Shown piece by piece: positions 1 to 62,865 of a stretch of DNA of 62,865 nt. The position numbers were made by a program, and so were the translations under genes. Each line of letters starts with the position of its first letter. Position 1 is the stretch's first letter. This DNA comes from a virus (taxonomy: Duplodnaviria; Caudoviricetes), in the IMG/VR virus record IMGVR_UViG_3300034023_000183, positions 1 to 62,865 of that record; one strand, written 5' to 3'. The notes beneath the pieces are model-generated. The model was not told the origin of the DNA and did no database searches. It worked only from the letters and a program-made list of their open reading frames with translations.

Positions 1-513
1 AAAGGTTTGGTTCTACAGATGGAAAACGACCAGATCACAGAAGTGTCTGGATGGGGTATGGCAGACTTTTTTAGAGATATCATGCGTGAGAACCCATACA
101 CTCAGAAGTTGGGATGCTATGATCCATACCTACACAAGTACATACTTGCATTTAACGATCAGAAGGTTGTACCTTGTAAGTTGACGCTGAGCAGATATTC
201 ATACAAAGGTCCATCTACACCATTTAATGTGATGGCATTCTTGATTAGCACAGATTCTGCCTGGACGATAAGCGTTCAAAATAATGGATACGGAACAAAC
301 TGGGTGTCTAACTATGCCACGTCTGGATTTGGACCGCAGAATATATTTATCAATGTGGCTCAAAACAATACAGGTTTTAATAGATTTATTACCTTTGTGG
401 TGTCATACTGTGACGGTTTAACTCAAGAATTTGTGTTAAATCAAGCAAAAGGCAAGAGAGGAGATGTTGTATTGACAGTATTTAATAACCCAACACCAGT
501 TATAAAGGGATAA
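1..513 (+). CDS. C-terminal part of tail stabilisation (muzzle) protein, continuing 59394-62865 across the circular join; ends in a BACON-like Ig domain
   Basis: The terminal 10-mer AAAGGTTTGG is shared; the frame reads FTDARKG-LVLQM...ITEVSGWGMADFFRD; WTIS...W...SGFG...INV..N.TG..R pattern is BACON-like. Confidence 0.75.
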   Translation, partial: KGLVLQMENDQITEVSGWGMADFFRDIMRENPYTQKLGCYDPYLHKYILAFNDQKVVPCKLTLSRYSYKGPSTPFNVMAFLISTDSAWTISVQNNGYGTNWVSNYATSGFGPQNIFINVAQNNTGFNRFITFVVSYCDGLTQEFVLNQAKGKRGDVVLTVFNNPTPVIKG

Positions 514-3335
514 TGAGATCTAATCAAAAATTCACTGTAAACGGAAACACTTATAATATAAGCAATATTCCGTTGCTTGAAAATGGTATATCACTATTTA
601 ATGCAGAGAGTGGTGTTGGTGGTTATGAATATATGCCAGCCGATGGCGAGACAGTCATAGTAGCAGCTGGTGAACTTACTGGAGACGATACTACATTTAG
701 GACGTTTGATCCTACGATGAACAATCAGATATACTATCTTGTGTCTAATACTCAGTATACAACTGCTGACAGAGATAGGATACTAGATCAAGCTATTTCC
801 GTGCCAGTTACATATGTAGACCAGATGTATGTTGGTAGCTTTGTATTTAGCAATCCTAATGACTTTCAGTATCTATACTTGATATGGGACTATACAGATA
901 GATTGATAGGTACTATATCTTATTCTGGAGATGCTACTGAAAGAAATGTAACTACTGGCTATTCTACAAGTATTGGTAGAGCTGGAATTGACTATACAAC
1001 TGCTAATAAGCCAGTTAGATATCAGATAGGGTGGAACGGTATTATTGTAGGTGACACTGGATACGTTGGATTGAATTCAATGGCAAACTATGACGACTTG
1101 ATTGGACAGAAGATTGATCCATCTTTGATTAAGCTTGTAGAGCCATTTGATGGAACAATAAACAATGGTAATGGTTCTCTCATATTCAATAAGTATCTTT
1201 CAACAGCTGAGGCTACTATATTTGTATCTGCACCATTAAAGACTACTGTATTTACTATTACAAAGGTTGCAACTTTTTTGACATCATTCTTTTTGGATAC
1301 GACTGACGGTGATGAGAGTACAGTATGTTCGCAGACTCCAGTTGATGAGAAGTGGCATAATGGTACGTCTGCTCAGCCAGTTGTTGGTAATATAATCTAT
1401 AATGATTCAGACGGTTCTGAGGTATACAACGGAGGAGATGCTCTTCACCTTGGATACGACAACATCTATTTTAGAATATCTACAAATGGTATTGTTTCCT
1501 TTGTAGGAAACTGTATATGTCCAGAGTATGCGCCACCATTTATATATCAAGGAGACATATACGTTAACATAAACCAAGCATTCAGTATTCAGATAGCAGC
1601 TACTGGTAATCCTAATAACTGGACTATAGATACTGCTCTAGACAGCTATTTATTATCTCCTGGAACTACGTCAACTGCATTTGAGTATACGGACTCAGAC
1701 AATGTGGTTAGAAGAATATCTGTATCCACAAACACATACGTTTGTTCGTATACTGCCCCAACTATTTTGTATGGTGATGGTTCATATACTTCAGATGGGA
1801 ATTGTGGCACTTCAACTTTGCCTGATGGCGTTAACTTTGACTTAACTAATGGAACATTGTCTGGTTCATCTACTGGGCCATGTTTTTATCAATTTACAGT
1901 AAAGGCTTCAAACTGTTTTGGTGATTCAGCGTTGAAGACTATAAGCATTAATGTTAACGACACAATTAATAACACACCGTTCTTAATTGACGTAGAGAAC
2001 TTTGGAGATACTGGAGATGCAGCTTGTGCACTTGCTGTGCCTTTGTATAGTGTGTACTACCATAATGGTGCTGGACGTGTTCCTACCGTTGGTGACACTA
2101 TATATTCTGACGATAATCTTACTACTCCGTTCATGGGTGGTGACCAGTGGTATAAGATTGACCACTCGACATACAGCATACAAGTAAATCCATTTGGTAG
2201 AGTATGCGAGAAGAACGAGTGTCCCGTATCTACGACTACGACAACTAGTACGACAACTACAACTAGCACGACTACTCTTCCATCTGGAGATTATTTTGAG
2301 GCTACGTTGTGCGTAAATGGTGCAGTCACTGCTGTTATATTTGACGCAACAACTGCTGGACTAGCTCCTGGTGATACGGTTAAAACAACTGACGGTAACT
2401 GTTGGACGATTGATTCTACTACAACGGCAAGTTATCCGTACTATTCGATTGAAGCTTTGGCTACGGTATATGGTGATTGTGATACATGTTTGAACGTAAC
2501 TACTACAACAACTACCACTACAACTACAACGGCAACTCCAGTACTTGCGTTTGATGCAGATCCGACAGCATACGAAAGTTCTAGTGAGGCATGTGCATCT
2601 GGTACGGCTCCTTATACTACGTTCTATCATAATGGCGAGGTAACGTATCCTAATGTGTACGACTTTATATTTACAGATTCTTTGGGTACAACATACTTTG
2701 ATGGTGCTTACGGATGGTACTACATGGACAACGGATACGTAATACAGATTGCGACTACTGGTCAAGTGTTAAGCGTTATCGATTGCTCTGCCACTACTAC
2801 TACAACTACAACCACGATACCTACATGGTACTATGAGGCTGTAGAGTGTGGAACAGCTAGCCCTACATTTATAGTATCGCAGCAGAGTTTCACAGAGCTT
2901 ATTGTGGGTAATGTTGTGAAATGTGATGATGGAATATGTTATACTATTACTACTACTGGAGAGTCTGCACCAGCTGATCATGTTATATTGTTTGTATATG
3001 CTACATGTCTAGACTGCCAAGGTGTAACGACTACAACTACTAGTACTACTACAACAACAACTACTAGTACTACCACGACAACTACGACTACAACTACGAC
3101 TCTTCCTCCGTTGACTAAGATAACGACAAGAAGTGGATCAAGCACTGGAGTTTGTTCTGGAACGCTTGGAGAATTTTTTGTTGACGGACCTCTTGGTGTT
3201 TACGGAAATAGTATTTATATTTACAGTTCTGGATACTCGTTGGCACCAGCAGCATACTATTTAAATACTATCACTGGTATAGCGTATGAGTGGGACGGAA
3301 CAGATTGGACAGGCAATTCAGTTACATGCAGTTAA
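513..3335 (+). CDS. Mucin-like poly-Thr, Cys-rich repeat virion/tail protein with putative Ig (He_PIG-like) domain
   Basis: 940 aa; four Thr tracts; repeated YHNG..P.VG..IY.D modules; LPDGVNFDLTNGTLSG motif; TAATG overlap with the upstream gene. Confidence 0.7.
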   Translation: MRSNQKFTVNGNTYNISNIPLLENGISLFNAESGVGGYEYMPADGETVIVAAGELTGDDTTFRTFDPTMNNQIYYLVSNTQYTTADRDRILDQAISVPVTYVDQMYVGSFVFSNPNDFQYLYLIWDYTDRLIGTISYSGDATERNVTTGYSTSIGRAGIDYTTANKPVRYQIGWNGIIVGDTGYVGLNSMANYDDLIGQKIDPSLIKLVEPFDGTINNGNGSLIFNKYLSTAEATIFVSAPLKTTVFTITKVATFLTSFFLDTTDGDESTVCSQTPVDEKWHNGTSAQPVVGNIIYNDSDGSEVYNGGDALHLGYDNIYFRISTNGIVSFVGNCICPEYAPPFIYQGDIYVNINQAFSIQIAATGNPNNWTIDTALDSYLLSPGTTSTAFEYTDSDNVVRRISVSTNTYVCSYTAPTILYGDGSYTSDGNCGTSTLPDGVNFDLTNGTLSGSSTGPCFYQFTVKASNCFGDSALKTISINVNDTINNTPFLIDVENFGDTGDAACALAVPLYSVYYHNGAGRVPTVGDTIYSDDNLTTPFMGGDQWYKIDHSTYSIQVNPFGRVCEKNECPVSTTTTTSTTTTTSTTTLPSGDYFEATLCVNGAVTAVIFDATTAGLAPGDTVKTTDGNCWTIDSTTTASYPYYSIEALATVYGDCDTCLNVTTTTTTTTTTTATPVLAFDADPTAYESSSEACASGTAPYTTFYHNGEVTYPNVYDFIFTDSLGTTYFDGAYGWYYMDNGYVIQIATTGQVLSVIDCSATTTTTTTTIPTWYYEAVECGTASPTFIVSQQSFTELIVGNVVKCDDGICYTITTTGESAPADHVILFVYATCLDCQGVTTTTTSTTTTTTTSTTTTTTTTTTTLPPLTKITTRSGSSTGVCSGTLGEFFVDGPLGVYGNSIYIYSSGYSLAPAAYYLNTITGIAYEWDGTDWTGNSVTCS

Positions 3336-4243
3336 AATTTATATCTGCTCAACCAGCCATTGATTATTACGCTTGGCAGGCTGAGGTTTACATCACACAG
3401 TTCTTGAGACTGGGATACAATCCAGAGGACATATACGTCATTGCTGGGTACGAGGACGAGCCAGACATGTCATGGCATAAGTTGATGAGGAAGTTCCCGA
3501 AGGTGAACATACACATCTACCGTGACACGACTGGACCTATTGACTACCAGCCAGCTGTGCAGGCTCATCTTCTTGAGAAGCACTGGGCCAAGTTCCCAGA
3601 GTCACAGAACTATGCGTGGTTCTTCCATGATGCCGATTTTCTGTTTACTAAGTATTTCGACTTTTCTCCATATCTTAAAGACAACAAGTGGTACTTCTCT
3701 GATACTATCAGTTATATAGGTGCCGACTATATAAAGAGCAAGGGAGACGTGGTACTGGACATTATGTGTCAAACAGTAAATATTGACAGATCTACCGTAG
3801 AGGCAAACCAGAAGAACTCTGGTGGTGCACAGAAGCTTATGAAGAACGTGACAAAAGAATACTGGGCTGCGGTGTACAAGTCATCGATCGACCTATATGA
3901 CATTTTAAGAAAGGTATCACACATCAAGAAAGAAGGCGACGAGTACGGCATACAGATATGGACGGCAAGTATGTGGGCTGAGCTGTGGAACGCATGGAAG
4001 ATGGGCTATGTTGTTGAGGTACCGAAGGAGTTTGACTTCTGCTGGGCTACATGTCATGTAAGCAAGTGGGACGAACTGGCGTTCTTCCACAATGCTGGTG
4101 TGCCAAACGCAAGCAGCGGAATGTTCTTTAAGGCAGACTACATAGATAAGTTTCCGTATGGTACGAATCTAGACATAGATAACAGCAGGTGTAGCTATAA
4201 ATACTACGAGATCGTTAAATCAATTGACAGCTATATAATTTAG
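3326..4243 (+). CDS. Putative GT-A fold glycosyltransferase (HPAT/SGT-like peptide O-glycosyltransferase)
   Basis: FFHDADFLF DxD motif, QIWTASMWA motif, FFHNAG; start placed at ATG 3326, which overlaps the upstream stop. Confidence 0.65.
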   Translation: MQLKFISAQPAIDYYAWQAEVYITQFLRLGYNPEDIYVIAGYEDEPDMSWHKLMRKFPKVNIHIYRDTTGPIDYQPAVQAHLLEKHWAKFPESQNYAWFFHDADFLFTKYFDFSPYLKDNKWYFSDTISYIGADYIKSKGDVVLDIMCQTVNIDRSTVEANQKNSGGAQKLMKNVTKEYWAAVYKSSIDLYDILRKVSHIKKEGDEYGIQIWTASMWAELWNAWKMGYVVEVPKEFDFCWATCHVSKWDELAFFHNAGVPNASSGMFFKADYIDKFPYGTNLDIDNSRCSYKYYEIVKSIDSYII

Positions 4244-4251
4244 TATCTTTG
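4244..4251 (+). promoter_or_regulatory. Bacteroidota sigma-A -7 box TATCTTTG
   Basis: Matches TAnnTTTG; ATG 4256 lies 5 nt after the final G. Confidence 0.6.
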
Positions 4252-4255
4252 CAGT

Positions 4256-4993
4256 ATGGCAATAGAGACTCTATCATATTCACCAGCAGCTAACGGGTGG
4301 TCATCCCGTTGGTCATTCGAGCCAGATTGGATGGTTGGAATGAATAATAAACTGTACACATGGAAGGACGGTAGTCTTTACGAGCACTACTCCAATGAGA
4401 CTAGAAATGAGTTCTACGGTGTGGCATATCCTTCTACCGTTACGAGTATATTAAACGAGTTTCCTCAAGACAGAAAGATGTACAAGACTCTTGCTGTTGA
4501 TAGCGACCATGTGTGGTCTGCTGAAGTAGAGACAGAGCTTGGAGAGGGTGCAATTGCTTCAGATGAGTTTCAATTAAAGGAGGGCGTATGGTTTGCATTT
4601 ATCAGACGCAACGATGGTGATCTTGACTTGCATGAGATATCTGTACAAGGTCTTGGAGTTGTTGATGCATTTAACTACCCTAACATAGACCTTGCATATC
4701 CATATGATACTGATGGGCATATAAGCATTGGTGATGCATTGTATAAGATTGATGGATCTGGTGCTCTTGTGTTCTTGGCAAATGTTTTAGATCATAATGA
4801 ATTTACAATATCTGTAGATGCACCACTTGCTGCTCCTTTAACAATGGGTGATTTTCTAGTGTACGCTAAGAACAGCGTAGCCGAGTCGTTTGGTGCTCGT
4901 GGGTACCATATGATCGTTAAGCTTACCAACAATGATCCAGTCCAAGTGGAAATTTATTCACTTCGATCAAATGTATTCAAAAGTTTTGAATAA
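4256..4993 (+). CDS. Tail stabilisation protein-like C-terminal module encoded as a separate gene
   Basis: TLSYS..GWSSRWSFEPDWM.GMNN.LYTWKDG.LYEH..N..RN.FYG and KEG.WFA resemble the C-termini of crAss-like stabilisation proteins. Confidence 0.55.
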   Translation: MAIETLSYSPAANGWSSRWSFEPDWMVGMNNKLYTWKDGSLYEHYSNETRNEFYGVAYPSTVTSILNEFPQDRKMYKTLAVDSDHVWSAEVETELGEGAIASDEFQLKEGVWFAFIRRNDGDLDLHEISVQGLGVVDAFNYPNIDLAYPYDTDGHISIGDALYKIDGSGALVFLANVLDHNEFTISVDAPLAAPLTMGDFLVYAKNSVAESFGARGYHMIVKLTNNDPVQVEIYSLRSNVFKSFE

Positions 4994-5034
4994 GTAACGA
5001 TTATTGCTTATCTTTGTGGGTAAAATTACCCAAT

Positions 5035-5679
5035 ATGATAGGAACTATAATGGCTGTTGCTTCTGGTCTTGTAAGTGCTGCTCAAGCGGTCAGTAACTTT
5101 CAGAAGGCAAAGAAGGCCGAGAAACAAGCAATAACTTTAGGGAATCAAGCAAATGCCGCAAAGATCGCAGATCAATACGCAGCGTTCCAAGCACCAGACA
5201 TTGCTTCAGCACAGTATAACGAGACAATGCGTCAAGCTACTCAAGCTACTCAAGCCTTGCAAGGTATGGGTCCAGAGGGTGCTGGACAGATCGCAAATCT
5301 AAACCAGTCTGTACTTCAACAAAACGCACAGACAGCTGCTGAACAGGCAAAGCTGAACTTTCAGCGTGACCAAGCTGTAGCTGAAGGACGAAACCAAAAT
5401 GCACAGTACGAGTACTCAGCAAAAATGAATATGTTGCAAGGGGCACTAGAGGGAGCACAAGGTGCGTCTACAGCTGGTCGTCAAAATGCAATGGGAGCTA
5501 TTGCTGGAGGTATTGAGGGTATCGGTGCTGGTCTTTCATATGACTATGGAGATGCAGACAAGGTTTGGAATGAAGGTAAAAAAACTAATACTGGATTAGA
5601 TGGTCAGACTGGAGGAAAATCGTTGACTGATAAAAAAGGAACAAAGAATGTTACGACTACCACTACAGCTCGTATGTAG
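5035..5679 (+). CDS. Ala/Gln/Gly-rich putative ejection (internal virion) protein
   Basis: Composition and position between tail genes and the giant protein; start moved to ATG 5035, downstream of TATCTTTG at 5009-5016. Confidence 0.5.
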   Translation: MIGTIMAVASGLVSAAQAVSNFQKAKKAEKQAITLGNQANAAKIADQYAAFQAPDIASAQYNETMRQATQATQALQGMGPEGAGQIANLNQSVLQQNAQTAAEQAKLNFQRDQAVAEGRNQNAQYEYSAKMNMLQGALEGAQGASTAGRQNAMGAIAGGIEGIGAGLSYDYGDADKVWNEGKKTNTGLDGQTGGKSLTDKKGTKNVTTTTTARM

Positions 5680-5700
5680 TAAATAACAAATAATTAAATC

Positions 5701-7194
5701 ATGCCAGAATACTACGGATACGTTGCCCCAGATCAAGTCAATCTTGGTAAGTCTATTGCTAATGTAGCAGAGATGTTTATTGCTGCCGAGGACAAGCGAA
5801 AAGCAAAACGTGAGGGCGAGCAGAAGTCATTAGATGAAGCCAGAAAGAAAATAAGTGAGATTGAGCAGACGAGCAATCCATCTATTAACAGCTTGGTGAA
5901 CAATGGAGTTGATGGTGCAAGAAATTATATTGTAAATCTAGAGAAGATGCGTAAATCTGGTAAGATTACTGGAGCAGACTTCAATAGAGCAATGACCAAT
6001 ATAAATGAGTCTTGGGATAACTTTGCGTTCTCAACAAAGAATATGAATGAGCGATTGGCCGAAAATATGGCTAGAGCAGAATCTGGTGAGGCATCGGCAG
6101 TTGAGATGAAGCGTGCTCAAATTCAATCTGACATTTTAAATACAAAGGACAAGAGTATTATAGTTGGAGAGGATGGTAACATGTACATGATCGACAAGAA
6201 CAATCCAGACAAGCCTATAAGTTTAAGATCACTAGGTAATCTAGACAACATGGTTCACAACAAGATGGACATAGATGCGATAGTGAATGATGCTGTAACT
6301 AAGTTTGGAGATTTTACTATTGAATCTGGGACAAGTACAGAAAGTGGAGCAAGAACTCAAGGAGAATTATATAACGCAACTAAAGTTGATATAATCAATT
6401 CAATCGTAAACAAGAAAAACCCAGCAGCAGTAGTGTCATTATTGATGGATAACATGGGTGCAGATTACGATCAATACTATAACAATACTGAGAAGAACGA
6501 ATTGCTAGATGAGGCTGTTGCACGTCAAGAGAAAATTTCTGGATATCCAATGGACGAAGAGCAAAAGAAAGCGTTTAAGGAGGACTATCTGAAGAACAAG
6601 ATGATTGAATACAGGATAGATGAAAATGGAGTCTATCAACCAGTCGTTACAGAACAGATGATTAAAGAGGCCGAGAATTTCATAGACCGAAAGATTGAGA
6701 TGCAAGTCGGTAGAACTAAAACAGAGGACGAAGATCGAGCAGCTAGAGGAGGAGGAGATGGATCAGCGATCCCAAAAGTATCATCTGTAGAAGAACAAAT
6801 AGTAGCTGACGCTAGATCTGCATGGAAGAATAATGATGTAAATGCACTTAGAAGAGCAAGTAACGACCAATATTTCTTTGTATATTCACCAGATGGTGGA
6901 GTTAATGTATTTAAAACTAATCCAGAGAAATATCAAGAAGCATTAGCACAATATAAAAAAGAAAAAGCTGCTTGGGATAAATTAAGCAGAGAAGAAAAAC
7001 TACGTAAATCAGAACCAAAAAAACCAGAGGCAAAAGGGGTTATTGCTGAAAATATAAAAAGCGTTGATGGTTTATATCCATATTTCTTTGGTTCTGGTAG
7101 TACTAATATGGAGAAATGGAAATCTATATTAGAACAACAAAGAGCTGCTGAAGGTGGTAGTGGAACTACAACTACTAAAAAGAAATTTAACTGA
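5701..7194 (+). CDS. Putative ejection/internal virion protein (coiled coil)
   Basis: 497-aa charged helical ORF in the ejection-protein position. Confidence 0.45.
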   Translation: MPEYYGYVAPDQVNLGKSIANVAEMFIAAEDKRKAKREGEQKSLDEARKKISEIEQTSNPSINSLVNNGVDGARNYIVNLEKMRKSGKITGADFNRAMTNINESWDNFAFSTKNMNERLAENMARAESGEASAVEMKRAQIQSDILNTKDKSIIVGEDGNMYMIDKNNPDKPISLRSLGNLDNMVHNKMDIDAIVNDAVTKFGDFTIESGTSTESGARTQGELYNATKVDIINSIVNKKNPAAVVSLLMDNMGADYDQYYNNTEKNELLDEAVARQEKISGYPMDEEQKKAFKEDYLKNKMIEYRIDENGVYQPVVTEQMIKEAENFIDRKIEMQVGRTKTEDEDRAARGGGDGSAIPKVSSVEEQIVADARSAWKNNDVNALRRASNDQYFFVYSPDGGVNVFKTNPEKYQEALAQYKKEKAAWDKLSREEKLRKSEPKKPEAKGVIAENIKSVDGLYPYFFGSGSTNMEKWKSILEQQRAAEGGSGTTTTKKKFN

Positions 7195-7202
7195 CAATAA
7201 AG

Positions 7203-10200
7203 ATGAACGATAAACAAAAGGAATTATATTCTTATTTAAGAGATAACGATCTTACTGATTTAGATTCAACAGCATTTTTTTCTAAATATTCAGATCCATC
7301 TAAGTCAAAGGAAATTTATGCCTATTTGAAACAGAATGGCATGACTGATTTAGATGCAAATGCTTTTCACGTTGCATACTTTTCTCCAGTTAAAAAAAAA
7401 AGTACTACGGTATCACCATCCGTACAAAAGAAAAAACCTACTTCTTCGGGTACTATGCCGAGTTGGATGCAAAGCTCTTTGGAGCAATCATCAAAAAAAG
7501 AACAAGCAGCTAAGAAGACTGTTGTTCCAAAAAAAGCAAAGAGTTCTAATATTTCTTTGGATGTAGAATCATTAAAAAATCCAAATGCTCCTAAAAAGGA
7601 AAAACAAGATTTTGATATATACTACGGATATCCTGGACAAGAAAAAAATCAATATAGAATAAGCAACGGAAGATGGCAAAGAAAATATGGCCAGAACTGG
7701 GTGGATGTATCTAATCCAGGATCTATAGATTCTTTAACTAAATTCTTTAAAAAGGAAAAAGAAATATTAAAAGATGAAAAAGTATTTACTGGATTTCCTG
7801 GTAAAGAAAATAATAGATATAGAATATCTGAACTACAGAACGGACAAAAAGTTTGGGAGGTTCAAAGAAGTGGTCAAAAAGATTTCACTGTAATTGCAGA
7901 TCAAGGATCAATCGATGCGTTAAACAGACAGTTTAACAAAAAGATTCAGTACAATGATGATGCACAGAGCAAGCGAGAGGCACAAATAAATAGAAGAGAA
8001 AGTGCATCTGAAGATTTCAAGACAGTTACTGGCAAGCTTGTAGGAAAGGAATCTGATGAGGTTTCTAAGTACTTAAACAAATTGTATGGTAACCGAGGAT
8101 TTAGATTCACTCCAGTAGGCTGGTTAACAGATAGAATACGAGTAAGTGCAGAGGGTACTGACAGAACAGAGATATTTGAATTAGACAACTGGACAGACAA
8201 TACGGATTCAGCTGAGGCATTAAAGTTAAGAAAATTCTTATCAGAGAATCAACAGTTGGGTGACTATATCGATCTTGAAAGGGAAGAAGAAAAGAATGCT
8301 GAAAAGGATATTTTAGGTACAGAATTGACTAGGGAAGATCTTGATAAACAAATTTCAAGACTTCGAGTTGCTGGAAATCAAGCCGAATTTAAATCAGCTC
8401 AAAAACAAAATACCGAAGAGAATATTGCTAAAGGGTTAAACAAAAACTCTACAGATGTAATTGAAGCTAGAAAAACATTGATTCGTGCTAAATACGATAC
8501 AAATCAAAGAATAGACGACCTAACAAAAACAGCAAAGACGAAGTCTGAAAAAAGCGAACTAGCTGCTATTGCTATGGCTAATAAAGGTAATTTTGTTGAA
8601 ACACATAAGGTAGACAATGAATATATAAATGATTTAAATAAAACAAGCAAGGCTCTAGATGGTGATCTTAAACAACTTAAATCAGATGTAGATGATTTTA
8701 ATGCATACATAAAAGAAAATAAAATAACTAAAGAGCAACTAGAATCTGATCCAGAGCTTATGGCTAAAAAAGATTCTATTCAAGTGAGATACGACCAGCT
8801 AGTAGCTAGTGCAGATGAATTTGAATTTGAATCTAAAAAAATTCCATTCATACAACAACAAAACTCTAGAAATGCTGCTCTTTATTTTGCTTACAATGAA
8901 ACTAGGGGTAGCGTTATTGGTAGCACATGGAACGGACTTGTTAGAGGGTTTCTTGCTCCAATGCAAACATTCAGAGTTGTAGATAAGGAGGGACTAGATA
9001 ATGTTGTAGAATTTCTAGGTAGCTCAAGCACAGCGGAATTTGCACAATCTAAAGATAGAAATGATTTATCTAGAGCATTATTAAGTACGTCTGAATCTCT
9101 TGGTGCTGCTGTTATGGCTCGATTGACTGGAGGTATAGCTACTGAAGGAACAATAGCTAGTAAGGCACTTCAATTTACTCCATTCTTCTCTATATCATAC
9201 AATGAGATGCAGAATGAAATAAATAGCATTCCAGGAATGAATAAGGTGCCTTGGTATAAAAAAGAGGCTCTATGTATAGCATACGGTATTGGAGTAGGTT
9301 ATTTAGATAAACTATCAACTGATTTTTCAGTAAAAGGAAAAATATCAAATAAGATTGGAAGAGATCTAGTATTAAGAAGCATAGCTGGCTTACCTAAAGG
9401 CGCATCTGCTGAAGCTATAGAAATGGCAATCGCAAGTAATTTTAAGAAAAGTTTAGCAGCTGGAACCATAAAAATAATAGCTGGTTCTGTTGTAGAGGGA
9501 ATTACAGAGGGCGTTCAATCTACATATGGAACTGGACTTAAGGAGGCTTATGACTGGATGAATGGAGTAGATGAGTTTGATTCAAGAGAATGGATATCAC
9601 AAGCTCTTGAGGAAACTTATTATGGAGCATTGGGAGGTAGCATTATGAGTACTCCTTCAGCATTATTAAAGGGTACAAAGGATGGATTTGCCAGACTCAA
9701 TCCACAACAGATGGAGTTGGCAAGAAAGGTAATAGAGGATTCCAATATGCGTTCAATGGTTATAACAGATATCAAGACTAAGTTGATGTCTGGAGAAATA
9801 ACCAAGGAAGAGGCTAACAGCCAGATGGAAGCTATAAAAGAGTCTCAAGCTTTATTTTCAAAGATACCAGACAACTTGTCGGCAGAAAGTACATCTAGAG
9901 CTATGGACCTCATAAAGGAGCGTTCAGTTATAGAACAACAAATAAAAGGTAAGGATAAAGACCTTGTGATTGCTAGAACAAGAAGAATAGCAGCAATTAA
10001 TAACGAACTTAAAGTAATATCAGAAAATGCCATTAAAGAAAGCACAGAACAGCAGCAAGAAGGCACAGCAGAAGGCGGTGTCGTTCAACGTGAGGGAGTT
10101 GTTGAAGGACAACCAGAAGTCGGGCAAGGAGAAGGGACAGTCGGGCAAACCACGGAGCAAGGCACAGATATTGGCGATCGCACTGTCGAAGGCAGGAGTC

Positions 10201-13200
10201 AAGAAGAAATAGATACCAGAGTATCTGAACTTGAGGCAATGTTGGCGGATAATATTGCAGCTATCGAGGAGACAGGTACTGGCAAATTATCAGAGGCAGA
10301 AGTTGAGGCTGCACGCAGCGAAATTGAAGCATTGAAGTCTGAAGTTCCAGTAGAGACAGCAGCAAAGATGCCAGCCGCTAAGCCAGTGCCACCTATAGCG
10401 GAGACTACTGACACAAAGACCTACTCTGAGGCCCTTAGTTCTGCAAAGGCTGAACTCAAGGCAGAGGGTAAAGGATTAGACCTGCAGGTATCTGATGTAT
10501 CCCAAGAGGAGGCAGATCAGATTATAGCTGATGGAGGAAAGATATTCATGACTGAAGACGGACTGGCAGGAGCCTACGTTAAGAAGGACGGATATATGGG
10601 CGGTCTATTCAAGAGTCCTAGAGCTACATACAATAAGGTAGCGAAGTTGCTTCAGCAGGCACGTATTAAGGTAGGTGGTAGATTCATGGATGCTTATGCT
10701 ACAGAACTTGAGAAGATATACATAGAGAACGGATTCCGTCCAGTTGCACGACTTAAGTTCAATGAGGAGTATGCACCAGAAGGATGGGATGCACCAGGAT
10801 CAGCGTTGGCATCTAAGCCAGACGTTGTGTTCTTTGCGTATGATCCAGATGGAAAGTATAGCATAGGTGACGGTGAGTACGTGACTGACTATGACGCTGC
10901 ATACGAGATGGCCAAGAACTTTGATTCTAAGGTCTCTAATGAAGCAGACAAGTTGGCAGAGTTGATGAAGGGATCTACAGTTGTTGAGGGGACTGAACAA
11001 CAGGTTGATGCTTTAATAAAGGAGATAAGTAATTCTGAAGACGTTGTTTCTGAGCGTTATGTTCTTGAGGCGGTTAATAATGCGACAAAGGCATTGAGAG
11101 CTATACTTCCAAATGTGAAATTCGTACTTCACAGTACAGACGAGTCATTTAGAAAAGCTGTTGGTGAGACAAACGAGACAGACTCATCACGTGGAGCATT
11201 CGATCCTGGAAAGAAGGTTATACATATAAATCTTACAAAGGCAAACAGAAGAACTGTGATGCATGAGGTATTTCATGCTATTATCGTGTCTAAGGTATCA
11301 TCTGATGCTAAGCTTCAGAGCTTGACAAAGAACATGGTCAAATCTGTAATAAAGTCATTGAAGCAGTCTGGTGCAAATCAGAACGTAATTACTTATCTAG
11401 AGGAATTTTCAGCTGGATATAAGGCTGAGGAGCAAAATGAGGAGAAGTTGTCTGAACTTTTTGCATTGCTTGGAGAGACATATAAAAGTCTACCTTATCC
11501 AACTCAGAACATTATCCAACGATTCTTAGATAGAGTCGCAAAGATGTTTGGTCTTAAGGAGATGACTGACCGTGAGGTTGTAGATTTCATGAACTCATTG
11601 TCTGGCAGAGTTGAGGCTGGTATAGAAATTAGTCCTAAGGAGTTTAAGGTAAGTAAAGCTACGATCAAGAGTGCAGTAAAAAAATTCCAAGCTAATTTTA
11701 AAGATGAAGTATCTGGGCTTGAATTTGTCTATGATGAAAACGGAGAAAAATTTGCTGAACTAGAAAAGGATGGATTTATAACTAAGGATAGATCTATAAC
11801 AAACTTTGATGGTCAATACATGTTCTTTCATCAGCCAGATGCAGCATTCTCTGGAATGATAGTTAAGCGTAACAAAAAAACTGGAGAAGTTGAACTTTTA
11901 ATTGAAGGAAAGGGTGGAATGTATTACCCAATAAAATTCCATGAGAATGGGTTTTTCTGGGCCAGTACAAGCAAAGTAGCTGAAAAAATGGCTAATGACT
12001 TGAATGAAGCTATGGAACAAAATGGAGGTAAATTATTGATGGCCTTAACATCAGCTCCATACGATAAGCTTTTATCTAGCACTACAGCTGCAAATTCAGT
12101 TATGGACTTAATATCTTCAAAAGCATTTGATAGAAATTTTGCCATAAGTCCAGCTCAATTAAAAAATATATTAATAAACGCAGCCGCTTTCACTAAAGAG
12201 CAAAAAAATATTATCAAGGATAAAAACAAAAAACCTATTCTAGATAAAAACGGAAATGTTCAATATAGAATTAAAAATGTTGGTTTAGGAATTAAAATCA
12301 AAAAAGGAGATTCATTAGAAGATGTAAAATCAAAAATAAAAGAATTATTGAATCCAGACGCTAAATCATTTGCTGATAGAAAGACTTTTGTTGAGGCAAT
12401 GATAAAAGAGACTGTTGATATAATAAATTCAAATCCTAAAGCTATAAGTCAATTTGGAGAATTTTTTAGTACTGGAATACAAAACAAATATTTCAAGGGC
12501 ACAAGAAAGAAGGGATATAACATATCTACTGCAAATATGAAACAAGCTTTGTCTGAGATGTTGACAGAACCAATGCTGAAGGAAGGTGTTAATAGAGACA
12601 AGGGAGGACAGATATATGCAATAATAGAACTAGATGGAAAGGTTAAGCCAGTTGATTCTGATCTGCATGAATCATATCCTAAAGCTATACAATCAGTTGA
12701 TCCTAAAAACAATAAAGTTAAGCTACATATATTGACTGATCGAGTTAAATGGAACGAAGTAGCTGAAGATTTTGAGACCAATGATATTGTTGCCCCTGGG
12801 GATAGAGAATTAGAGATATTTCCTACTAGCGGTATATCTGTTAGAGCATTAAAAATAAACACCAAAAACATAGTCACAGAAGAGAAGGCTACTGAAGTTG
12901 AGGATAAATCAACCATCAAAAAGCAAAAACCACTACAGCCAGAGGTAGCTGAAAAGCTGACGGAAGACGGTAAGGGTAACTTTGTGTTCAATCACTACTC
13001 TGATAAAAAGAGAGATGTGATCAAGCCTGGAACGGGACAGAACATTATTACCAGCCGAGAGGAAGGTAGTGCGTTAAGTGCTGTCGGTGGATTGGCTCAG
13101 TACTACACAATGGACATGCAGAAGGAGATGGGTACTGGTCCTAACCAACACACCATACTCATACCTATGGACCGTGTGTACTACTTCAACAAGGATCAAG

Positions 13201-16200
13201 ATGGATTCTATGACGAAGCGAAGAGAAGATTTGAAGAGGTGCGTCCAGGTCAAGCATTCAGTCCGAACTACCAAGTGGCATTCATAACGCAAGTTGCGAA
13301 TGAGAATGGGTACGACATAGTTGTTGCTAACTGGAGAAACGGAGAGCTTCGTGCTCAGACTACTTTGGAGCTTACACCTTCAGACAAAATAATCAATTTC
13401 AAGCCATTGAAGGAGGTTACATATGAGGTAGGAGACACTATTGAAGTTTACGGTGGAAAGGCAAAGATCACTGCTATTGATGGTGATATAATAACTTTCA
13501 AGGGTGAAACAACTGGTGGTACTATAAACTTCAAGAGAAGTCCAAAGAGCATCCAGAAGGTAGCTACTCCAAAAGCACAGGTTGAGGAAGAGGTGAAGTC
13601 TCTAGATGAAGAGATGAAGCCTAAGATGAAGAAGCAAAGAGTAGATAAGGCATCTGAAAAACTTCAACAGTTATTTGAGAGAGATAATGTACCACTTAGC
13701 ATTCAAGAGGCAAAAGATATAGTAAATGAAGTTTATGACTGGACCACATGGTACGATGACTTAAAGTCATATGTTGACGGAATATTTGGAGAATACGCTG
13801 AGGATGTATTATCAATGTTACCTTTATCTTCTCAAGCTGCTAACAGTGCAACTACTGTAGCATTAGCAATAAAAAATGCAGAACTTATATACCAAGGAGA
13901 AAAGCCTGTAGGTGTTGCAGAGTACTATGGATATGTCACTGATTTCTTACAAGGCAAAGGAATAAAGTCAGATAAGATGTATAACTTCTTTAAGGCTTTG
14001 GATGGCGATAAAGATGCTATTGCTGTTGACATGCATGTTTGGTCAATAATAATGGGTAAAAATCCAGATAAAAAACAAGTAAACCCTAAAAATCAAGCAG
14101 AATTTGACAGAGCAAAAGAATTTATAAATACTTTAGCTACTGAAATGGGGCTTGCTCCAAGAGAGGTCCAAGCTGCATTATGGGCAGCAAATATAATGAG
14201 AACTGGAGGAAGACCAGATAGCTATGAAGAATACTTTAAAAAACAACTAGATGGAAAAGGACTTAAAGAAAGGATCGAAAACTGGAGGAACGAAGGCTAT
14301 AAGCCATTTTCTAAAGTTCGTAGAGAAAGAGAAGCAGAAAACCAACCAAAATTCAAAAAACAAAAGCCAAGCAAACAAGCAGACGTGATTGTGAAGACTG
14401 GTAAGGAGGCTGGGTTCTCTGACGCTGGTATCCGTGAGTATATGAAGCGTAACGGATATACTGACCGTCAAGCTACTGATGCGATAAGGGCATACAACGA
14501 CAAGAAGGAGGGTATATTTATCGATCCAGAGTGGTCTAAGTTGAGAAAGGCAGCCGTTATATTCAAGCGAAGATTCTTATTGTCTCGTGGATTAATGCCA
14601 AGTTCTGCATTTGCTTCATATGAAGAAAGTCAAGCTAACACAGCAAAAGATTTTAATAGAGCTGAAAAAACACTAGTTGACTTCAATCGTGCTATGAAAA
14701 AAGTTCCAAAGGCAGACAGAGATAAAGTTAGAATAGACTTTGATGAATATGTTCGTGGAGACAATACGGTATCTCTTCCTGCTGATTTGAAAAAAGTAGC
14801 AGATACTATGCGTGCTCACATTGATTCAATCTCTATAAGTTTAATAAACAGTGGAGTTGTTGATGAACACTTAGCACAAAAGATAAAAGACAATCTTGGA
14901 TCATATTTCACTAGGTCTTATAAGGTACATGACCGTGCAAACTGGAAGAATGAAGTTGAAGAAGATATAAAGCAGAAGGCCATAAATTTATTGAAGGTTC
15001 AATATAGGAAAATGGCAGAAGAAGAAGCTGCTAAGGAAAACATGGATGTAGAGGAAGCTCTTGACAACCTTGTTACTAATGCTGTTAATGATATGCTCAC
15101 TAAATCTGGTGCAGAGAACTTTGTTTCTGGAGGCAAAAAGGGAAGCAAGGATTTATCTATACTAAAGGAGAGACAAGATATTCCACTTGAGATTCGTATG
15201 TTGATGGGTGAATACACAGATCCAGCACAGAACTATGCAAGAACAATCCTTAAAATGTCTGCTCTTGCAGCAAATCATCACTTCTTAACAGAAGTAAAGA
15301 AGAATGGAACTGGGGTATTTTTATTTGAAAAGAATGATCCTAGAAGGCCTTTAGATTTTGATTACAAAATTGCGGCCGAGGGAAGTGAAACCATGAATCC
15401 TCTCAATGGTATGTACACCACTGAGGAGATAGGAAAGCAGTTTGAAGAACAATCATCTCAACTTAATGGTGCCCTTAAGTGGATGCTAGAAACATACATG
15501 AAGGTTCTATCTTCTGTCAAGTGGGGGAAAACCATTGGTTCAATCATGACTCACGCAAAGAACGTGTTTGGTAACCTTGGATTTGTTTTGCTAAATGGTC
15601 ACTGGAGAGTAAATGAAATGGGTAAAGCATACCAAACTGTAAGACGTGATTTGTGGTCAACAGATAATGAAAAATCTAGAGAATACATGAATCACCTAAT
15701 AGGTCTTGGTATTGTAAAACAATCTGCTGGTATAGGTGAACTTCGTGCAATGTTTAAGGATGCAGATTGGGATACTGCAATGGTTGAAAGACTAAATAAA
15801 AAATCTTCGTCTGCATTGGAATTTATTAAATATAAAATTGGTGGTAGAGTAAAAAAATTCCTAGAAGACAGATACCAAGCTGAGGATGACTTCTTCAAGA
15901 TTGTCGCATACGAGAATGAGCTTTCTAGATATTCTAAGGCTATGTTTGGCAAAAGAAAGACAGAACTTACTAAAGAAGAAAAGGCAGAGGTAGATAAGGT
16001 TGTAGCTGAAATAGTTAAAAACACTTATCCAACATACAGTAGAATACCAGAGCTTGTTAATGTAATTAGAAAATTCCCATTTGTTGGTAACTTTATAGCG
16101 TTCCAAGCGGAGTCATACAGAACTGCATTTAACACAGCAGCACTTTCACTAGAAGAGATTAGATCTAAAAATTTTAAAATTAGAATGATTGGTGCTCAAA

Positions 16201-17090
16201 GACTTGTTGGATCATTAACGTATATGGCAGGTAAGACTGCTATATTGTCTGCATTTTCTAATGCAGTTGGTATGGGATATGTTGGAATACTTGGATATTT
16301 TACGGATGATGATGATGAAAAGCAAAAAGAGAATGATGTTAGAAAATTCGTAGCTCCTTGGTCTAAGAACTCAGACCTAGTTGTTTTAAAGGCAAGTAAT
16401 GGAAAGATACGATACATAGACTTTAGTTCATCAGATCCTCACGGAGGAATCAACAAGGCACTAAACTCTGCACTATCTGGAAAGACTACCATTGACGGAT
16501 TCATAAATGCAATAGGTTCAACCATTGAACCATTTGTGGGTGAGGAGATGACAACGGCTGCAATACTTGCTGTAAAAAACAATCAAGACGCATACGGAAA
16601 ACCTATATACAATCCAGAGGATACATTCGCTCAAAAGTCTAAGGACATAATAGCTTATATGCTGAATGTTGTGCAGCCTGGGACCGTTAGTACAATGAAG
16701 AGGATATATGAATCTGAGAGTGTTCTAAATGAAGTTCTTGGGGCATCTACAGGTATGAGAGTATATGACGTGGATGTAGCTGAGAATTTTGGTTACTCTA
16801 TGATAACCTATAGAAATAGAATGGAGGATGCTAAGAGAATATACAACTCTGAGGTGTATTCAAAGGATGCGACAGATAAGTCTATTGCTGATGCAAAGAA
16901 GAGAGCCGAGAATGCAATAACTCAGATACACAAAGAGATATACGAAAGGTATTACTCGGCTGTTAGATTGGGTGCAAATGAGGATGTATTGTTTGACAAT
17001 ATAAAAAGATTTGGAAGAATGTCAAATATAGATATGCAGTTTATGTTTGGAGAGATTCCATATCTTATGGAAGAAAAATACGCAGAATAA
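7203..17090 (+). CDS. Large polyvalent virion protein (GNAT-like, zincin HExxH, ART-like, HhH glycosylase-like domains)
   Basis: 3295 aa; MDAYATELEKIY..NGF.PVAR.KFNEEYAP.GW; VMHEVFH; NHYS; AIAVDMHVW...REVQAALW. Confidence 0.7.
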   Translation: MNDKQKELYSYLRDNDLTDLDSTAFFSKYSDPSKSKEIYAYLKQNGMTDLDANAFHVAYFSPVKKKSTTVSPSVQKKKPTSSGTMPSWMQSSLEQSSKKEQAAKKTVVPKKAKSSNISLDVESLKNPNAPKKEKQDFDIYYGYPGQEKNQYRISNGRWQRKYGQNWVDVSNPGSIDSLTKFFKKEKEILKDEKVFTGFPGKENNRYRISELQNGQKVWEVQRSGQKDFTVIADQGSIDALNRQFNKKIQYNDDAQSKREAQINRRESASEDFKTVTGKLVGKESDEVSKYLNKLYGNRGFRFTPVGWLTDRIRVSAEGTDRTEIFELDNWTDNTDSAEALKLRKFLSENQQLGDYIDLEREEEKNAEKDILGTELTREDLDKQISRLRVAGNQAEFKSAQKQNTEENIAKGLNKNSTDVIEARKTLIRAKYDTNQRIDDLTKTAKTKSEKSELAAIAMANKGNFVETHKVDNEYINDLNKTSKALDGDLKQLKSDVDDFNAYIKENKITKEQLESDPELMAKKDSIQVRYDQLVASADEFEFESKKIPFIQQQNSRNAALYFAYNETRGSVIGSTWNGLVRGFLAPMQTFRVVDKEGLDNVVEFLGSSSTAEFAQSKDRNDLSRALLSTSESLGAAVMARLTGGIATEGTIASKALQFTPFFSISYNEMQNEINSIPGMNKVPWYKKEALCIAYGIGVGYLDKLSTDFSVKGKISNKIGRDLVLRSIAGLPKGASAEAIEMAIASNFKKSLAAGTIKIIAGSVVEGITEGVQSTYGTGLKEAYDWMNGVDEFDSREWISQALEETYYGALGGSIMSTPSALLKGTKDGFARLNPQQMELARKVIEDSNMRSMVITDIKTKLMSGEITKEEANSQMEAIKESQALFSKIPDNLSAESTSRAMDLIKERSVIEQQIKGKDKDLVIARTRRIAAINNELKVISENAIKESTEQQQEGTAEGGVVQREGVVEGQPEVGQGEGTVGQTTEQGTDIGDRTVEGRSQEEIDTRVSELEAMLADNIAAIEETGTGKLSEAEVEAARSEIEALKSEVPVETAAKMPAAKPVPPIAETTDTKTYSEALSSAKAELKAEGKGLDLQVSDVSQEEADQIIADGGKIFMTEDGLAGAYVKKDGYMGGLFKSPRATYNKVAKLLQQARIKVGGRFMDAYATELEKIYIENGFRPVARLKFNEEYAPEGWDAPGSALASKPDVVFFAYDPDGKYSIGDGEYVTDYDAAYEMAKNFDSKVSNEADKLAELMKGSTVVEGTEQQVDALIKEISNSEDVVSERYVLEAVNNATKALRAILPNVKFVLHSTDESFRKAVGETNETDSSRGAFDPGKKVIHINLTKANRRTVMHEVFHAIIVSKVSSDAKLQSLTKNMVKSVIKSLKQSGANQNVITYLEEFSAGYKAEEQNEEKLSELFALLGETYKSLPYPTQNIIQRFLDRVAKMFGLKEMTDREVVDFMNSLSGRVEAGIEISPKEFKVSKATIKSAVKKFQANFKDEVSGLEFVYDENGEKFAELEKDGFITKDRSITNFDGQYMFFHQPDAAFSGMIVKRNKKTGEVELLIEGKGGMYYPIKFHENGFFWASTSKVAEKMANDLNEAMEQNGGKLLMALTSAPYDKLLSSTTAANSVMDLISSKAFDRNFAISPAQLKNILINAAAFTKEQKNIIKDKNKKPILDKNGNVQYRIKNVGLGIKIKKGDSLEDVKSKIKELLNPDAKSFADRKTFVEAMIKETVDIINSNPKAISQFGEFFSTGIQNKYFKGTRKKGYNISTANMKQALSEMLTEPMLKEGVNRDKGGQIYAIIELDGKVKPVDSDLHESYPKAIQSVDPKNNKVKLHILTDRVKWNEVAEDFETNDIVAPGDRELEIFPTSGISVRALKINTKNIVTEEKATEVEDKSTIKKQKPLQPEVAEKLTEDGKGNFVFNHYSDKKRDVIKPGTGQNIITSREEGSALSAVGGLAQYYTMDMQKEMGTGPNQHTILIPMDRVYYFNKDQDGFYDEAKRRFEEVRPGQAFSPNYQVAFITQVANENGYDIVVANWRNGELRAQTTLELTPSDKIINFKPLKEVTYEVGDTIEVYGGKAKITAIDGDIITFKGETTGGTINFKRSPKSIQKVATPKAQVEEEVKSLDEEMKPKMKKQRVDKASEKLQQLFERDNVPLSIQEAKDIVNEVYDWTTWYDDLKSYVDGIFGEYAEDVLSMLPLSSQAANSATTVALAIKNAELIYQGEKPVGVAEYYGYVTDFLQGKGIKSDKMYNFFKALDGDKDAIAVDMHVWSIIMGKNPDKKQVNPKNQAEFDRAKEFINTLATEMGLAPREVQAALWAANIMRTGGRPDSYEEYFKKQLDGKGLKERIENWRNEGYKPFSKVRREREAENQPKFKKQKPSKQADVIVKTGKEAGFSDAGIREYMKRNGYTDRQATDAIRAYNDKKEGIFIDPEWSKLRKAAVIFKRRFLLSRGLMPSSAFASYEESQANTAKDFNRAEKTLVDFNRAMKKVPKADRDKVRIDFDEYVRGDNTVSLPADLKKVADTMRAHIDSISISLINSGVVDEHLAQKIKDNLGSYFTRSYKVHDRANWKNEVEEDIKQKAINLLKVQYRKMAEEEAAKENMDVEEALDNLVTNAVNDMLTKSGAENFVSGGKKGSKDLSILKERQDIPLEIRMLMGEYTDPAQNYARTILKMSALAANHHFLTEVKKNGTGVFLFEKNDPRRPLDFDYKIAAEGSETMNPLNGMYTTEEIGKQFEEQSSQLNGALKWMLETYMKVLSSVKWGKTIGSIMTHAKNVFGNLGFVLLNGHWRVNEMGKAYQTVRRDLWSTDNEKSREYMNHLIGLGIVKQSAGIGELRAMFKDADWDTAMVERLNKKSSSALEFIKYKIGGRVKKFLEDRYQAEDDFFKIVAYENELSRYSKAMFGKRKTELTKEEKAEVDKVVAEIVKNTYPTYSRIPELVNVIRKFPFVGNFIAFQAESYRTAFNTAALSLEEIRSKNFKIRMIGAQRLVGSLTYMAGKTAILSAFSNAVGMGYVGILGYFTDDDDEKQKENDVRKFVAPWSKNSDLVVLKASNGKIRYIDFSSSDPHGGINKALNSALSGKTTIDGFINAIGSTIEPFVGEEMTTAAILAVKNNQDAYGKPIYNPEDTFAQKSKDIIAYMLNVVQPGTVSTMKRIYESESVLNEVLGASTGMRVYDVDVAENFGYSMITYRNRMEDAKRIYNSEVYSKDATDKSIADAKKRAENAITQIHKEIYERYYSAVRLGANEDVLFDNIKRFGRMSNIDMQFMFGEIPYLMEEKYAE

Positions 17091-17094
17091 AAAG

Positions 17095-17122
17095 AAAGCC
17101 CAGTGATTAGCTGGGCTTTTTT
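17095..17122. terminator. Bidirectional intrinsic terminator between convergent late and early arms
   Basis: AAAGCCCAG-N7-CTGGGCTTT with A and T runs on either side. Confidence 0.8.
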
Positions 17123-17123
17123 A

Positions 17124-18239
17124 TTAGAACAGGTGCGTTAGGCGTGCAACCTGTCCGTGGTAGTAGTGGTGTATGAATGCCTCTACAGCCTTTGGTGAAT
17201 GCTGATAACCTTGACGGTGATGCCATCCATCTGTACCAGAGGGAGAGCGAAGTGTCTCAACGCAGACAGACATGATGTCCTTTGATGTCTTATGGTGAAC
17301 ATGGTGTCCATAGATGTACCTATGCTTACACTGATGCCATGACGCACCAGATTCGTGAGCCATTAACAATGGCAGGTCATCCCTCTTTGCTCCATCCATG
17401 TGTGTCATACCTATTAGGTTTTCACCATACACTGAGTACTTTCGGTGAGACATGTCGTTTTTGAATGTTACGTTTCTGTGGTTTCTAAACCAAGACTGAA
17501 CCGAATCGAGCAGCATGAATCCAGACATGAAGTCGTGGTTGGACGGATTGTACACCACCTCAACGTCAGCTATCTGTACAAGAGTCTCGATGATGTTAAC
17601 GAGCAGTCTTTTAGCGATGATGAAGTTTTCATACCACATACCGTCAGTGTCTTGAGGTGTACCGCTTGTAGTGGTACGCTTCGGGTTGTCGATGTGTAGG
17701 ATGTCGTTACCAGCGATAAAGATAATCTTGTCGATGTTGAATCCGTGAGCCTTTCTTATAATGCCATCTAGTCCCTCCTTAACACGTTTTACAGCGATCT
17801 GTTGGTTGTACTCCTCACCAGTCTCAAACGAGCTGCACAGCTTACCTATGTGAATGTCAGCTGGGCTGAACACTAGGCAGTGGGGGTCGCTTACTGGTGT
17901 ACGTCGAATCTCTGGATAGTTGGGGGACCACTTTGAAATCTCAGCGATGAGGTCCTCCTTGAAGTCCTCATAGTTGAACTCGTTGTTCTCTCCCTTCACG
18001 TTGATCGAGTAGTTCTTCCCCTTGTACCAGTAGTGCTTGACCTTTGAGGGATCAATTCCTACTTGTTCGCACTCGGTGAATACACCCATGTTCTTTGCTT
18101 TGTTAATAGCTACAGAAACATACTTGCGTAGATTCTCGCTCATTGGCATGTCAAACTCTTGCGAGATTTGCTTAGCAATTTCCGTCTTACTCAACAATCC
18201 ATTGTTGAATAGCTCGACAGCTCTTTCTTTATAATTCAT
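17124..18239 (-). CDS. Calcineurin-like metallophosphoesterase with N-terminal HTH-like region
   Basis: ADIHIG, GND..H.D, SNHD, H.D and GHHVHH motifs. Confidence 0.75.
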   Translation of the reverse strand: MNYKERAVELFNNGLLSKTEIAKQISQEFDMPMSENLRKYVSVAINKAKNMGVFTECEQVGIDPSKVKHYWYKGKNYSINVKGENNEFNYEDFKEDLIAEISKWSPNYPEIRRTPVSDPHCLVFSPADIHIGKLCSSFETGEEYNQQIAVKRVKEGLDGIIRKAHGFNIDKIIFIAGNDILHIDNPKRTTTSGTPQDTDGMWYENFIIAKRLLVNIIETLVQIADVEVVYNPSNHDFMSGFMLLDSVQSWFRNHRNVTFKNDMSHRKYSVYGENLIGMTHMDGAKRDDLPLLMAHESGASWHQCKHRYIYGHHVHHKTSKDIMSVCVETLRSPSGTDGWHHRQGYQHSPKAVEAFIHHYYHGQVARLTHLF

Positions 18240-18402
18240 CTTGATTTATGGATTTTTTTACGTCACGTAGAGTTTTTATGAGGTCATTGATTTTTTTGTT
18301 CGATTCCTCGAACTCTTTATCCATCAACGCCTCATAAAGCTCTGTAGTTAGAGTATTTATTTCATCCATTGTTGAGATGATATATTGCACATTAGATATC
18401 AT
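18229..18402 (-). CDS. Small hypothetical protein (57 aa, not in ORF track)
   Basis: MISNVQYII...INQDEL*; TACATTTG box at 18408-18415 just upstream. Confidence 0.5.
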   Translation of the reverse strand: MISNVQYIISTMDEINTLTTELYEALMDKEFEESNKKINDLIKTLRDVKKSINQDEL

Positions 18403-18443
18403 GCCAACAAATGTATGAACTTAATTTAATATAACCAAAAAAG

Positions 18444-18854
18444 TTATAGACCTAATTGGTCAAGTAGCTTATCGAACTCGATATTGGTTCTGTACAAAGC
18501 CTTCTTCTTTACTTTTGGTTTTTGTTTTGGGTTGTCTCCTAATATATAACCTACTAATTTTTTTCCAGGAGATCTGTAGTGACTGAATGGATACAAACCT
18601 TCTTCCATCCACTTAAACATGTTTGATTTAATGTCCTCACTGCATGTTGTATCAGAGCAGTATGTTGTTCTGTAGTAGTGCTGCTTGTCGTGGCTAATCT
18701 TTGTTATCCTTTTAATTTGATGAGGAGTGAACCCGAAATCATTTAACCTCATAATGTACTGGTATCTTAGCTCTGATACAAACTTACCAATTCTTAATCC
18801 TTCAATTTTTGAGAAGTACTTGCTAGCCATCTCAATTTCTTCCTTTGTCGCCAT
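18444..18854 (-). CDS. Hypothetical protein, possible HTH
   Basis: ORF in tight operon. Confidence 0.45.
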   Translation of the reverse strand: MATKEEIEMASKYFSKIEGLRIGKFVSELRYQYIMRLNDFGFTPHQIKRITKISHDKQHYYRTTYCSDTTCSEDIKSNMFKWMEEGLYPFSHYRSPGKKLVGYILGDNPKQKPKVKKKALYRTNIEFDKLLDQLGL

Positions 18855-19128
18855 AATGTTTAGTTGAAAATTTAATGTTTGATATTTCTATTTTTACCAT
18901 GTACCTTGAGAAGTTTTCCATGTTGATCCTATCTTTCACAATCATGCGAATCATCTGTATGTACTTATCCTCTGGTATCCTGTGGTCATGTTTGTTTAGT
19001 ATCATAGGCTGACCAGTCACCTTTACGATGACTGGTGACAACCTACTCTTCTTTCCGATGGGAGTCATTCTCACCACCGTGTCTGTTATGTAGACTGCCG
19101 TCGTATATTCTTGCTGTTCCGAATCCAT
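18832..19128 (-). CDS. Hypothetical protein
   Basis: ORF in tight operon. Confidence 0.4.
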   Translation of the reverse strand: MDSEQQEYTTAVYITDTVVRMTPIGKKSRLSPVIVKVTGQPMILNKHDHRIPEDKYIQMIRMIVKDRINMENFSRYMVKIEISNIKFSTKHYGDKGRN

Positions 19129-19336
19129 TGTCGTTTATTTCTTTAATCCTATATTCTTGCAGTGGTCGTGGTTTCTTTCCAGGCTGCTTTACCTCGTAGA
19201 ACTCCACGTTGCTTCCTGGAGGTATTGCCAGTATGTCTGGTATCCCAGGCTTGTTCGTTACCGATAACTTTATTACGTAGTATCCTTGAGCCTCAAGACT
19301 CTTGATCAGCTTCGTCTGGATCTTGCTTTCTAACAT
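19043..19336 (-). CDS. VRR-NUC domain nuclease
   Basis: ESKIQ...GIPDIL...FYEVK.PG..P.PLQ. Confidence 0.85.
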   Translation of the reverse strand: MLESKIQTKLIKSLEAQGYYVIKLSVTNKPGIPDILAIPPGSNVEFYEVKQPGKKPRPLQEYRIKEINDNGFGTARIYDGSLHNRHGGENDSHRKEE

Positions 19337-19553
19337 CTTTAAATTTACATGGGAACTTATGCAAGTATGGAGTCACCTGCTCAAGCTTGGCAAACTTAAT
19401 GTATTTTCCGTTCTTATCCAAAACTTTTATCTGATTTATTACTATGCCTACACCATCTACGTGTTCGTAGCGTGTAATCTCAAACGATGCTGGCTTTGGA
19501 ACGTCTAGGTCCATCTGCTTAATCAGCTCTTTTACCATTGGATTTTCTAACAT
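19293..19553 (-). CDS. Hypothetical protein
   Basis: Likely start MLENP. Confidence 0.45.
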   Translation of the reverse strand: MLENPMVKELIKQMDLDVPKPASFEITRYEHVDGVGIVINQIKVLDKNGKYIKFAKLEQVTPYLHKFPCKFKDVRKQDPDEADQES

Positions 19554-19890
19554 GATATTCTTTTTTAAGTATTTCTTTTTCTTCTGCCAGTCTCTCAATG
19601 AATGTCTCATCTCCGTCATCACCAGAAATCAGCCAGTCAATCCGCTGAGCATATATCTCGGCAAGCCTTAAGATGTAGTATCCTCGCTCAAACTCTTTTA
19701 TGACTTCATCTGGATACTTGTAGTGAAACTTGTCTTCTGGGTATTTTTCATACCATTTGGAGTCTTTCCAGAAATGATCCTTTAATTCTTCCTCTGTCAA
19801 TGGTTGACCGCTTTTCTTTATTTCTTGTTCAATATCATTTGCGATATGTCTAATTTTGTACTGGTTGTAATCAAATGCTCCTCCACTCAT
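19519..19890 (-). CDS. Hypothetical phage protein (MSGGAFDY type)
   Basis: MSGG.FDY...RIDWL.SGDDG is a recurrent phage motif. Confidence 0.55.
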   Translation of the reverse strand: MSGGAFDYNQYKIRHIANDIEQEIKKSGQPLTEEELKDHFWKDSKWYEKYPEDKFHYKYPDEVIKEFERGYYILRLAEIYAQRIDWLISGDDGDETFIERLAEEKEILKKEYHVRKSNGKRAD

Positions 19891-20087
19891 AACTTTTCTA
19901 TTTCTTTTTTAACTTCATTCCAATAACTAAGATGGCAATACAAATCTTCAAAACTAGATGAGGGATATGACATTTTTAGTATCTCATCTACTGCAATTAA
20001 AGCACATTGAATTCTTTCAATTGACATTAAACCACTTGGTAAATCAAACTTATCCACCAACTCCTCAGCCTTCTGTTTCTGTTTCAT
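19887..20087 (-). CDS. Hypothetical Bacteroidota-phage protein
   Basis: KAEELV.KF...CALIAVDEI...YW.EVK.EIEKL. Confidence 0.55.
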   Translation of the reverse strand: MKQKQKAEELVDKFDLPSGLMSIERIQCALIAVDEILKMSYPSSSFEDLYCHLSYWNEVKKEIEKL

Positions 20088-20328
20088 GCTCTTCTGATTT
20101 AAGTAACCACTGTCTAAATGCTCTCTGAACGTCGATCTGCTGCTCGACCACATCTGAGTCTGCCCCAGTCATAATCTTTGTGTCCAGTCGCCTAATATGA
20201 GCTATCAAGTTACCTACATGCACCTTGGCATCTCTCTTGAACCTTCCGCTGTCCACTAGGTCTTCTAGGAAGTCTGCTATCACTGGCAACACGCCAACGA
20301 CTGCTAATAGTTTTGTCTCTTCTTTCAT
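20065..20328 (-). CDS. Hypothetical protein
   Basis: ORF overlapping neighbours in operon. Confidence 0.45.
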   Translation of the reverse strand: MKEETKLLAVVGVLPVIADFLEDLVDSGRFKRDAKVHVGNLIAHIRRLDTKIMTGADSDVVEQQIDVQRAFRQWLLKSEEHETETEG

Positions 20329-21557
20329 AGCTTATAATCTTTCTTAAATACGTTTGTTGTATACTTCTTCTTACTCTTTACTACCTTGTATATCTTGTCC
20401 TCTATGCCGTCATCAGCGAACACCCAGAACACCTCGTTGTTGGGTCTGTCTATGGTGGTCATCCTGTCTATTGCTTGTAGGTAAGACACGGCCGAGTGCT
20501 GTATGTTGAAGAAGACAAGATAGTCTGCCAGCTTCAATGTGATGCCCTCTCGTCCAGATACAACTTGTAGTGCTATAGACTTGTCGGTAGAGTTGAACTC
20601 GTCAAGGTCTGTCGTCAGATCGTCACCGAAGACTTGCTTCAGTAGTGACAGCTCTTCCTTGAACACGTAGAAGATTCCTATCTTCTTACCAGCAAATTGG
20701 GACTTGATGAAGTCAGCCTTGGTTGTATCAAGGACCATCGAGTTACCAGATTCGAACTTGATGGTCCCAGAATACAACTGCATCATCTTTTGAAGCAACT
20801 TGGCAGGTGTATCACCAAGTATGACCTCATCCCTCCCCTCAACAACTAAATCCTTCAACAACTTGTCAGCTATAGCATAGGTCTGGTTCGACATTCTAAC
20901 ATGTAGGATTGTTTCCTTTATGATGGAAGCGAAGCCAGACTCCTGCTGAGTACGTCTCAAGACCAGATGACTGATGCCACCCATAATCTTGTCCTCGATA
21001 CCCTTGCTGTAGTCGTTGATTACGAACGAGTTAATCTTCTTTTGAGTAACATTAGCATAGTCGCCAGCCCACTTGTAGAAGTTTTTATAGCCAGCCCACG
21101 GGCTTCTGTTACTTATCCAGAACTGATGAAACACTTGGCAGAAGCTCTCTGGACACATTGTACCACTCAAGAAGATGATGGGCTTGTTGCCGTACTTTTC
21201 TTTCATGGTGCGTGCCAGAATCCCAGGCTTTGGGAATGCTGCTGCCTTGTGTGCCTCATCAAGTACAACAAGGTCGTAGTCGTTGTCCAGCTTGTGTGCC
21301 TGCTCATGATTCTCGATGGTGATGTTAAAACCAAAACCAAAATCATCATAGTCGGATCGTATGCTAGATAGTGCTCTCTTCTTCGTTAAGAACAAAACCC
21401 TCTTCGCATCAAACAGTCTACATATTTCCAACGCTGTAGCTGTCTTACCGCACCGAACCTCATAAGCTAGGTACACCAAGCCGAACTTACGGAGTATCTC
21501 TACTCCTTCGACTGCTCCTTGTCTCTGGTATTCTCTAAGAATCTTTTTTTCTCCCAT
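20325..21557 (-). CDS. SF2 (SNF2-like) helicase
   Basis: GKT, DEAH, LSGT, EGITL and QAIDR motifs. Confidence 0.85.
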   Translation of the reverse strand: MGEKKILREYQRQGAVEGVEILRKFGLVYLAYEVRCGKTATALEICRLFDAKRVLFLTKKRALSSIRSDYDDFGFGFNITIENHEQAHKLDNDYDLVVLDEAHKAAAFPKPGILARTMKEKYGNKPIIFLSGTMCPESFCQVFHQFWISNRSPWAGYKNFYKWAGDYANVTQKKINSFVINDYSKGIEDKIMGGISHLVLRRTQQESGFASIIKETILHVRMSNQTYAIADKLLKDLVVEGRDEVILGDTPAKLLQKMMQLYSGTIKFESGNSMVLDTTKADFIKSQFAGKKIGIFYVFKEELSLLKQVFGDDLTTDLDEFNSTDKSIALQVVSGREGITLKLADYLVFFNIQHSAVSYLQAIDRMTTIDRPNNEVFWVFADDGIEDKIYKVVKSKKKYTTNVFKKDYKL

Positions 21558-21892
21558 TCGTTAGGATTTACTTTTTTACATATAAGGATCATGTCCACCC
21601 AGTTATTCATCCACGCCTTGAACTTGTCATCCTCATCCCTATCTAGGTATGTGAAGGCTAGGTTCTTGAAGTGCTTCCTCGTCCGTATCAATGAACTTAT
21701 CGATAGGTCATCGTGGTTGTGGTACTTCATTATCGTGGATACAAAACCTACAAGAGCGATCCCGTCTGTATTTGATACTTGCTTACATGAGTGAACAAAC
21801 TTTTCGCATCCTTCAAGATTGGACAGCTCGCTCACTATGTACTCTTCTGCTTGCTCTGGCTCTAGACCAGAATTTAAAAACTTATGATACAT
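21500..21892 (-). CDS. Hypothetical protein
   Basis: ORF between primase and helicase. Confidence 0.45.
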   Translation of the reverse strand: MYHKFLNSGLEPEQAEEYIVSELSNLEGCEKFVHSCKQVSNTDGIALVGFVSTIMKYHNHDDLSISSLIRTRKHFKNLAFTYLDRDEDDKFKAWMNNWVDMILICKKVNPNEWEKKRFLENTRDKEQSKE

Positions 21893-24248
21893 AATTTATT
21901 TCTATTTGCTTTTTTGGTTCTACAAAGGTGATGGTCTTCCCCATCATGTTTCTTGCTTCCTTGAATGGACAACCGTACCTGTACATTGCATAGCTATGCA
22001 TCCATCTGTAGAACGTCCTGTGTGACAGCTTAATCTTACCCATTGGACCGTAGTCTGGGTACTGGTCACAGAAGTCGTTCATGATGTCTTGTGCCACATA
22101 CTCTATGTCTGCTCCAAGTTTGTACTTCATGTCATTCCCAAGTACCCACTCCCTAAACTCTGGCGATGTTGATGCCTCTAGCTTACGGATGGCAAGGTTC
22201 TTAAACGGTGACTCAATTAGACCTCTTTGTAGATACAACTGCAAGCATCCAATCATGTAGTTGTCAAACTTCAACCACTCCTCCTCTGTCCAGTCTGAGA
22301 ACAGCTGGTGTCCGAACTCGTCTGCTGGCGTGAACTCCTTGCGATAGTAATGAGCAAGTTCAAGCTCCCACTTCCTCCTCTCGTTCGAGTTACCAGACCC
22401 CTTCACCGCATAGTTTGTGGTGATGACAACCTTTGGCGACTCCTCGAATGGAATGTATATCTCTTGCTTGTTCTTCTTCTCTACCGTGATACCGTCAGTC
22501 ACAACCGAGAACAGCTTCTCGAAGTTGAAGTTCTTCTCGATATCTTGGAACGTCATTATCTGAGTATCTGCTGACACACGTTGATAGTTAAACGCCTTCT
22601 GGAACGAGAATCCTTTACCATCGATCGTCACGTTCTTTTTGATATAACTGAGTGCGGCTACAAAGATACCCTTACCAGTACCACCCTCTGGATTGTCTGA
22701 TATGGTCTCGTCATTCAGTATGACGGCAGGACAGAACTTAGCAGGCTTGAAGCTGTGTAGTAAGAAACCAATCGTAGACTCCATAGATAGGATTCGCTTT
22801 TCGTCATTGCCAGCGATGTTGTGGATGAACCTTCTGTACTCACAATCATCAACCGATGTCTTCACGAACTTCCTGTCTACCTTCTGGTTGGTCCAGATAT
22901 AACCGTTCAGCTCTGGGTAAGGTATCTGCTCTACCTTGTTTGAGCTTATGCGTAACGCACAGTTCTTGTAGTACAGGTAGCAGCTGTCCTTGTCATCCCT
23001 AATAACCTTTGGGTCAATCGTTGGCAACAGCGATAGGAACTCCTCCTTGCCTAGCTTGATCTTCTCTGCATAGGCATCATAGACCGACATGTCCTCGTTG
23101 TCATCTAGATACTCGAACACAAAGTCACGTATGCCATTGTCCGTAGTGTCTGCCATGATGTTGTTAAGTACACGGACAAACACGAAGTTCTGACTGTTGG
23201 ACGGGTAGTACTTATAGTAGCCATTCGCTGTCAAGAAGTCTCTATACTTATGGTTCACAAAGTCTACGCTACCTCTGTTGTTGCGTGTCCAGAAGTTGTC
23301 ACCCATTACCTTGTCTGTAATTGTCTCGATAATCTCATCAGTCACCTCTGGAATTATTTCCTTGATGACCTCAGCAGGTATAGACTTGGACAGCATGCCA
23401 GTCACTATGTTGACCTTCTCCTCGTCCTCGAACTTCTTAGTGTTGAAGTCTGCGGTGTTCCTGTATGCGGAACGAACTGCCGTTGTAATCTCTGATGCAG
23501 GGAAGTCCGACTGCTCGTATTCACATATAGAACTCAATGCGGTCTCGAAAGGAATGCCGTACTGGTTGTATGCGGCCGCAAGAATGAAGATATTCTTGTT
23601 GCGTGCGCCAGATACCAGACCATAGTCCTTGTTCCACCATCTCTTGAGATACTCTATGGTTTTGTTGTCGTCGTTGAGCGGAATGCTGATTTTCTTGGGT
23701 GTTGTACTGGTCTTTTCTTTAACCTTAGTCCATACATCAGATTCCTTGTCGATGTAAATGTTAGGATCGTAAGACTCGTAACACACACGACTAACATCAG
23801 AACAAGCCATATCAAAATTTGGACTGGCGTAATAATCAGCCAGTGCTTCAAAGTATCCCTTGTGATTTTTTTCATCTTGTGGTATTTTAACTAGAACCTT
23901 TAATCCATCTCCAGATGGAGAAATAAAACATGCGTAGGTGTAGCTGTCGAATTCAAGCTCAAATCTTTTTGATTCAAGCTCATCTTGATCCTTGAAGCCG
24001 TCAAAGTCTATGCACATGAACCCACTATGATGGATAAGTCCATCGGCTGAGCGTTTTGAGAAACTTCCAGAGAAACATACGGCAGGCAGTTTTTTCTTTA
24101 TTACATTCCTTTCTGCCTTCGTCTGAGTCCTCCTTACCTCCTCACAGATTTCCCTAGACTTACCACTCCTCACCCTCTCTAGAGCTGTGTCTATCGATAT
24201 GTGGAAAGGTCTGTCCGTCTTGTGTATACTCTCAAAAATAGTTACCAT
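21882..24248 (-). CDS. Primase-helicase (VirE_N/BT4734-like AEP, PriCT, SF3-like helicase)
   Basis: KKKLP..FSG, SG.MCIDFD, SPSGDGLK, D.SR.CY.S.DP, GARN, GGTGKG and ITTN motifs. Confidence 0.85.
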   Translation of the reverse strand: MVTIFESIHKTDRPFHISIDTALERVRSGKSREICEEVRRTQTKAERNVIKKKLPAVCFSGSFSKRSADGLIHHSGFMCIDFDGFKDQDELESKRFELEFDSYTYACFISPSGDGLKVLVKIPQDEKNHKGYFEALADYYASPNFDMACSDVSRVCYESYDPNIYIDKESDVWTKVKEKTSTTPKKISIPLNDDNKTIEYLKRWWNKDYGLVSGARNKNIFILAAAYNQYGIPFETALSSICEYEQSDFPASEITTAVRSAYRNTADFNTKKFEDEEKVNIVTGMLSKSIPAEVIKEIIPEVTDEIIETITDKVMGDNFWTRNNRGSVDFVNHKYRDFLTANGYYKYYPSNSQNFVFVRVLNNIMADTTDNGIRDFVFEYLDDNEDMSVYDAYAEKIKLGKEEFLSLLPTIDPKVIRDDKDSCYLYYKNCALRISSNKVEQIPYPELNGYIWTNQKVDRKFVKTSVDDCEYRRFIHNIAGNDEKRILSMESTIGFLLHSFKPAKFCPAVILNDETISDNPEGGTGKGIFVAALSYIKKNVTIDGKGFSFQKAFNYQRVSADTQIMTFQDIEKNFNFEKLFSVVTDGITVEKKNKQEIYIPFEESPKVVITTNYAVKGSGNSNERRKWELELAHYYRKEFTPADEFGHQLFSDWTEEEWLKFDNYMIGCLQLYLQRGLIESPFKNLAIRKLEASTSPEFREWVLGNDMKYKLGADIEYVAQDIMNDFCDQYPDYGPMGKIKLSHRTFYRWMHSYAMYRYGCPFKEARNMMGKTITFVEPKKQIEINYVS

Positions 24249-24263
24249 GAAAAGATTTTAATA

Positions 24264-24287
24264 GGGGCAGGCTGATTTACCTGCCCC
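24264..24287 (-). terminator. GC-rich hairpin (terminator or processing stem) between SSB and primase genes
   Basis: GGGGCAGG-N8-CCTGCCCC; weak U-tract. Confidence 0.45.
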
Positions 24288-24302
24288 GATGATTTTATTC
24301 AA

Positions 24303-24680
24303 TTAAAACGGAAGCTCCTCGTCATCTGACGTTGCTGTTGCTGTTGCAACTGGCATAGCAGGTGGTACAGCTACTGGTACTGGGCGTGGTGCAGATGAAG
24401 ATACAGCCTCTACACGGAATGCATCCAGCGTGTTGAACACCTTAATCTGTCCTGTCTTCGGGTCTGTCCACTCACGTCCCTTCAGACCGAACGACACCTC
24501 CACCTCTTGACCAACACCGATGGTGTCTAAAAGTGAACACTTGTCCTGTGCCATCTGGAACTGGATGACCTGTGGATACATCCCATCCTTTACCTCGATT
24601 ACGAACTCTCTCTTGCTGAACTTCTCAGTCACGTTGACTGTCGGTCCTACTGTCTTTACGACTCCTGTTGATTTGTACAT
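24303..24680 (-). CDS. DUF3127-like single-stranded DNA-binding protein
   Basis: F.KREFV...YPQ...V.V.F.L.GREW...FN.L.AF; acidic ELPF tail. Confidence 0.8.
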   Translation of the reverse strand: MYKSTGVVKTVGPTVNVTEKFSKREFVIEVKDGMYPQVIQFQMAQDKCSLLDTIGVGQEVEVSFGLKGREWTDPKTGQIKVFNTLDAFRVEAVSSSAPRPVPVAVPPAMPVATATATSDDEELPF

Positions 24681-24681
24681 A

Positions 24682-25440
24682 CTATTTATTTGTTAATTGA
24701 TTAAAATACTCATTCGCATATTCGAGTGCCATCTTCACACGTGACTCAATCTTCTTGATGTCATCGTCAGTCAACTCATACTCGACATATGTTATTCTGT
24801 GCTTCGGGTCAAGATGGTCTACATAGTGCAGGTCATCTTGTTCCCACTCTGGGATCAACTCCTCTGGTGTATTCATCAGCACGTATACCAGTCTGAACTT
24901 ACGCCAATCCTCACCAGTCATCTTACTCTTCATGTACAGATACAACTTACCTTGCCACTCATACGTGCTGTTGTCGATGAATCTAGGTAGCTTCGGGAAG
25001 GTCTTCTTGCTCCAAGAACACTTGATGTCTACGATCATCTTCTCGTCGTTGTCCTCGATGTCTGGATGACCTCCAAGTGGACCGTGTTTATAACTTACCT
25101 CTGCCTTGTTGAAGTTGGCGAACCATTGTGTGTTGAGGAAGTCAATAGCATACGACTCCATCATGATACCCTTCTTGGTCTCCTTGCTGTCGAACGTAGG
25201 TGTGTACTCATACACGTGCTGATCTACAAGCTCCTCGATGTGGGTCTTAGCACCCTTGGACAACTTTACCTCATCTCTCTTGGCTAACAGCTCGTTAACC
25301 TTAGCCTTCTGGATGTCTGTCAGCTTGTCTGTCGGCTTAGCCAACAACTTGTCAAACTCCTCTTGTTGCTTATCTGTTAAGCCGTCTTCTCCTAGGAACA
25401 ACGGGGCGGCCGTTGATGCACGAAATCTAATATCAAACAT
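24682..25440 (-). CDS. YqaJ/lambda-type PD-(D/E)xK exonuclease
   Basis: KG...E..A, GHPD, DIKCSW and YEWQ..LY motifs. Confidence 0.75.
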   Translation of the reverse strand: MFDIRFRASTAAPLFLGEDGLTDKQQEEFDKLLAKPTDKLTDIQKAKVNELLAKRDEVKLSKGAKTHIEELVDQHVYEYTPTFDSKETKKGIMMESYAIDFLNTQWFANFNKAEVSYKHGPLGGHPDIEDNDEKMIVDIKCSWSKKTFPKLPRFIDNSTYEWQGKLYLYMKSKMTGEDWRKFRLVYVLMNTPEELIPEWEQDDLHYVDHLDPKHRITYVEYELTDDDIKKIESRVKMALEYANEYFNQLTNK

Positions 25441-25443
25441 ATC

Positions 25444-25917
25444 TTATTGTGTTAGTTTACTCTTCTGTTCTGGTGTCAAGCTATACTTAGCCTCAATCTT
25501 TTCTACGGTCGTCTTACCTGCCATCACTGATGCGATAGCCTTCTCCATCTGTTCTTCTGGCATCATCGGTTTCTCTTGCTTAGGAAGAGGACGTGTGCTG
25601 AATCTCAACGCAGGGACGATACCCTCTGGCGATGACACGTGCTCCACTCCAAGTACAATCTGCTTGCCGATGTAGTCGTTGAAGTCGAATGATTGGAAGA
25701 ACTTCTCTAGTCTCTTGAAGTTAGTTCTGTTGACTACCATAGGCTTGTCGAACTCTCGAAGCTTAACGAACGGTCGTTGCTCCTTGCCTGCCTGTGAAGT
25801 AAACTCTCCTTGATATACGTTTTCGATCGTCACGATCACGGCTTCGTACTTACCGTCTCTCTCTAAACTATAGCTTCCGAGGTACTTCTCGTCACTAAAC
25901 ATTTGTCTCCAGTGCAT
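25444..25917 (-). CDS. Putative ssDNA-binding/annealing protein
   Basis: HWR....KYLG, KPM..N.TN...L and IGKQI motifs; adjacent to exonuclease. Confidence 0.5.
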   Translation of the reverse strand: MHWRQMFSDEKYLGSYSLERDGKYEAVIVTIENVYQGEFTSQAGKEQRPFVKLREFDKPMVVNRTNFKRLEKFFQSFDFNDYIGKQIVLGVEHVSSPEGIVPALRFSTRPLPKQEKPMMPEEQMEKAIASVMAGKTTVEKIEAKYSLTPEQKSKLTQ

Positions 25918-25929
25918 ATTAAATTTGAA

Positions 25930-26343
25930 TTATTGGGTTACAAAACTATTAAAATTTTCTGAAAGTTCAACATATCGGAACAATTTATTTCTTAAAGTTC
26001 CTCGTCTGCCTTCCAGCTCCTCACACAACTCGGTGTTTCCACGCTCCCTCTCAAGTGCTATCAAGGCATCAACCTTGCGTAGCCTCTCTTTATACGTGTC
26101 AATACACACGTTGTAACATCCAAGTTGCCAACCTTTTTCTGCGAACACCTCATACTGAGCATCCGTCACCTTCTTGTAGAAGTCACCACCTACCATTGCG
26201 TTGTTGATTTCTATCGAGCCGTCCTTCATCTGCTCAATCTTGACACCGTGGTCCATGTACCAGTGCGTGTCTGGGTTTCTTTCATCTCCAGTCCAGTACA
26301 ACGTGATGTACGGATCTTCTTCTAAGTCATTCCATGCTTTCAT
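25930..26343 (-). CDS. Hypothetical protein
   Basis: 137-aa ORF. Confidence 0.5.
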   Translation of the reverse strand: MKAWNDLEEDPYITLYWTGDERNPDTHWYMDHGVKIEQMKDGSIEINNAMVGGDFYKKVTDAQYEVFAEKGWQLGCYNVCIDTYKERLRKVDALIALERERGNTELCEELEGRRGTLRNKLFRYVELSENFNSFVTQ

Positions 26344-26354
26344 ATTATTATGAT

Positions 26355-26612
26355 TTAAAGTTCATCAAATTGTTTCTGTAACTCTTCCATTTCAACAGTT
26401 ACTAACTCTATCTCTTTTTCAATAGCTTCTTGCATTAGACTCCTATTTTTAAAATATAACTCTCCTCTTGTATTATGAGGACCAACAGTATAGCCTAATG
26501 TTATTTTTGATAAGCTATTACCTTTTGCATTATGTAACTTATTTCTATAAGTCTGCAATGAATCATATTTTTCTTTTAACTCTTTAGCTTTGGTGAACAT
26601 GTCATGTTTCAT
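26355..26612 (-). CDS. Hypothetical protein
   Basis: ORF; start uncertain. Confidence 0.4.
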   Translation of the reverse strand: MKHDMFTKAKELKEKYDSLQTYRNKLHNAKGNSLSKITLGYTVGPHNTRGELYFKNRSLMQEAIEKEIELVTVEMEELQKQFDEL

Positions 26613-26874
26613 CTCTCTTAAATTTAGGTGAACACCCCCATAGGATGGTGTTTTCAAATCTCTGTCTGTATATCTTTGGCACAGACCTAGAGTACTTATT
26701 CAATATCTTCATGAACTCTGGATGGTCCAGCTCATAGTTCATAAAGTCGATCAGCTTGCGACCATGCTCGTCTGTTGGTGCGTTGGCCATAAGCTCGTCA
26801 AAGTCTGCCGATGGTGTGGCTCGTGCATACAACTCCCTGTAGCAGTCGAGCAACTTGTCGTCAAAGTTTCTCAT
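26602..26874 (-). CDS. Hypothetical phage protein
   Basis: CYRELY..ATP.ADFDEL...GCSP. Confidence 0.5.
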   Translation of the reverse strand: MRNFDDKLLDCYRELYARATPSADFDELMANAPTDEHGRKLIDFMNYELDHPEFMKILNKYSRSVPKIYRQRFENTILWGCSPKFKRDET

Positions 26875-27068
26875 AGCCCGTACTTTTGATAGACATACTC
26901 ATTGTCCGACGGAACATCGTCCTGCCTGTAGGCATCTAGCTTGCCGTCATTGTAGGCCTTGTTTAAATTCTCTTTTTCCATGTCTATCGCCTTCTGTATC
27001 ACATCGTCCGATATATACAACTTGTGTGGCATCTGCGATAGAAACCATTCTACTGATGTTTGTTTCAT
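26871..27068 (-). CDS. Hypothetical Bacteroidota-phage protein
   Basis: MKQT.VEW...A..MEKE...AY.DG. Confidence 0.5.
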   Translation of the reverse strand: MKQTSVEWFLSQMPHKLYISDDVIQKAIDMEKENLNKAYNDGKLDAYRQDDVPSDNEYVYQKYGL

Positions 27069-27254
27069 TTCTATTTAGTTTAAGTCCTAATTTTTGCCAC
27101 ATATCCTATATAGCAATGTAATTAATAGTGCGCCAAAAGTATATCTTATTTGATAGTTTTGGCCACTTATGTCAAGTTTTATGCTCAATAAACTTGAATA
27201 ATATGCAATTACGTATAATTCACCTCGTTTTGCATATTTTATATGTTTTTCCAT

Positions 27255-27452
27255 CTAATTAAGTCTTTTTCTCTTATAGTCCTCAATCTCCTTAGTGTAC
27301 ACATACTCGTAATACTCCTTGCGTGAGCTACTCACCGTGCTGTCCTCAGCCCAGTCTGTCGGCCTTTCAAACCTATACCTCGGCCGAACGTCAGCCCTGC
27401 TATCCTCTCTAACGAACAGCAGGGCTATCATAATTATCAGACTAACGACCAT
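27255..27452 (-). CDS. Small membrane-anchored hypothetical protein
   Basis: Hydrophobic N-terminus. Confidence 0.4.
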   Translation of the reverse strand: MVVSLIIMIALLFVREDSRADVRPRYRFERPTDWAEDSTVSSSRKEYYEYVYTKEIEDYKRKRLN

Positions 27453-27891
27453 GCTCCTTCAAATACAAGTCAATCACTCGCTTGGTCTTCTCAAGATCAG
27501 ACGTAAACTGACCCTTGCTTCGACACCTTACGACCCTCTTGATGATGTCGAACTCCCATGCGTTCAGCTTGTGGTCCTCGGCAAACTTGTACAACGAGCC
27601 GTTGCTGTTGTCGTAGTGCTTGTCGTGAATGTCATCGTGCGTCTTGTTTATCTTGAACTGAAAGAAGTCTCCAAACAGGTCTGCACTTTCAGTCGATGGG
27701 TCTCGCATCTGAACTTCAAGTATGTCCAAGAACCGCATCGGTAATTCTTCACAATCACACTTTGGAATTGATCGCTGTCCAGACCTATAGCTCACAAAAT
27801 ACTTGTCGTCGTTCTCAATGAGAACATCAAAAACATCTCCCTCGTGGCATATATACCAGTTACGAGCGTTTACTATTTTTACTTTCTTCAT
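27442..27891 (-). CDS. DUF3310-like protein
   Basis: HY...F..IKR..R...KG....DLEK...I. Confidence 0.6.
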   Translation of the reverse strand: MKKVKIVNARNWYICHEGDVFDVLIENDDKYFVSYRSGQRSIPKCDCEELPMRFLDILEVQMRDPSTESADLFGDFFQFKINKTHDDIHDKHYDNSNGSLYKFAEDHKLNAWEFDIIKRVVRCRSKGQFTSDLEKTKRVIDLYLKEHGR

Positions 27892-27990
27892 AACTTATCA
27901 AATACAGTTTTTAATTTCTTGGGCTTGTCTACAGCACCATACCAATCTAGAATCTTTCCGTCTGGATATACCGTAGTACGGATGCGTAAC

Positions 27991-28203
27991 TTAGGCTTCT
28001 CTGCCTCCTTCTTCTTTTTGAACCAATTCATAATGTTCTCTAGCTATTAAGTACGCCACGTCCAACATGTACATATGCTGATCAATAGCGAACGGGTTAT
28101 TAAAAATTACATTTACATTCACTCCCTTCTGCTCAAAGATGTACCTCTGAACCAAGGCTACCTTCTCCTCAATCGGTGGTATGGATATATACTCCGTCCT
28201 CAT
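27991..28203 (-). CDS. Hypothetical protein
   Basis: ORF in operon. Confidence 0.4.
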   Translation of the reverse strand: MRTEYISIPPIEEKVALVQRYIFEQKGVNVNVIFNNPFAIDQHMYMLDVAYLIAREHYELVQKEEGGREA

Positions 28204-28390
28204 TCAATTCAAAATTACCATGGACGTTGAATATAAGTTGTACCCCATCAAAGGTCAACCACTTAGCATACATGCCGTCCATGTTCATGAAAATAATCTC
28301 TCCCAATGCTGACTTCTCTCCGTCAACTGGTCCGAACTCCAAACCCTCTATGATGCACCTAGCACCACTCGGCAATTCATATAGCTTCAT
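28169..28390 (-). CDS. Hypothetical phage protein
   Basis: Likely start MKLYEL; F..MDGMY motif. Confidence 0.5.
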   Translation of the reverse strand: MKLYELPSGARCIIEGLEFGPVDGEKSALGEIIFMNMDGMYAKWLTFDGVQLIFNVHGNFELNEDGVYIHTTD

Positions 28391-28614
28391 ACGTACATGT
28401 TTACAAATAATACAACAGCCACACATGTAAATATAATACCAACACTTACACCTACAGTGAACCCATCTTGGAATCCCCAAGTACTCTCGTTCTTCTTGTA
28501 TTCTTCAGCGACACGTCTAAAATGATCAAGGTACTGCTGACCTTCCTTCGTGTGCTCATCCAATCGACTCATCTCGTCGATGTGGTCAATCATTCTGTCC
28601 ATCTGTGTTTTCAT
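28387..28614 (-). CDS. Hypothetical protein with C-terminal TM helix
   Basis: Hydrophobic C-terminus. Confidence 0.45.
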   Translation of the reverse strand: MKTQMDRMIDHIDEMSRLDEHTKEGQQYLDHFRRVAEEYKKNESTWGFQDGFTVGVSVGIIFTCVAVVLFVNMYV

Positions 28615-28764
28615 CTCTCTTAATTTTTAAAGTATAACTGAACCATTACCAAGATGGATAGGTAACACACCACCACCACAGGTACTTTTAATACGTTGTT
28701 CCGACCTAACGCCACACCGACCATCAGTGCGAACGTCAATACAATTGCTAGGATAATCATCTAG

Positions 28765-28968
28765 TTAGTTTAAATAAATTTCCTCGATGTCTATCATGAA
28801 GACCAACCTGCTCACACCAACGACCTCCCACGTGTCGTCATCCATATACTCCGATAGGAATACGTTGATTGCCATTGCCAACTGCTGAAAGTCGTCGGCT
28901 GCGAAGTTAAACACCATCACCAATGGCGTGTTCTTCTTTTCTTTTACTAATACTCTGTACTTCTTCAT
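28765..28968 (-). CDS. Hypothetical protein
   Basis: ORF just downstream of the tRNA. Confidence 0.45.
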   Translation of the reverse strand: MKKYRVLVKEKKNTPLVMVFNFAADDFQQLAMAINVFLSEYMDDDTWEVVGVSRLVFMIDIEEIYLN

Positions 28969-28984
28969 AACATTTGATTTTTAG

Positions 28985-29058
28985 TGGACCATGCAGGGAT
29001 CGAACCTGCGACCTTCTGATTATGAGTCAGATGCTCTGACCTATTGAGCTAATGGTCC
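28985..29058 (-). tRNA. tRNA with CAT anticodon, probably tRNA-Ile2 (lysidine) rather than Met
   Basis: GGACCAT TAGCTCAATAGGTCAGAGC A TCTGA CTCATAA TCAGA AGGTC GCAGG TTCGATC CCTGC ATGGTCC A; GACTCATAATC is typical of Ile2; CCA not encoded. Confidence 0.9.
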
Positions 29059-29125
29059 AAATGCCACACTCCCGTAGTGGCCCACCTTACCTAACTAACC
29101 ATAAACACAACATGAAAACATGTTG

Positions 29126-29173
29126 TCGATAGGGGAGGAATCGAACCTCCTACAGACCGTCGTCTACCTATCG
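29126..29173 (-). ncRNA. tRNA-like minihelix RNA (acceptor stem + T arm + one hairpin)
   Basis: CGATAGG TAGAC-GACG-GTCTG TA GGAGG-TTCGATT-CCTCC CCTATCG A. Confidence 0.6.
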
Positions 29174-29227
29174 ATTGTCCAGTTTATGACGCAATAAACT
29201 GGACTTTATTCACCATGAAAACCTTTC

Positions 29228-29285
29228 GTGGTAAGGGGTTGACTCGAACCCGACTACGCTGTGTCTACCATTCCACCACATGAGC
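29228..29285 (-). pseudogene. Degenerate tRNA-Leu-like remnant without anticodon arm
   Basis: GCTCATGTGGTGGAATGGTAGACAC (Leu-type D arm) followed by GGTTCGAGTC; acceptor stem does not pair. Confidence 0.45.
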
Positions 29286-29289
29286 AATG

Positions 29290-29297
29290 CAAATATA
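29290..29297 (-). promoter_or_regulatory. -7 box TATATTTG driving the tRNA cluster
   Basis: 5 nt upstream of the Leu-like 5' end. Confidence 0.55.
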
Positions 29298-29303
29298 GGT
29301 AAC

Positions 29304-29561
29304 CTATATCTCTTTCACAACTTTATACATTACTTTTTTTGCTATGCCAGTCGTTCGATGCTGGAACACAGCCATGGCTCTCTGCCGATTAATCTCATCC
29401 TGTATCTCCATGCTGACCTGTAGGTTGGTCAACACCAAGGTCACGACAAACGACAATGGTACAAGAAGGACCAAGAACACCAACGGTGCGCCAATCATCC
29501 CGAATAACAGCCCCAACCCCAGTGAGACCGTTGTGCTGAAATATGTTACAAGAAACTTCAT
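29304..29561 (-). CDS. Small membrane protein (2 TM)
   Basis: Long hydrophobic N-terminal half. Confidence 0.5.
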   Translation of the reverse strand: MKFLVTYFSTTVSLGLGLLFGMIGAPLVFLVLLVPLSFVVTLVLTNLQVSMEIQDEINRQRAMAVFQHRTTGIAKKVMYKVVKEI

Positions 29562-29783
29562 TATGTTGAATTTATGTTGAATTTATGTTAAAACTTTTTG
29601 GCTAAGTGTCTGATTTATAATACTTCATGTTAGTATGTTGAAACTATCCTATATTCTGAGCAAAAAATAAAAATACAAGAAATAAGAAAAAAGTGTCTCC
29701 AAACCAACATATCGTCATAAACCCAGTGTTTACGGGCATCTATGCAACATATTTTCAACATGTTCCCAACATAAATGTAACAT
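29561..29783. repeat. Origin-like element A: phased TATGTTG repeats, AT-rich core, inverted CAACAT repeats
   Basis: TATGTTR at 29562/29573/29584; YAACAT at 29745/29756/29767/29778 (11-bp phasing). Confidence 0.6.
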
Positions 29784-30024
29784 TCCCGTCAGTCAATACC
29801 CCAACCACATACGTGTCCTCGAAGTATAGCTGATACCCGTAGTCAGCGATGAACCGCTTCAAATGTTTCTCGATCGATCGTCTAACCTCATCGCCTTCAA
29901 TCGACATTGAGGACTTCGACATCCAGAGCTTTGTTGTCGGCTCACAATCATCACCCGTGGCGAGGTTGTAGTAGGCTACCCGATTGTCGAGTAGCCTGTC
30001 TACGAATCCAAATAGATTTTTCAT
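29755..30024 (-). CDS. Early hypothetical protein
   Basis: ORF. Confidence 0.4.
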   Translation of the reverse strand: MKNLFGFVDRLLDNRVAYYNLATGDDCEPTTKLWMSKSSMSIEGDEVRRSIEKHLKRFIADYGYQLYFEDTYVVGVLTDGNVTFMLGTC

Positions 30025-30041
30025 AGCTCCTAAGTTTTAAG

Positions 30042-30278
30042 TTATTGTTCATCATCCATTTCGGGCATTCCATCGTAAAAGAAGTCGGGGCAGTCAGACA
30101 TGTCCATGTCTTGTTTGCACGAATAACAAGTTATCGTATTGTCCTTGTCAAAGTCATTTAGCGATACCATCCTGTGCAGGATTACAGCTCCGCAGTTGCC
30201 ACATGTCACCATATTTATGTCAGCCATAGCCCTAATCTCATTCATGAGTTCGAGCTGATATTTAAGTGTTCCTTCCAT
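30042..30278 (-). CDS. Small Zn-ribbon-like protein
   Basis: CGNC...CYSC...CPD. Confidence 0.55.
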   Translation of the reverse strand: MEGTLKYQLELMNEIRAMADINMVTCGNCGAVILHRMVSLNDFDKDNTITCYSCKQDMDMSDCPDFFYDGMPEMDDEQ

Positions 30279-30290
30279 GATTTCTAAGTT

Positions 30291-30575
30291 TTAAAATACA
30301 CCAATACTTCTCAGTGCGTTCGCATCTGAGTCAAAATTTCTCAAGTCGATGGACTTACCCAAGTCCTTCACGTACTCATACAGCTCCCGTGTCTCTGCAT
30401 CCATGAATAGTATGTGCCCGATACCTACCTTGTACGGGTTGCTGTACGACTGGATGCCGTTCCACACGGCTGACCCATAAGTGTTCATTGGGGGACACTT
30501 CTTCTTGATCATCCCCTTGTTTGGTCCTACGCTTACTATGGCTTCCTGTAGGCCGATTTCTAGTTTGTCTTTCAT
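30291..30575 (-). CDS. Early hypothetical protein
   Basis: Start at conserved TAGAAACCATG motif. Confidence 0.5.
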   Translation of the reverse strand: MKDKLEIGLQEAIVSVGPNKGMIKKKCPPMNTYGSAVWNGIQSYSNPYKVGIGHILFMDAETRELYEYVKDLGKSIDLRNFDSDANALRSIGVF

Positions 30576-30586
30576 GGTTTCTAAGT

Positions 30587-31102
30587 TTAAAATGTCCAAT
30601 CATAATGGTAGTCGCAAGCACCAAACAAGATGTTGATTTTGCTGTACCCCTTCTTCTTACGTGTGATTCCTTCCACCACGTTCTTAGGTCTAATGTCACC
30701 TCCGTACACCGCCTCCTGCTGTTCTTCAGTCAGAGACTTGAACAAGGCGAAGATGCCATTGGAGTTAGCCTGCTCAATCCACTCGTCCGTGAATACCACC
30801 TCGTGGTATACCTCCTTCCATCCACCATTGCGGTAGCGTAGTGTACGCAGGTGACCCGTTGGTGTGTGCTCCCAATGTTGATGACCCATGCCTATCTTTC
30901 GACCCATCTCTGAGGCGATGGTGCTGTAGTCCTCGATGATTACCGTCTTGCCGTCCTTGGATACGTCCACGACCTTGGCTACGTCTCGGTCTGAGTAGTG
31001 ACATATGGTTGCCCACTCGCCCACTACAGGCACGGATGAGTTGTTTGACATGAGCCAGTTAAAGAACGAGCCCGAAGTCTTAAGTGATTTTGTCTGATTC
31101 AT
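30587..31102 (-). CDS. Early hypothetical phage protein
   Basis: P.VG..AT...YSDR...Y.DW.F. Confidence 0.55.
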   Translation of the reverse strand: MNQTKSLKTSGSFFNWLMSNNSSVPVVGEWATICHYSDRDVAKVVDVSKDGKTVIIEDYSTIASEMGRKIGMGHQHWEHTPTGHLRTLRYRNGGWKEVYHEVVFTDEWIEQANSNGIFALFKSLTEEQQEAVYGGDIRPKNVVEGITRKKKGYSKINILFGACDYHYDWTF

Positions 31103-31107
31103 GATTT

Positions 31108-31338
31108 CTAGTGTTTTAAATAAAAAAATACCTCGTCGCTTGTCAAGTCATTCTCGAAGATGACCTCATCCATTAGACATGAGCCGAACCCAGATGCATA
31201 GTTAAAGGCTACAGCCTTGGCTCTCATTACCGACTCGTCTCTTGAATCCTCATCGAAACTCTCTTCGAAGCATATTGTCTGTACGTACGTTGCATACACC
31301 TTGGTCGGTGTGATGATTACATTGATTTTTGTTGGCAT
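31108..31338 (-). CDS. Early hypothetical protein
   Basis: Preceded by TAGAAATCATG. Confidence 0.45.
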   Translation of the reverse strand: MPTKINVIITPTKVYATYVQTICFEESFDEDSRDESVMRAKAVAFNYASGFGSCLMDEVIFENDLTSDEVFFYLKH

Positions 31339-31343
31339 GATTT

Positions 31344-31523
31344 CTAGTTGTTAAGGTACGTTTCGTAAATTTCTACTAATTCTTCTCCGTCAACTATAAA
31401 CGGCTCTTCCTCTTCCAAGAACCCAAATTTACCATTGTCCGTTACTTCAAATTTATCATCGTCAATTCTTGAGATATCAAAACCTGCTTTCAATAATTCT
31501 TCAAATGCTTTTTTCGTTTCCAT
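31344..31523 (-). CDS. Early acidic hypothetical protein (59 aa, not in ORF track)
   Basis: METKKAF...YLNN*; preceded by TAGAAATCATG. Confidence 0.5.
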   Translation of the reverse strand: METKKAFEELLKAGFDISRIDDDKFEVTDNGKFGFLEEEEPFIVDGEELVEIYETYLNN

Positions 31524-31570
31524 GATTTCTAAAGTTTAAGTTGGTTTGTTCAATCGTTCACAATCACGCC

Positions 31571-31816
31571 TCATAGGGAGGCGATGATTTTAAATAGTCG
31601 CACCTTGTTTGAGTCTATCAATCTATGAAGGTCGTGGAAGTCCTCGCTACCAATGTAGCTTGGTCCAAGCAATTCAATACGTTCGGCTATGTTCTGCTCA
31701 AACAATGATATTGAGTGAAGCAATGACAAAGCTTCAGTCAACTCAGCTGATTTTACCTTGTCACCATCAATGTGCATCCTTAACAATGATAGTGTTGTCT
31801 CGTGTCTTTTGTTCAT
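31571..31816 (-). CDS. Early hypothetical protein
   Basis: ORF. Confidence 0.45.
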   Translation of the reverse strand: MNKRHETTLSLLRMHIDGDKVKSAELTEALSLLHSISLFEQNIAERIELLGPSYIGSEDFHDLHRLIDSNKVRLFKIIASL

Positions 31817-31820
31817 GATT

Positions 31821-32009
31821 TTAAAATTTTAATATGAATCTATCCTCTCTTCCTGCTTTATTCTCACCTTCATTGAATTCTTCTGGTGTCTTGTAGTCTG
31901 TCTCATAGTAACTATTGAATTCGTCTAGGAACTCAAATAGTTGTTCGTCCCCATTGAATCTTTGATTCCCGTCGGCATCTTGCACGACATAAATGTGCTC
32001 TCTTTTCAT
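31821..32009 (-). CDS. Early hypothetical protein
   Basis: ORF. Confidence 0.45.
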   Translation of the reverse strand: MKREHIYVVQDADGNQRFNGDEQLFEFLDEFNSYYETDYKTPEEFNEGENKAGREDRFILKF

Positions 32010-32034
32010 GATTACTTGTGTTTAATGGTTTATA

Positions 32035-32316
32035 CTATTGTGCACACAGCTCCCAAGTCTGCAATGCCAACATTTTTTTCTTCGTTAAGCCTAGCTCCTT
32101 GATAATGAACTTGGCTAGCTTGGTGTTGCCTGCCATACCCTCGCTAATTTCACCCGTGCCAATGGCATCTACAACGTCTCTAGGTGACAAGCCTAGCACT
32201 CGGCTACAGAACTTTACGTCCTGTCCTAGGTAAAACGACTTCACACCCTCTACTACTAGCGTCCATTCGTGCCCGAACCCGTAGCTACCTCTTGTAATTT
32301 TGATTGTTGCTTTCAT
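32035..32316 (-). CDS. Early hypothetical phage protein
   Basis: FYLGQDVKFC.RVLG motif. Confidence 0.55.
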   Translation of the reverse strand: MKATIKITRGSYGFGHEWTLVVEGVKSFYLGQDVKFCSRVLGLSPRDVVDAIGTGEISEGMAGNTKLAKFIIKELGLTKKKMLALQTWELCAQ

Positions 32317-32326
32317 GTGCTTATGT

Positions 32327-32683
32327 TTATCGGTTTAAAAATTTTTTCGTGTAGTCTCTATCTGAGATGGCTTTGTAGTCATTCGTAATGAACGGGTTCT
32401 TTAACACGTTCTTGAACGTCCGTCCGTTTGGCATGCTGTACTCTATCACGTACCCATGTTCGGGTGAATAGTCGATGAAGTGTCCGTCTCTATCCGCTTG
32501 GTTTCTAAACACTGATACATGGACACCATTAAGAAGTATCTGTACCTCTCTCATGACAAAGTCCACTAGTATTTTCTTACCTTCTAGGACGTACTCCAAC
32601 GTGACTATGTTACCTGTCATCTCGTGTACTCTGTAGGCGTTGCCTCTCATGTCTCTGTGGTTTACATTTACAATTGCTTTCAT
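32327..32683 (-). CDS. Early hypothetical protein
   Basis: ORF. Confidence 0.5.
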   Translation of the reverse strand: MKAIVNVNHRDMRGNAYRVHEMTGNIVTLEYVLEGKKILVDFVMREVQILLNGVHVSVFRNQADRDGHFIDYSPEHGYVIEYSMPNGRTFKNVLKNPFITNDYKAISDRDYTKKFLNR

Positions 32684-32685
32684 GA

Positions 32686-32919
32686 TTAAATAATTTTAAA
32701 TGGTACATGTGTAAGGTCATACTTTATGCCCTCTATTGATTGGTTGTCGACATAATCTATCCTGTCGAACTCTATTTCCCCGTCTACTAACAAGGAAACT
32801 TCTAACTCGCCTTGGCTTATTGCCTCCTCAATTAAGAACTCGTCCGATAGCTCGATCAAGTCGTCAGCCCCCCTGTCTCTCAAGTATTGGGCTATGGTCT
32901 GTTTTGTTTGATACTTCAT
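32686..32919 (-). CDS. Early hypothetical protein
   Basis: Preceded by TAGAAACCATG. Confidence 0.45.
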   Translation of the reverse strand: MKYQTKQTIAQYLRDRGADDLIELSDEFLIEEAISQGELEVSLLVDGEIEFDRIDYVDNQSIEGIKYDLTHVPFKII

Positions 32920-32928
32920 GGTTTCTAG

Positions 32929-33258
32929 TTATTTAATGGTTAAAAAATACGCCTCGTCAAACGGGTAACGCTCACCTGTGTAGTTGTCGTTGAAGACTAG
33001 CTCGCCATCCCCATTGAAACGGAAGGCGATAGCGTCCTGCGTGAACACATAGACAAGACCTTGAATCATTATCCTTATGTCGTCTTGTGATGAGTCAGTA
33101 TAGAATTCCATTACCACGGTAGGCTCGTCAGCTCCCTCCCATTCGCCTACCTGTACGTTGTGTTTAACCGACGTGTACGAAGACACAAACGGCATAACTA
33201 TTTCCTGTGCTGTGAATGGGTTGTTGTTCAACCCAATGTTCATTTCAATTTTGTTCAT
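32929..33258 (-). CDS. Early hypothetical phage protein
   Basis: NIGL...EPT.V...QDAIA...FD..YF. Confidence 0.55.
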   Translation of the reverse strand: MNKIEMNIGLNNNPFTAQEIVMPFVSSYTSVKHNVQVGEWEGADEPTVVMEFYTDSSQDDIRIMIQGLVYVFTQDAIAFRFNGDGELVFNDNYTGERYPFDEAYFLTIK

Positions 33259-33415
33259 GATTTCTAGTGTTTAAAGGTTGCCTGCGGTGGCTATCTTGTG
33301 GCGCATAGCCCACTCATCCACCGCTTGTTGGCGTTATACATTTGTTTGTTTGTGGGTCGGATACCTGCTGTTGCAGTACATGGTAGTTAGCTCAAAGCAC
33401 CCATCCCCTTTTGTC

Positions 33416-33574
33416 TTACTTGCCTATCACCACCTCGGTGTCTAAGTGCTCGGCAACTATGCCAATCAGCTCTAGGCGTTGTAGATTTGTTGCGGTAGCG
33501 TAAAGCTCCCGTAGTTTCTGTGCTGTAGCCGAGTCCAACTCAGCTATCAGCTCTTCGAATTTGCGTTCAAACAT
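33416..33574 (-). CDS. Early hypothetical protein immediately downstream of hammerhead
   Basis: Likely start MFERKF. Confidence 0.45.
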   Translation of the reverse strand: MFERKFEELIAELDSATAQKLRELYATATNLQRLELIGIVAEHLDTEVVIGK

Positions 33575-33588
33575 GTTACTTGTTTTAT

Positions 33589-33640
33589 GGTTAAGACCCC
33601 ACGAAGGGGGTTTCGCTGACCTACAGCTCATCAGTTAACC
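33589..33640 (-). ncRNA. Hammerhead ribozyme (type I, minimal)
   Basis: GGUUAA CUGAUGA GCUG-UAGGU-CAGC GAAA CCCC-CUUCGU-GGGG UC UUAACC: full core, three stems, GUC cleavage triplet. Confidence 0.85.
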
Positions 33641-33866
33641 TCTTGTATTTTTTAGGTATCTTGTTATACATTCTCATGGTATGGGTGGATGACCAACAAT
33701 TCAAATATACCTCTGTAATTACTATCGTCTTGGCGTTAACTCCGCTGTGCAATAGCAACGTGCCCAAGCCTACTCCACCTTCCTCAATCTGAAGGACCTC
33801 GCCTTCATATTCGTTTACGTATCTGTCGATGATATCTTGTACGTACTTTAAGCTAAATGTTCTCAT
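33621..33866 (-). CDS. Early hypothetical phage protein
   Basis: EG..GLG...I.EVYLN.WSS.H....Y.K.PKKY. Confidence 0.55.
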   Translation of the reverse strand: MRTFSLKYVQDIIDRYVNEYEGEVLQIEEGGVGLGTLLLHSGVNAKTIVITEVYLNCWSSTHTMRMYNKIPKKYKRLTDEL

Positions 33867-33886
33867 GGTTTCCTAGTTTTAAATGT

Positions 33887-33994
33887 TTATTTCCAATTCG
33901 TTACGAGACGACGTGTCTCTTTGATTTTTACCCCGTTCAAAAAGTAGCCAATAATCTCATACTGACCCTCAATTCTCAAAATTTTTGCTTCCAT
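33887..33994 (-). CDS. Very small early ORF (35 aa)
   Basis: MEAKILRI...NWK*; preceded by GGAAACCATG. Confidence 0.35.
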   Translation of the reverse strand: MEAKILRIEGQYEIIGYFLNGVKIKETRRLVTNWK

Positions 33995-34008
33995 GGTTTC
34001 CTGTTTTT

Positions 34009-34194
34009 TTAGTCGTTAATGTCTTCGTTGTGCTCAAATGTACCCGTCTCTAAGTACTCCAGTATCTCACCTCTGTAGGCATACTCCACGAGTATGTCAT
34101 TGTTGTCGATGGTGTAGATTGTACGACCATCTACGTCGCCTGTTGGTCTGATGACTCCCGTCACCACGTACCAAATGAAAATAATGTTTGTCAT
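34009..34194 (-). CDS. Early hypothetical protein
   Basis: ORF. Confidence 0.45.
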   Translation of the reverse strand: MTNIIFIWYVVTGVIRPTGDVDGRTIYTIDNNDILVEYAYRGEILEYLETGTFEHNEDIND

Positions 34195-34212
34195 AATAAT
34201 TGTGTGTTAACC

Positions 34213-34389
34213 TTATTTTTTGGTGTAGTATACACCCTCGTGCATTACCTTGCCTGTCTTAGAATTGACGTACAACGTGTAGACCATGTACTTGTAGCCT
34301 TTACGCTTTGCATGTGGTGTAATTTTGTCTGTTTTGGTCCATGTCACATGCATGTCGCCATTCAGTTTTTGGAAGATTACTTCGTTCAT
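34213..34389 (-). CDS. First early hypothetical protein
   Basis: Likely start MNEVIF, downstream of the tRNA-like element. Confidence 0.45.
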   Translation of the reverse strand: MNEVIFQKLNGDMHVTWTKTDKITPHAKRKGYKYMVYTLYVNSKTGKVMHEGVYYTKK

Positions 34390-34409
34390 GATATTGTGTT
34401 TTAAGTTAG

Positions 34410-34455
34410 TCCCCATGCAAGGTTGCGACCCTTGATTAACTCGCTCGACATGGGG
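34410..34455 (-). ncRNA. Second tRNA-like minihelix
   Basis: CCCCATG N14 CAAGG-GTCGCAA-CCTTG CATGGGG A CTA: 7-bp acceptor stem stacked on 5-bp/7-nt T arm. Confidence 0.55.
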
Positions 34456-34805
34456 TTGAAGTAAGTAGGGGTTGACCTGCACCCCATAAGGAATTGCCAT
34501 CTTTTCTCGCAAGGCTGTGCGACTTACTCCTCAGTGTTTTTATTCGCAGGGGCTAGCACCATTCCCCCCAATGTATGGTTGTCTTGCAATCATTACCCCT
34601 GCGGTTGCTTCCACGCCATATCTAACAGCGTTTACCTTCTCGCAGGTCTTTTTTGCATCGTGCATCTTTCCATGATGCGTTTCCATACTTCAGACCGCCT
34701 TGACTAGATTAGGTGGATGCATTGTTACCACCGACAACGAAACCTCTCAGCGAGGGAAATTACTCGAATTACGTGCCTAGATTAGACTGAATTAATGAAA
34801 CCGCA

Positions 34806-34817
34806 ATGTCAAAGAAC
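34806..34817 (-). promoter_or_regulatory. rrn-type boxA antitermination element
   Basis: GTTCTTTGACAT on the - strand, ~115 nt downstream of the early promoter. Confidence 0.65.
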
Positions 34818-34931
34818 GTGTGTGTATTCGTATTGTAGCTCACTCGCTGTACTTGTCATGTTCCGTGGTTGGCTGTGTCACCCCCTTTTAATTACGTTAA
34901 GACTTGTAGTGTTTAGCTCGTTTGCTTGAAT

Positions 34932-34962
34932 CAAAATTACTTCAGCACTTTCGATATTGCAA
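34932..34962 (-). promoter_or_regulatory. Major early promoter (TTGC -33-like, TAATTTTG -7)
   Basis: CAAAATTA at 34932-34939 and GCAA at 34959-34962 on the + strand. Confidence 0.55.
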
Positions 34963-34985
34963 GCTTTTTTCAAATTATTTTTGGG

Positions 34986-35066
34986 TACGTAGATGATTTA
35001 GAGTAGAACTACGTAGATGGTACTAAGTAGAAATACGTAGATGGGATCTAAGTAGAAATACGTAGA
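34986..35066. repeat. ~24-bp tandem repeat AGTAGAAMTACGTAGA
   Basis: TACGTAGA at 34986, 35010, 35034 and 35059. Confidence 0.75.
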
Positions 35067-35189
35067 CAGACGGGTTTGCATCCATTGTTTTACAGGTTAA
35101 GCTGTTGACAGATAGGACTTTATACGTGAATTCATTTAGGTGGGCCAAATATCTTTGGGGCTGATAGGTAGATAGGTGGGATGATTCTA

Positions 35190-35560
35190 TGTGCGAGGGA
35201 GTGCGTGCCGTATCAATTGGCGTATGGGTGCACGGCATGTCGGAAAGCATGCATGCTCGTGCGTCATGCGTGACGTGTGACATGTGCGTGCAACACGTAT
35301 GCGTGTACGTCGAGCGAGCGAGCGACATGTGTGTGTGCATGCATACATGTGGGCAGGCAGGCATGTCACCTGTGCGTGCGAGCGTACACGTGGGCGGACG
35401 GGCGGTAGGCACACAGGCAGGTGTGCACGTGTGACGTGGGCATGAGCACGCATGATGGCATGCCTACAGGAAAAGCCAAAAATTCCTAGGCAATTTACCG
35501 AATTGGACACCCCCCATCACGAATTCAACTAGTTTCCGTGCGTGCATGCGTACGTGAATT
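35190..35560. repeat. GC-rich alternating purine-pyrimidine tract dense in 6-bp palindromes
   Basis: Runs such as TGTGTGTGCATGCATACATGTG; many GCATGC, ACATGT, CACGTG, GTGCAC. Confidence 0.7.
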
Positions 35561-35593
35561 CTATATATTATCCGATACCCCCGATCGTGCAGC

Positions 35594-35866
35594 TATGTTG
35601 GATTATGTTGGTTTATGTTGAATTTATGTTGGTTTGAAGTGCCTCAAACCCTTGATTTTCCTCACTTTATGTTAGTATGTTATAACTTTCTCTACTTTTC
35701 ACGAAAAAAAAAATAATACATAATATAGGAGATATATACTTAATAAATGCAGAAAAAAGTAAAAAACGCTTATCAAACCAACATACCAACATGAATGTCT
35801 GATTATCAACACTTTAGCCCAGATAATTCAACATGCTTTCAACATGTACTATAGGTGTTTCAACAT
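35594..35866. repeat. Origin-like element B: TATGTTG iterons, two IHF consensus sites, AT-rich core, inverted CAACAT repeats
   Basis: TATGTTG at 35594/35604/35614/35625; CAAACCCTTGATT 35645-35657; TATCAACACTTTA 35804-35816; CAACAT at 35829/35840/35861. Confidence 0.65.
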
Positions 35867-35915
35867 ATCTATGGGTTTTTCACCATGAGCTAAAATTAGC
35901 TCACAAAAGACCTTC

Positions 35916-35944
35916 TGTCACAAATAATGACTACATTTGTGACA
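35916..35944 (+). promoter_or_regulatory. First late-arm promoter (TACATTTG) embedded in palindrome TGTCACAAAT-N9-ATTTGTGACA
   Basis: Perfect 10-bp inverted repeat overlapping the -7 box at 35932-35939. Confidence 0.55.
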
Positions 35945-35955
35945 AATAAAATTCA

Positions 35956-36588
35956 ATGGCATATATAGAGCACAATTTCTTTCCTCTCAAGGTATTTGTT
36001 AGGAATGAGTACATGTACCAGCAGACGAAGGGTCATGGTGAGTTCACCCCAGGGGTAGTCATATCTGTTAGATGCATGCCTGGTCAGGCTGCACTGTTCC
36101 AGGTCTTGCTAGAGAACGGTGTCCTACGGGACAAGCTACCGAGCCACGCACTGTTGACATCACCAGAGCTACCAGATCCAGACCTACCGTTCCACTATCT
36201 ACAGCTGTGGAACTGTTTCTCTTACAACTTCACGTTGGTGAGTCTGTCATATCTGTACGACACACCAGTCGAGGTGTACATGAAGGACAAGAAGTTTTAC
36301 CCAGGTGTTTACTACGGCACGATAAACTGGGGGTCTAACGACCTAAACACTGACATATCTTTGGCAGAGGATCCGCTGGAGCACAAGAGTCACCACATCA
36401 TACTACTTGACAACGGTCAGATAGCTTTGCAGCCTAACAACAGGATCAAGTGGTCGGAGCCAAGCTTTGTTACGAAGCCGTTCCCAGAGAAGCCAGACTA
36501 CTTAGTGAACAAGGAGTGGTTCAACTGTGAGGGCTACGAAAAATGGCATACTGAGGACTCCGAAAGGATGTTCTATGACAATGAATAA
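35956..36588 (+). CDS. Conserved hypothetical phage protein
   Basis: VRNEY, LQLW.CFSY, EHK.HH.I.LDNGQ...QPNNR motifs are recurrent in aquatic phages. Confidence 0.6.
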   Translation: MAYIEHNFFPLKVFVRNEYMYQQTKGHGEFTPGVVISVRCMPGQAALFQVLLENGVLRDKLPSHALLTSPELPDPDLPFHYLQLWNCFSYNFTLVSLSYLYDTPVEVYMKDKKFYPGVYYGTINWGSNDLNTDISLAEDPLEHKSHHIILLDNGQIALQPNNRIKWSEPSFVTKPFPEKPDYLVNKEWFNCEGYEKWHTEDSERMFYDNE

Positions 36589-36607
36589 GAATTAGTATCT
36601 TTGTGTA

Positions 36608-37045
36608 ATGAAGAATAACAAGCCAAGAGTAAGAGAGGGTATGGTTGTCGGAAATCGTAAATCATACGCTAGAAATATGCGTGCTGGTGTTACACCTATG
36701 GACAACAACGGTGACAACTCTACACATGTAATGTCTTGGGGAGGTGGTGGTCCTGGATCTAAAAAATACAAGTACTCTGTAAACCCAACCATATTTACAG
36801 ATGACAAAGGTAAGACGTGGAATAACTTGAGCGAAAAGCCTAAAGAGGCATATGATGAGGCAAAGAAGCGTGGAGAGGTGATTGGATTCAGATCTGCCAA
36901 GCGAGCTGAAAAGTTTGCTGCTGGAAGTTGGAAGAAAGGTGCGGACAGAAAAGAGGCGATGAAGAGCTATAGGGGTGCCAAGAAGAAAAAGGAGCTATAC
37001 ACTCAGTCTGAAGAGTTTAAGAAAGAAAAGAAAAATAGAAGATAA
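36608..37045 (+). CDS. Basic hypothetical protein
   Basis: Lys/Arg-rich; own TATCTTTG box at 36596-36603. Confidence 0.5.
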   Translation: MKNNKPRVREGMVVGNRKSYARNMRAGVTPMDNNGDNSTHVMSWGGGGPGSKKYKYSVNPTIFTDDKGKTWNNLSEKPKEAYDEAKKRGEVIGFRSAKRAEKFAAGSWKKGADRKEAMKSYRGAKKKKELYTQSEEFKKEKKNRR

Positions 37046-37383
37046 TGCCAAAGGATTCCTGCTATAAAAAGGTGAAGGCTCAGTACGATGTATTTCCATC
37101 GGCACGAGCGTCACAGGCTATCGCCAAGTGTAGGAAGTCATCTGGTAACGTGAAGAAGACAAAATCTGGATCCGATCTGAAGAGATGGGAGGCTGAGAAG
37201 TGGGTCGACACAAAGACTGGTAAGGAGTGTGGAGCTGGAGGTAGGAACGAATACTGTCGACCGACAAAGCGAATGTCCAAGGACACACCTAAGACGAAGT
37301 TTGAGCTGTCGCCATCTAAACTTAAGGCCAAGAAGGCTGAGAAGTCGAGAGTTGGAATGGGAAAACGAGTGAAGAGCGTGTAA
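37045..37383 (+). CDS. Basic phage protein (DUF5872-like)
   Basis: KD.CY.KVK...PSA.AS, LKRW..EKWVD, YCRP.K.....TPKT. Confidence 0.55.
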   Translation: MPKDSCYKKVKAQYDVFPSARASQAIAKCRKSSGNVKKTKSGSDLKRWEAEKWVDTKTGKECGAGGRNEYCRPTKRMSKDTPKTKFELSPSKLKAKKAEKSRVGMGKRVKSV

Positions 37384-37408
37384 ATATACCAAAATTTCAA
37401 AAAATGAG

Positions 37409-37448
37409 TGCCTAGATGTAAATATCTAGGCATTTTTGTTTATATTTG
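37409..37448 (+). terminator. Terminator followed directly by TATATTTG promoter for groEL
   Basis: TGCCTAGAT-N6-ATCTAGGCA TTTTT; -7 box at 37441-37448. Confidence 0.65.
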
Positions 37449-37466
37449 CATCAAATTTAATGAAAT

Positions 37467-39056
37467 ATGATACCAAAAAGAGTTTATTTAGGTAATTCTG
37501 GGCACGAAAAGCTAAAAAACGGAATTAGAAAGCTGACTGGAGCAGTCGAATCAACGCTCGGACCATACGGTGAGACCGTACTGATGGAGTCAGAGAACCA
37601 TGTAGGTGGTGTAGTCATCACGAAGGACGGTGTATCGATCGCCAAGAACATTAATCTGTACGATCCAGTGGAGAATCTGGCTGTAAGCATCGTAAAGGAG
37701 GCTGCCAAGAAGACGGCAGTGGCTGCTGGTGACGGTACGACAACATCTATTGTGTTGACGAACGCCATATTGGAGGCTGCTGACAAGTACATGGAGCCAG
37801 GTATGAACAAGACGAACGTCATCCGACACATCAACAAGATACTTGACGACTCGATTTCTTTCTTGGCGAAAAAGGCTAGGCCAGTAAATGGCACGGATCT
37901 GGTGGACGTTGCTACGATCTCGGCAAACAATGACCCAGATTTGGGTAAGATGATCGCTGACGTGTATGACCAGGTTCGAGTAGTTACGGTTGAGAACTCA
38001 AAGACACCAGTGACGTACTCTGAGATCATACATGGTATGAAGGTGGACCGAGGTTGGTCGAGCAAGTTCTTCGTTACTGACGAGAAGAAGGAGGAGTGTG
38101 TGCTTGAGAATCCATACGTGTTGTTGTGTGATCTTGAGATTAACAACTTCCAATCTATCTTCAACGCTATCGAGCCAGTTGTGAAGCAAGGACGACCGTT
38201 GTTGATTATCGGTAATCTTTCGCAGAACGCACAGAACACGTTGAACTTAAACGTGGTGAAGAAGGTGATCAAGGCGTGTCATATTCAGCCACCATCTATG
38301 GGCTACCGCAAGGACGACTTGATGAACGACTTGTCTATGGTCTTGGATGCACGCATCTACTCTGAGAAGACTGGTGATGATCTTCAGTTGATCGAGTTTG
38401 ATGGATTGGGGCAAGCTGCAAAGATTATTGTTACCAAGGACCGTACTATTATCATGCGTCATGCTAATGCAGACGACGAGGCTATCGAGAGCTATATCGG
38501 AGATCTTAAGGATCAGCTATCAGAGGCAGTTACACAGACTGAACGAAACGACTTGATGGAGCGTATTGCAAACATCAGTGGAGGTGTTGGTGTCATACAT
38601 GTGGGTGCAAATTCTGATATCGAGCAGAAGGAGAAGTATGACCGTGTTGACGATGCTGTTCGTGCAGTAGGTGCTGCATTGGAGGAGGGAATTCTTCCTG
38701 GTGGTGGTATTGCACTAGCTAGAGCACTTGAGAACATTAAGGACGATGGTAAGGATAAGGAGTATACGGTTGCGGCTGACATTATGGCTTATGCTATGGC
38801 GAAGCCTACGGCACAGATAATGATCAATGCTGGTCTTGACTACATGAAGATATGTGAGCCGTTGTTTAAGAAGAAGTTCGACTACGGGTATGATGTGAAG
38901 AACGGCAAGTACGGATCTATGTACAAGATGGGTGTTATTGACCCAGCATTGGTGACAAAGAGTGCCTTGAAGAACGCAGTGTCTGTAGCTACAACGATTA
39001 TGTCTACGCAGGCAATTATTACTAACATGAGAGAGGACGACAATGAAAAGTGTTAA
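37467..39056 (+). CDS. groEL: Phage chaperonin GroEL (Cpn60)
   Basis: TLGPYG, ITKDGVSIAK, AGDGTTT, ISANND, EEGILPGGG and GVIDP motifs. Confidence 0.95.
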   Translation: MIPKRVYLGNSGHEKLKNGIRKLTGAVESTLGPYGETVLMESENHVGGVVITKDGVSIAKNINLYDPVENLAVSIVKEAAKKTAVAAGDGTTTSIVLTNAILEAADKYMEPGMNKTNVIRHINKILDDSISFLAKKARPVNGTDLVDVATISANNDPDLGKMIADVYDQVRVVTVENSKTPVTYSEIIHGMKVDRGWSSKFFVTDEKKEECVLENPYVLLCDLEINNFQSIFNAIEPVVKQGRPLLIIGNLSQNAQNTLNLNVVKKVIKACHIQPPSMGYRKDDLMNDLSMVLDARIYSEKTGDDLQLIEFDGLGQAAKIIVTKDRTIIMRHANADDEAIESYIGDLKDQLSEAVTQTERNDLMERIANISGGVGVIHVGANSDIEQKEKYDRVDDAVRAVGAALEEGILPGGGIALARALENIKDDGKDKEYTVAADIMAYAMAKPTAQIMINAGLDYMKICEPLFKKKFDYGYDVKNGKYGSMYKMGVIDPALVTKSALKNAVSVATTIMSTQAIITNMREDDNEKC

Positions 39057-39309
39057 GCCTATTAATAAATATATGCTCGTCAGCAAGGTTGTTGAGGAGA
39101 TGAAGTCTCAGTCTGGACTCCTGTATACATCGCAGGAGTCTTCGGACATGAGGTACCAGAAGGCAGAGGTTATTGCTGTAGGAAACCTGGTAGATGTTAT
39201 CAAGCCAGGAGACAGTATCCTTTACGACAAGGTGTACGGACACGAGACGATCATTGAGGGTACGACCTATACGGTGATTACTGAGATGAACGTGGTTGTA
39301 GTTTTGTAG
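39043..39309 (+). CDS. groES: Co-chaperonin GroES (Cpn10)
   Basis: KP....L, SGL, A.VIAVG, IKPGD.ILY; overlaps groEL end. Confidence 0.85.
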   Translation: MKSVKPINKYMLVSKVVEEMKSQSGLLYTSQESSDMRYQKAEVIAVGNLVDVIKPGDSILYDKVYGHETIIEGTTYTVITEMNVVVVL

Positions 39310-39328
39310 GATTTCATATCTTTGTATT

Positions 39329-39511
39329 ATGAAAGCAAAAATAAAATACTCGGAAGAGACTGGTATCCAGAAGATGATACGCTTAAAGAAAGAAAAGGAG
39401 CGTATGGAGGATCGTGACGAAGCAATGATGGAGGCACGAGCTATGCATTTTATGCATAATTCTTTTGATATGCCAATGCCAATGATGAAATACGGTCGTA
39501 AGAAGAAATGA
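39329..39511 (+). CDS. Small Met/Lys-rich protein
   Basis: Own TATCTTTG box at 39317-39324. Confidence 0.45.
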   Translation: MKAKIKYSEETGIQKMIRLKKEKERMEDRDEAMMEARAMHFMHNSFDMPMPMMKYGRKKK

Positions 39512-39702
39512 TCATTATTCGCCCACTAATTAAGGTACTCAGTAAGATCATTGAGTTGCCTAAGGGTAGCTATCTTGATCCTACGACTTTAGGCAGTGGA
39601 GATCCAAATGGTACCAACTTCCTTCGGGGAGATGGTACTTGGTCTACCCCTACGGCAAGTGATTTAAATTTAATATCACCATTACTTTTAATGGGAGCGT
39701 AA
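39508..39702 (+). CDS. Small tail-fibre-like protein
   Basis: LGSG....TNFLRGDGTW fibre motif. Confidence 0.5.
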   Translation: MIIIRPLIKVLSKIIELPKGSYLDPTTLGSGDPNGTNFLRGDGTWSTPTASDLNLISPLLLMGA

Positions 39703-39703
39703 T

Positions 39704-40033
39704 ATGGCAACAAACTATAAAGTATTAGGACAATCCAGTCCAGCGGCAACAACGGAGACTGATTTATATACAGTTCCGTCCGCCACATCGACAGTTGCTA
39801 GTTCTGTTATTGTTTGTAATAGATCGGCAGTGTTGTCTACATTTAGAATATCAATAGCTGTGGGTGGTGGAGCAACTTCTAATAAGGACTACATATATTA
39901 TGACCTCCCTATTGGAGCAAACGACACATTCATTGCTACTATTGGTGTTACATTGTCAGCAACAGATAAAGTGAAAGTGTATTCATCAAATACTAATTTG
40001 TCATTCTCGCTTTACGGATCTGAAATAAATTAA
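39704..40033 (+). CDS. Tail-associated protein
   Basis: YKVLGQ.SP.ATT.T.LYTVP...F..YGSEI is a recurrent phage family. Confidence 0.6.
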   Translation: MATNYKVLGQSSPAATTETDLYTVPSATSTVASSVIVCNRSAVLSTFRISIAVGGGATSNKDYIYYDLPIGANDTFIATIGVTLSATDKVKVYSSNTNLSFSLYGSEIN

Positions 40034-40034
40034 C

Positions 40035-41288
40035 ATGTCACAGGGATATACATCATATAATATAATTAGTAGTGAGATTTCATTTGCAAATACTCCTAAC
40101 ATAGATGCATTTGGTAGGCTAAGAACTAGTTCTCCGTTTACATTGTTTGACTCAAGTCATAGATTTGATGATAACGAATTGTGGTCTACGGCTACTGCTA
40201 CAGGTGGTGCTGCCACGTTTAATTCTGCTCAAGGATTAGTTGATTTAGCTGTAACTTCTGCATCTGGTTCTGAAGTTATGAGAGAGACAACTAAAGTTTT
40301 TTCGTACCAACCTGGTAAAAGCTTGTTGGTGTTGAATACATTTGTAATGAGTCCTGCCAAGACCAATCTTAGACAAAGAGTTGGTTATTATGGTGCATCA
40401 AATGGGTATTACTTAGAACTTAATAATAGTACAGTTAGTTTTGTTGAAAGAACTTCTGTTAGTGGATCATTAGTAAATACACCAGTTGTTCAATCTAGTT
40501 GGAATATAGATAAGATGGATGGTACTGGACCAAGCGGAATCACTCTTGATCTAACAAAGGCTCAGATTTTGTTTATGGATCTAGAGTGGTTAGGTGTAGG
40601 AACGGTAAGAATAGGATTTGTTATAAATGGTAACTTTTACGTTTGTCATAAGTTTCACCATGCCAATATTATTGCCACTACATACATTACAACTGCTTCC
40701 TTACCATTAAGGTATGAGATAACAAATACAGGTGCTACAAGTGGTTCTAGTACGTTAAAACAAATATGCTCTACTGTATTGTCTGAGGGAGGGTACCAAC
40801 TCAATGGACTACAACAAGCTATAGGAATTCCTGTGACTACTCCAAGAGCATTAGCGGCAGCAGGTACATTTTATCCCATAGTAAGTATACGTCTTAAAAC
40901 ATCTCCAGATAGATTAGATGGTATAGTAATATGTACAGCAATTTCTGTAATAGCAACTAGTGCAGGAAATTATAACTGGCAGGTAAGAGCAAGTGGAACT
41001 ACAACAGGAGGAACATGGGTAAGTGCAGGAGCAGGTGCATCTGTAGATTATAATATTACAGGAACAAGTTTTACAGGAGGTAGAATACTTGCAAGTGGTT
41101 TTTTTAGTGTGTCAAACCAAGGATCAACTCAAGTTGATATTCTTAAGGAGGCACTATTTAAAACACAGCTTGAAAGAAATGGATTAACATCGACTCCATT
41201 TGAACTCACTATTGTGGTTGCTTCAGATGCTGGAGGTGGAGGAGGTAATGTTCTTGCATCAATGGACTGGGAAGAAATAAGCAGATAA
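40035..41288 (+). CDS. Putative tail fibre/receptor-binding protein
   Basis: DAFGRLR.S.PFTLFDS, YQPGKS, EWLGVG.VR.GF, LPLRYEI. Confidence 0.6.
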   Translation: MSQGYTSYNIISSEISFANTPNIDAFGRLRTSSPFTLFDSSHRFDDNELWSTATATGGAATFNSAQGLVDLAVTSASGSEVMRETTKVFSYQPGKSLLVLNTFVMSPAKTNLRQRVGYYGASNGYYLELNNSTVSFVERTSVSGSLVNTPVVQSSWNIDKMDGTGPSGITLDLTKAQILFMDLEWLGVGTVRIGFVINGNFYVCHKFHHANIIATTYITTASLPLRYEITNTGATSGSSTLKQICSTVLSEGGYQLNGLQQAIGIPVTTPRALAAAGTFYPIVSIRLKTSPDRLDGIVICTAISVIATSAGNYNWQVRASGTTTGGTWVSAGAGASVDYNITGTSFTGGRILASGFFSVSNQGSTQVDILKEALFKTQLERNGLTSTPFELTIVVASDAGGGGGNVLASMDWEEISR

Positions 41289-41289
41289 T

Positions 41290-41715
41290 ATGTCACAGGG
41301 ATATACAAAAGGTACACCTATTGATACAGACGGAACCATGTCGCTTAACAGTGACATTGTAGTTCCATCTCAAAAGGCTGTAAGAACATATATATCATTG
41401 CTAAATATAAATGATTTAAATGATGTAGTTATAACATCTCCATTAAATGGAAATGGCATTGAATATAACGGTACATCATGGATCAATGTTGGCATACAGT
41501 ACACTATTGAGTTAGTGGCTGCACTTACTGTTGACTTCTATGCTCCATATGCTATGAGTATAACTTCGGTGAGCAATGTATTGAATGCACCTACTATAAC
41601 ACTGCAAGATGACGGTGTTAGTTATACCCTTGGAAATACTATTGCTATTGGAAGCAAGGTGACGGTAACTGCTTCTACATTAAGTGTTGTGAATCTCAAC
41701 ATAACCAAGATATGA
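41290..41715 (+). CDS. Tail fibre-like protein
   Basis: NSD..VPSQKAV; L.DL.DV.IT.P.NG...YNGT.W.N. Confidence 0.55.
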   Translation: MSQGYTKGTPIDTDGTMSLNSDIVVPSQKAVRTYISLLNINDLNDVVITSPLNGNGIEYNGTSWINVGIQYTIELVAALTVDFYAPYAMSITSVSNVLNAPTITLQDDGVSYTLGNTIAIGSKVTVTASTLSVVNLNITKI

Positions 41716-42314
41716 GTGATAATCGTTACATAAAGGCAGTTGCATCAGCCGCTACTCCAGTTGGAGCGAAAAGGATAAAAACTGGCCAAACAACATCATA
41801 TTCGACCGCAGATGACGGTGCCACACAGCGTGGTAGAGACACTAATTTCTTGACATTGGCCAGTAATAATCCATTTGGTACAACATCTAGATTTACGAAT
41901 AAGAGTGGTGGTACTACATATCCATCGATTAAGGTTACATATGACTGGAGTACTTATGATGGAAGTACGGTTCTTGCATATTACTTTGGAGATATGAGTA
42001 GTACAAGAGCTTTGGCAACTCAAATGACACAATATACTAGCAGCACATTTGACGGGCTTACTGGATGGTATCTAACAAACTTCCAGGAGATGACTAACAT
42101 AATGAATGCTGGTCTATGGAACAACTATATGTTGAACTATCCCCCATTTAGTACTACTCTTAGGTACTTCTGGATATCATCTCAGCCCTCTGGCACGAAT
42201 GGAGTTGCAACAGATTTAGCTGCTAGTGCTGCTTTCACGGCAACTTCAAAAACAAGTGCTTTATATGGTATATGGGTTAGAGTTTGTACAGTAAGTGGAA
42301 CAACAATAACATAG
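41712..42314 (+). CDS. Putative tail tip/fibre protein (DUF1566-like)
   Basis: KTGQTTSY...DDG; GW.L....E; Y.W.SS. Confidence 0.45.
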   Translation: MSDNRYIKAVASAATPVGAKRIKTGQTTSYSTADDGATQRGRDTNFLTLASNNPFGTTSRFTNKSGGTTYPSIKVTYDWSTYDGSTVLAYYFGDMSSTRALATQMTQYTSSTFDGLTGWYLTNFQEMTNIMNAGLWNNYMLNYPPFSTTLRYFWISSQPSGTNGVATDLAASAAFTATSKTSALYGIWVRVCTVSGTTIT

Positions 42315-42316
42315 AC

Positions 42317-42547
42317 ATGAGATATAAATTCCCTTTATTTGAAAATGTGATCGAAGATCCAATGGTAGAGATATCAAGCATAAACATCGACATAAAAAAC
42401 AAGATATGTCGTGCTGAATTGATTCTAACAGAGAATTTCAATGAGTACGGTGTAAGCCTGGATGGATTTGCGTACAAGTATCCATTCAAAGAAGAAGAGA
42501 TATTTACTTGGATATTTTCTGAGTTGACAAAGTACGAGATAGACTAG
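42317..42547 (+). CDS. Small tail-fibre-associated protein
   Basis: Likely start MRYKFP. Confidence 0.4.
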   Translation: MRYKFPLFENVIEDPMVEISSINIDIKNKICRAELILTENFNEYGVSLDGFAYKYPFKEEEIFTWIFSELTKYEID

Positions 42548-43029
42548 TACTCTATCCTAGTAGACACCTTGTTCTTTCTTACGTGTTCGTTGAACTTCTT
42601 TACGGACATCCACAGCACACGATCTGAATACTTGCGTGATGTCACTAACGGGTTGTGTTTAGAACTCTCTGGTATCTCTACCTCACCGTTTAGCTGTTTG
42701 TATAGATTAGTGCAGACATGTCTGCCGTGTCGTGTAAGCTCATATAGCCTATAGCTGCCACGATATTTGTCGTGCCACATATGAATCCAACCTTCCTCTT
42801 TAAGTCTCACAAATCGCTTTATATCCCACGACATGGTGTTTGTATACTCCTTGTAGTCATAGTATGTGAATAGTCCTTCTGAGTATAGATAAAGAAGAAC
42901 CTCTAGATCTTGTTCTGATAGATTGTACTTTATCTGTGTGTACCGTCTAACTACCCTCCAGTATTTCAAGAAGTCATTCTTTACTTGTCTTCTGGTATAA
43001 TGTCTCTGGATTTGCTTTTTGATTTTCAT
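42544..43029 (-). CDS. MarR-like winged-helix regulator
   Basis: YNLS..DLE.LLYLY, L.EEGWI, YELT.HG; the only - strand gene in the late arm. Confidence 0.55.
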   Translation of the reverse strand: MKIKKQIQRHYTRRQVKNDFLKYWRVVRRYTQIKYNLSEQDLEVLLYLYSEGLFTYYDYKEYTNTMSWDIKRFVRLKEEGWIHMWHDKYRGSYRLYELTRHGRHVCTNLYKQLNGEVEIPESSKHNPLVTSRKYSDRVLWMSVKKFNEHVRKNKVSTRIEY

Positions 43030-43061
43030 ATGTCAACAAATTTCGTAAATTTGCAACTGAT

Positions 43062-43253
43062 ATGCAAATAAAAGTGATCAAAAAACAAAAGGGTGTCGGA
43101 GATACCGTTGAGATGCTTTTGAAGGCTACTGGAATTCACTATATTGCTAACGCAATACAGAACGGAGATCCAACGCAGCCGTGTAAGCCGTGTCAACAAA
43201 GAAAAGAAGAACTGAATAAAAAGTTTCCGTATGGGTCAAAGCAAGACATCTAA
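43062..43253 (+). CDS. Small phage protein
   Basis: GVGDTVE....TGI...C..C..RKE.LN..FPY. Confidence 0.55.
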   Translation: MQIKVIKKQKGVGDTVEMLLKATGIHYIANAIQNGDPTQPCKPCQQRKEELNKKFPYGSKQDI

Positions 43254-43494
43254 GTATTACGCTGAAAATCCTACGGCAGCTGAGAAGAGACGAGAGTCTC
43301 AAAGAAAGATAAACAAGAAGGCTGGAATGTCTGAGTATAGATCCTTGTTGAACAAGGCAAACAGAAAGGCTGGAACATATGGTAATGGTGATGGCTTTGA
43401 TATGTCTCACACAAAGGCTGGAAAACTTGTAAAGGAGAAAGCTACAAAGAATAGATCCAGAAATGGTGCAAACGGAAAAAGTACAAAGAAATGA
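43231..43494 (+). CDS. Basic HNH-like small protein
   Basis: GDG.D.SH...NR.RN. Confidence 0.45.
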   Translation: MGQSKTSKYYAENPTAAEKRRESQRKINKKAGMSEYRSLLNKANRKAGTYGNGDGFDMSHTKAGKLVKEKATKNRSRNGANGKSTKK

Positions 43495-43760
43495 GAACTT
43501 GGAATGAGATTTTATCAGCTGCGGCTGGAACGATTGTGTTGAATGACACATCTACATACACTGGTAATGTTGCTGCTATACATGTAGTTAGAGACAGTAT
43601 ATTTACCACTCTAGATGATGCAAAGGGTAATGAAGCTGCTGATTATATTATTGATCCAGCAACACCAGTTTCAGCTGGAGCAATGCTTACTCCTTTTGAT
43701 AAGCAGAATCCATTCGTTACAATTGAATTGTCTCAGGGTAGCGTAGTTCTTGTTTTGTGA
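43491..43760 (+). CDS. Hypothetical structural protein
   Basis: ORF in late operon. Confidence 0.45.
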   Translation: MRTWNEILSAAAGTIVLNDTSTYTGNVAAIHVVRDSIFTTLDDAKGNEAADYIIDPATPVSAGAMLTPFDKQNPFVTIELSQGSVVLVL

Positions 43761-44005
43761 TGCCAACATTTGATCTAGCAGCGATAGTTAAGAAGCACGG
43801 AGTGATAGGTGTTCTGTGTGCATGGTTGGTGTATACTAACATGCGTCTTACCGATGTAGAGAATAAGCTTTACAACTGTTATGATCAATCAAGATTTTCT
43901 AGCATGTCAAGCAGATCTGTTAGTGGAAGTATAGATATACCAGAAAAAATATATGCAGTTCTTCCAGAGAGAAAGAAGAAAACGAATGAAGAAATTTTGG
44001 TTTGA
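43757..44005 (+). CDS. Single-TM protein (holin/antiholin-like)
   Basis: N-terminal TM; within lysis cluster. Confidence 0.4.
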   Translation: MMPTFDLAAIVKKHGVIGVLCAWLVYTNMRLTDVENKLYNCYDQSRFSSMSSRSVSGSIDIPEKIYAVLPERKKKTNEEILV

Positions 44006-44207
44006 GGTAATGGAGGGCACACTGAAGAGAGACGGTAAACACTCGTCAACTCTTTGGACAATGGCCGTATCTATGTTTCTCTTTTCATTTATGTCATTTG
44101 TAGACTTCTTGATCAACGGAATAAACATTGAAATAATGATAACACTTGCATGTATGGCTACTGGTGTTAAGATAACAGACGCTGTAAGTAAAAAGATAAA
44201 GTCATGA
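43986..44207 (+). CDS. Putative holin (2 TM)
   Basis: Likely start MKKFW; two hydrophobic segments; basic C-terminus. Confidence 0.5.
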   Translation: MKKFWFEVMEGTLKRDGKHSSTLWTMAVSMFLFSFMSFVDFLINGINIEIMITLACMATGVKITDAVSKKIKS

Positions 44208-44722
44208 AAAAGATAACGTACGACGAGTTCGTGTGGTTTTTATTGGTTATTGCTGGATCATTATTCTTTTTTAGTATAATATCCTCATGTTCAGTTGATC
44301 ATCATCTAAGCAAAGCACAAAAGCACATTAGAATTGCAAAGAGAAATGGAGCAAGCGTCATACCAGATACGGTATGGCATTATGTGTATGCTTTAGATAC
44401 GGTCTACAATGTAAAAAATAACATGTACGAGACAAGACATGTAATCAAGGATAGCTTTCCATATGTAGTTACAAACACAATATCAGCTGGGATGACTCGT
44501 CAAGAGCGTTTGGCGATGGAGGACATGTTTAAGCATATGGAGCGAATGATGAAGTTGCAGAACGATAGTCTTAAGCTAGCTCTAAGAGCAGAGGTAAAAA
44601 AACAAAAGCAAGATGAGAAGACTAATCGAGTGGTTACTCGTAAAGAAAACAGTAAGCCATGGATATGGGTTATTGTTGCTGGTATTATCCTTGTATGTGT
44701 AATATTGATTAAATTTAAATAA
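44204..44722 (+). CDS. Putative unimolecular spanin-like lipoprotein
   Basis: Signal peptide with ISSC lipobox, coiled coil, C-terminal TM. Confidence 0.5.
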   Translation: MKKITYDEFVWFLLVIAGSLFFFSIISSCSVDHHLSKAQKHIRIAKRNGASVIPDTVWHYVYALDTVYNVKNNMYETRHVIKDSFPYVVTNTISAGMTRQERLAMEDMFKHMERMMKLQNDSLKLALRAEVKKQKQDEKTNRVVTRKENSKPWIWVIVAGIILVCVILIKFK

Positions 44723-44723
44723 C

Positions 44724-45191
44724 ATGTTGACTACTCAGCAAGCTACAAAGAAGTACGGAACACCTACAGTTACTGGTGCAGAGTACTTGGTTACACTAGA
44801 ACTTCCTTACCCTATGCGTTTGGCATGGGACCTAGACACAAAGGTTAATAAGATGCGAGTTCATAAGTTTGTTAAAGAAAACTTCAAGGGAGTGTTTGAT
44901 GACCTATTGGCACACTACGGTTACGAGAAACTTGTAGAGCTAGGTATAGATCTATTTGGTGGTTGCTTTGCATATCGTAAGATGCGTGGAGGTACATCAT
45001 GGTCTAAGCACTCTTGGGGTATTGCGATTGACCTAGATCCAGTTCGTAATCAATTGAAGGAAACATCTCGAACTGCTCGCTTCGCTCGCCCAGAATATAA
45101 GCCAATGATCGATATCTTTTATAAGCACGGATTTATCGGTTTGGGACCAGAGAAGAACTACGACTGGATGCATTTTGAAATCAAGGAATAA
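44724..45191 (+). CDS. Endolysin, peptidase M15 family
   Basis: R.MRGG..WSKHSWGIAID...DWMHFE. Confidence 0.85.
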   Translation: MLTTQQATKKYGTPTVTGAEYLVTLELPYPMRLAWDLDTKVNKMRVHKFVKENFKGVFDDLLAHYGYEKLVELGIDLFGGCFAYRKMRGGTSWSKHSWGIAIDLDPVRNQLKETSRTARFARPEYKPMIDIFYKHGFIGLGPEKNYDWMHFEIKE

Positions 45192-45331
45192 TGGCAAAGA
45201 TAAAATCACAAGACCTAGTAATTAAGGCAAAGAAGGTTGTAACACGACCAGGTGTTCATGCGAAGAAGAAGACATCTAAGCTGAAGACAAGCAAGAACTA
45301 CAAGAAGTCATACGCTGGACAAGGACGTTAA
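45191..45331 (+). CDS. Small basic protein (46 aa)
   Basis: RPGVHAK.K.S..K.SKNYKK.Y.GQGR. Confidence 0.55.
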   Translation: MAKIKSQDLVIKAKKVVTRPGVHAKKKTSKLKTSKNYKKSYAGQGR

Positions 45332-45363
45332 TTTTTGTCGCAAATATTTACTAAATTTGTTAC

Positions 45364-45798
45364 ATGGGAAAAATTAATAACTATAGCGTTGAGTCTGTAA
45401 ATCCTGGAGACAGAGTATTGTGTTCAGACGCATCTACTGGAGAGACAAAAAACGTAACTGCACAGTCGATATCTGACTTGGCTACATCTGCTTCAGTATA
45501 CAGAGCATACTTGACACAATCTGGAGGAACGGCACCAGTGGCTACTGTATTACCAGGTAATACATTGACAGGTACTTGGGCATATACAACAACGGGTACA
45601 TTTGTATTTACAAGTACAGGTTCGTTTGCTGATGTTAAGATAGCTATTATGACTTCATTGCCTCAAAGTGCAACCACAAGAATTGTTTTCAACGGTAATG
45701 ATGATGACGATTTGACTATTCTTACTTATGCTACAACTACGCTTACTAACGGTCTAATGACGGATCAATATATTGAGATCTTCACTCACGCTGTTTAA
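45364..45798 (+). CDS. Putative tail/structural protein
   Basis: D..TG.TKN.T; Y.A.LTQSG..AP. Confidence 0.5.
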   Translation: MGKINNYSVESVNPGDRVLCSDASTGETKNVTAQSISDLATSASVYRAYLTQSGGTAPVATVLPGNTLTGTWAYTTTGTFVFTSTGSFADVKIAIMTSLPQSATTRIVFNGNDDDDLTILTYATTTLTNGLMTDQYIEIFTHAV

Positions 45799-46070
45799 TG
45801 ATATGAAAGCACCAAAGATTAAAACGGTAAGAATGCCAAAGGTATCTACTCCTAAAGTAGCAAAGAAGGATAAACCATCAATGAAGAAGCTCTGTGGAAA
45901 TCGTTATTGAGAATAGACTTCCATACGGATTGACGTTGGGATTTGAATATTTTGGCTCAGATGAGAATTCTATGCCGACACTACAGATAAGTTTGCTCTT
46001 TTTGAGAGTGCACTTTATTTTTTATTAAATTTGTACAATAGTTAACTAATATAAAAAAAACATAGAAATA

Positions 46071-46892
46071 ATGGCAAAGCAAAGTGTAAGAAAGGTTACA
46101 TCTAAAACGACCACTCAGCCAGCAGCTGCAAAACTTACTCCTCAAGAGCAAAGACAAATAAATTTAGATTGGGAAAAATCAACTGGAACACCAGCTGGTA
46201 GAAGAACTGAAGATATTAACGTAACACAAGATTATTATAATGCTTGGGGTGGAAAAGGTAGTTCTTTATCTACAAATGAATCTCGTGGAGGATGGACTAA
46301 AAGTGGACTTGGAGCTGGAGTATCTAAAGAAGTAGGGACATTACCAATTAAAAAACTACAAACTAATACTGGTGGTAAAGATAAGATTAAAAAATCTACA
46401 TATAGCGTTCCTGTAGAAATTAAGAGACCAAGTAGTGTAGGTGGAAGACTAAAAATTACTGGCAAAAAGGCAGGTGCATCTTTTAATAAAAGAGCTACTA
46501 AAAATGTAGGAACAACAGTTCTTGCAGGAAAAGTAAGAGGAGCTGTTCAAAATGCTAAGTTTAATCGTGAAGAAAAACTTGCTGGGGCATATGAAAGAAG
46601 AAAGGCTGGATTAAGTCAAATGAGTTCTAAAGAAAAGGCAGCTGATTTAAAGGGTCAAAGAAAATATCTTAGATCTTCAGAAATGAAAAATACTGTAGGT
46701 CTGGATAGAAAAACTCTTTCTGGAGCTAAAAAAGACCTTAGACAAGCTGAAAAATATGTTAAAAAAGAAGCAAAGGGTAAAGTTAAATATTTTACACAAG
46801 AGGCTTTAAATAAAAAGCAAGAATTAACAGCTGCTGAAATGAAGAAAAGAAAGTCTACAAATCAAGCTGGAAAGACTAGATATAGCTCTTAA
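46071..46892 (+). CDS. Lys-rich hypothetical protein
   Basis: 273-aa basic ORF; TAAATTTG box at 46026-46033. Confidence 0.5.
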   Translation: MAKQSVRKVTSKTTTQPAAAKLTPQEQRQINLDWEKSTGTPAGRRTEDINVTQDYYNAWGGKGSSLSTNESRGGWTKSGLGAGVSKEVGTLPIKKLQTNTGGKDKIKKSTYSVPVEIKRPSSVGGRLKITGKKAGASFNKRATKNVGTTVLAGKVRGAVQNAKFNREEKLAGAYERRKAGLSQMSSKEKAADLKGQRKYLRSSEMKNTVGLDRKTLSGAKKDLRQAEKYVKKEAKGKVKYFTQEALNKKQELTAAEMKKRKSTNQAGKTRYSS

Positions 46893-46911
46893 TAAAAAAA
46901 AAATAAAAAAA

Positions 46912-46944
46912 AATAGCTCATCATTTGGTGGGTTATTTTTTTTT
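46912..46944 (+). terminator. Intrinsic terminator
   Basis: AATAGCTCATC/GGTGGGTTATT hairpin plus T run. Confidence 0.55.
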
Positions 46945-46977
46945 ATATATATTGCAACCATAAACAAATCAAATATT

Positions 46978-47325
46978 ATGAAGAAAACAATTTTTACAGC
47001 AATGATGCTCATCGGGATGATGGGATCTGCACAGACAATCAGCAATCCAGTATTGGTTGATTCTTTATCTATAATAAAAGATAAAGAGTGGTATATGTAT
47101 AAAAATGATCCAAGTGTTATTTTTTATTCCAATACAGATATGACTCAAATAAAAGCTTATTCAACAGCATTAGTAATAAAGCTTATTGGAAAAGATAAAA
47201 AACCAGATAATACACTTTATAATGGAGATTCTGTTATGTATGAATGGTATATTACAGATAAAAAAGTTATCAGACTTATTTTAAATGATATATCTTCATT
47301 AATTGCAATAAGAGAATATGAATAA
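46978..47325 (+). CDS. Signal-peptide protein (moron-like)
   Basis: MKKTIFTAMMLIGMMGSA-Q signal peptide; AT-rich; flanked by terminators. Confidence 0.55.
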   Translation: MKKTIFTAMMLIGMMGSAQTISNPVLVDSLSIIKDKEWYMYKNDPSVIFYSNTDMTQIKAYSTALVIKLIGKDKKPDNTLYNGDSVMYEWYITDKKVIRLILNDISSLIAIREYE

Positions 47326-47343
47326 ATAATCAAAACAAAAATC

Positions 47344-47382
47344 AGCCAGACCCACAAGTCTGGCTTTTTTTATTTATATTTG
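47344..47382 (+). terminator. Terminator followed by TATATTTG promoter
   Basis: AGCCAGAC-N6-GTCTGGCT TTTTTT; -7 box at 47375-47382. Confidence 0.7.
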
Positions 47383-47398
47383 TCAAAAATTAAATCAA

Positions 47399-47641
47399 AT
47401 GTCAAAAATCAAGAACATTCAACCAGAAGGGTTGAGCACAGAAGAATTCGAGAAGTTGTCCGCACTTAACCGTGGATATTCAGAGGCAAAGAGTCGAGTT
47501 GCAGATGCAGCATTATTTCACAAGCGTTCAGTTGATGCATTGGATAAGATTGAGGAGTTGCTCCGAGGTCACCAGAATGAACTTGCTACAAAGTATGGCG
47601 AGGACAAAAGCATTGACATGAAGACAGGAATGTTTGTGTAA
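47399..47641 (+). CDS. Coiled-coil hypothetical protein
   Basis: L..KYG....ID..TG. Confidence 0.5.
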   Translation: MSKIKNIQPEGLSTEEFEKLSALNRGYSEAKSRVADAALFHKRSVDALDKIEELLRGHQNELATKYGEDKSIDMKTGMFV

Positions 47642-47856
47642 TGATTCGCAAGGTATCGGTAGGCGTGGACCTACTAAATGCAATGCACTTTATTGTCGGT
47701 CAGTCTGTTTTAAAGGATAGCCACAAGATAGTAGAGATTAAAGAGATCGAGTCTGGATATCATATAAGAATCCAGAACGAGCTTGGAGAGATTGTATTGT
47801 GGAAATCAATAAACAGATTTGTACCAGTTACGGTTGAGTACGATCTAAACTTCTAA
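47641..47856 (+). CDS. Hypothetical protein of crAss-like head module
   Basis: IRK.S.G.D...AMH..VGQ...WK.....P..VEY. Confidence 0.55.
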   Translation: MIRKVSVGVDLLNAMHFIVGQSVLKDSHKIVEIKEIESGYHIRIQNELGEIVLWKSINRFVPVTVEYDLNF

Positions 47857-47859
47857 TAT

Positions 47860-48438
47860 ATGCGTTCACTAGACTGCTTTATAGTAAAACCTTTAGGCGG
47901 CAAGAGATACAACAACACAGAGGACATAGACGGTAAGGAGTTCATCCTATCGTCGTCACAGGAGGACCACACTGTGACAAATAGAGAGGCTATTGTTGTT
48001 GGCTTGCCGCTAAGAGATTATAACGGACCGATAAGTGTCGGTGATACGGTTGTTGTGCATCACAACATGTTCCGTATATACTACGACATAAAGGGGCGTG
48101 AGCGAAGCAGCTCGAACCATATCATTGAAGATCTTTATACGCTAGAACAGGACATGACGTATTTGTACAAGAGTCCTGGTGGTGACTGGAAGTCTCCAGC
48201 CCCATACTGCTTTGTTGAGCCGATAAGTAAGTCAACAGATAGTAAACTAGAATCTACTGGCAGCTACGAAGATTTGTGGGGCATTCTAGTGTATAAGAAT
48301 GAAGATCAAGAGGAATTGAATTGTGGTGACTTAGTTTCGTTCAAGCCAGACTCAGAGTATGAGTTTAAGATTGGTGGAAAGAAACTATATCGAATGAGAA
48401 CAAATAGCATATGTCTGATAAGCGAGAGCAAATATTAA
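47860..48438 (+). CDS. Tandem GroES-like protein
   Basis: A.VV..P...I.VGD.V.VHHN; second half GD.V.F.PDSEYEF...G..LYRM. Confidence 0.55.
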   Translation: MRSLDCFIVKPLGGKRYNNTEDIDGKEFILSSSQEDHTVTNREAIVVGLPLRDYNGPISVGDTVVVHHNMFRIYYDIKGRERSSSNHIIEDLYTLEQDMTYLYKSPGGDWKSPAPYCFVEPISKSTDSKLESTGSYEDLWGILVYKNEDQEELNCGDLVSFKPDSEYEFKIGGKKLYRMRTNSICLISESKY

Positions 48439-48686
48439 ACGCAGGTCTGAAGGGTGTTGATGAATTAATTAAGGTCCTTGAGTCTCCCATACTGTTGGCT
48501 GGTGATGAGTTATCGGCTGACAAGATGAAGGCGGCAGCTGCGGCTAAGCGTCTAGCATTTGAGGATGCATTGGCAATATATGACCGTGTACAGGCTGAGA
48601 AGAATGCAGACGAGTACAACGAGATAGAGGTTAAGGCTGCTGCAATCCCCGTATCATTTGTTGAATCAAAGGCGAAGACTAAATGA
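48411..48686 (+). CDS. Putative terminase small subunit
   Basis: Helical ORF overlapping terL start. Confidence 0.45.
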   Translation: MSDKREQILNAGLKGVDELIKVLESPILLAGDELSADKMKAAAAAKRLAFEDALAIYDRVQAEKNADEYNEIEVKAAAIPVSFVESKAKTK

Positions 48687-50890
48687 GTCTATACGCCATA
48701 CTCCCAGACCATATATCACCACAAGCCAGAAAGGCTCACAAGTGGGTGTATGGTTATGACGAGAAGTATGACGTTGTTGTTATATCTAAGGATGGTACAA
48801 TTGGTGACATCTATGAGATAAACGGATTGAAGATTGCACTTCCTGCACTTCAAAAGGCTAAACTGCAAGTAGGCAAGAACAGATGGGAGGTGCGTGAGTA
48901 CCCAAAGGAGTTGGGAAAGCTTAAGACTATATTTGAGTGGAACAACCAGTCGAATGAGTTCAAGGTAAAGTGGGTAGACTTCATACAAGAAGAGTTTGAG
49001 AAGCGTGAAGATGGGCACTGGTTTATGAATAGGAATGTTCCTACATACATAACTGGTAGCCACTACATGTATCTTCAATGGTCAAAGATAGATATCGGTC
49101 TACCAGATTTTCGTGAATCAAACAGAATATTCTTTATATTCTGGGAGGCATGTAAGGCTGACGATCGATGTTATGGTATGTGCTATCTAAAGAACCGTCG
49201 TTCTGGTTTCTCTTTTATGTCCTCTTCAGAGACATCTAACATAGGAACTATATCTAAGGATTCAAAGCTTGGCATATTATCTAAGACTGGTGCCGATGCA
49301 AAGGAGATGTTTATTAATAAGGTTGTACCTATTGTTAGAAACTATCCGTTCTTCTTTAAGCCTATACAGGATGGTATGGATAATCCAAAGACAGAGTTGT
49401 CGTTTAGGGTTCCAGCAAAGAAGATCACAAAGAAAAACATGGCTGAGCACGACGATGATGACATCGTTGGACTAGACACTACTATTGACTGGTTAAACAC
49501 AGCAGACAACTCGTATGATGGTCAGAAGTTAATAAACCTAGTACATGACGAGAGTGGTAAATGGTTAACGCCAAACAACATTCTAAGCAACTGGCGTGTA
49601 ACAAAGACATGTCTTCGTTTGGGTAGCCGTATAGTTGGTAAGTGTATGATGGGGTCAACTGTGAACGCACTGGCAAAAGGTGGACAGAACTTCAAGGATC
49701 TTTACATGGACTCCGATCCAAGAAAAAGAAATAACAACGGACAGACTAAGAGTGGTCTTTACTCTTTGTTTATACCTATGGAGTATAACTTGGAGGGGTT
49801 CATTGATGAGTACGGACACTCTGTAATAAATGATCCAGAGAAACCTATCATGGGTATTGACGGACGGTTGATAAAGATAGGTGCCGTTACATACTGGCAG
49901 AACGAGGTTGATGCTTTGAAGTCAGATCCAGATGCATTGAACGAATACTACAGACAGTACCCTAGGACCGAGTCTCACGCATTTAGAGATGAGTCCAAGC
50001 AGTCTTTATTCAACTTGACTAAGATATATCAGCAGATCGACTATAATGACTCTCTGATAAAGGATCGTGTGCTTACACGTGGATACTTCCACTGGAGAGA
50101 TGGCGTGAAGGACTCAACGGTAGTTTGGACACCAGACCCACGTGGTAGATTCATCGTCTCATGGATACCGCCAGAGAAGATGAGAAATAATGTGATTGTG
50201 AAGAACGGTAAAAAATATCCTGGAAATGATGAATACGGAGCTTTTGGTTGTGACCCATATGATATATCTGGAGTCGTTGGTGGAGGTGGATCGAATGGTG
50301 CGCTACATGGTCTTACTACCTTTAGTATGTCGCCCGACGTTCCCTCGAATATGTTTTTCCTTGAGTATATAGCTAGGCCACAGACGGCAGAGATATTCTT
50401 TGAGGACGTACTTATGGCGTGTATATTTTACGGTATGCCTATACTTGCGGAGAACAATAAGCCTAGACTTTTGTATCACTTCAAGAACAGAGGGTATAGG
50501 GGTTATTCGATGAGCCGTCCAGACAAGGCTATTGGTCAGTTGTCGAAGACGGAGCAGGAGCTTGGTGGAATACCGAACACGTCTGAAGACATAAAGCAGG
50601 CACATGCTGCTGGTATTGAGTCGTACATCGAACAGTATGTAGGTCTAGATCAAGAGGGCGAGTACAGAGACTCAGACACCATGGGTAATATGTACTTTGC
50701 ACGTACTCTTGAGGACTGGGCTAGGTACGATATAAATAACCGTACAAAGCACGATGCCTCGATTAGTTCTGGTCTGGCAATTATGGCTACACGTAGACAT
50801 ACATTTAGGACCGAAGTAAAGAAATCAAAAATAAGTGTTAACTTTGCTAGATATAACAACAAGGGCAACAACAGTCAAATCATCAAATGA
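48683..50890 (+). CDS. terL: Terminase large subunit
   Basis: KNRRSGFS Walker A, VHDESGK Walker B, GST, GCDPYD, ENN, HD. Confidence 0.9.
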   Translation: MSLYAILPDHISPQARKAHKWVYGYDEKYDVVVISKDGTIGDIYEINGLKIALPALQKAKLQVGKNRWEVREYPKELGKLKTIFEWNNQSNEFKVKWVDFIQEEFEKREDGHWFMNRNVPTYITGSHYMYLQWSKIDIGLPDFRESNRIFFIFWEACKADDRCYGMCYLKNRRSGFSFMSSSETSNIGTISKDSKLGILSKTGADAKEMFINKVVPIVRNYPFFFKPIQDGMDNPKTELSFRVPAKKITKKNMAEHDDDDIVGLDTTIDWLNTADNSYDGQKLINLVHDESGKWLTPNNILSNWRVTKTCLRLGSRIVGKCMMGSTVNALAKGGQNFKDLYMDSDPRKRNNNGQTKSGLYSLFIPMEYNLEGFIDEYGHSVINDPEKPIMGIDGRLIKIGAVTYWQNEVDALKSDPDALNEYYRQYPRTESHAFRDESKQSLFNLTKIYQQIDYNDSLIKDRVLTRGYFHWRDGVKDSTVVWTPDPRGRFIVSWIPPEKMRNNVIVKNGKKYPGNDEYGAFGCDPYDISGVVGGGGSNGALHGLTTFSMSPDVPSNMFFLEYIARPQTAEIFFEDVLMACIFYGMPILAENNKPRLLYHFKNRGYRGYSMSRPDKAIGQLSKTEQELGGIPNTSEDIKQAHAAGIESYIEQYVGLDQEGEYRDSDTMGNMYFARTLEDWARYDINNRTKHDASISSGLAIMATRRHTFRTEVKKSKISVNFARYNNKGNNSQIIK

Positions 50891-53313
50891 ATAAGCCAGA
50901 GATAATTGTTAAAGCTACGCCCTTTCCAGATCCGCTAGCCACTGATGCAGAAAAGGCTACACCAGAGTATGGACTCCGAGTCGGAAAAGCCATAGAGGGT
51001 GAATGGTTCAAGAGAAAGGGTATGTCTTGCAGATACTACGACCAAGTAGGTGAGTTTCATCGACTTAGATTGTATGCTCGTGGAGAACAGCCAATAGAGA
51101 AGTATAAGAATGAGTTTGTCATCGATGGTGACATGTCTTATCTTAACCTTAACTGGAGTATTGTTCCGATCATACCTAAGTTTGTTGACATCGTTGTCAA
51201 TGGGATGGCTGACCGTATGTATAGTATTCGTGCAGAAGCACAGGACGCAGTATCGGCAGAGAAGAAGAACGTGTTCCAGGACATGATCGAGGCAGACATG
51301 GCGGCAAAGGATTTCTTGTTAAAGACAAAGGAAGAGTTTGGTGTTGATGCATTTAATGTTAAGCCAGAGGAGTTGCCAGAGAATGACGAGGAGATGGAGT
51401 TGTACATGAACTTGAAGTACAAGCCTTCTATCGAAATTGCAGAAGAGATTGCCATTGATACTATATTAAAGATGAGTGACTTTAAACTCATAGAGGAGAT
51501 GATCGACAAGGATCAGACTGAGATTGGTGTATCGTGGGTTAAGCATGAATTTTTAGCTGGTGAAGGTGTACGAGTTGAGTATGTTGACCCAGCGAATATG
51601 ATATGGAGCTATTCAGAGAAGCCAGACTTTTCTGATTCTTTTTACTTCGGTGAAATCAAGCAGCTCCACTACACAGAGATATTGAAGATTGTTCCAGACA
51701 TTACAGATGAGGAGTTAAAGACTATCCGTGACGCTGGGTCTGCTTGGAACAACTACTACCCTATTATTAGAAGATACCAAGATGACATCTTCTTGAGTGA
51801 TGTGGTAAACCTCATCTACTTCAACTACAAGAGTAGCAAGAAGTATGTACACAAGAAGAAGTATCTAAACAATGGTGGTGTCCGAGTGATACCTAAAGAT
51901 GATAGCTTCAATCCTACTGGTGATAATGAGAACTTTGAGAAGTTAGAGTTTTCAAGAGAGGTATGGTATGAGGGTGTTCTAGTTGCAGGTACAAACATTA
52001 TACTCAAGTGGGATTTGATGAAGAACATGGTTCGTCCTAAGTCTGCATCAGAGAAAGCATTGCCTAGTTATGTTGGTTTCGCACCACGTATGTATAAGGG
52101 CAAGATTGACTCACTTGTTAAGCGTATGATTCCATTTGCTGACCAGATTCAATTGATACACTTAAAGCTTCAGCAAGTACAATCTCGCATTATACCAGAT
52201 GGTGTATTTATTGATGCTGACGGATTGAATGAGGTTGACCTTGGACAAGGTGCAGCATACACTCCAGAAGATGCATTGAGATTATATTTCCAGACTGGAT
52301 CTGTTGTCGGTCGTTCTTATACGGGTGATGGAGAATTTAATAACGCTCGTGTTCCAATTCAAGAGTTGGGTGCTAGTAGTGGACAGTCTAAGATTGCTTC
52401 GTTGATTGGAAGCTACAACCACTATCTGAACATGATTAGAGATGTGACGGGGCTCAATGAGGCACGTGACGGATCTATGCCATCTACAGACGCATTGGTT
52501 GGTGTACAAAAGCTAGCAGCATTAAACAGTAACACAGCAACAAGACACATTCTTGAGGCTAAGTTGATGCAGATACGTAGACTTGCTATATGTCTGTCTG
52601 TTCGTATATCTGACATATTGGAGTATGCAGAGTTTAAGAATCAGTTTGCTATGCAAATTGGCAAGTACAACTTGTCTATTCTGCAAGATGTAAAGAATCT
52701 TTACTTGCATGACTTCGGTATCTTCATTGACCTTCTTCCAGATGAGGAAGAGCGTCAGATGTTGGAGAATAACATTGCCATTGCATTGCAGAGAGACAGT
52801 ATCGACCTTGAGGACGCTATTGACATCCGTAACGTGAAGAACATTAAGCTTGCAAATGAGTTGTTAAAGATGAAGCGTAAGCGTAAGTTGAAGGCAATGC
52901 AAGAGCGTGAGGACCAACAGATGCAGATGCAGGGTCAGATCAATGCTCAGTCTCAACAAGCTGCTGCACAAGCTAAGATGGAACAGCTACAGATGGAGGT
53001 TCAAGTTAAGTCTCAGATCAAACAAGCAGAGACTCAGTTGTATATTCAACAGATGCAAGCAGAGGCTCAGATTAAGCTTATGTTGATGCAAGAAGAGTTC
53101 AACTTTAACATGCAGTTGAAGGGGGTTGAGGTTGACGGAATGTCAAAGAGAGACCAAGATAAAGAAAAAGCTAAAGATAAACGAGTAGATCTACAAGCTA
53201 CTAGACAATCAGAACTTATTGAGCAACGTCAAAAACAGTTGCCAGCTAAAAACTTTGAGTCTGAGGAAGACACGCTAGATGGATTTGATTTATCATCATT
53301 CGGACCTAAATAA
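50887..53313 (+). CDS. Portal protein (crAss-like)
   Basis: R.YARGEQ...YK, VPIIPKFVD, IRDVTGLNEARDGS; follows terL. Confidence 0.85.
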   Translation: MNKPEIIVKATPFPDPLATDAEKATPEYGLRVGKAIEGEWFKRKGMSCRYYDQVGEFHRLRLYARGEQPIEKYKNEFVIDGDMSYLNLNWSIVPIIPKFVDIVVNGMADRMYSIRAEAQDAVSAEKKNVFQDMIEADMAAKDFLLKTKEEFGVDAFNVKPEELPENDEEMELYMNLKYKPSIEIAEEIAIDTILKMSDFKLIEEMIDKDQTEIGVSWVKHEFLAGEGVRVEYVDPANMIWSYSEKPDFSDSFYFGEIKQLHYTEILKIVPDITDEELKTIRDAGSAWNNYYPIIRRYQDDIFLSDVVNLIYFNYKSSKKYVHKKKYLNNGGVRVIPKDDSFNPTGDNENFEKLEFSREVWYEGVLVAGTNIILKWDLMKNMVRPKSASEKALPSYVGFAPRMYKGKIDSLVKRMIPFADQIQLIHLKLQQVQSRIIPDGVFIDADGLNEVDLGQGAAYTPEDALRLYFQTGSVVGRSYTGDGEFNNARVPIQELGASSGQSKIASLIGSYNHYLNMIRDVTGLNEARDGSMPSTDALVGVQKLAALNSNTATRHILEAKLMQIRRLAICLSVRISDILEYAEFKNQFAMQIGKYNLSILQDVKNLYLHDFGIFIDLLPDEEERQMLENNIAIALQRDSIDLEDAIDIRNVKNIKLANELLKMKRKRKLKAMQEREDQQMQMQGQINAQSQQAAAQAKMEQLQMEVQVKSQIKQAETQLYIQQMQAEAQIKLMLMQEEFNFNMQLKGVEVDGMSKRDQDKEKAKDKRVDLQATRQSELIEQRQKQLPAKNFESEEDTLDGFDLSSFGPK

Positions 53314-53321
53314 TAAATAAT

Positions 53322-53663
53322 ATGACACCAGGAAAATTTATAGGTATGTTGTTCCAGTCAAGAGACATGATGCACTTGACACACTTGGACACTACATCAT
53401 TTGCAGAACATAAGGCACTTGGGGCTTACTACGATGCAATTTTGGATTTGACAGACTCATTTACTGAGAAGTACTTTGGTCGTAACAAACGAGTAGAGAT
53501 CGTAATCCCAGAATCTAAGAAGATGTCAGCTGTAGAGCACATGAAGGCTATGCAGAAGACTATCGAGGCAGAGCGTGATAACTATCCGTCAGATCTTCAG
53601 AACATCATGGATGAGATGTTAGGTCTTGTAAATAAAACATTGTATTTATTGACGTTGGTATGA
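53322..53663 (+). CDS. Ferritin/Dps-like protein (DUF5856-like)
   Basis: H..H..T.SFAEHKAL..YY...D...E...NI.DE...YLL. Confidence 0.7.
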   Translation: MTPGKFIGMLFQSRDMMHLTHLDTTSFAEHKALGAYYDAILDLTDSFTEKYFGRNKRVEIVIPESKKMSAVEHMKAMQKTIEAERDNYPSDLQNIMDEMLGLVNKTLYLLTLV

Positions 53664-53941
53664 TGAAGGACTCCAGACTTGAAAGAGCTGGAGTTTCTGG
53701 TTATAACAAGCCAAAGAGAACTCCAGGTCATCCTACGAAGTCGCACATAGTTGTGGCTAAGGAGGGAGATAATGTAAAGACCATTCGTTTTGGTCAACAA
53801 GGTGTGTCTGGTTCTCCTAAGAAAGCTGGTGAATCAAAGTCATACAGAGAGCGTAGAGAGTCATTTAAGGCTCGACATGCTGGTAATATTTCCAAAGGAA
53901 AAATGTCTGCCGCTTACTGGGCTGACAAGGTGAAATGGTGA
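53660..53941 (+). CDS. Basic phage protein (DUF6321-like)
   Basis: K.IRFGQ.G...R.SF.ARH...SA.YWA...W. Confidence 0.6.
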   Translation: MMKDSRLERAGVSGYNKPKRTPGHPTKSHIVVAKEGDNVKTIRFGQQGVSGSPKKAGESKSYRERRESFKARHAGNISKGKMSAAYWADKVKW

Positions 53942-53986
53942 TATTACTTTTTTAAGTAATTTTGCAGTAATTTAAATTAAATCAAA

Positions 53987-55066
53987 ATGGAGAATTTTAA
54001 AGTTCGTTCCGTAGACTTTGATCAAAAGTCTGTGGTAGAAGTAGAAAAAGAACTTGTTGAACAGCATGAACAAAAGCTTGCTGAACAACAAGAAGAAGTA
54101 ACACCACAAGTAGAAGTTGAGCCAGAGGTTAAACCTACAGTGGAGATAAAAGACGAAGACGTTCTTTCATATATTGGAAACAGATACAACAAAGAGATTA
54201 AGTCTCTTGATGAACTGTTTGAACAGCGAGAGTCTAATGGGGAGCTTGATCCAGAGATTGCTACATACATGAAGTATAAGCAAGAGACTGGAAGAAGTTA
54301 CGATGACTTTGTCAAGTTGAATCGTGACATTGACAAGGTTGACCAGATGTCTCTATTAGCTGAATACAAGAAGCAAGTAGAAGAACTTGATGATGAGGAT
54401 GTAGCATGGGAGCTATCAAAGTATGAATACGATGAGGACCTAGATGACGAATCGGAGATCAAGGAGAAAAAACTTGCTGTTAAAAAGGAACTGAAGAAGG
54501 CGAAGGAATACTTCGAGAAGCAGAAAGATCAGTATAAAGTACCTCTTGAGTCAAAAGGTAACTCTGTCCCAGATGCAGATCGTGAGGAATACGAAGCTTT
54601 CCGAAAGTATAAACAGTCGGAATCATCACAAGAGGAGGACAATCAGAAGCGGTCTCAGTATTTTGCTGATAAGACAGACTCACTATTCAACGATAAGTTT
54701 GAAGGTTTCAAATATAATGTCGGAGAAGAGAGTTTTGTTTTTAAACCAGCGGAGGCTAATGTTCTTAAGCAGAACCAATCAAACCTAGTGGAGTTTATTC
54801 AGAGCTTTCTAGATGAGAACGGATATCTTAAGGATGCAGAGGATTACCACCGAAGAATAGCGATGGCTATGAATCCAGAGAAGTTTGCTCAGTATTTTTA
54901 CGAGCAGGGTAAGGCTAAGGGTATTGAAGGTATTTCACGAGATAGTAAAAACATTGATATGAGCACTCGTCCAAGTACACAAGTAGCACCAAGCAATACT
55001 GGATTCCAGGTTAGAGCTGTTGATGATGGAACTGACAATATATACAAAATAAAAAGTAAAAAGTAA
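53987..55066 (+). CDS. Putative capsid scaffolding protein
   Basis: Acidic coiled coil, FYEQGK motif, upstream of MCP; TAATTTTG box at 53958-53965. Confidence 0.65.
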   Translation: MENFKVRSVDFDQKSVVEVEKELVEQHEQKLAEQQEEVTPQVEVEPEVKPTVEIKDEDVLSYIGNRYNKEIKSLDELFEQRESNGELDPEIATYMKYKQETGRSYDDFVKLNRDIDKVDQMSLLAEYKKQVEELDDEDVAWELSKYEYDEDLDDESEIKEKKLAVKKELKKAKEYFEKQKDQYKVPLESKGNSVPDADREEYEAFRKYKQSESSQEEDNQKRSQYFADKTDSLFNDKFEGFKYNVGEESFVFKPAEANVLKQNQSNLVEFIQSFLDENGYLKDAEDYHRRIAMAMNPEKFAQYFYEQGKAKGIEGISRDSKNIDMSTRPSTQVAPSNTGFQVRAVDDGTDNIYKIKSKK

Positions 55067-55087
55067 AACAACTAAAACTAAAACAAA

Positions 55088-56485
55088 ATGGCTGGTACAT
55101 TACAATCAAGCCCTACATTCGAACTAAAGCCAAGTTCGGTTAAGGCTACGTTGCAAAGCAACTACATTACTAATTTTGACTTCTTGAATCAATATCTTCC
55201 AGATGTTTATGAGCAAGAATTCGAGCGTTATGGAAACCGCACAATTGCTGGATTCCTTCGTCAACTTGGAGCTGAGATTCCATCTAACTCTGACTTGATT
55301 AAGTGGACTGAGCAAGGTCGTTTGCATACTAAATACATCGCTTGTTCCATTGCTTACGGATCTGGTAACGATACAGCTACATTGACTGTAGCAGATTCTG
55401 GTATTTCTGCATGTAACTTCCGAGTTGGACAGACAGTTTTCTTGTCTTCTAATGTAGCTAATCAATCTGACAAAGCTATCATTACAGCTGTATCTGGATT
55501 GACATTTACTGTAGCTTACTATGCTGCGGCTGGAGGTACTATTACAGATAGCGGTAACAATGACATCACTGCATTCGTTTACGGTTCTGAGTTCAAAAAA
55601 GGAGCTAACGGAATGAACGGATCTCTTGAGGCTGAAGTTAAAATCTTTGACGTTTCTCCTATCATCATCAAAGATAAATTTGCTATCTCTGGATCAGATA
55701 TGGCTCAAATTGGTTGGGTTGAAGTAGAAGGTGATAACGGAATGGGATATCTTTGGTACTTGAAGTCACAACACGAAACTCGTCTACGTTTCGAGGACTA
55801 CCTTGAAATGATGATGGTTGAGCACGTTGAAGCAGAAGCAAACTCTGGTGCTATTGCTGTTACTGGAGACGTAGGTAACAAAGGTACTGAAGGTCTTTTC
55901 ACAGCTGTTGCAAGTCGTGGTAACGTATGGTCTGGTGGTGTTCCATCAACTATGCAAGATTTCGATGATATCTTGAACCGTTTGGACAAGCAAGGATCTA
56001 TCGCTGAAAACACATTGTTCATCAACCGTGACTTCTCTTTGTCTATCGACGATATGTTGGCAGCACAAAACTCTTACGGAGTTGGAGGTACATCTTACGG
56101 TTTGTTTGACAATGACAAAGAGATGGCTCTTAACCTTGGATTCACAGGATTCCGTCGTGGTTCTTATGACTTCTACAAGACTGACTGGAAATACTTGAAC
56201 GATGCAACTCTTCGTGGAGGTATCGTAGGTGGTGTTATCAACGGAATCATGGTTCCTGCTGGCACAATGTCTGTTTACGATCAAGTTATCGGGAAGAACC
56301 TTAAGCGTCCATTCTTGCACGTTCGTTACCGTCAATCTGAAACTGAAAACCGTCGTTACAAGACTTGGATGACAGGTTCAGCTGGTGGAGCACAAACTAG
56401 CGACTTGGATGCAATGGAAGTTCACTTCTTGTCTGAGCGTGCACTTTGTACACTTGGAGCGAACAACTTCTTCATGTTCCAATAA
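55088..56485 (+). CDS. Major capsid protein
   Basis: QYLPD.YE.E.ERYGNR, W.EQGRLH, ALNLGF.GF.RG.YDFYK, SER; highly biased codon usage. Confidence 0.85.
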   Translation: MAGTLQSSPTFELKPSSVKATLQSNYITNFDFLNQYLPDVYEQEFERYGNRTIAGFLRQLGAEIPSNSDLIKWTEQGRLHTKYIACSIAYGSGNDTATLTVADSGISACNFRVGQTVFLSSNVANQSDKAIITAVSGLTFTVAYYAAAGGTITDSGNNDITAFVYGSEFKKGANGMNGSLEAEVKIFDVSPIIIKDKFAISGSDMAQIGWVEVEGDNGMGYLWYLKSQHETRLRFEDYLEMMMVEHVEAEANSGAIAVTGDVGNKGTEGLFTAVASRGNVWSGGVPSTMQDFDDILNRLDKQGSIAENTLFINRDFSLSIDDMLAAQNSYGVGGTSYGLFDNDKEMALNLGFTGFRRGSYDFYKTDWKYLNDATLRGGIVGGVINGIMVPAGTMSVYDQVIGKNLKRPFLHVRYRQSETENRRYKTWMTGSAGGAQTSDLDAMEVHFLSERALCTLGANNFFMFQ

Positions 56486-56501
56486 TAGAATATCAAATAC
56501 T

Positions 56502-56530
56502 GGGGAGGGCTTAGGCTCTCCCCTTATTTT
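56502..56530 (+). terminator. Intrinsic terminator after MCP
   Basis: GGGGAGGGC-TTAG-GCTCTCCCC TTATTTT. Confidence 0.75.
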
Positions 56531-56551
56531 CTTAATTTAAATCTAAATCAA

Positions 56552-57301
56552 ATGAAAACAACAAAAACCTATTTACTGGTTAACAAAGCCCCGTTGTCTT
56601 TAATTCTTCAATCTAGAGACAGCAAAAGACGAAGACTTCTTTATAACGATACAGAAAAAAAGAAGCAAAGAAGTTTGCGATATGCAAGCAATCAAGACTC
56701 CCCATTTATTGATGAACAAGATGAAAACTTTATCTGTGAACCTATTGTGTTTGAAGATGGAATTTTAAATGTTCAAGACGATAACTATATCTTAAATAGA
56801 TTTATGGAAATTCATCCAGATAATGTTGCTAATGGAGGGACATTATTTGAATTGTTTGATCCAGAAAAAGAAGCAGCAGAAATGTTGAAGTGGGAAGATC
56901 TTGTTTTAGATGCTAAGATTGCAGCACGAACTATGGAGCCAGACAAGATGGTAGCCATCATTAGAATATTTAAGGATACCAATATCGATCCATCTAAGAT
57001 GACAATTCAAGAATTGCGTTGGGAGGTTCGTCAAATTGCAGAAAGATATCCAGAAGATTTCCTACAAGCTATTGATGATCCAGATTTGTTTGTGGATGAT
57101 CTTGGAGTAAAAGCTATTAACGATGGATTTGTATCTGTTCGAAATGGTGGACGTGATCTTCACTACAACTTAAAAGACAACAAGAAACGAATGTTCTCAG
57201 TTCCTATGGGAGAAGATCCACATAGTGCTTTAGCCGCATGGTTTAAGACAGAGGACGGGCATGAGTTCTATCAATATCTAGTTAATCACTACGAACAATA
57301 A
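56552..57301 (+). CDS. Conserved hypothetical protein following MCP
   Basis: R.LRYA.NQ.SPF.DEQ, I.FEDG.L.V. Confidence 0.6.
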   Translation: MKTTKTYLLVNKAPLSLILQSRDSKRRRLLYNDTEKKKQRSLRYASNQDSPFIDEQDENFICEPIVFEDGILNVQDDNYILNRFMEIHPDNVANGGTLFELFDPEKEAAEMLKWEDLVLDAKIAARTMEPDKMVAIIRIFKDTNIDPSKMTIQELRWEVRQIAERYPEDFLQAIDDPDLFVDDLGVKAINDGFVSVRNGGRDLHYNLKDNKKRMFSVPMGEDPHSALAAWFKTEDGHEFYQYLVNHYEQ

Positions 57302-57306
57302 AATAT

Positions 57307-57346
57307 AGAGGTCGTAAATTGCGACCTCTTTTTTTTATTATCTTTG
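57307..57346 (+). terminator. Terminator followed by TATCTTTG promoter
   Basis: AGAGGTCG-N7-CGACCTCT T7; -7 box at 57339-57346. Confidence 0.7.
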
Positions 57347-57376
57347 CGGTGTTATATAACTAATAAACTATAAAAA

Positions 57377-57691
57377 ATGGAAAAGTTCTTAAAATTAACT
57401 GCTAGCTCTAATGTTACACTTATTAATGTTTCTAGCATTCAGTTTGTTGCTACTACGTTAGCTAATCCTACATTAGTAGATGTATTGATCGGTGCAGGTG
57501 GGGCTACTGCTGGTACTGACACTGTTCGTATCACATCTTCTGCTACTGCCGCTGCCGCTGATCAAGTTGCGTTCCGTGATGCTATATATGCTGCTATCGA
57601 GAATGCTAACAAGGCTACAACAAATCCAGATTCATTTATTGTCCCTGTATTGCCTACTGGTACTACTATCGCAAGTGTAGCTTCAGCGTAA
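57377..57691 (+). CDS. Ala/Thr-rich small structural (decoration-like) protein
   Basis: Own promoter and terminator; biased codons. Confidence 0.45.
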   Translation: MEKFLKLTASSNVTLINVSSIQFVATTLANPTLVDVLIGAGGATAGTDTVRITSSATAAAADQVAFRDAIYAAIENANKATTNPDSFIVPVLPTGTTIASVASA

Positions 57692-57722
57692 GCTTAAACT
57701 AACATTACAATAAATCTATTGA

Positions 57723-57763
57723 AAGGGTAGTCGCCAAGCGTCTGCCCTTTTTTATTATCTTTG
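57723..57763 (+). terminator. Terminator followed by TATCTTTG promoter
   Basis: AAGGGTAG/CTGCCCTT stem plus T run; -7 box at 57756-57763. Confidence 0.6.
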
Positions 57764-57768
57764 CAGAT

Positions 57769-58482
57769 ATGATTAACACTATCCGAAATACCGTCTTATC
57801 GATCATAAGTAAGGATAACCGTGGGTACATCACTCCAGAGGAATTCAACTTGTTCGCACGTCAAGCACAGCTAGAGATTTTCAAGCAGTACTTCTATGAC
57901 TTTGGTCGTGATTTAATCAAGCAGAACGCTCGATTGGTTACGTCTGAGTATTCAGACCATGTTGAGAGAATGGAACACGTTATAAATACGTTCACGGTAA
58001 ACAACGAGGTTCTAGGTTACAACGCAATGAGTGGCAAGTTTTATTTACAAGGAGTAATTGGAAGTCCTACATTGTTTAAGGTAAACAGACTTGTTTACAA
58101 TTTGAATACAGAGATCGAGCAGGTTAGTCAGTACAAGATAATGAACTTAAATGCATCATTGCTTACTGCTCCGTCGTTGAAGTATCCAGCATATATTCTT
58201 GATGAGAATGGGTACAGTGTTTATCCAACAAGCATTACGAGTAATGTTACGATTAATTATATACGCACTCCAATAGATCCTAAGTGGACTTATACGATGG
58301 TTGGAAACGTACCATTGTTTAATCCAGCACAACAAGACTACCGAGACTTCGAGCTTCCAGTAAGTGAGGGTCCATTGTTGGCTGTTAAGATTCTTCAGTA
58401 TGCTGGATTGTCTATCCGTGAGGCAGACGTTGTGCAGGCTATGGAGAGTGAGGAAGCGATTGATATACAAAAAAAGGCATAA
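57769..58482 (+). CDS. Head-tail ring/adaptor protein
   Basis: K.NRGYITP.EFN.FA.QAQ.EIF, Y.R.P.DP.W, DFEL. Confidence 0.65.
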   Translation: MINTIRNTVLSIISKDNRGYITPEEFNLFARQAQLEIFKQYFYDFGRDLIKQNARLVTSEYSDHVERMEHVINTFTVNNEVLGYNAMSGKFYLQGVIGSPTLFKVNRLVYNLNTEIEQVSQYKIMNLNASLLTAPSLKYPAYILDENGYSVYPTSITSNVTINYIRTPIDPKWTYTMVGNVPLFNPAQQDYRDFELPVSEGPLLAVKILQYAGLSIREADVVQAMESEEAIDIQKKA

Positions 58483-58485
58483 CAG

Positions 58486-59394
58486 ATGGCATACATTAGT
58501 AACTATCAGTACTACACAAACGGGGGCGTAACACCTACAGATGAAAACTGGGGTGAGTACCAGTATGTGTCGTTGCATGACATCGTGAATGACTTCATGT
58601 TGATGAATGTTGGACCAGACAAGTTGGTAGACAATGTTAAGCGATATGAGGTCTTGTATTATGCAAAGGACGCAGTTAAGGAGTTGAACTTTGATGCTAT
58701 GCGTAACATCAAAGTCATCGAGATTAATGTTGGTGACAACCTTAAGATGATACTTCCTCCAGACTATGTGGACTATATACGTATATCTTTGAACGTGGAC
58801 GGACAACTTTATCCATTGACAGAGAACAGCAGAGTATTGTCTGCTAGTGCATATCTACAAGACAACAACAATGAGGTTCTATTTGATTTAGATGGAGAGG
58901 TGTTGACTGGTACATCTGTTCTAGACATCAAACGTCTTGAGCAGCATACATACTGGGGTCCTGGAATATACAACGGATGCCAGGGATGGTGCTGGGGCGA
59001 CAACTGGTACTTTAGCTATCGAATTGGTTCACGCTACGGCATGGATCCATCTGAGGCAAACATCAATCCTAAGTTCCGTGTAAACCGTTCGGCTGGTGTC
59101 ATTGACTTCAGCTCTATGCGTGCAAACAGCTTGATCGTTATCGAGTATGTATCTGACGGCATGGAGAACGGTGACGATGACATGATACAGATCAACAAGT
59201 TTGCAGAGCGATTTGTAAAGGCACACATAAAATACATGCTGATGACCAACAAGGCATCGGTAAACGAATATATTGTAAGACGTACACAGACAGAGCGTAA
59301 GGCTGAACTGCGTAACGCAAGAATTAGAATGAGTAATATTCACCCGTCTAGACTCCTCATGACATTGAGAGGTCAAGGCAAATGGATTAAATAA
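58486..59394 (+). CDS. Tail ring/tubular protein
   Basis: WG.YQY.SL..IV..F, LP.DYV.Y.RIS, EY.SDG, A.IR.SN. Confidence 0.65.
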   Translation: MAYISNYQYYTNGGVTPTDENWGEYQYVSLHDIVNDFMLMNVGPDKLVDNVKRYEVLYYAKDAVKELNFDAMRNIKVIEINVGDNLKMILPPDYVDYIRISLNVDGQLYPLTENSRVLSASAYLQDNNNEVLFDLDGEVLTGTSVLDIKRLEQHTYWGPGIYNGCQGWCWGDNWYFSYRIGSRYGMDPSEANINPKFRVNRSAGVIDFSSMRANSLIVIEYVSDGMENGDDDMIQINKFAERFVKAHIKYMLMTNKASVNEYIVRRTQTERKAELRNARIRMSNIHPSRLLMTLRGQGKWIK

Positions 59395-62300
59395 TGCCAG
59401 ATATTAGCAATACTTTCGTCTCTGGGATCATGAATAAAGATCTCGACGATAGACTTGTACCTAATGGTACTTTCCGAGATGCTTTAAATATTGATGTAGA
59501 CACTTCGAGTAGTGGAAATGTTGGTATGGCCCAAAACGTGATGGGTAACGTCCTTGTTGAGGACTTGTCTGTTATTTCTGGTCAGTCTATTGTTGATGCT
59601 CGTACTATAGGTGCGATAACTCATGAGTCAACTGGGCTTATCTACTGGTTCGTAGCGTCTGATTATTTTGATGGTATATACGAGTACAACGCACAGGAGG
59701 GAACAATGGTGCGTGTATTGCAGTCTAACAAGGTTGATCCTAATACGCCATCACAGCTGAACTTCCGAAAGGAGTACTGCATAACTGGTGTGAACTATAT
59801 TCTAGGTGACAACACGGACAACTATTTGTTCTGGACGGATGACTACAATCCACCACGACGAATAAACATTGCCAGAGCAAAGGCGTACAATGTGAATGAC
59901 TATCGTATCGACATGGATATTGATGTGATACTTGAGCCGCCTTTATATGCACCTAGCATCGAGCCGTTCATTGATACTGATGGGGCAGATGCTCAAGCAT
60001 CCAACATGCTAGATAAGTTTATGTATTTTGCATACAGATATAAGTATATTGACGGACAGTATAGCTCTTTGTCTCCATTCTCGGCTGTAGCTTTTGGACC
60101 AAAGGATTATTATTACGACTACGGTGTAGGTAACAATAAGTCAATGACCAACAAGTACAACTCAGTACGTGTGTCATTTGAGACTGGTAATGAGTTTGTT
60201 GAAGAGGTACAGCTAGTTGTGCGTGACACAAAGTCTATCAATGTATCAATTGTTGATACATACTCTAAGCCATTATTGTTGATACCAGACAACTTTTCTT
60301 TTAGAATAACATTTACAAATAATAAGATATATGCTGCCCTTCCACAAGAGCAGGTGACACGATTATTTGACAACGTACCGTTATTGGCAAAGGCACAAGA
60401 TGTTGTTGGTAATCGCATAGCATATGGTAACTATGTACAGTTTCAAGATATAATAGACTGTAATGGGGATGATATAAGTATAAACTTTTCGTTGTCATTA
60501 ACATCAACAGAGGCTGATTTTGAAGATCCTAAACCAACATGGAGATCAGATAGAGATTATGAGTTTGGTATTGTATATCTTGATGACTATGGACGCATGA
60601 CTACTGTTCTTGCTAGTCAAAACAACTCTATAAATGTACCTCCAGTTAATGCGATTAGTGCAAATACAATTTCACTTCGTCTAAGTAGTTCTCCACCATG
60701 TTGGGCTACTCACTATCGTATTGTCGTTAAACAAGCAAAGAAATCATACTATAATGTTTTTCCAACATTATTTTATTCTAATGGCCCATTTAGATATTTT
60801 TTAATAAATGAATCAGACAAAGATAAGATAAGAGTAAATAATTATGTTATTTTTAAATCTACACTATCTGGACCTTATCTTTCTAATAAAAAATATAAAA
60901 TTTTAGAATTAGAAAGTAAAACTCAGAATTTTTTAAGTGGCGGATCAAATGAAGTCCCTGGATTGTATTTTAAAATAAAAGTAGATGATAATTCTGAGTT
61001 TAACAATTCAGCTTTATTTATATATCAAAAAACATCAAATGGAATAGGTTTAGGTACATCAGTAGCTCCTACTCCAGTTACTAATACGTTTGCTGCTGTT
61101 GAGATAGCTATTCATTATGGATCTGGTGATCCAAATGCATTATATTCTTTGCCTCAAAATCCTAATCCAGATTTATCTGACATGAGGTATACTGTTCAAA
61201 TAGTAGATCAAAATACATTTAAATATACAGTTGATCCACAAGCTGGCTCTGGATGGATATACGAGCCTATATCTACATCTTCTCCAATAGGTTTATATAG
61301 AGATTCTAGTTTTAATATAGGGTGTTATATACAATTTAATCAACAAACTGTGTATACTGTTGGTGATAAATGGAAAATAAATGTTAGATCTCAAGGGCAA
61401 TTAGGAGCAAATAACATAATAGGTAACTATTTTGCTGGATGGGGAATACCGTATAATCCAGAAATAAATCAAACAAGTTCTTATTTGTCGTTTCCAACAA
61501 ATATAGGTGGATTTTGTGTTTTACAAGATAACACTTTTTCTGTTCCATCTCCTTTATATGATAGGCCTATATTTACTGGAGCAATAATAAATATTGAAAT
61601 TAAACAAGATAGCAATAATGCATCTGAACAGGCTGGAATTCAAACATTTATATCTCCTAGCAATTATAAAAATATAGAAGAATGGTTCGTTGAATCTGGA
61701 GCTTTCAGCAATTTTATATATTACGACAATAACGGTAATAATATTGGGGCTAGATCTGTTACTTTTAGAAGGGGAAGCAGCTATGTTGCACAACAATTTT
61801 CAAGCAATTTAGTAGTTCAAAGTTCTTATATAATTCAAGGATCTTATCAAGATCCAGTATATATGATAATTCAAGGATTTGGAGAAACGACTAGTACAAA
61901 TATAAACTCTATGACTGTAGACTTTTCTATACAGCAACAAGAGATTCCTAATATATGTGAAACAGTTCCAGTTGAAACAGATGTAGATATCTACCATGAA
62001 CTGTTCCAGACGTATCCTATTATAGACAATAAGCACGTTGTTCTATGGGACTATGATGACTACCAATTTGTTGATGGAGGACCATTTAGTGGATACACAA
62101 GACTTTTACAGCTTGATTCAGAGAGACCTAAAAAGAGACCTCATTATTTTAATCCTGGAGATGTAGTTTATGTTAACCCATCGGCAGGACCAATGCCAGA
62201 TGGAGCATACACTGTACTTTCCGTAGAAAATTTGTACTCTATAATTGTTGAGCTAGGATTCCCAGGTGCTGGAGGAATAACTCCAGGAACTGTGAAGTTT

Positions 62301-62865
62301 GATGGATCATTGGAGCAAGACCAAGGCAACATATTTACGCCAGCTGTTATAGAGATAAACAAGCCTCAAAGTTTCAATACAGAGTTTAGTGCTTGGTGCT
62401 GGGGTAATGGTCTTGAGTCAGACAGAATATACGATGACTTTAACGAGACAGAGAAAGACTTCAGCGTTCGTGTAACTACGCCAGTTGAGGACTACAAGCA
62501 AGTACGCAGTGAGGCATCTATATGCTACAGCGGAATATTCAAGCAAGGATCTGGTATAAACAGAATGAACGAGTTTAACTTGTCTTTATCTAACTTTAAG
62601 TATCTTGACAGAGACTTTGGTTCGATTCAGAAGTTGTACGCACGAAATACAGACTTGGTTGTGTTCCAACAGAGCAAGGTGTCTAACGTGTTGTACGAGA
62701 AGAACGTTATGTTTGACTCTGTAGGTGGCGGACAGGTTGTATCTATACCAGAAGTTTTAGGTACACAGATACCTATGGCTGGTGAGTACGGAATAAGCAA
62801 CAACCCAGAGTCATTCGATAACTGGGGTCAGTTTGTATTCTTTACTGACGCTAGAAAAGGTTTGG
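59394..62865 (+). CDS. Tail stabilisation (muzzle) protein, N-terminal ~1150 aa; open to the window end and continues at position 1
   Basis: MNKDLDDRLVP.G..RDA.N, LFWTD.YNPPR.IN, F.YRYKY.DG.YS, FDNVP..AKAQ...GNR..YGNY, GNG.ES..I.DDFN, YGIS.NPES; absent from the ORF track because no stop is reached. Confidence 0.8.
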   Translation, partial: MPDISNTFVSGIMNKDLDDRLVPNGTFRDALNIDVDTSSSGNVGMAQNVMGNVLVEDLSVISGQSIVDARTIGAITHESTGLIYWFVASDYFDGIYEYNAQEGTMVRVLQSNKVDPNTPSQLNFRKEYCITGVNYILGDNTDNYLFWTDDYNPPRRINIARAKAYNVNDYRIDMDIDVILEPPLYAPSIEPFIDTDGADAQASNMLDKFMYFAYRYKYIDGQYSSLSPFSAVAFGPKDYYYDYGVGNNKSMTNKYNSVRVSFETGNEFVEEVQLVVRDTKSINVSIVDTYSKPLLLIPDNFSFRITFTNNKIYAALPQEQVTRLFDNVPLLAKAQDVVGNRIAYGNYVQFQDIIDCNGDDISINFSLSLTSTEADFEDPKPTWRSDRDYEFGIVYLDDYGRMTTVLASQNNSINVPPVNAISANTISLRLSSSPPCWATHYRIVVKQAKKSYYNVFPTLFYSNGPFRYFLINESDKDKIRVNNYVIFKSTLSGPYLSNKKYKILELESKTQNFLSGGSNEVPGLYFKIKVDDNSEFNNSALFIYQKTSNGIGLGTSVAPTPVTNTFAAVEIAIHYGSGDPNALYSLPQNPNPDLSDMRYTVQIVDQNTFKYTVDPQAGSGWIYEPISTSSPIGLYRDSSFNIGCYIQFNQQTVYTVGDKWKINVRSQGQLGANNIIGNYFAGWGIPYNPEINQTSSYLSFPTNIGGFCVLQDNTFSVPSPLYDRPIFTGAIINIEIKQDSNNASEQAGIQTFISPSNYKNIEEWFVESGAFSNFIYYDNNGNNIGARSVTFRRGSSYVAQQFSSNLVVQSSYIIQGSYQDPVYMIIQGFGETTSTNINSMTVDFSIQQQEIPNICETVPVETDVDIYHELFQTYPIIDNKHVVLWDYDDYQFVDGGPFSGYTRLLQLDSERPKKRPHYFNPGDVVYVNPSAGPMPDGAYTVLSVENLYSIIVELGFPGAGGITPGTVKFDGSLEQDQGNIFTPAVIEINKPQSFNTEFSAWCWGNGLESDRIYDDFNETEKDFSVRVTTPVEDYKQVRSEASICYSGIFKQGSGINRMNEFNLSLSNFKYLDRDFGSIQKLYARNTDLVVFQQSKVSNVLYEKNVMFDSVGGGQVVSIPEVLGTQIPMAGEYGISNNPESFDNWGQFVFFTDARKGL

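Follow-up and report, generated by a model that had tools for sequence, protein, structure and literature searches.

Does this phage disguise its first message as a stable-RNA operon, to be cut up by host enzymes and a ribozyme without any phage regulatory protein? The window, by which we mean the whole stretch of 62,865 nucleotides that was analyzed, is the record of a complete phage of 62.9 kb from freshwater (a lake), and every element studied lies on its minus strand (Table 1). Judged from its sequence, the phage carries signals of Bacteroidota type: TAnnTTTG boxes are present and Shine-Dalgarno sequences absent, and the primase has a BT4734-like N-terminal domain, both of which we counted toward a Bacteroidota-type host. 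An earlier note had proposed one early transcript, from 34.9 kb to a tRNA at 29.0 kb, which a ribozyme and the tRNA-maturation enzymes of the host would cut; the latter would be RNase P or RNase Z, acting at the tRNA-like elements. Comparing the sequences, how far they are conserved and which relatives have or lack them, we find the proposal of an early message punctuated by RNA elements partly right; a single disguised stable-RNA operon is not supported, and several units take its place. The arrangement that we favor, and regard as probable if not strongly so, comprises a boxA-bearing leader, processing at a slot before the first gene, a hammerhead carried by an accessory cassette, and a separate, decaying tRNA array.

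Table 1. Features of the early region, in the order of minus-strand transcription.
Feature	Position	Strand	Remarks
Early promoter	34932-34962	-	pattern scan; TTG (-33), N20, TAATTTTG (-7)
Conserved 5′ leader motif	34880-34904	-	AGTCnnAnCGTAATTAAAAGsGGGT; start of a small hairpin
boxA, rRNA-operon type	34806-34817	-	GTTCTTTGACAT; 12 nt; about 110 nt past the inferred start
Conserved minihelix	34411-34455	-	3′ end 21 nt upstream of the first ATG
First early ORF	34213-34389	-	58 aa; ATG at 34389; homologues in L286, L288, L291
35-aa ORF	33887-33994	-	homologues in L097, L153, L291, L286, L288
Accessory cassette	33575-33886	-	312 nt; 81-aa ORF (33621-33866) plus hammerhead
Type I hammerhead	33589-33640	-	complete core; three-way junction is the minimum-free-energy fold
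Small-ORF block	30278-33258	-	starts share TTAAA..C(T)TAGAAA(T/C)CATG; repeat families
ATGTTG/CAACAT repeat module	29545-29800	-	paralogous to 35585-35900
Consensus promoter of the tRNA array	29290-29320	-	TTG-N20-TATATTTG; directly upstream of the array
tRNA remnant 1	29228-29279	-	25 nt missing; 3′ end differs from sister contigs
tRNA remnant 2, t-element-like	29126-29174	-	8-bp acceptor stem, 4-bp hairpin, T arm GGAGGTTCGATTCCTCC
tRNA-Met (CAT)	28984-29058	-	ARAGORN; Rfam 77.3 bits

At the head of the early region the earlier reading holds. A scan with what we take to be the Bacteroidota promoter consensus confirms a promoter there, conserved in two relatives (L097 and L153), from which transcription would start at about 34926; its layout, followed by AGCAAAYGAGCTAA, is found in these two and also in L281 and L287. 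Downstream, the conserved leader motif occurs in its exact pattern at 2 IMG/VR loci and 14 metagenome loci; structural support for the hairpin that it begins is weak, one pair being changed on both sides in a three-sequence fold. The 553-nt leader had further been taken for one structured RNA, a view that its folding does not bear out (z = -1.30; 9 of 100 shuffles fold equally well).

Within this leader lies the boxA that had been claimed, of the type found in the rRNA operons of the host phylum and retained in related leaders. The consensus behind this statement was derived here from the rRNA leaders and 16S-23S spacers of Bacteroidota, and presumably deserves the name boxA on account of its position and its likeness to the boxA of E. 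coli and B. subtilis. The pattern [GT][CT]TCTTT[GA]A occurs in 37 of 91 Bacteroidota 16S leaders as against 6 of the 91 reverse complements, and G[CT]TCTTT[GA]A in 21 of 78 spacers in sense as against 3 in antisense, and in none of 92 16S bodies; all 21 spacer matches read GTTCTTTGA, mostly followed by CATATTG. The phage 12-mer agrees with the spacer consensus at 12 of 12 positions, and its first 9 nt, again GTTCTTTGA, with the 16S leader consensus at 9 of 9. This 9-mer has a single occurrence in the window, both strands included, and a background in phage loci of 22 per 2.9 million strand-bases, which puts the number expected in the leader at 0.004. Of 14 non-redundant related leaders, 5 have it exactly and 10 with at most one mismatch, whereas its reverse complement, taken as a control, is in 0 of 14; L097 and L281 have it at two mismatches only, and the genome-level relative L120 has none.

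What might a host rRNA signal do at the head of a phage message? In rRNA and lambda nut anti-termination, which involve NusB-S10, NusA, NusG, SuhB and S4, boxA is single-stranded, in sense and early in the transcript, and the phage element is alike in these respects as far as the passages drawn on describe them (PMC10931766). Its sequence is identical to the rRNA boxA of the host phylum. Unlike in rRNA operons, no rRNA lies downstream; in the leader alignment, no conserved hairpin like the boxB of lambda nut was seen 3′ of boxA, and the conserved hairpin of the phage leader lies 60-80 nt upstream of boxA. A homologue of lambda N was not found, and the early ORFs are without a family match. A boxA in a 5′ UTR can repress too, for example that of E. 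coli suhB (PMC10931766, in the part drawn on), and the elements here could be real and yet unconnected: the boxA-like word might serve repression or mark a DNA site, the minihelix described below might be a translational operator or coding sequence, and the hammerhead might be a passenger of its mobile cassette, without a part in the phage's programme. Such a reading gains from the other hammerhead-bearing phage loci, in which GTTCTTTGA and hammerheads are not generally linked: of 8 occurrences, 3 are in sense and none is within 4 kb upstream. It loses by the constant distance of 78-110 nt between boxA and the conserved 5′ motif across four different flanking contexts, and, with the evidence of the following paragraphs, we consider it unlikely.

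The tRNA-like minihelix that the earlier note had placed before the first gene is likewise a conserved structure. Its outer stem has 7 bp and its inner stem 5 bp; on the 5′ side the two are set apart by a bulge of 14 nt, the 3′ strand runs through unbroken, and the loop is of 7 nt. The structure is present in the minimum-free-energy fold of the leader. All 12 pairs form in each of the four sequences (47 of 47 alignment cells paired), and two pairs are changed on both sides, a count that 38 of 500 shuffles equal and that is 0 in slid controls, four sequences being compared. No stop interrupts the reading frame across the minihelix in any of the four sequences, so the coding sequence may extend N-terminally through it, as unconnected elements would allow. 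Against such a coding role, the substitutions in the 13 codons (CGA to AAC) that span most of the minihelix fall mostly at codon positions 1 and 2, two of them restoring pairing, and its third positions are nearly invariant, which those of the downstream ORF are not. The bare 7+5-bp topology is common, with 23 matches in the window against a simulation mean of 15, and is not distinctive by itself. The loop, GUCGCAA, deviates at two key positions from what we take to be the T-loop consensus.

What occupies the same slot in related leaders? Our survey covered 14 non-redundant leaders including that of the window, of which 13 are readable (L289 is not), and all 13 hold either a type III hammerhead or hammerhead-like element (9) or the minihelix (4: the window, L291, L286 and L288), a regularity that weighs further against unconnected elements. 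The hammerhead is canonical in L097, L282 and L293; it has U.U at 10.1/11.1 in L281 and L292, and both this and a C at core position 4 in L153, L284 and L287; in L290 only its start is seen, interrupted by the contig end. The 10.1/11.1 pair rule is thus broken in five of the eight slot hammerheads that are complete, three of which have C4 as well, and these variants may therefore be weak or dead. Sharing a slot with hammerheads, the minihelix might itself be a ribozyme, self-cleaving and of a class not yet described, in place of type III; its unpaired nucleotides are nearly invariant in the four sequences, and a 151-nt search of its strand returned no Rfam family at E up to 10. Its very small size and simple form speak against this, as does a search for a conserved pseudoknot partner, which found none; and it amounts to four sequences in all, its core pattern having no occurrences in IMG/VR. 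A new ribozyme here strikes us as very improbable.

Another possibility, put forward tentatively and with less than even confidence, is that early leaders in this group of freshwater Bacteroidota phages work in two steps. The rRNA-type boxA would load the host Nus anti-termination complex onto RNA polymerase, and an interchangeable leader-release module would then cut just before the first gene, this module being a type III hammerhead in some phages and, in others, a tRNA-like minihelix that RNase P or RNase Z of the host cleaves. If this is true, the minihelix would be for bacterial viruses what t-elements are for mitochondria, and ribozyme and tRNA mimic would be functionally equivalent. In the passages drawn on, plant mitochondrial t-elements adjoin mRNA ends and are thought to direct RNase P and RNase Z (Forner et al. 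2007, PMC1920247). The likeness lies in tRNA-like or acceptor-stem-like structures and, for tRNA remnant 2, in GGTTCRANYCC, the motif used there to find t-elements. Unlike the t-elements of that account, the present structures belong to a bacterial phage, and the minihelix is without this T-arm motif.

Beyond the slot, the small ORFs listed by the earlier note are borne out by the ORF list, the first of them without a match in Pfam or PHROG, and the reported hammerhead has indeed a complete type I core and a three-way junction. Its segments CUGAUGA (33634-33628) and GAAA (33614-33611) satisfy C3 U4 G5 A6 N7 G8 A9 and G12 A13 A14; the three helices around the core are of 6, 4 and 4 bp plus an A-U, with the pairs at 10.1/11.1 (G10.1-C11.1) and 15.1/16.1 formed and GUC as the NUH cleavage triplet. 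The cut is predicted after GUC, at 33595/33594, which is 20 nt upstream of the ATG at 33574, and loop II contains the stop codon with which the upstream ORF ends. The hammerhead descriptor matched 6 of 300 simulated windows and nothing in 1.52 Mb of control DNA. The element scores below the Rfam cut-offs (RAGATH-1-hammerhead, 23.5 against 56.3 bits; HH9, 15.6 against 52), and a whole-window Rfam scan at gathering cut-offs did not return it; the same descriptor finds 7 matches in all in L089, L097, L120 and L123, none at the gathering cut-off, and the Rfam models therefore seem to miss this short-stem family. Family members in L089, L120 and L123 have the same stem I, and no stabilizing tertiary contact was found in the window's hammerhead. 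L120 (primase 46% identical over 798 aa) has four hammerheads in the same operon, each ending about 15-50 nt upstream of the next ATG, and together with the slot survey this bears out, in the phage group, the proposal of ribozymes and a tRNA-like hairpin at gene-boundary slots.

The cassette that carries the hammerhead has no counterpart in the three closest relatives (L291, L286 and L288), where position 33887 joins 33574 directly, and cassettes are gained and lost at shared start motifs; both observations would suit a hammerhead that is a mere passenger. In the passages drawn on, Perreault et al. 2011 (PMC3088659) describe clustered hammerheads that flank prophage genes and read them as processing long phage transcripts, with gene-length mRNAs as the proposed product and one halovirus hammerhead 13 nt before an early gene. 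Our case is similar in that canonical hammerheads lie between small genes of phage operons, often several per operon and with inconstant neighbors. It differs from what is described there in the freshwater Bacteroidota-type hosts, in the type I form with a short 6-bp stem I (GGUUAA/UUAACC) and a sub-cut-off Rfam score, in a hammerhead 5′ half that encodes the last six codons (RLTDEL) and the stop of two unrelated ORFs, and in a window hammerhead that is present or absent together with its 312-nt cassette.

Farther downstream, the shared start motif that had been noticed is on seven ORF starts, all in the small-ORF block, and on no other real start in the window; contig joints coincide with such motifs, for example 31335 to 31521, with 11 letters in common. 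The "stems" proposed at 33259-33425 do not stand out in folding (z = -0.29). The "second promoter" is ambiguous: a consensus promoter does end at 29290 and is retained in L084 and L154, and the block at 29545-29800, likely the one that was meant, is a repeat module without a TAnnTTTG box. With 25 occurrences, TATGTTGR exceeds the 6.4 expected, and it clusters in this module and its paralogue. Both modules look like places where a DNA-binding protein would attach, which would speak mildly against the claim that no phage regulator is needed.

The tRNA-Met at the end of the region is intact, as had been claimed. The two "tRNA mimics" ahead of it fail as tRNAs, for which we asked a cloverleaf with an anticodon arm and a tRNA-model score of at least 29 bits: neither is called by ARAGORN or matched by the Rfam tRNA model at E up to 10. 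Sister copies of the two score 42.0 and 41.9 bits (L084 and L154, both at the site of remnant 1) and 40.4 bits. Remnant 2 has a canonical T arm and no anticodon arm, Rfam matching the T arm alone (tmRNA model, 22.3 bits), and its counterpart in L084 has an acceptor pair G-C instead of A-U plus a 93-nt insert. That the mimics were designed as such is not supported: L084 and L154 have in intact form the tRNA genes of which they are deletion remnants. In the further loci of the leader family (L153 and L281-L294) a tRNA occurs in 0 of 15, and there is none in L120. Like phage tRNA gene arrays, this one gains and loses members between near-identical genomes; unlike the usual ones, two of its members are cut down to acceptor stem and T arm.

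How, then, does a single disguised transcript fare? A boxA identical to the rRNA-operon type, a true hammerhead, tRNA and tRNA-like elements on the same strand, and an intervening minus strand without U-run terminators save a weak one at 29107-29126 are all as it would have them. It is opposed by separate consensus promoters, which end at 29290 and, in the same pattern scan, at 25941; by a genome without an rRNA gene (0 matches to the SSU rRNA family, versus matches in 14 of 14 control genomes); by the origin of the mimics as remnants; and by the clustered ATGTTG repeats, which suggest a regulator. Nor do the elements travel as a set, L120 having hammerheads and neither tRNA nor boxA and the closest relatives being without the window's hammerhead. 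On the arrangement that we favor, the leftward early region consists of several units and not one disguised operon, and we regard one continuous transcript as very unlikely. Of the supposed disguise, the rRNA-type boxA in the leader stands; the one-operon reading is unsupported.

The arrangement of leader, slot, cassette and separate array would operate as follows. A host-type promoter would drive a leader of about 540 nt that bears the exact Bacteroidota rRNA boxA about 110 nt in. By analogy with rRNA operons, the nascent boxA would bind host NusB-S10 and make the RNA polymerase termination-resistant, which could spare it Rho-dependent termination along the long untranslated leader and in the spacers that bear ribozymes. 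As a processing signal, the minihelix would part leader from message, a host tRNA-processing enzyme being the most likely agent, and the type I hammerhead at the end of its accessory cassette would cut 20 nt before the next start codon. The tRNA array has its own promoter and is decaying in this genome, with tRNA-Met alone intact. We infer these steps of binding, cleavage and anti-termination from the comparisons above.

Hammerhead punctuation of phage operons has been in print since 2011, and there is nothing unusual about the hammerhead itself, the tRNA or the tRNA copies in decay; the less ordinary parts are the boxA leader and the exchange of minihelix and hammerhead. Anti-termination has, to our knowledge, hardly been studied in Bacteroidota. 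If boxA works here as in rRNA operons, a 12-nt copy of a host signal would shield early phage transcription from Rho. The exchange within the slot is a natural experiment on the purpose of phage hammerheads, a question standing since 2011: if both elements do no more than release a short message capped by a structure, one tool could be exchanged for the other, ribozyme for host RNase site.

The record, a 62,865-base IMG/VR virus record, is rated 100% complete. Its minus-strand genes run from ~17.1 to 35.0 kb and include a helicase and a primase with a BT4734-like N-terminal domain, while the rightward genes begin at 35,956 and include a chaperonin; this layout places the elements considered here at the start of the leftward early and replication block, on the minus strand. 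Shine-Dalgarno sequences are missing at gene starts, and several genes are preceded by TAnnTTTG boxes, which we take to be promoters of the Bacteroidota type. The public DNA runs in which the phage is present are lake-water metagenomes, and no RNA run was listed for it. When the 7-kb region was compared with phage records at the DNA level, the tRNA alone matched (1% of the query); the 171-aa ORF as query led to two distant loci, both without any RNA element, and the 109-aa ORF found no relatives; a host search in genome contigs gave no match to the exact tRNA-Met fragment or to the primase. The 210-aa protein that opens the rightward genes (phrog_3704, labelled ferredoxin) is ~90% identical in the best 80 of 442 IMG/VR stretches. 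These best 80 loci have no DNA in common with the window region and were used as negative controls only, and since their flanking DNA is unrelated, the gene is either very mobile or very constrained.

Positions of the features discussed, in window coordinates
Feature	Position	Strand	Remark
Long ORF	7203-17090	+	single ORF of 3,295 aa
tRNA-Met	28984-29058	-	sole tRNA of the array
Spacer	29059-29125		~70 nt, remnant 2 to tRNA-Met
tRNA remnant 2	29126-29174	-
tRNA remnant 1	29228-29279	-
Promoter of tRNA array	ends at 29290	-	consensus
Repeat module	29545-29800	-	paralogous pair, 250-300 nt
Shuffled cassettes	30270-33254	-
"Stems"	33259-33425	-
Type I hammerhead	33589-33640	-
ATG of first early ORF	34389	-
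Minihelix	34411-34455	-	3′ end 21 nt upstream of the ATG
boxA	34806-34817	-	GTTCTTTGACAT
Leader motif	34880-34904	-	25 nt
Early promoter	34932-34962	-
Direct repeats	34983-35066		four, ~23 nt each
GC-rich stretch	35180-35510		no credible ORF
Repeat module	35585-35900	-	paralogous pair, 250-300 nt
210-aa protein	35956-36588	+

Bacteroidota rRNA operons were collected via the standard 16S probe site, and the 450 nt upstream of the 16S gene were taken as leaders (n = 91). Among the commonest 8-mers of these leaders is GTTCTTTG (30 of 91). The pattern [GT][CT]TCTTT[GA]A is present in 37 leaders and in 6 reverse complements, each out of 91; in the leaders it mostly lies ~90-140 nt upstream of the 16S gene. 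In the 16S-23S spacers, G[CT]TCTTT[GA]A is found in 21 of 78 in the sense direction and in 3 in the antisense direction, and the 92 16S bodies contain none; all 21 sense matches read GTTCTTTGA, followed in most by CATATTG. The boxA element is known to occur in both the leader and the spacer of rRNA operons, on the sense strand only, and the Bacteroidota word resembles the boxA of E. coli and B. subtilis. The whole window, both strands counted, holds one copy of GTTCTTTGA, with 0.004 expected in a leader of such length. Judged by its sequence, this is a genuine boxA of the rRNA type, an unexpected result. A boxA is also able to repress, as it does in the suhB leader (PMC10931766).

The 25-nt motif near the leader 5′ end is common to the window and the related phage locus L097. 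A pattern search with it retrieved L097 and L153 from IMG/VR and, from metagenomes, 14 loci; with L283, L285 and L294 left out as identical over the compared stretch, 14 leaders remain in the alignment. At 25-200 nt past the motif, 5 of the 14 have GTTCTTTGA exactly, 10 have it with at most one mismatch and all have it with at most two; reverse-complemented, these stretches match in 0 of 14 at up to one mismatch. Because the flanks differ among related leaders (ACACAC-, GTAAAA-, AGAACA-, ATATCA-), it is the boxA word itself that is kept. Against this, the leaders of L097 and L281 have just GTTATTCGA in its place, the word was not found in the related locus L120, and other hammerhead-bearing phages show no association between hammerheads and boxA. 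In L291, a 119-nt insert (838-957), ~13 nt downstream of the inferred transcript start, contains a partial second copy of the AAAAGGGGGGTGA leader motif.

The earlier note also listed a structured RNA and, after the hammerhead, stems. Taken as one large structured RNA, the 553 nt upstream of the first ORF fold no better than shuffled sequences (z -1.30), and mosaic conservation among close relatives counts against such a structure; a consensus fold of three leaders comprises 15 pairs with one two-sided change, a weak result. The "stems" reach z -0.29, and the tRNA region z -4.9 with the real tRNA included. The note's observation is partly confirmed.

The type I hammerhead reads GGUUAA-CUGAUGA-GCUG..CAGC-GAAA-CCCC..GGGG-UC-UUAACC, with complete core nucleotides, G10.1-C11.1, A15.1-U16.1 and a GUC cleavage triplet, and its minimum-free-energy fold is exactly the three-way junction. 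A descriptor with stems of at least 4, 3 and 3 bp finds this one site in the window, matched 6 of 300 simulated windows, and has no hit in unrelated phage loci (790,603 bases) or in Bacteroidota rRNA loci (730,261 bases). We regard the predicted hammerhead as genuine. At gathering scores it goes unreported by Rfam. The best matches in a 161-nt search, RAGATH-1-hammerhead at 23.5 bits against a cut-off of 56.3 and HH9 at 15.6 bits against 52, leave it outside these families by Rfam's own standard. The 7 descriptor hits that the loci L089, L097, L120 and L123 have together likewise all lie under the cut-offs, and we think that the Rfam models miss a short-stem hammerhead family. The core pattern with the window's stem II occurs in 67 IMG/VR stretches, and in the loci compared at that stage, rRNA loci excluded, the descriptor yields 46 distinct type I sequences, the window's included, whose stems covary; the family was searched by its own descriptor with controls rather than by a covariance model because MAFFT set the 3′ halves out of register. 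A tertiary contact between loop II (UAGGU) and ACCUA 20 nt upstream was dropped, as L120 has no counterpart. Contigs from four DNA runs held no usable variation in the hammerhead. With E values of up to 10 allowed, Rfam found no other ribozyme class between 28700 and 36000.

The genome behind L120 measures 62,236 bases and has terminal repeats; compared with the window's proteins, its primase shows 46% identity over 798 residues and its chaperonin 48%, and none of its small early ORFs matches any of the window's. Its corresponding operon carries four hammerheads, whose 3′ ends lie ~15-50 nt upstream of the following ATG. In both phages the ribozyme 5′ half encodes RLTDEL and the stop codon of unrelated upstream ORFs. 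In the closest relatives of the leader (L291, L286 and L288), 33887 is fused to 33574 and the 312-nt unit of 81-aa ORF and hammerhead is missing; the window hammerhead thus belongs to a cassette, and the operon as such can do without it. It resembles the hammerheads of prophages, where multiple copies flank varying genes and are read as processing long phage transcripts (Perreault et al. 2011, PMC3088659); to that extent the hammerhead layout is already in print. The L120 early operon (minus strand) also has the hairpin GTGTCTTCAAAGACAC four times, at 7810, 9320, 10240 and 11120, one copy being stem III of a hammerhead.

The position just before the first early ORF was surveyed in the same 14 non-redundant leaders. 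It holds a canonical type III hammerhead in L097, L282 and L293, one with U.U at 10.1/11.1 in L281 and L292, and this U.U variant with core position 4 changed from U to C in L153, L284 and L287; L290 ends inside the start of a hammerhead-type element, L289 ends at +310 with nothing readable in the slot, and the window, L291, L286 and L288 have the minihelix instead. In the variants, stem II is kept by two-sided change (UCC/GGA vs UCG/CGA), and by published rules the U.U and C4 variants may be weak or inactive.

The minihelix consists of CCCCAUG, 14 nt, CAAGG, the loop GUCGCAA, CCUUG and CAUGGGG. All 47 of 47 cells in the four-sequence alignment are paired, with two-sided changes in L286 (A-U vs C-G in the others) and L288 (G-C vs A-U in the others). 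Slid controls give 0 such changes and 38 of 500 column shuffles equal the result, so with four sequences the helix has moderate support. The reading frame is open across the element. Most of the element lies within 13 codons, CGA to AAC, where first or second codon positions account for 5 of the 7 variable sites; in the ORF just downstream, by contrast, third positions vary freely, a pattern that points to constraint on the RNA. The 12 stacked pairs, continuous 3′ strand and 7-nt loop of the minihelix recall the acceptor/T-arm half of a tRNA, but its loop departs from the T-loop consensus; the closest published analogue is the plant-mitochondrial t-element (PMC1920247). The bare topology is common (23 matches in the window vs a simulated mean of 15), Rfam matches no family to it on the minus strand, no pseudoknot partner of its loop is conserved, and its core pattern has no match elsewhere in IMG/VR. 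It is a candidate processing signal mainly because it occupies the slot held by hammerheads in relatives.

The tRNA "mimics" at the far end of the proposed transcript proved to be remnants: sister contigs of 89-98% identity have tRNA matches at the corresponding places. Where the window lacks 25 nt, deleted between two GGTTCGAGTC repeats, L084 has a tRNA match of 42.0 bits, and L154 has four matches (79.2, 51.8, 41.9 and 40.4 bits). Remnant 2 keeps a perfect T arm and an 8-bp acceptor stem, one A-U pair of which is G-C in L084; tRNA enzymes may still be able to cut it, with no sign that it is kept for that purpose. The consensus promoter directly upstream of the array is kept in L084 and L154, so the array need not belong to the early transcript. 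The idea of one self-sufficient transcript is not supported. Searches of L120, L097, L089 and 15 further leader-family loci yielded no tRNA. At this end of the block lies a phage tRNA array of the ordinary kind, in decay. Its spacer hardly varies between the window, L084 and L154: the only difference is a one-base insertion at each end in L154, although the flanks differ by ~10%. The spacer carries the palindrome CAACATG-TTTT-CATGTTG, a word shared with the ATGTTG repeat modules. L084 (500-660) and L154 (1468-1564) have tRNA-like genes with 40-93-nt inserts between D arm and T arm.

The two paralogous modules flank the early block and consist of ATGTTG/CAACAT arrays, some at 11-nt spacing, with a common AACATACTAACAT core; they look like candidate binding sites for a regulator or replication initiator. 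The direct repeats on TCTACGTAnTTCTACT, just upstream of the early promoter and 93.6% identical in L291, may be operator or iteron sites. The GC-rich, low-complexity, ACG/CACG-rich stretch between repeat module and early promoter coincides with the cumulative GC skew minimum and may be the replication origin. Cassette joints were seen in the contigs from four DNA runs, and in one run, X5, 32419-34695 is nearly without cover. Contigs of an abundant variant in X5 skip entire ORFs at the shared start motif, passing from 31335 to 31521 and from 31118 to 33254, and a 14-nt stretch at 30270-30285 is replaced by 201 nt; gene cassettes are shuffled at these motifs.

The literature on boxA in Bacteroidetes and on boxA, hammerheads and phage, supplements aside, describes no such phage leader and no exchange of a minihelix for a hammerhead. 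The hammerhead layout is thus known already, and the rRNA-type boxA leader in a Bacteroidota phage and the minihelix/hammerhead exchange are without a match in the literature searched. The likeness to an rRNA operon comes down to boxA, the single genuine rRNA-like feature. The hammerheads are genuine RNA punctuation, the minihelix is plausible as such, and the note's interpretation is partly supported.
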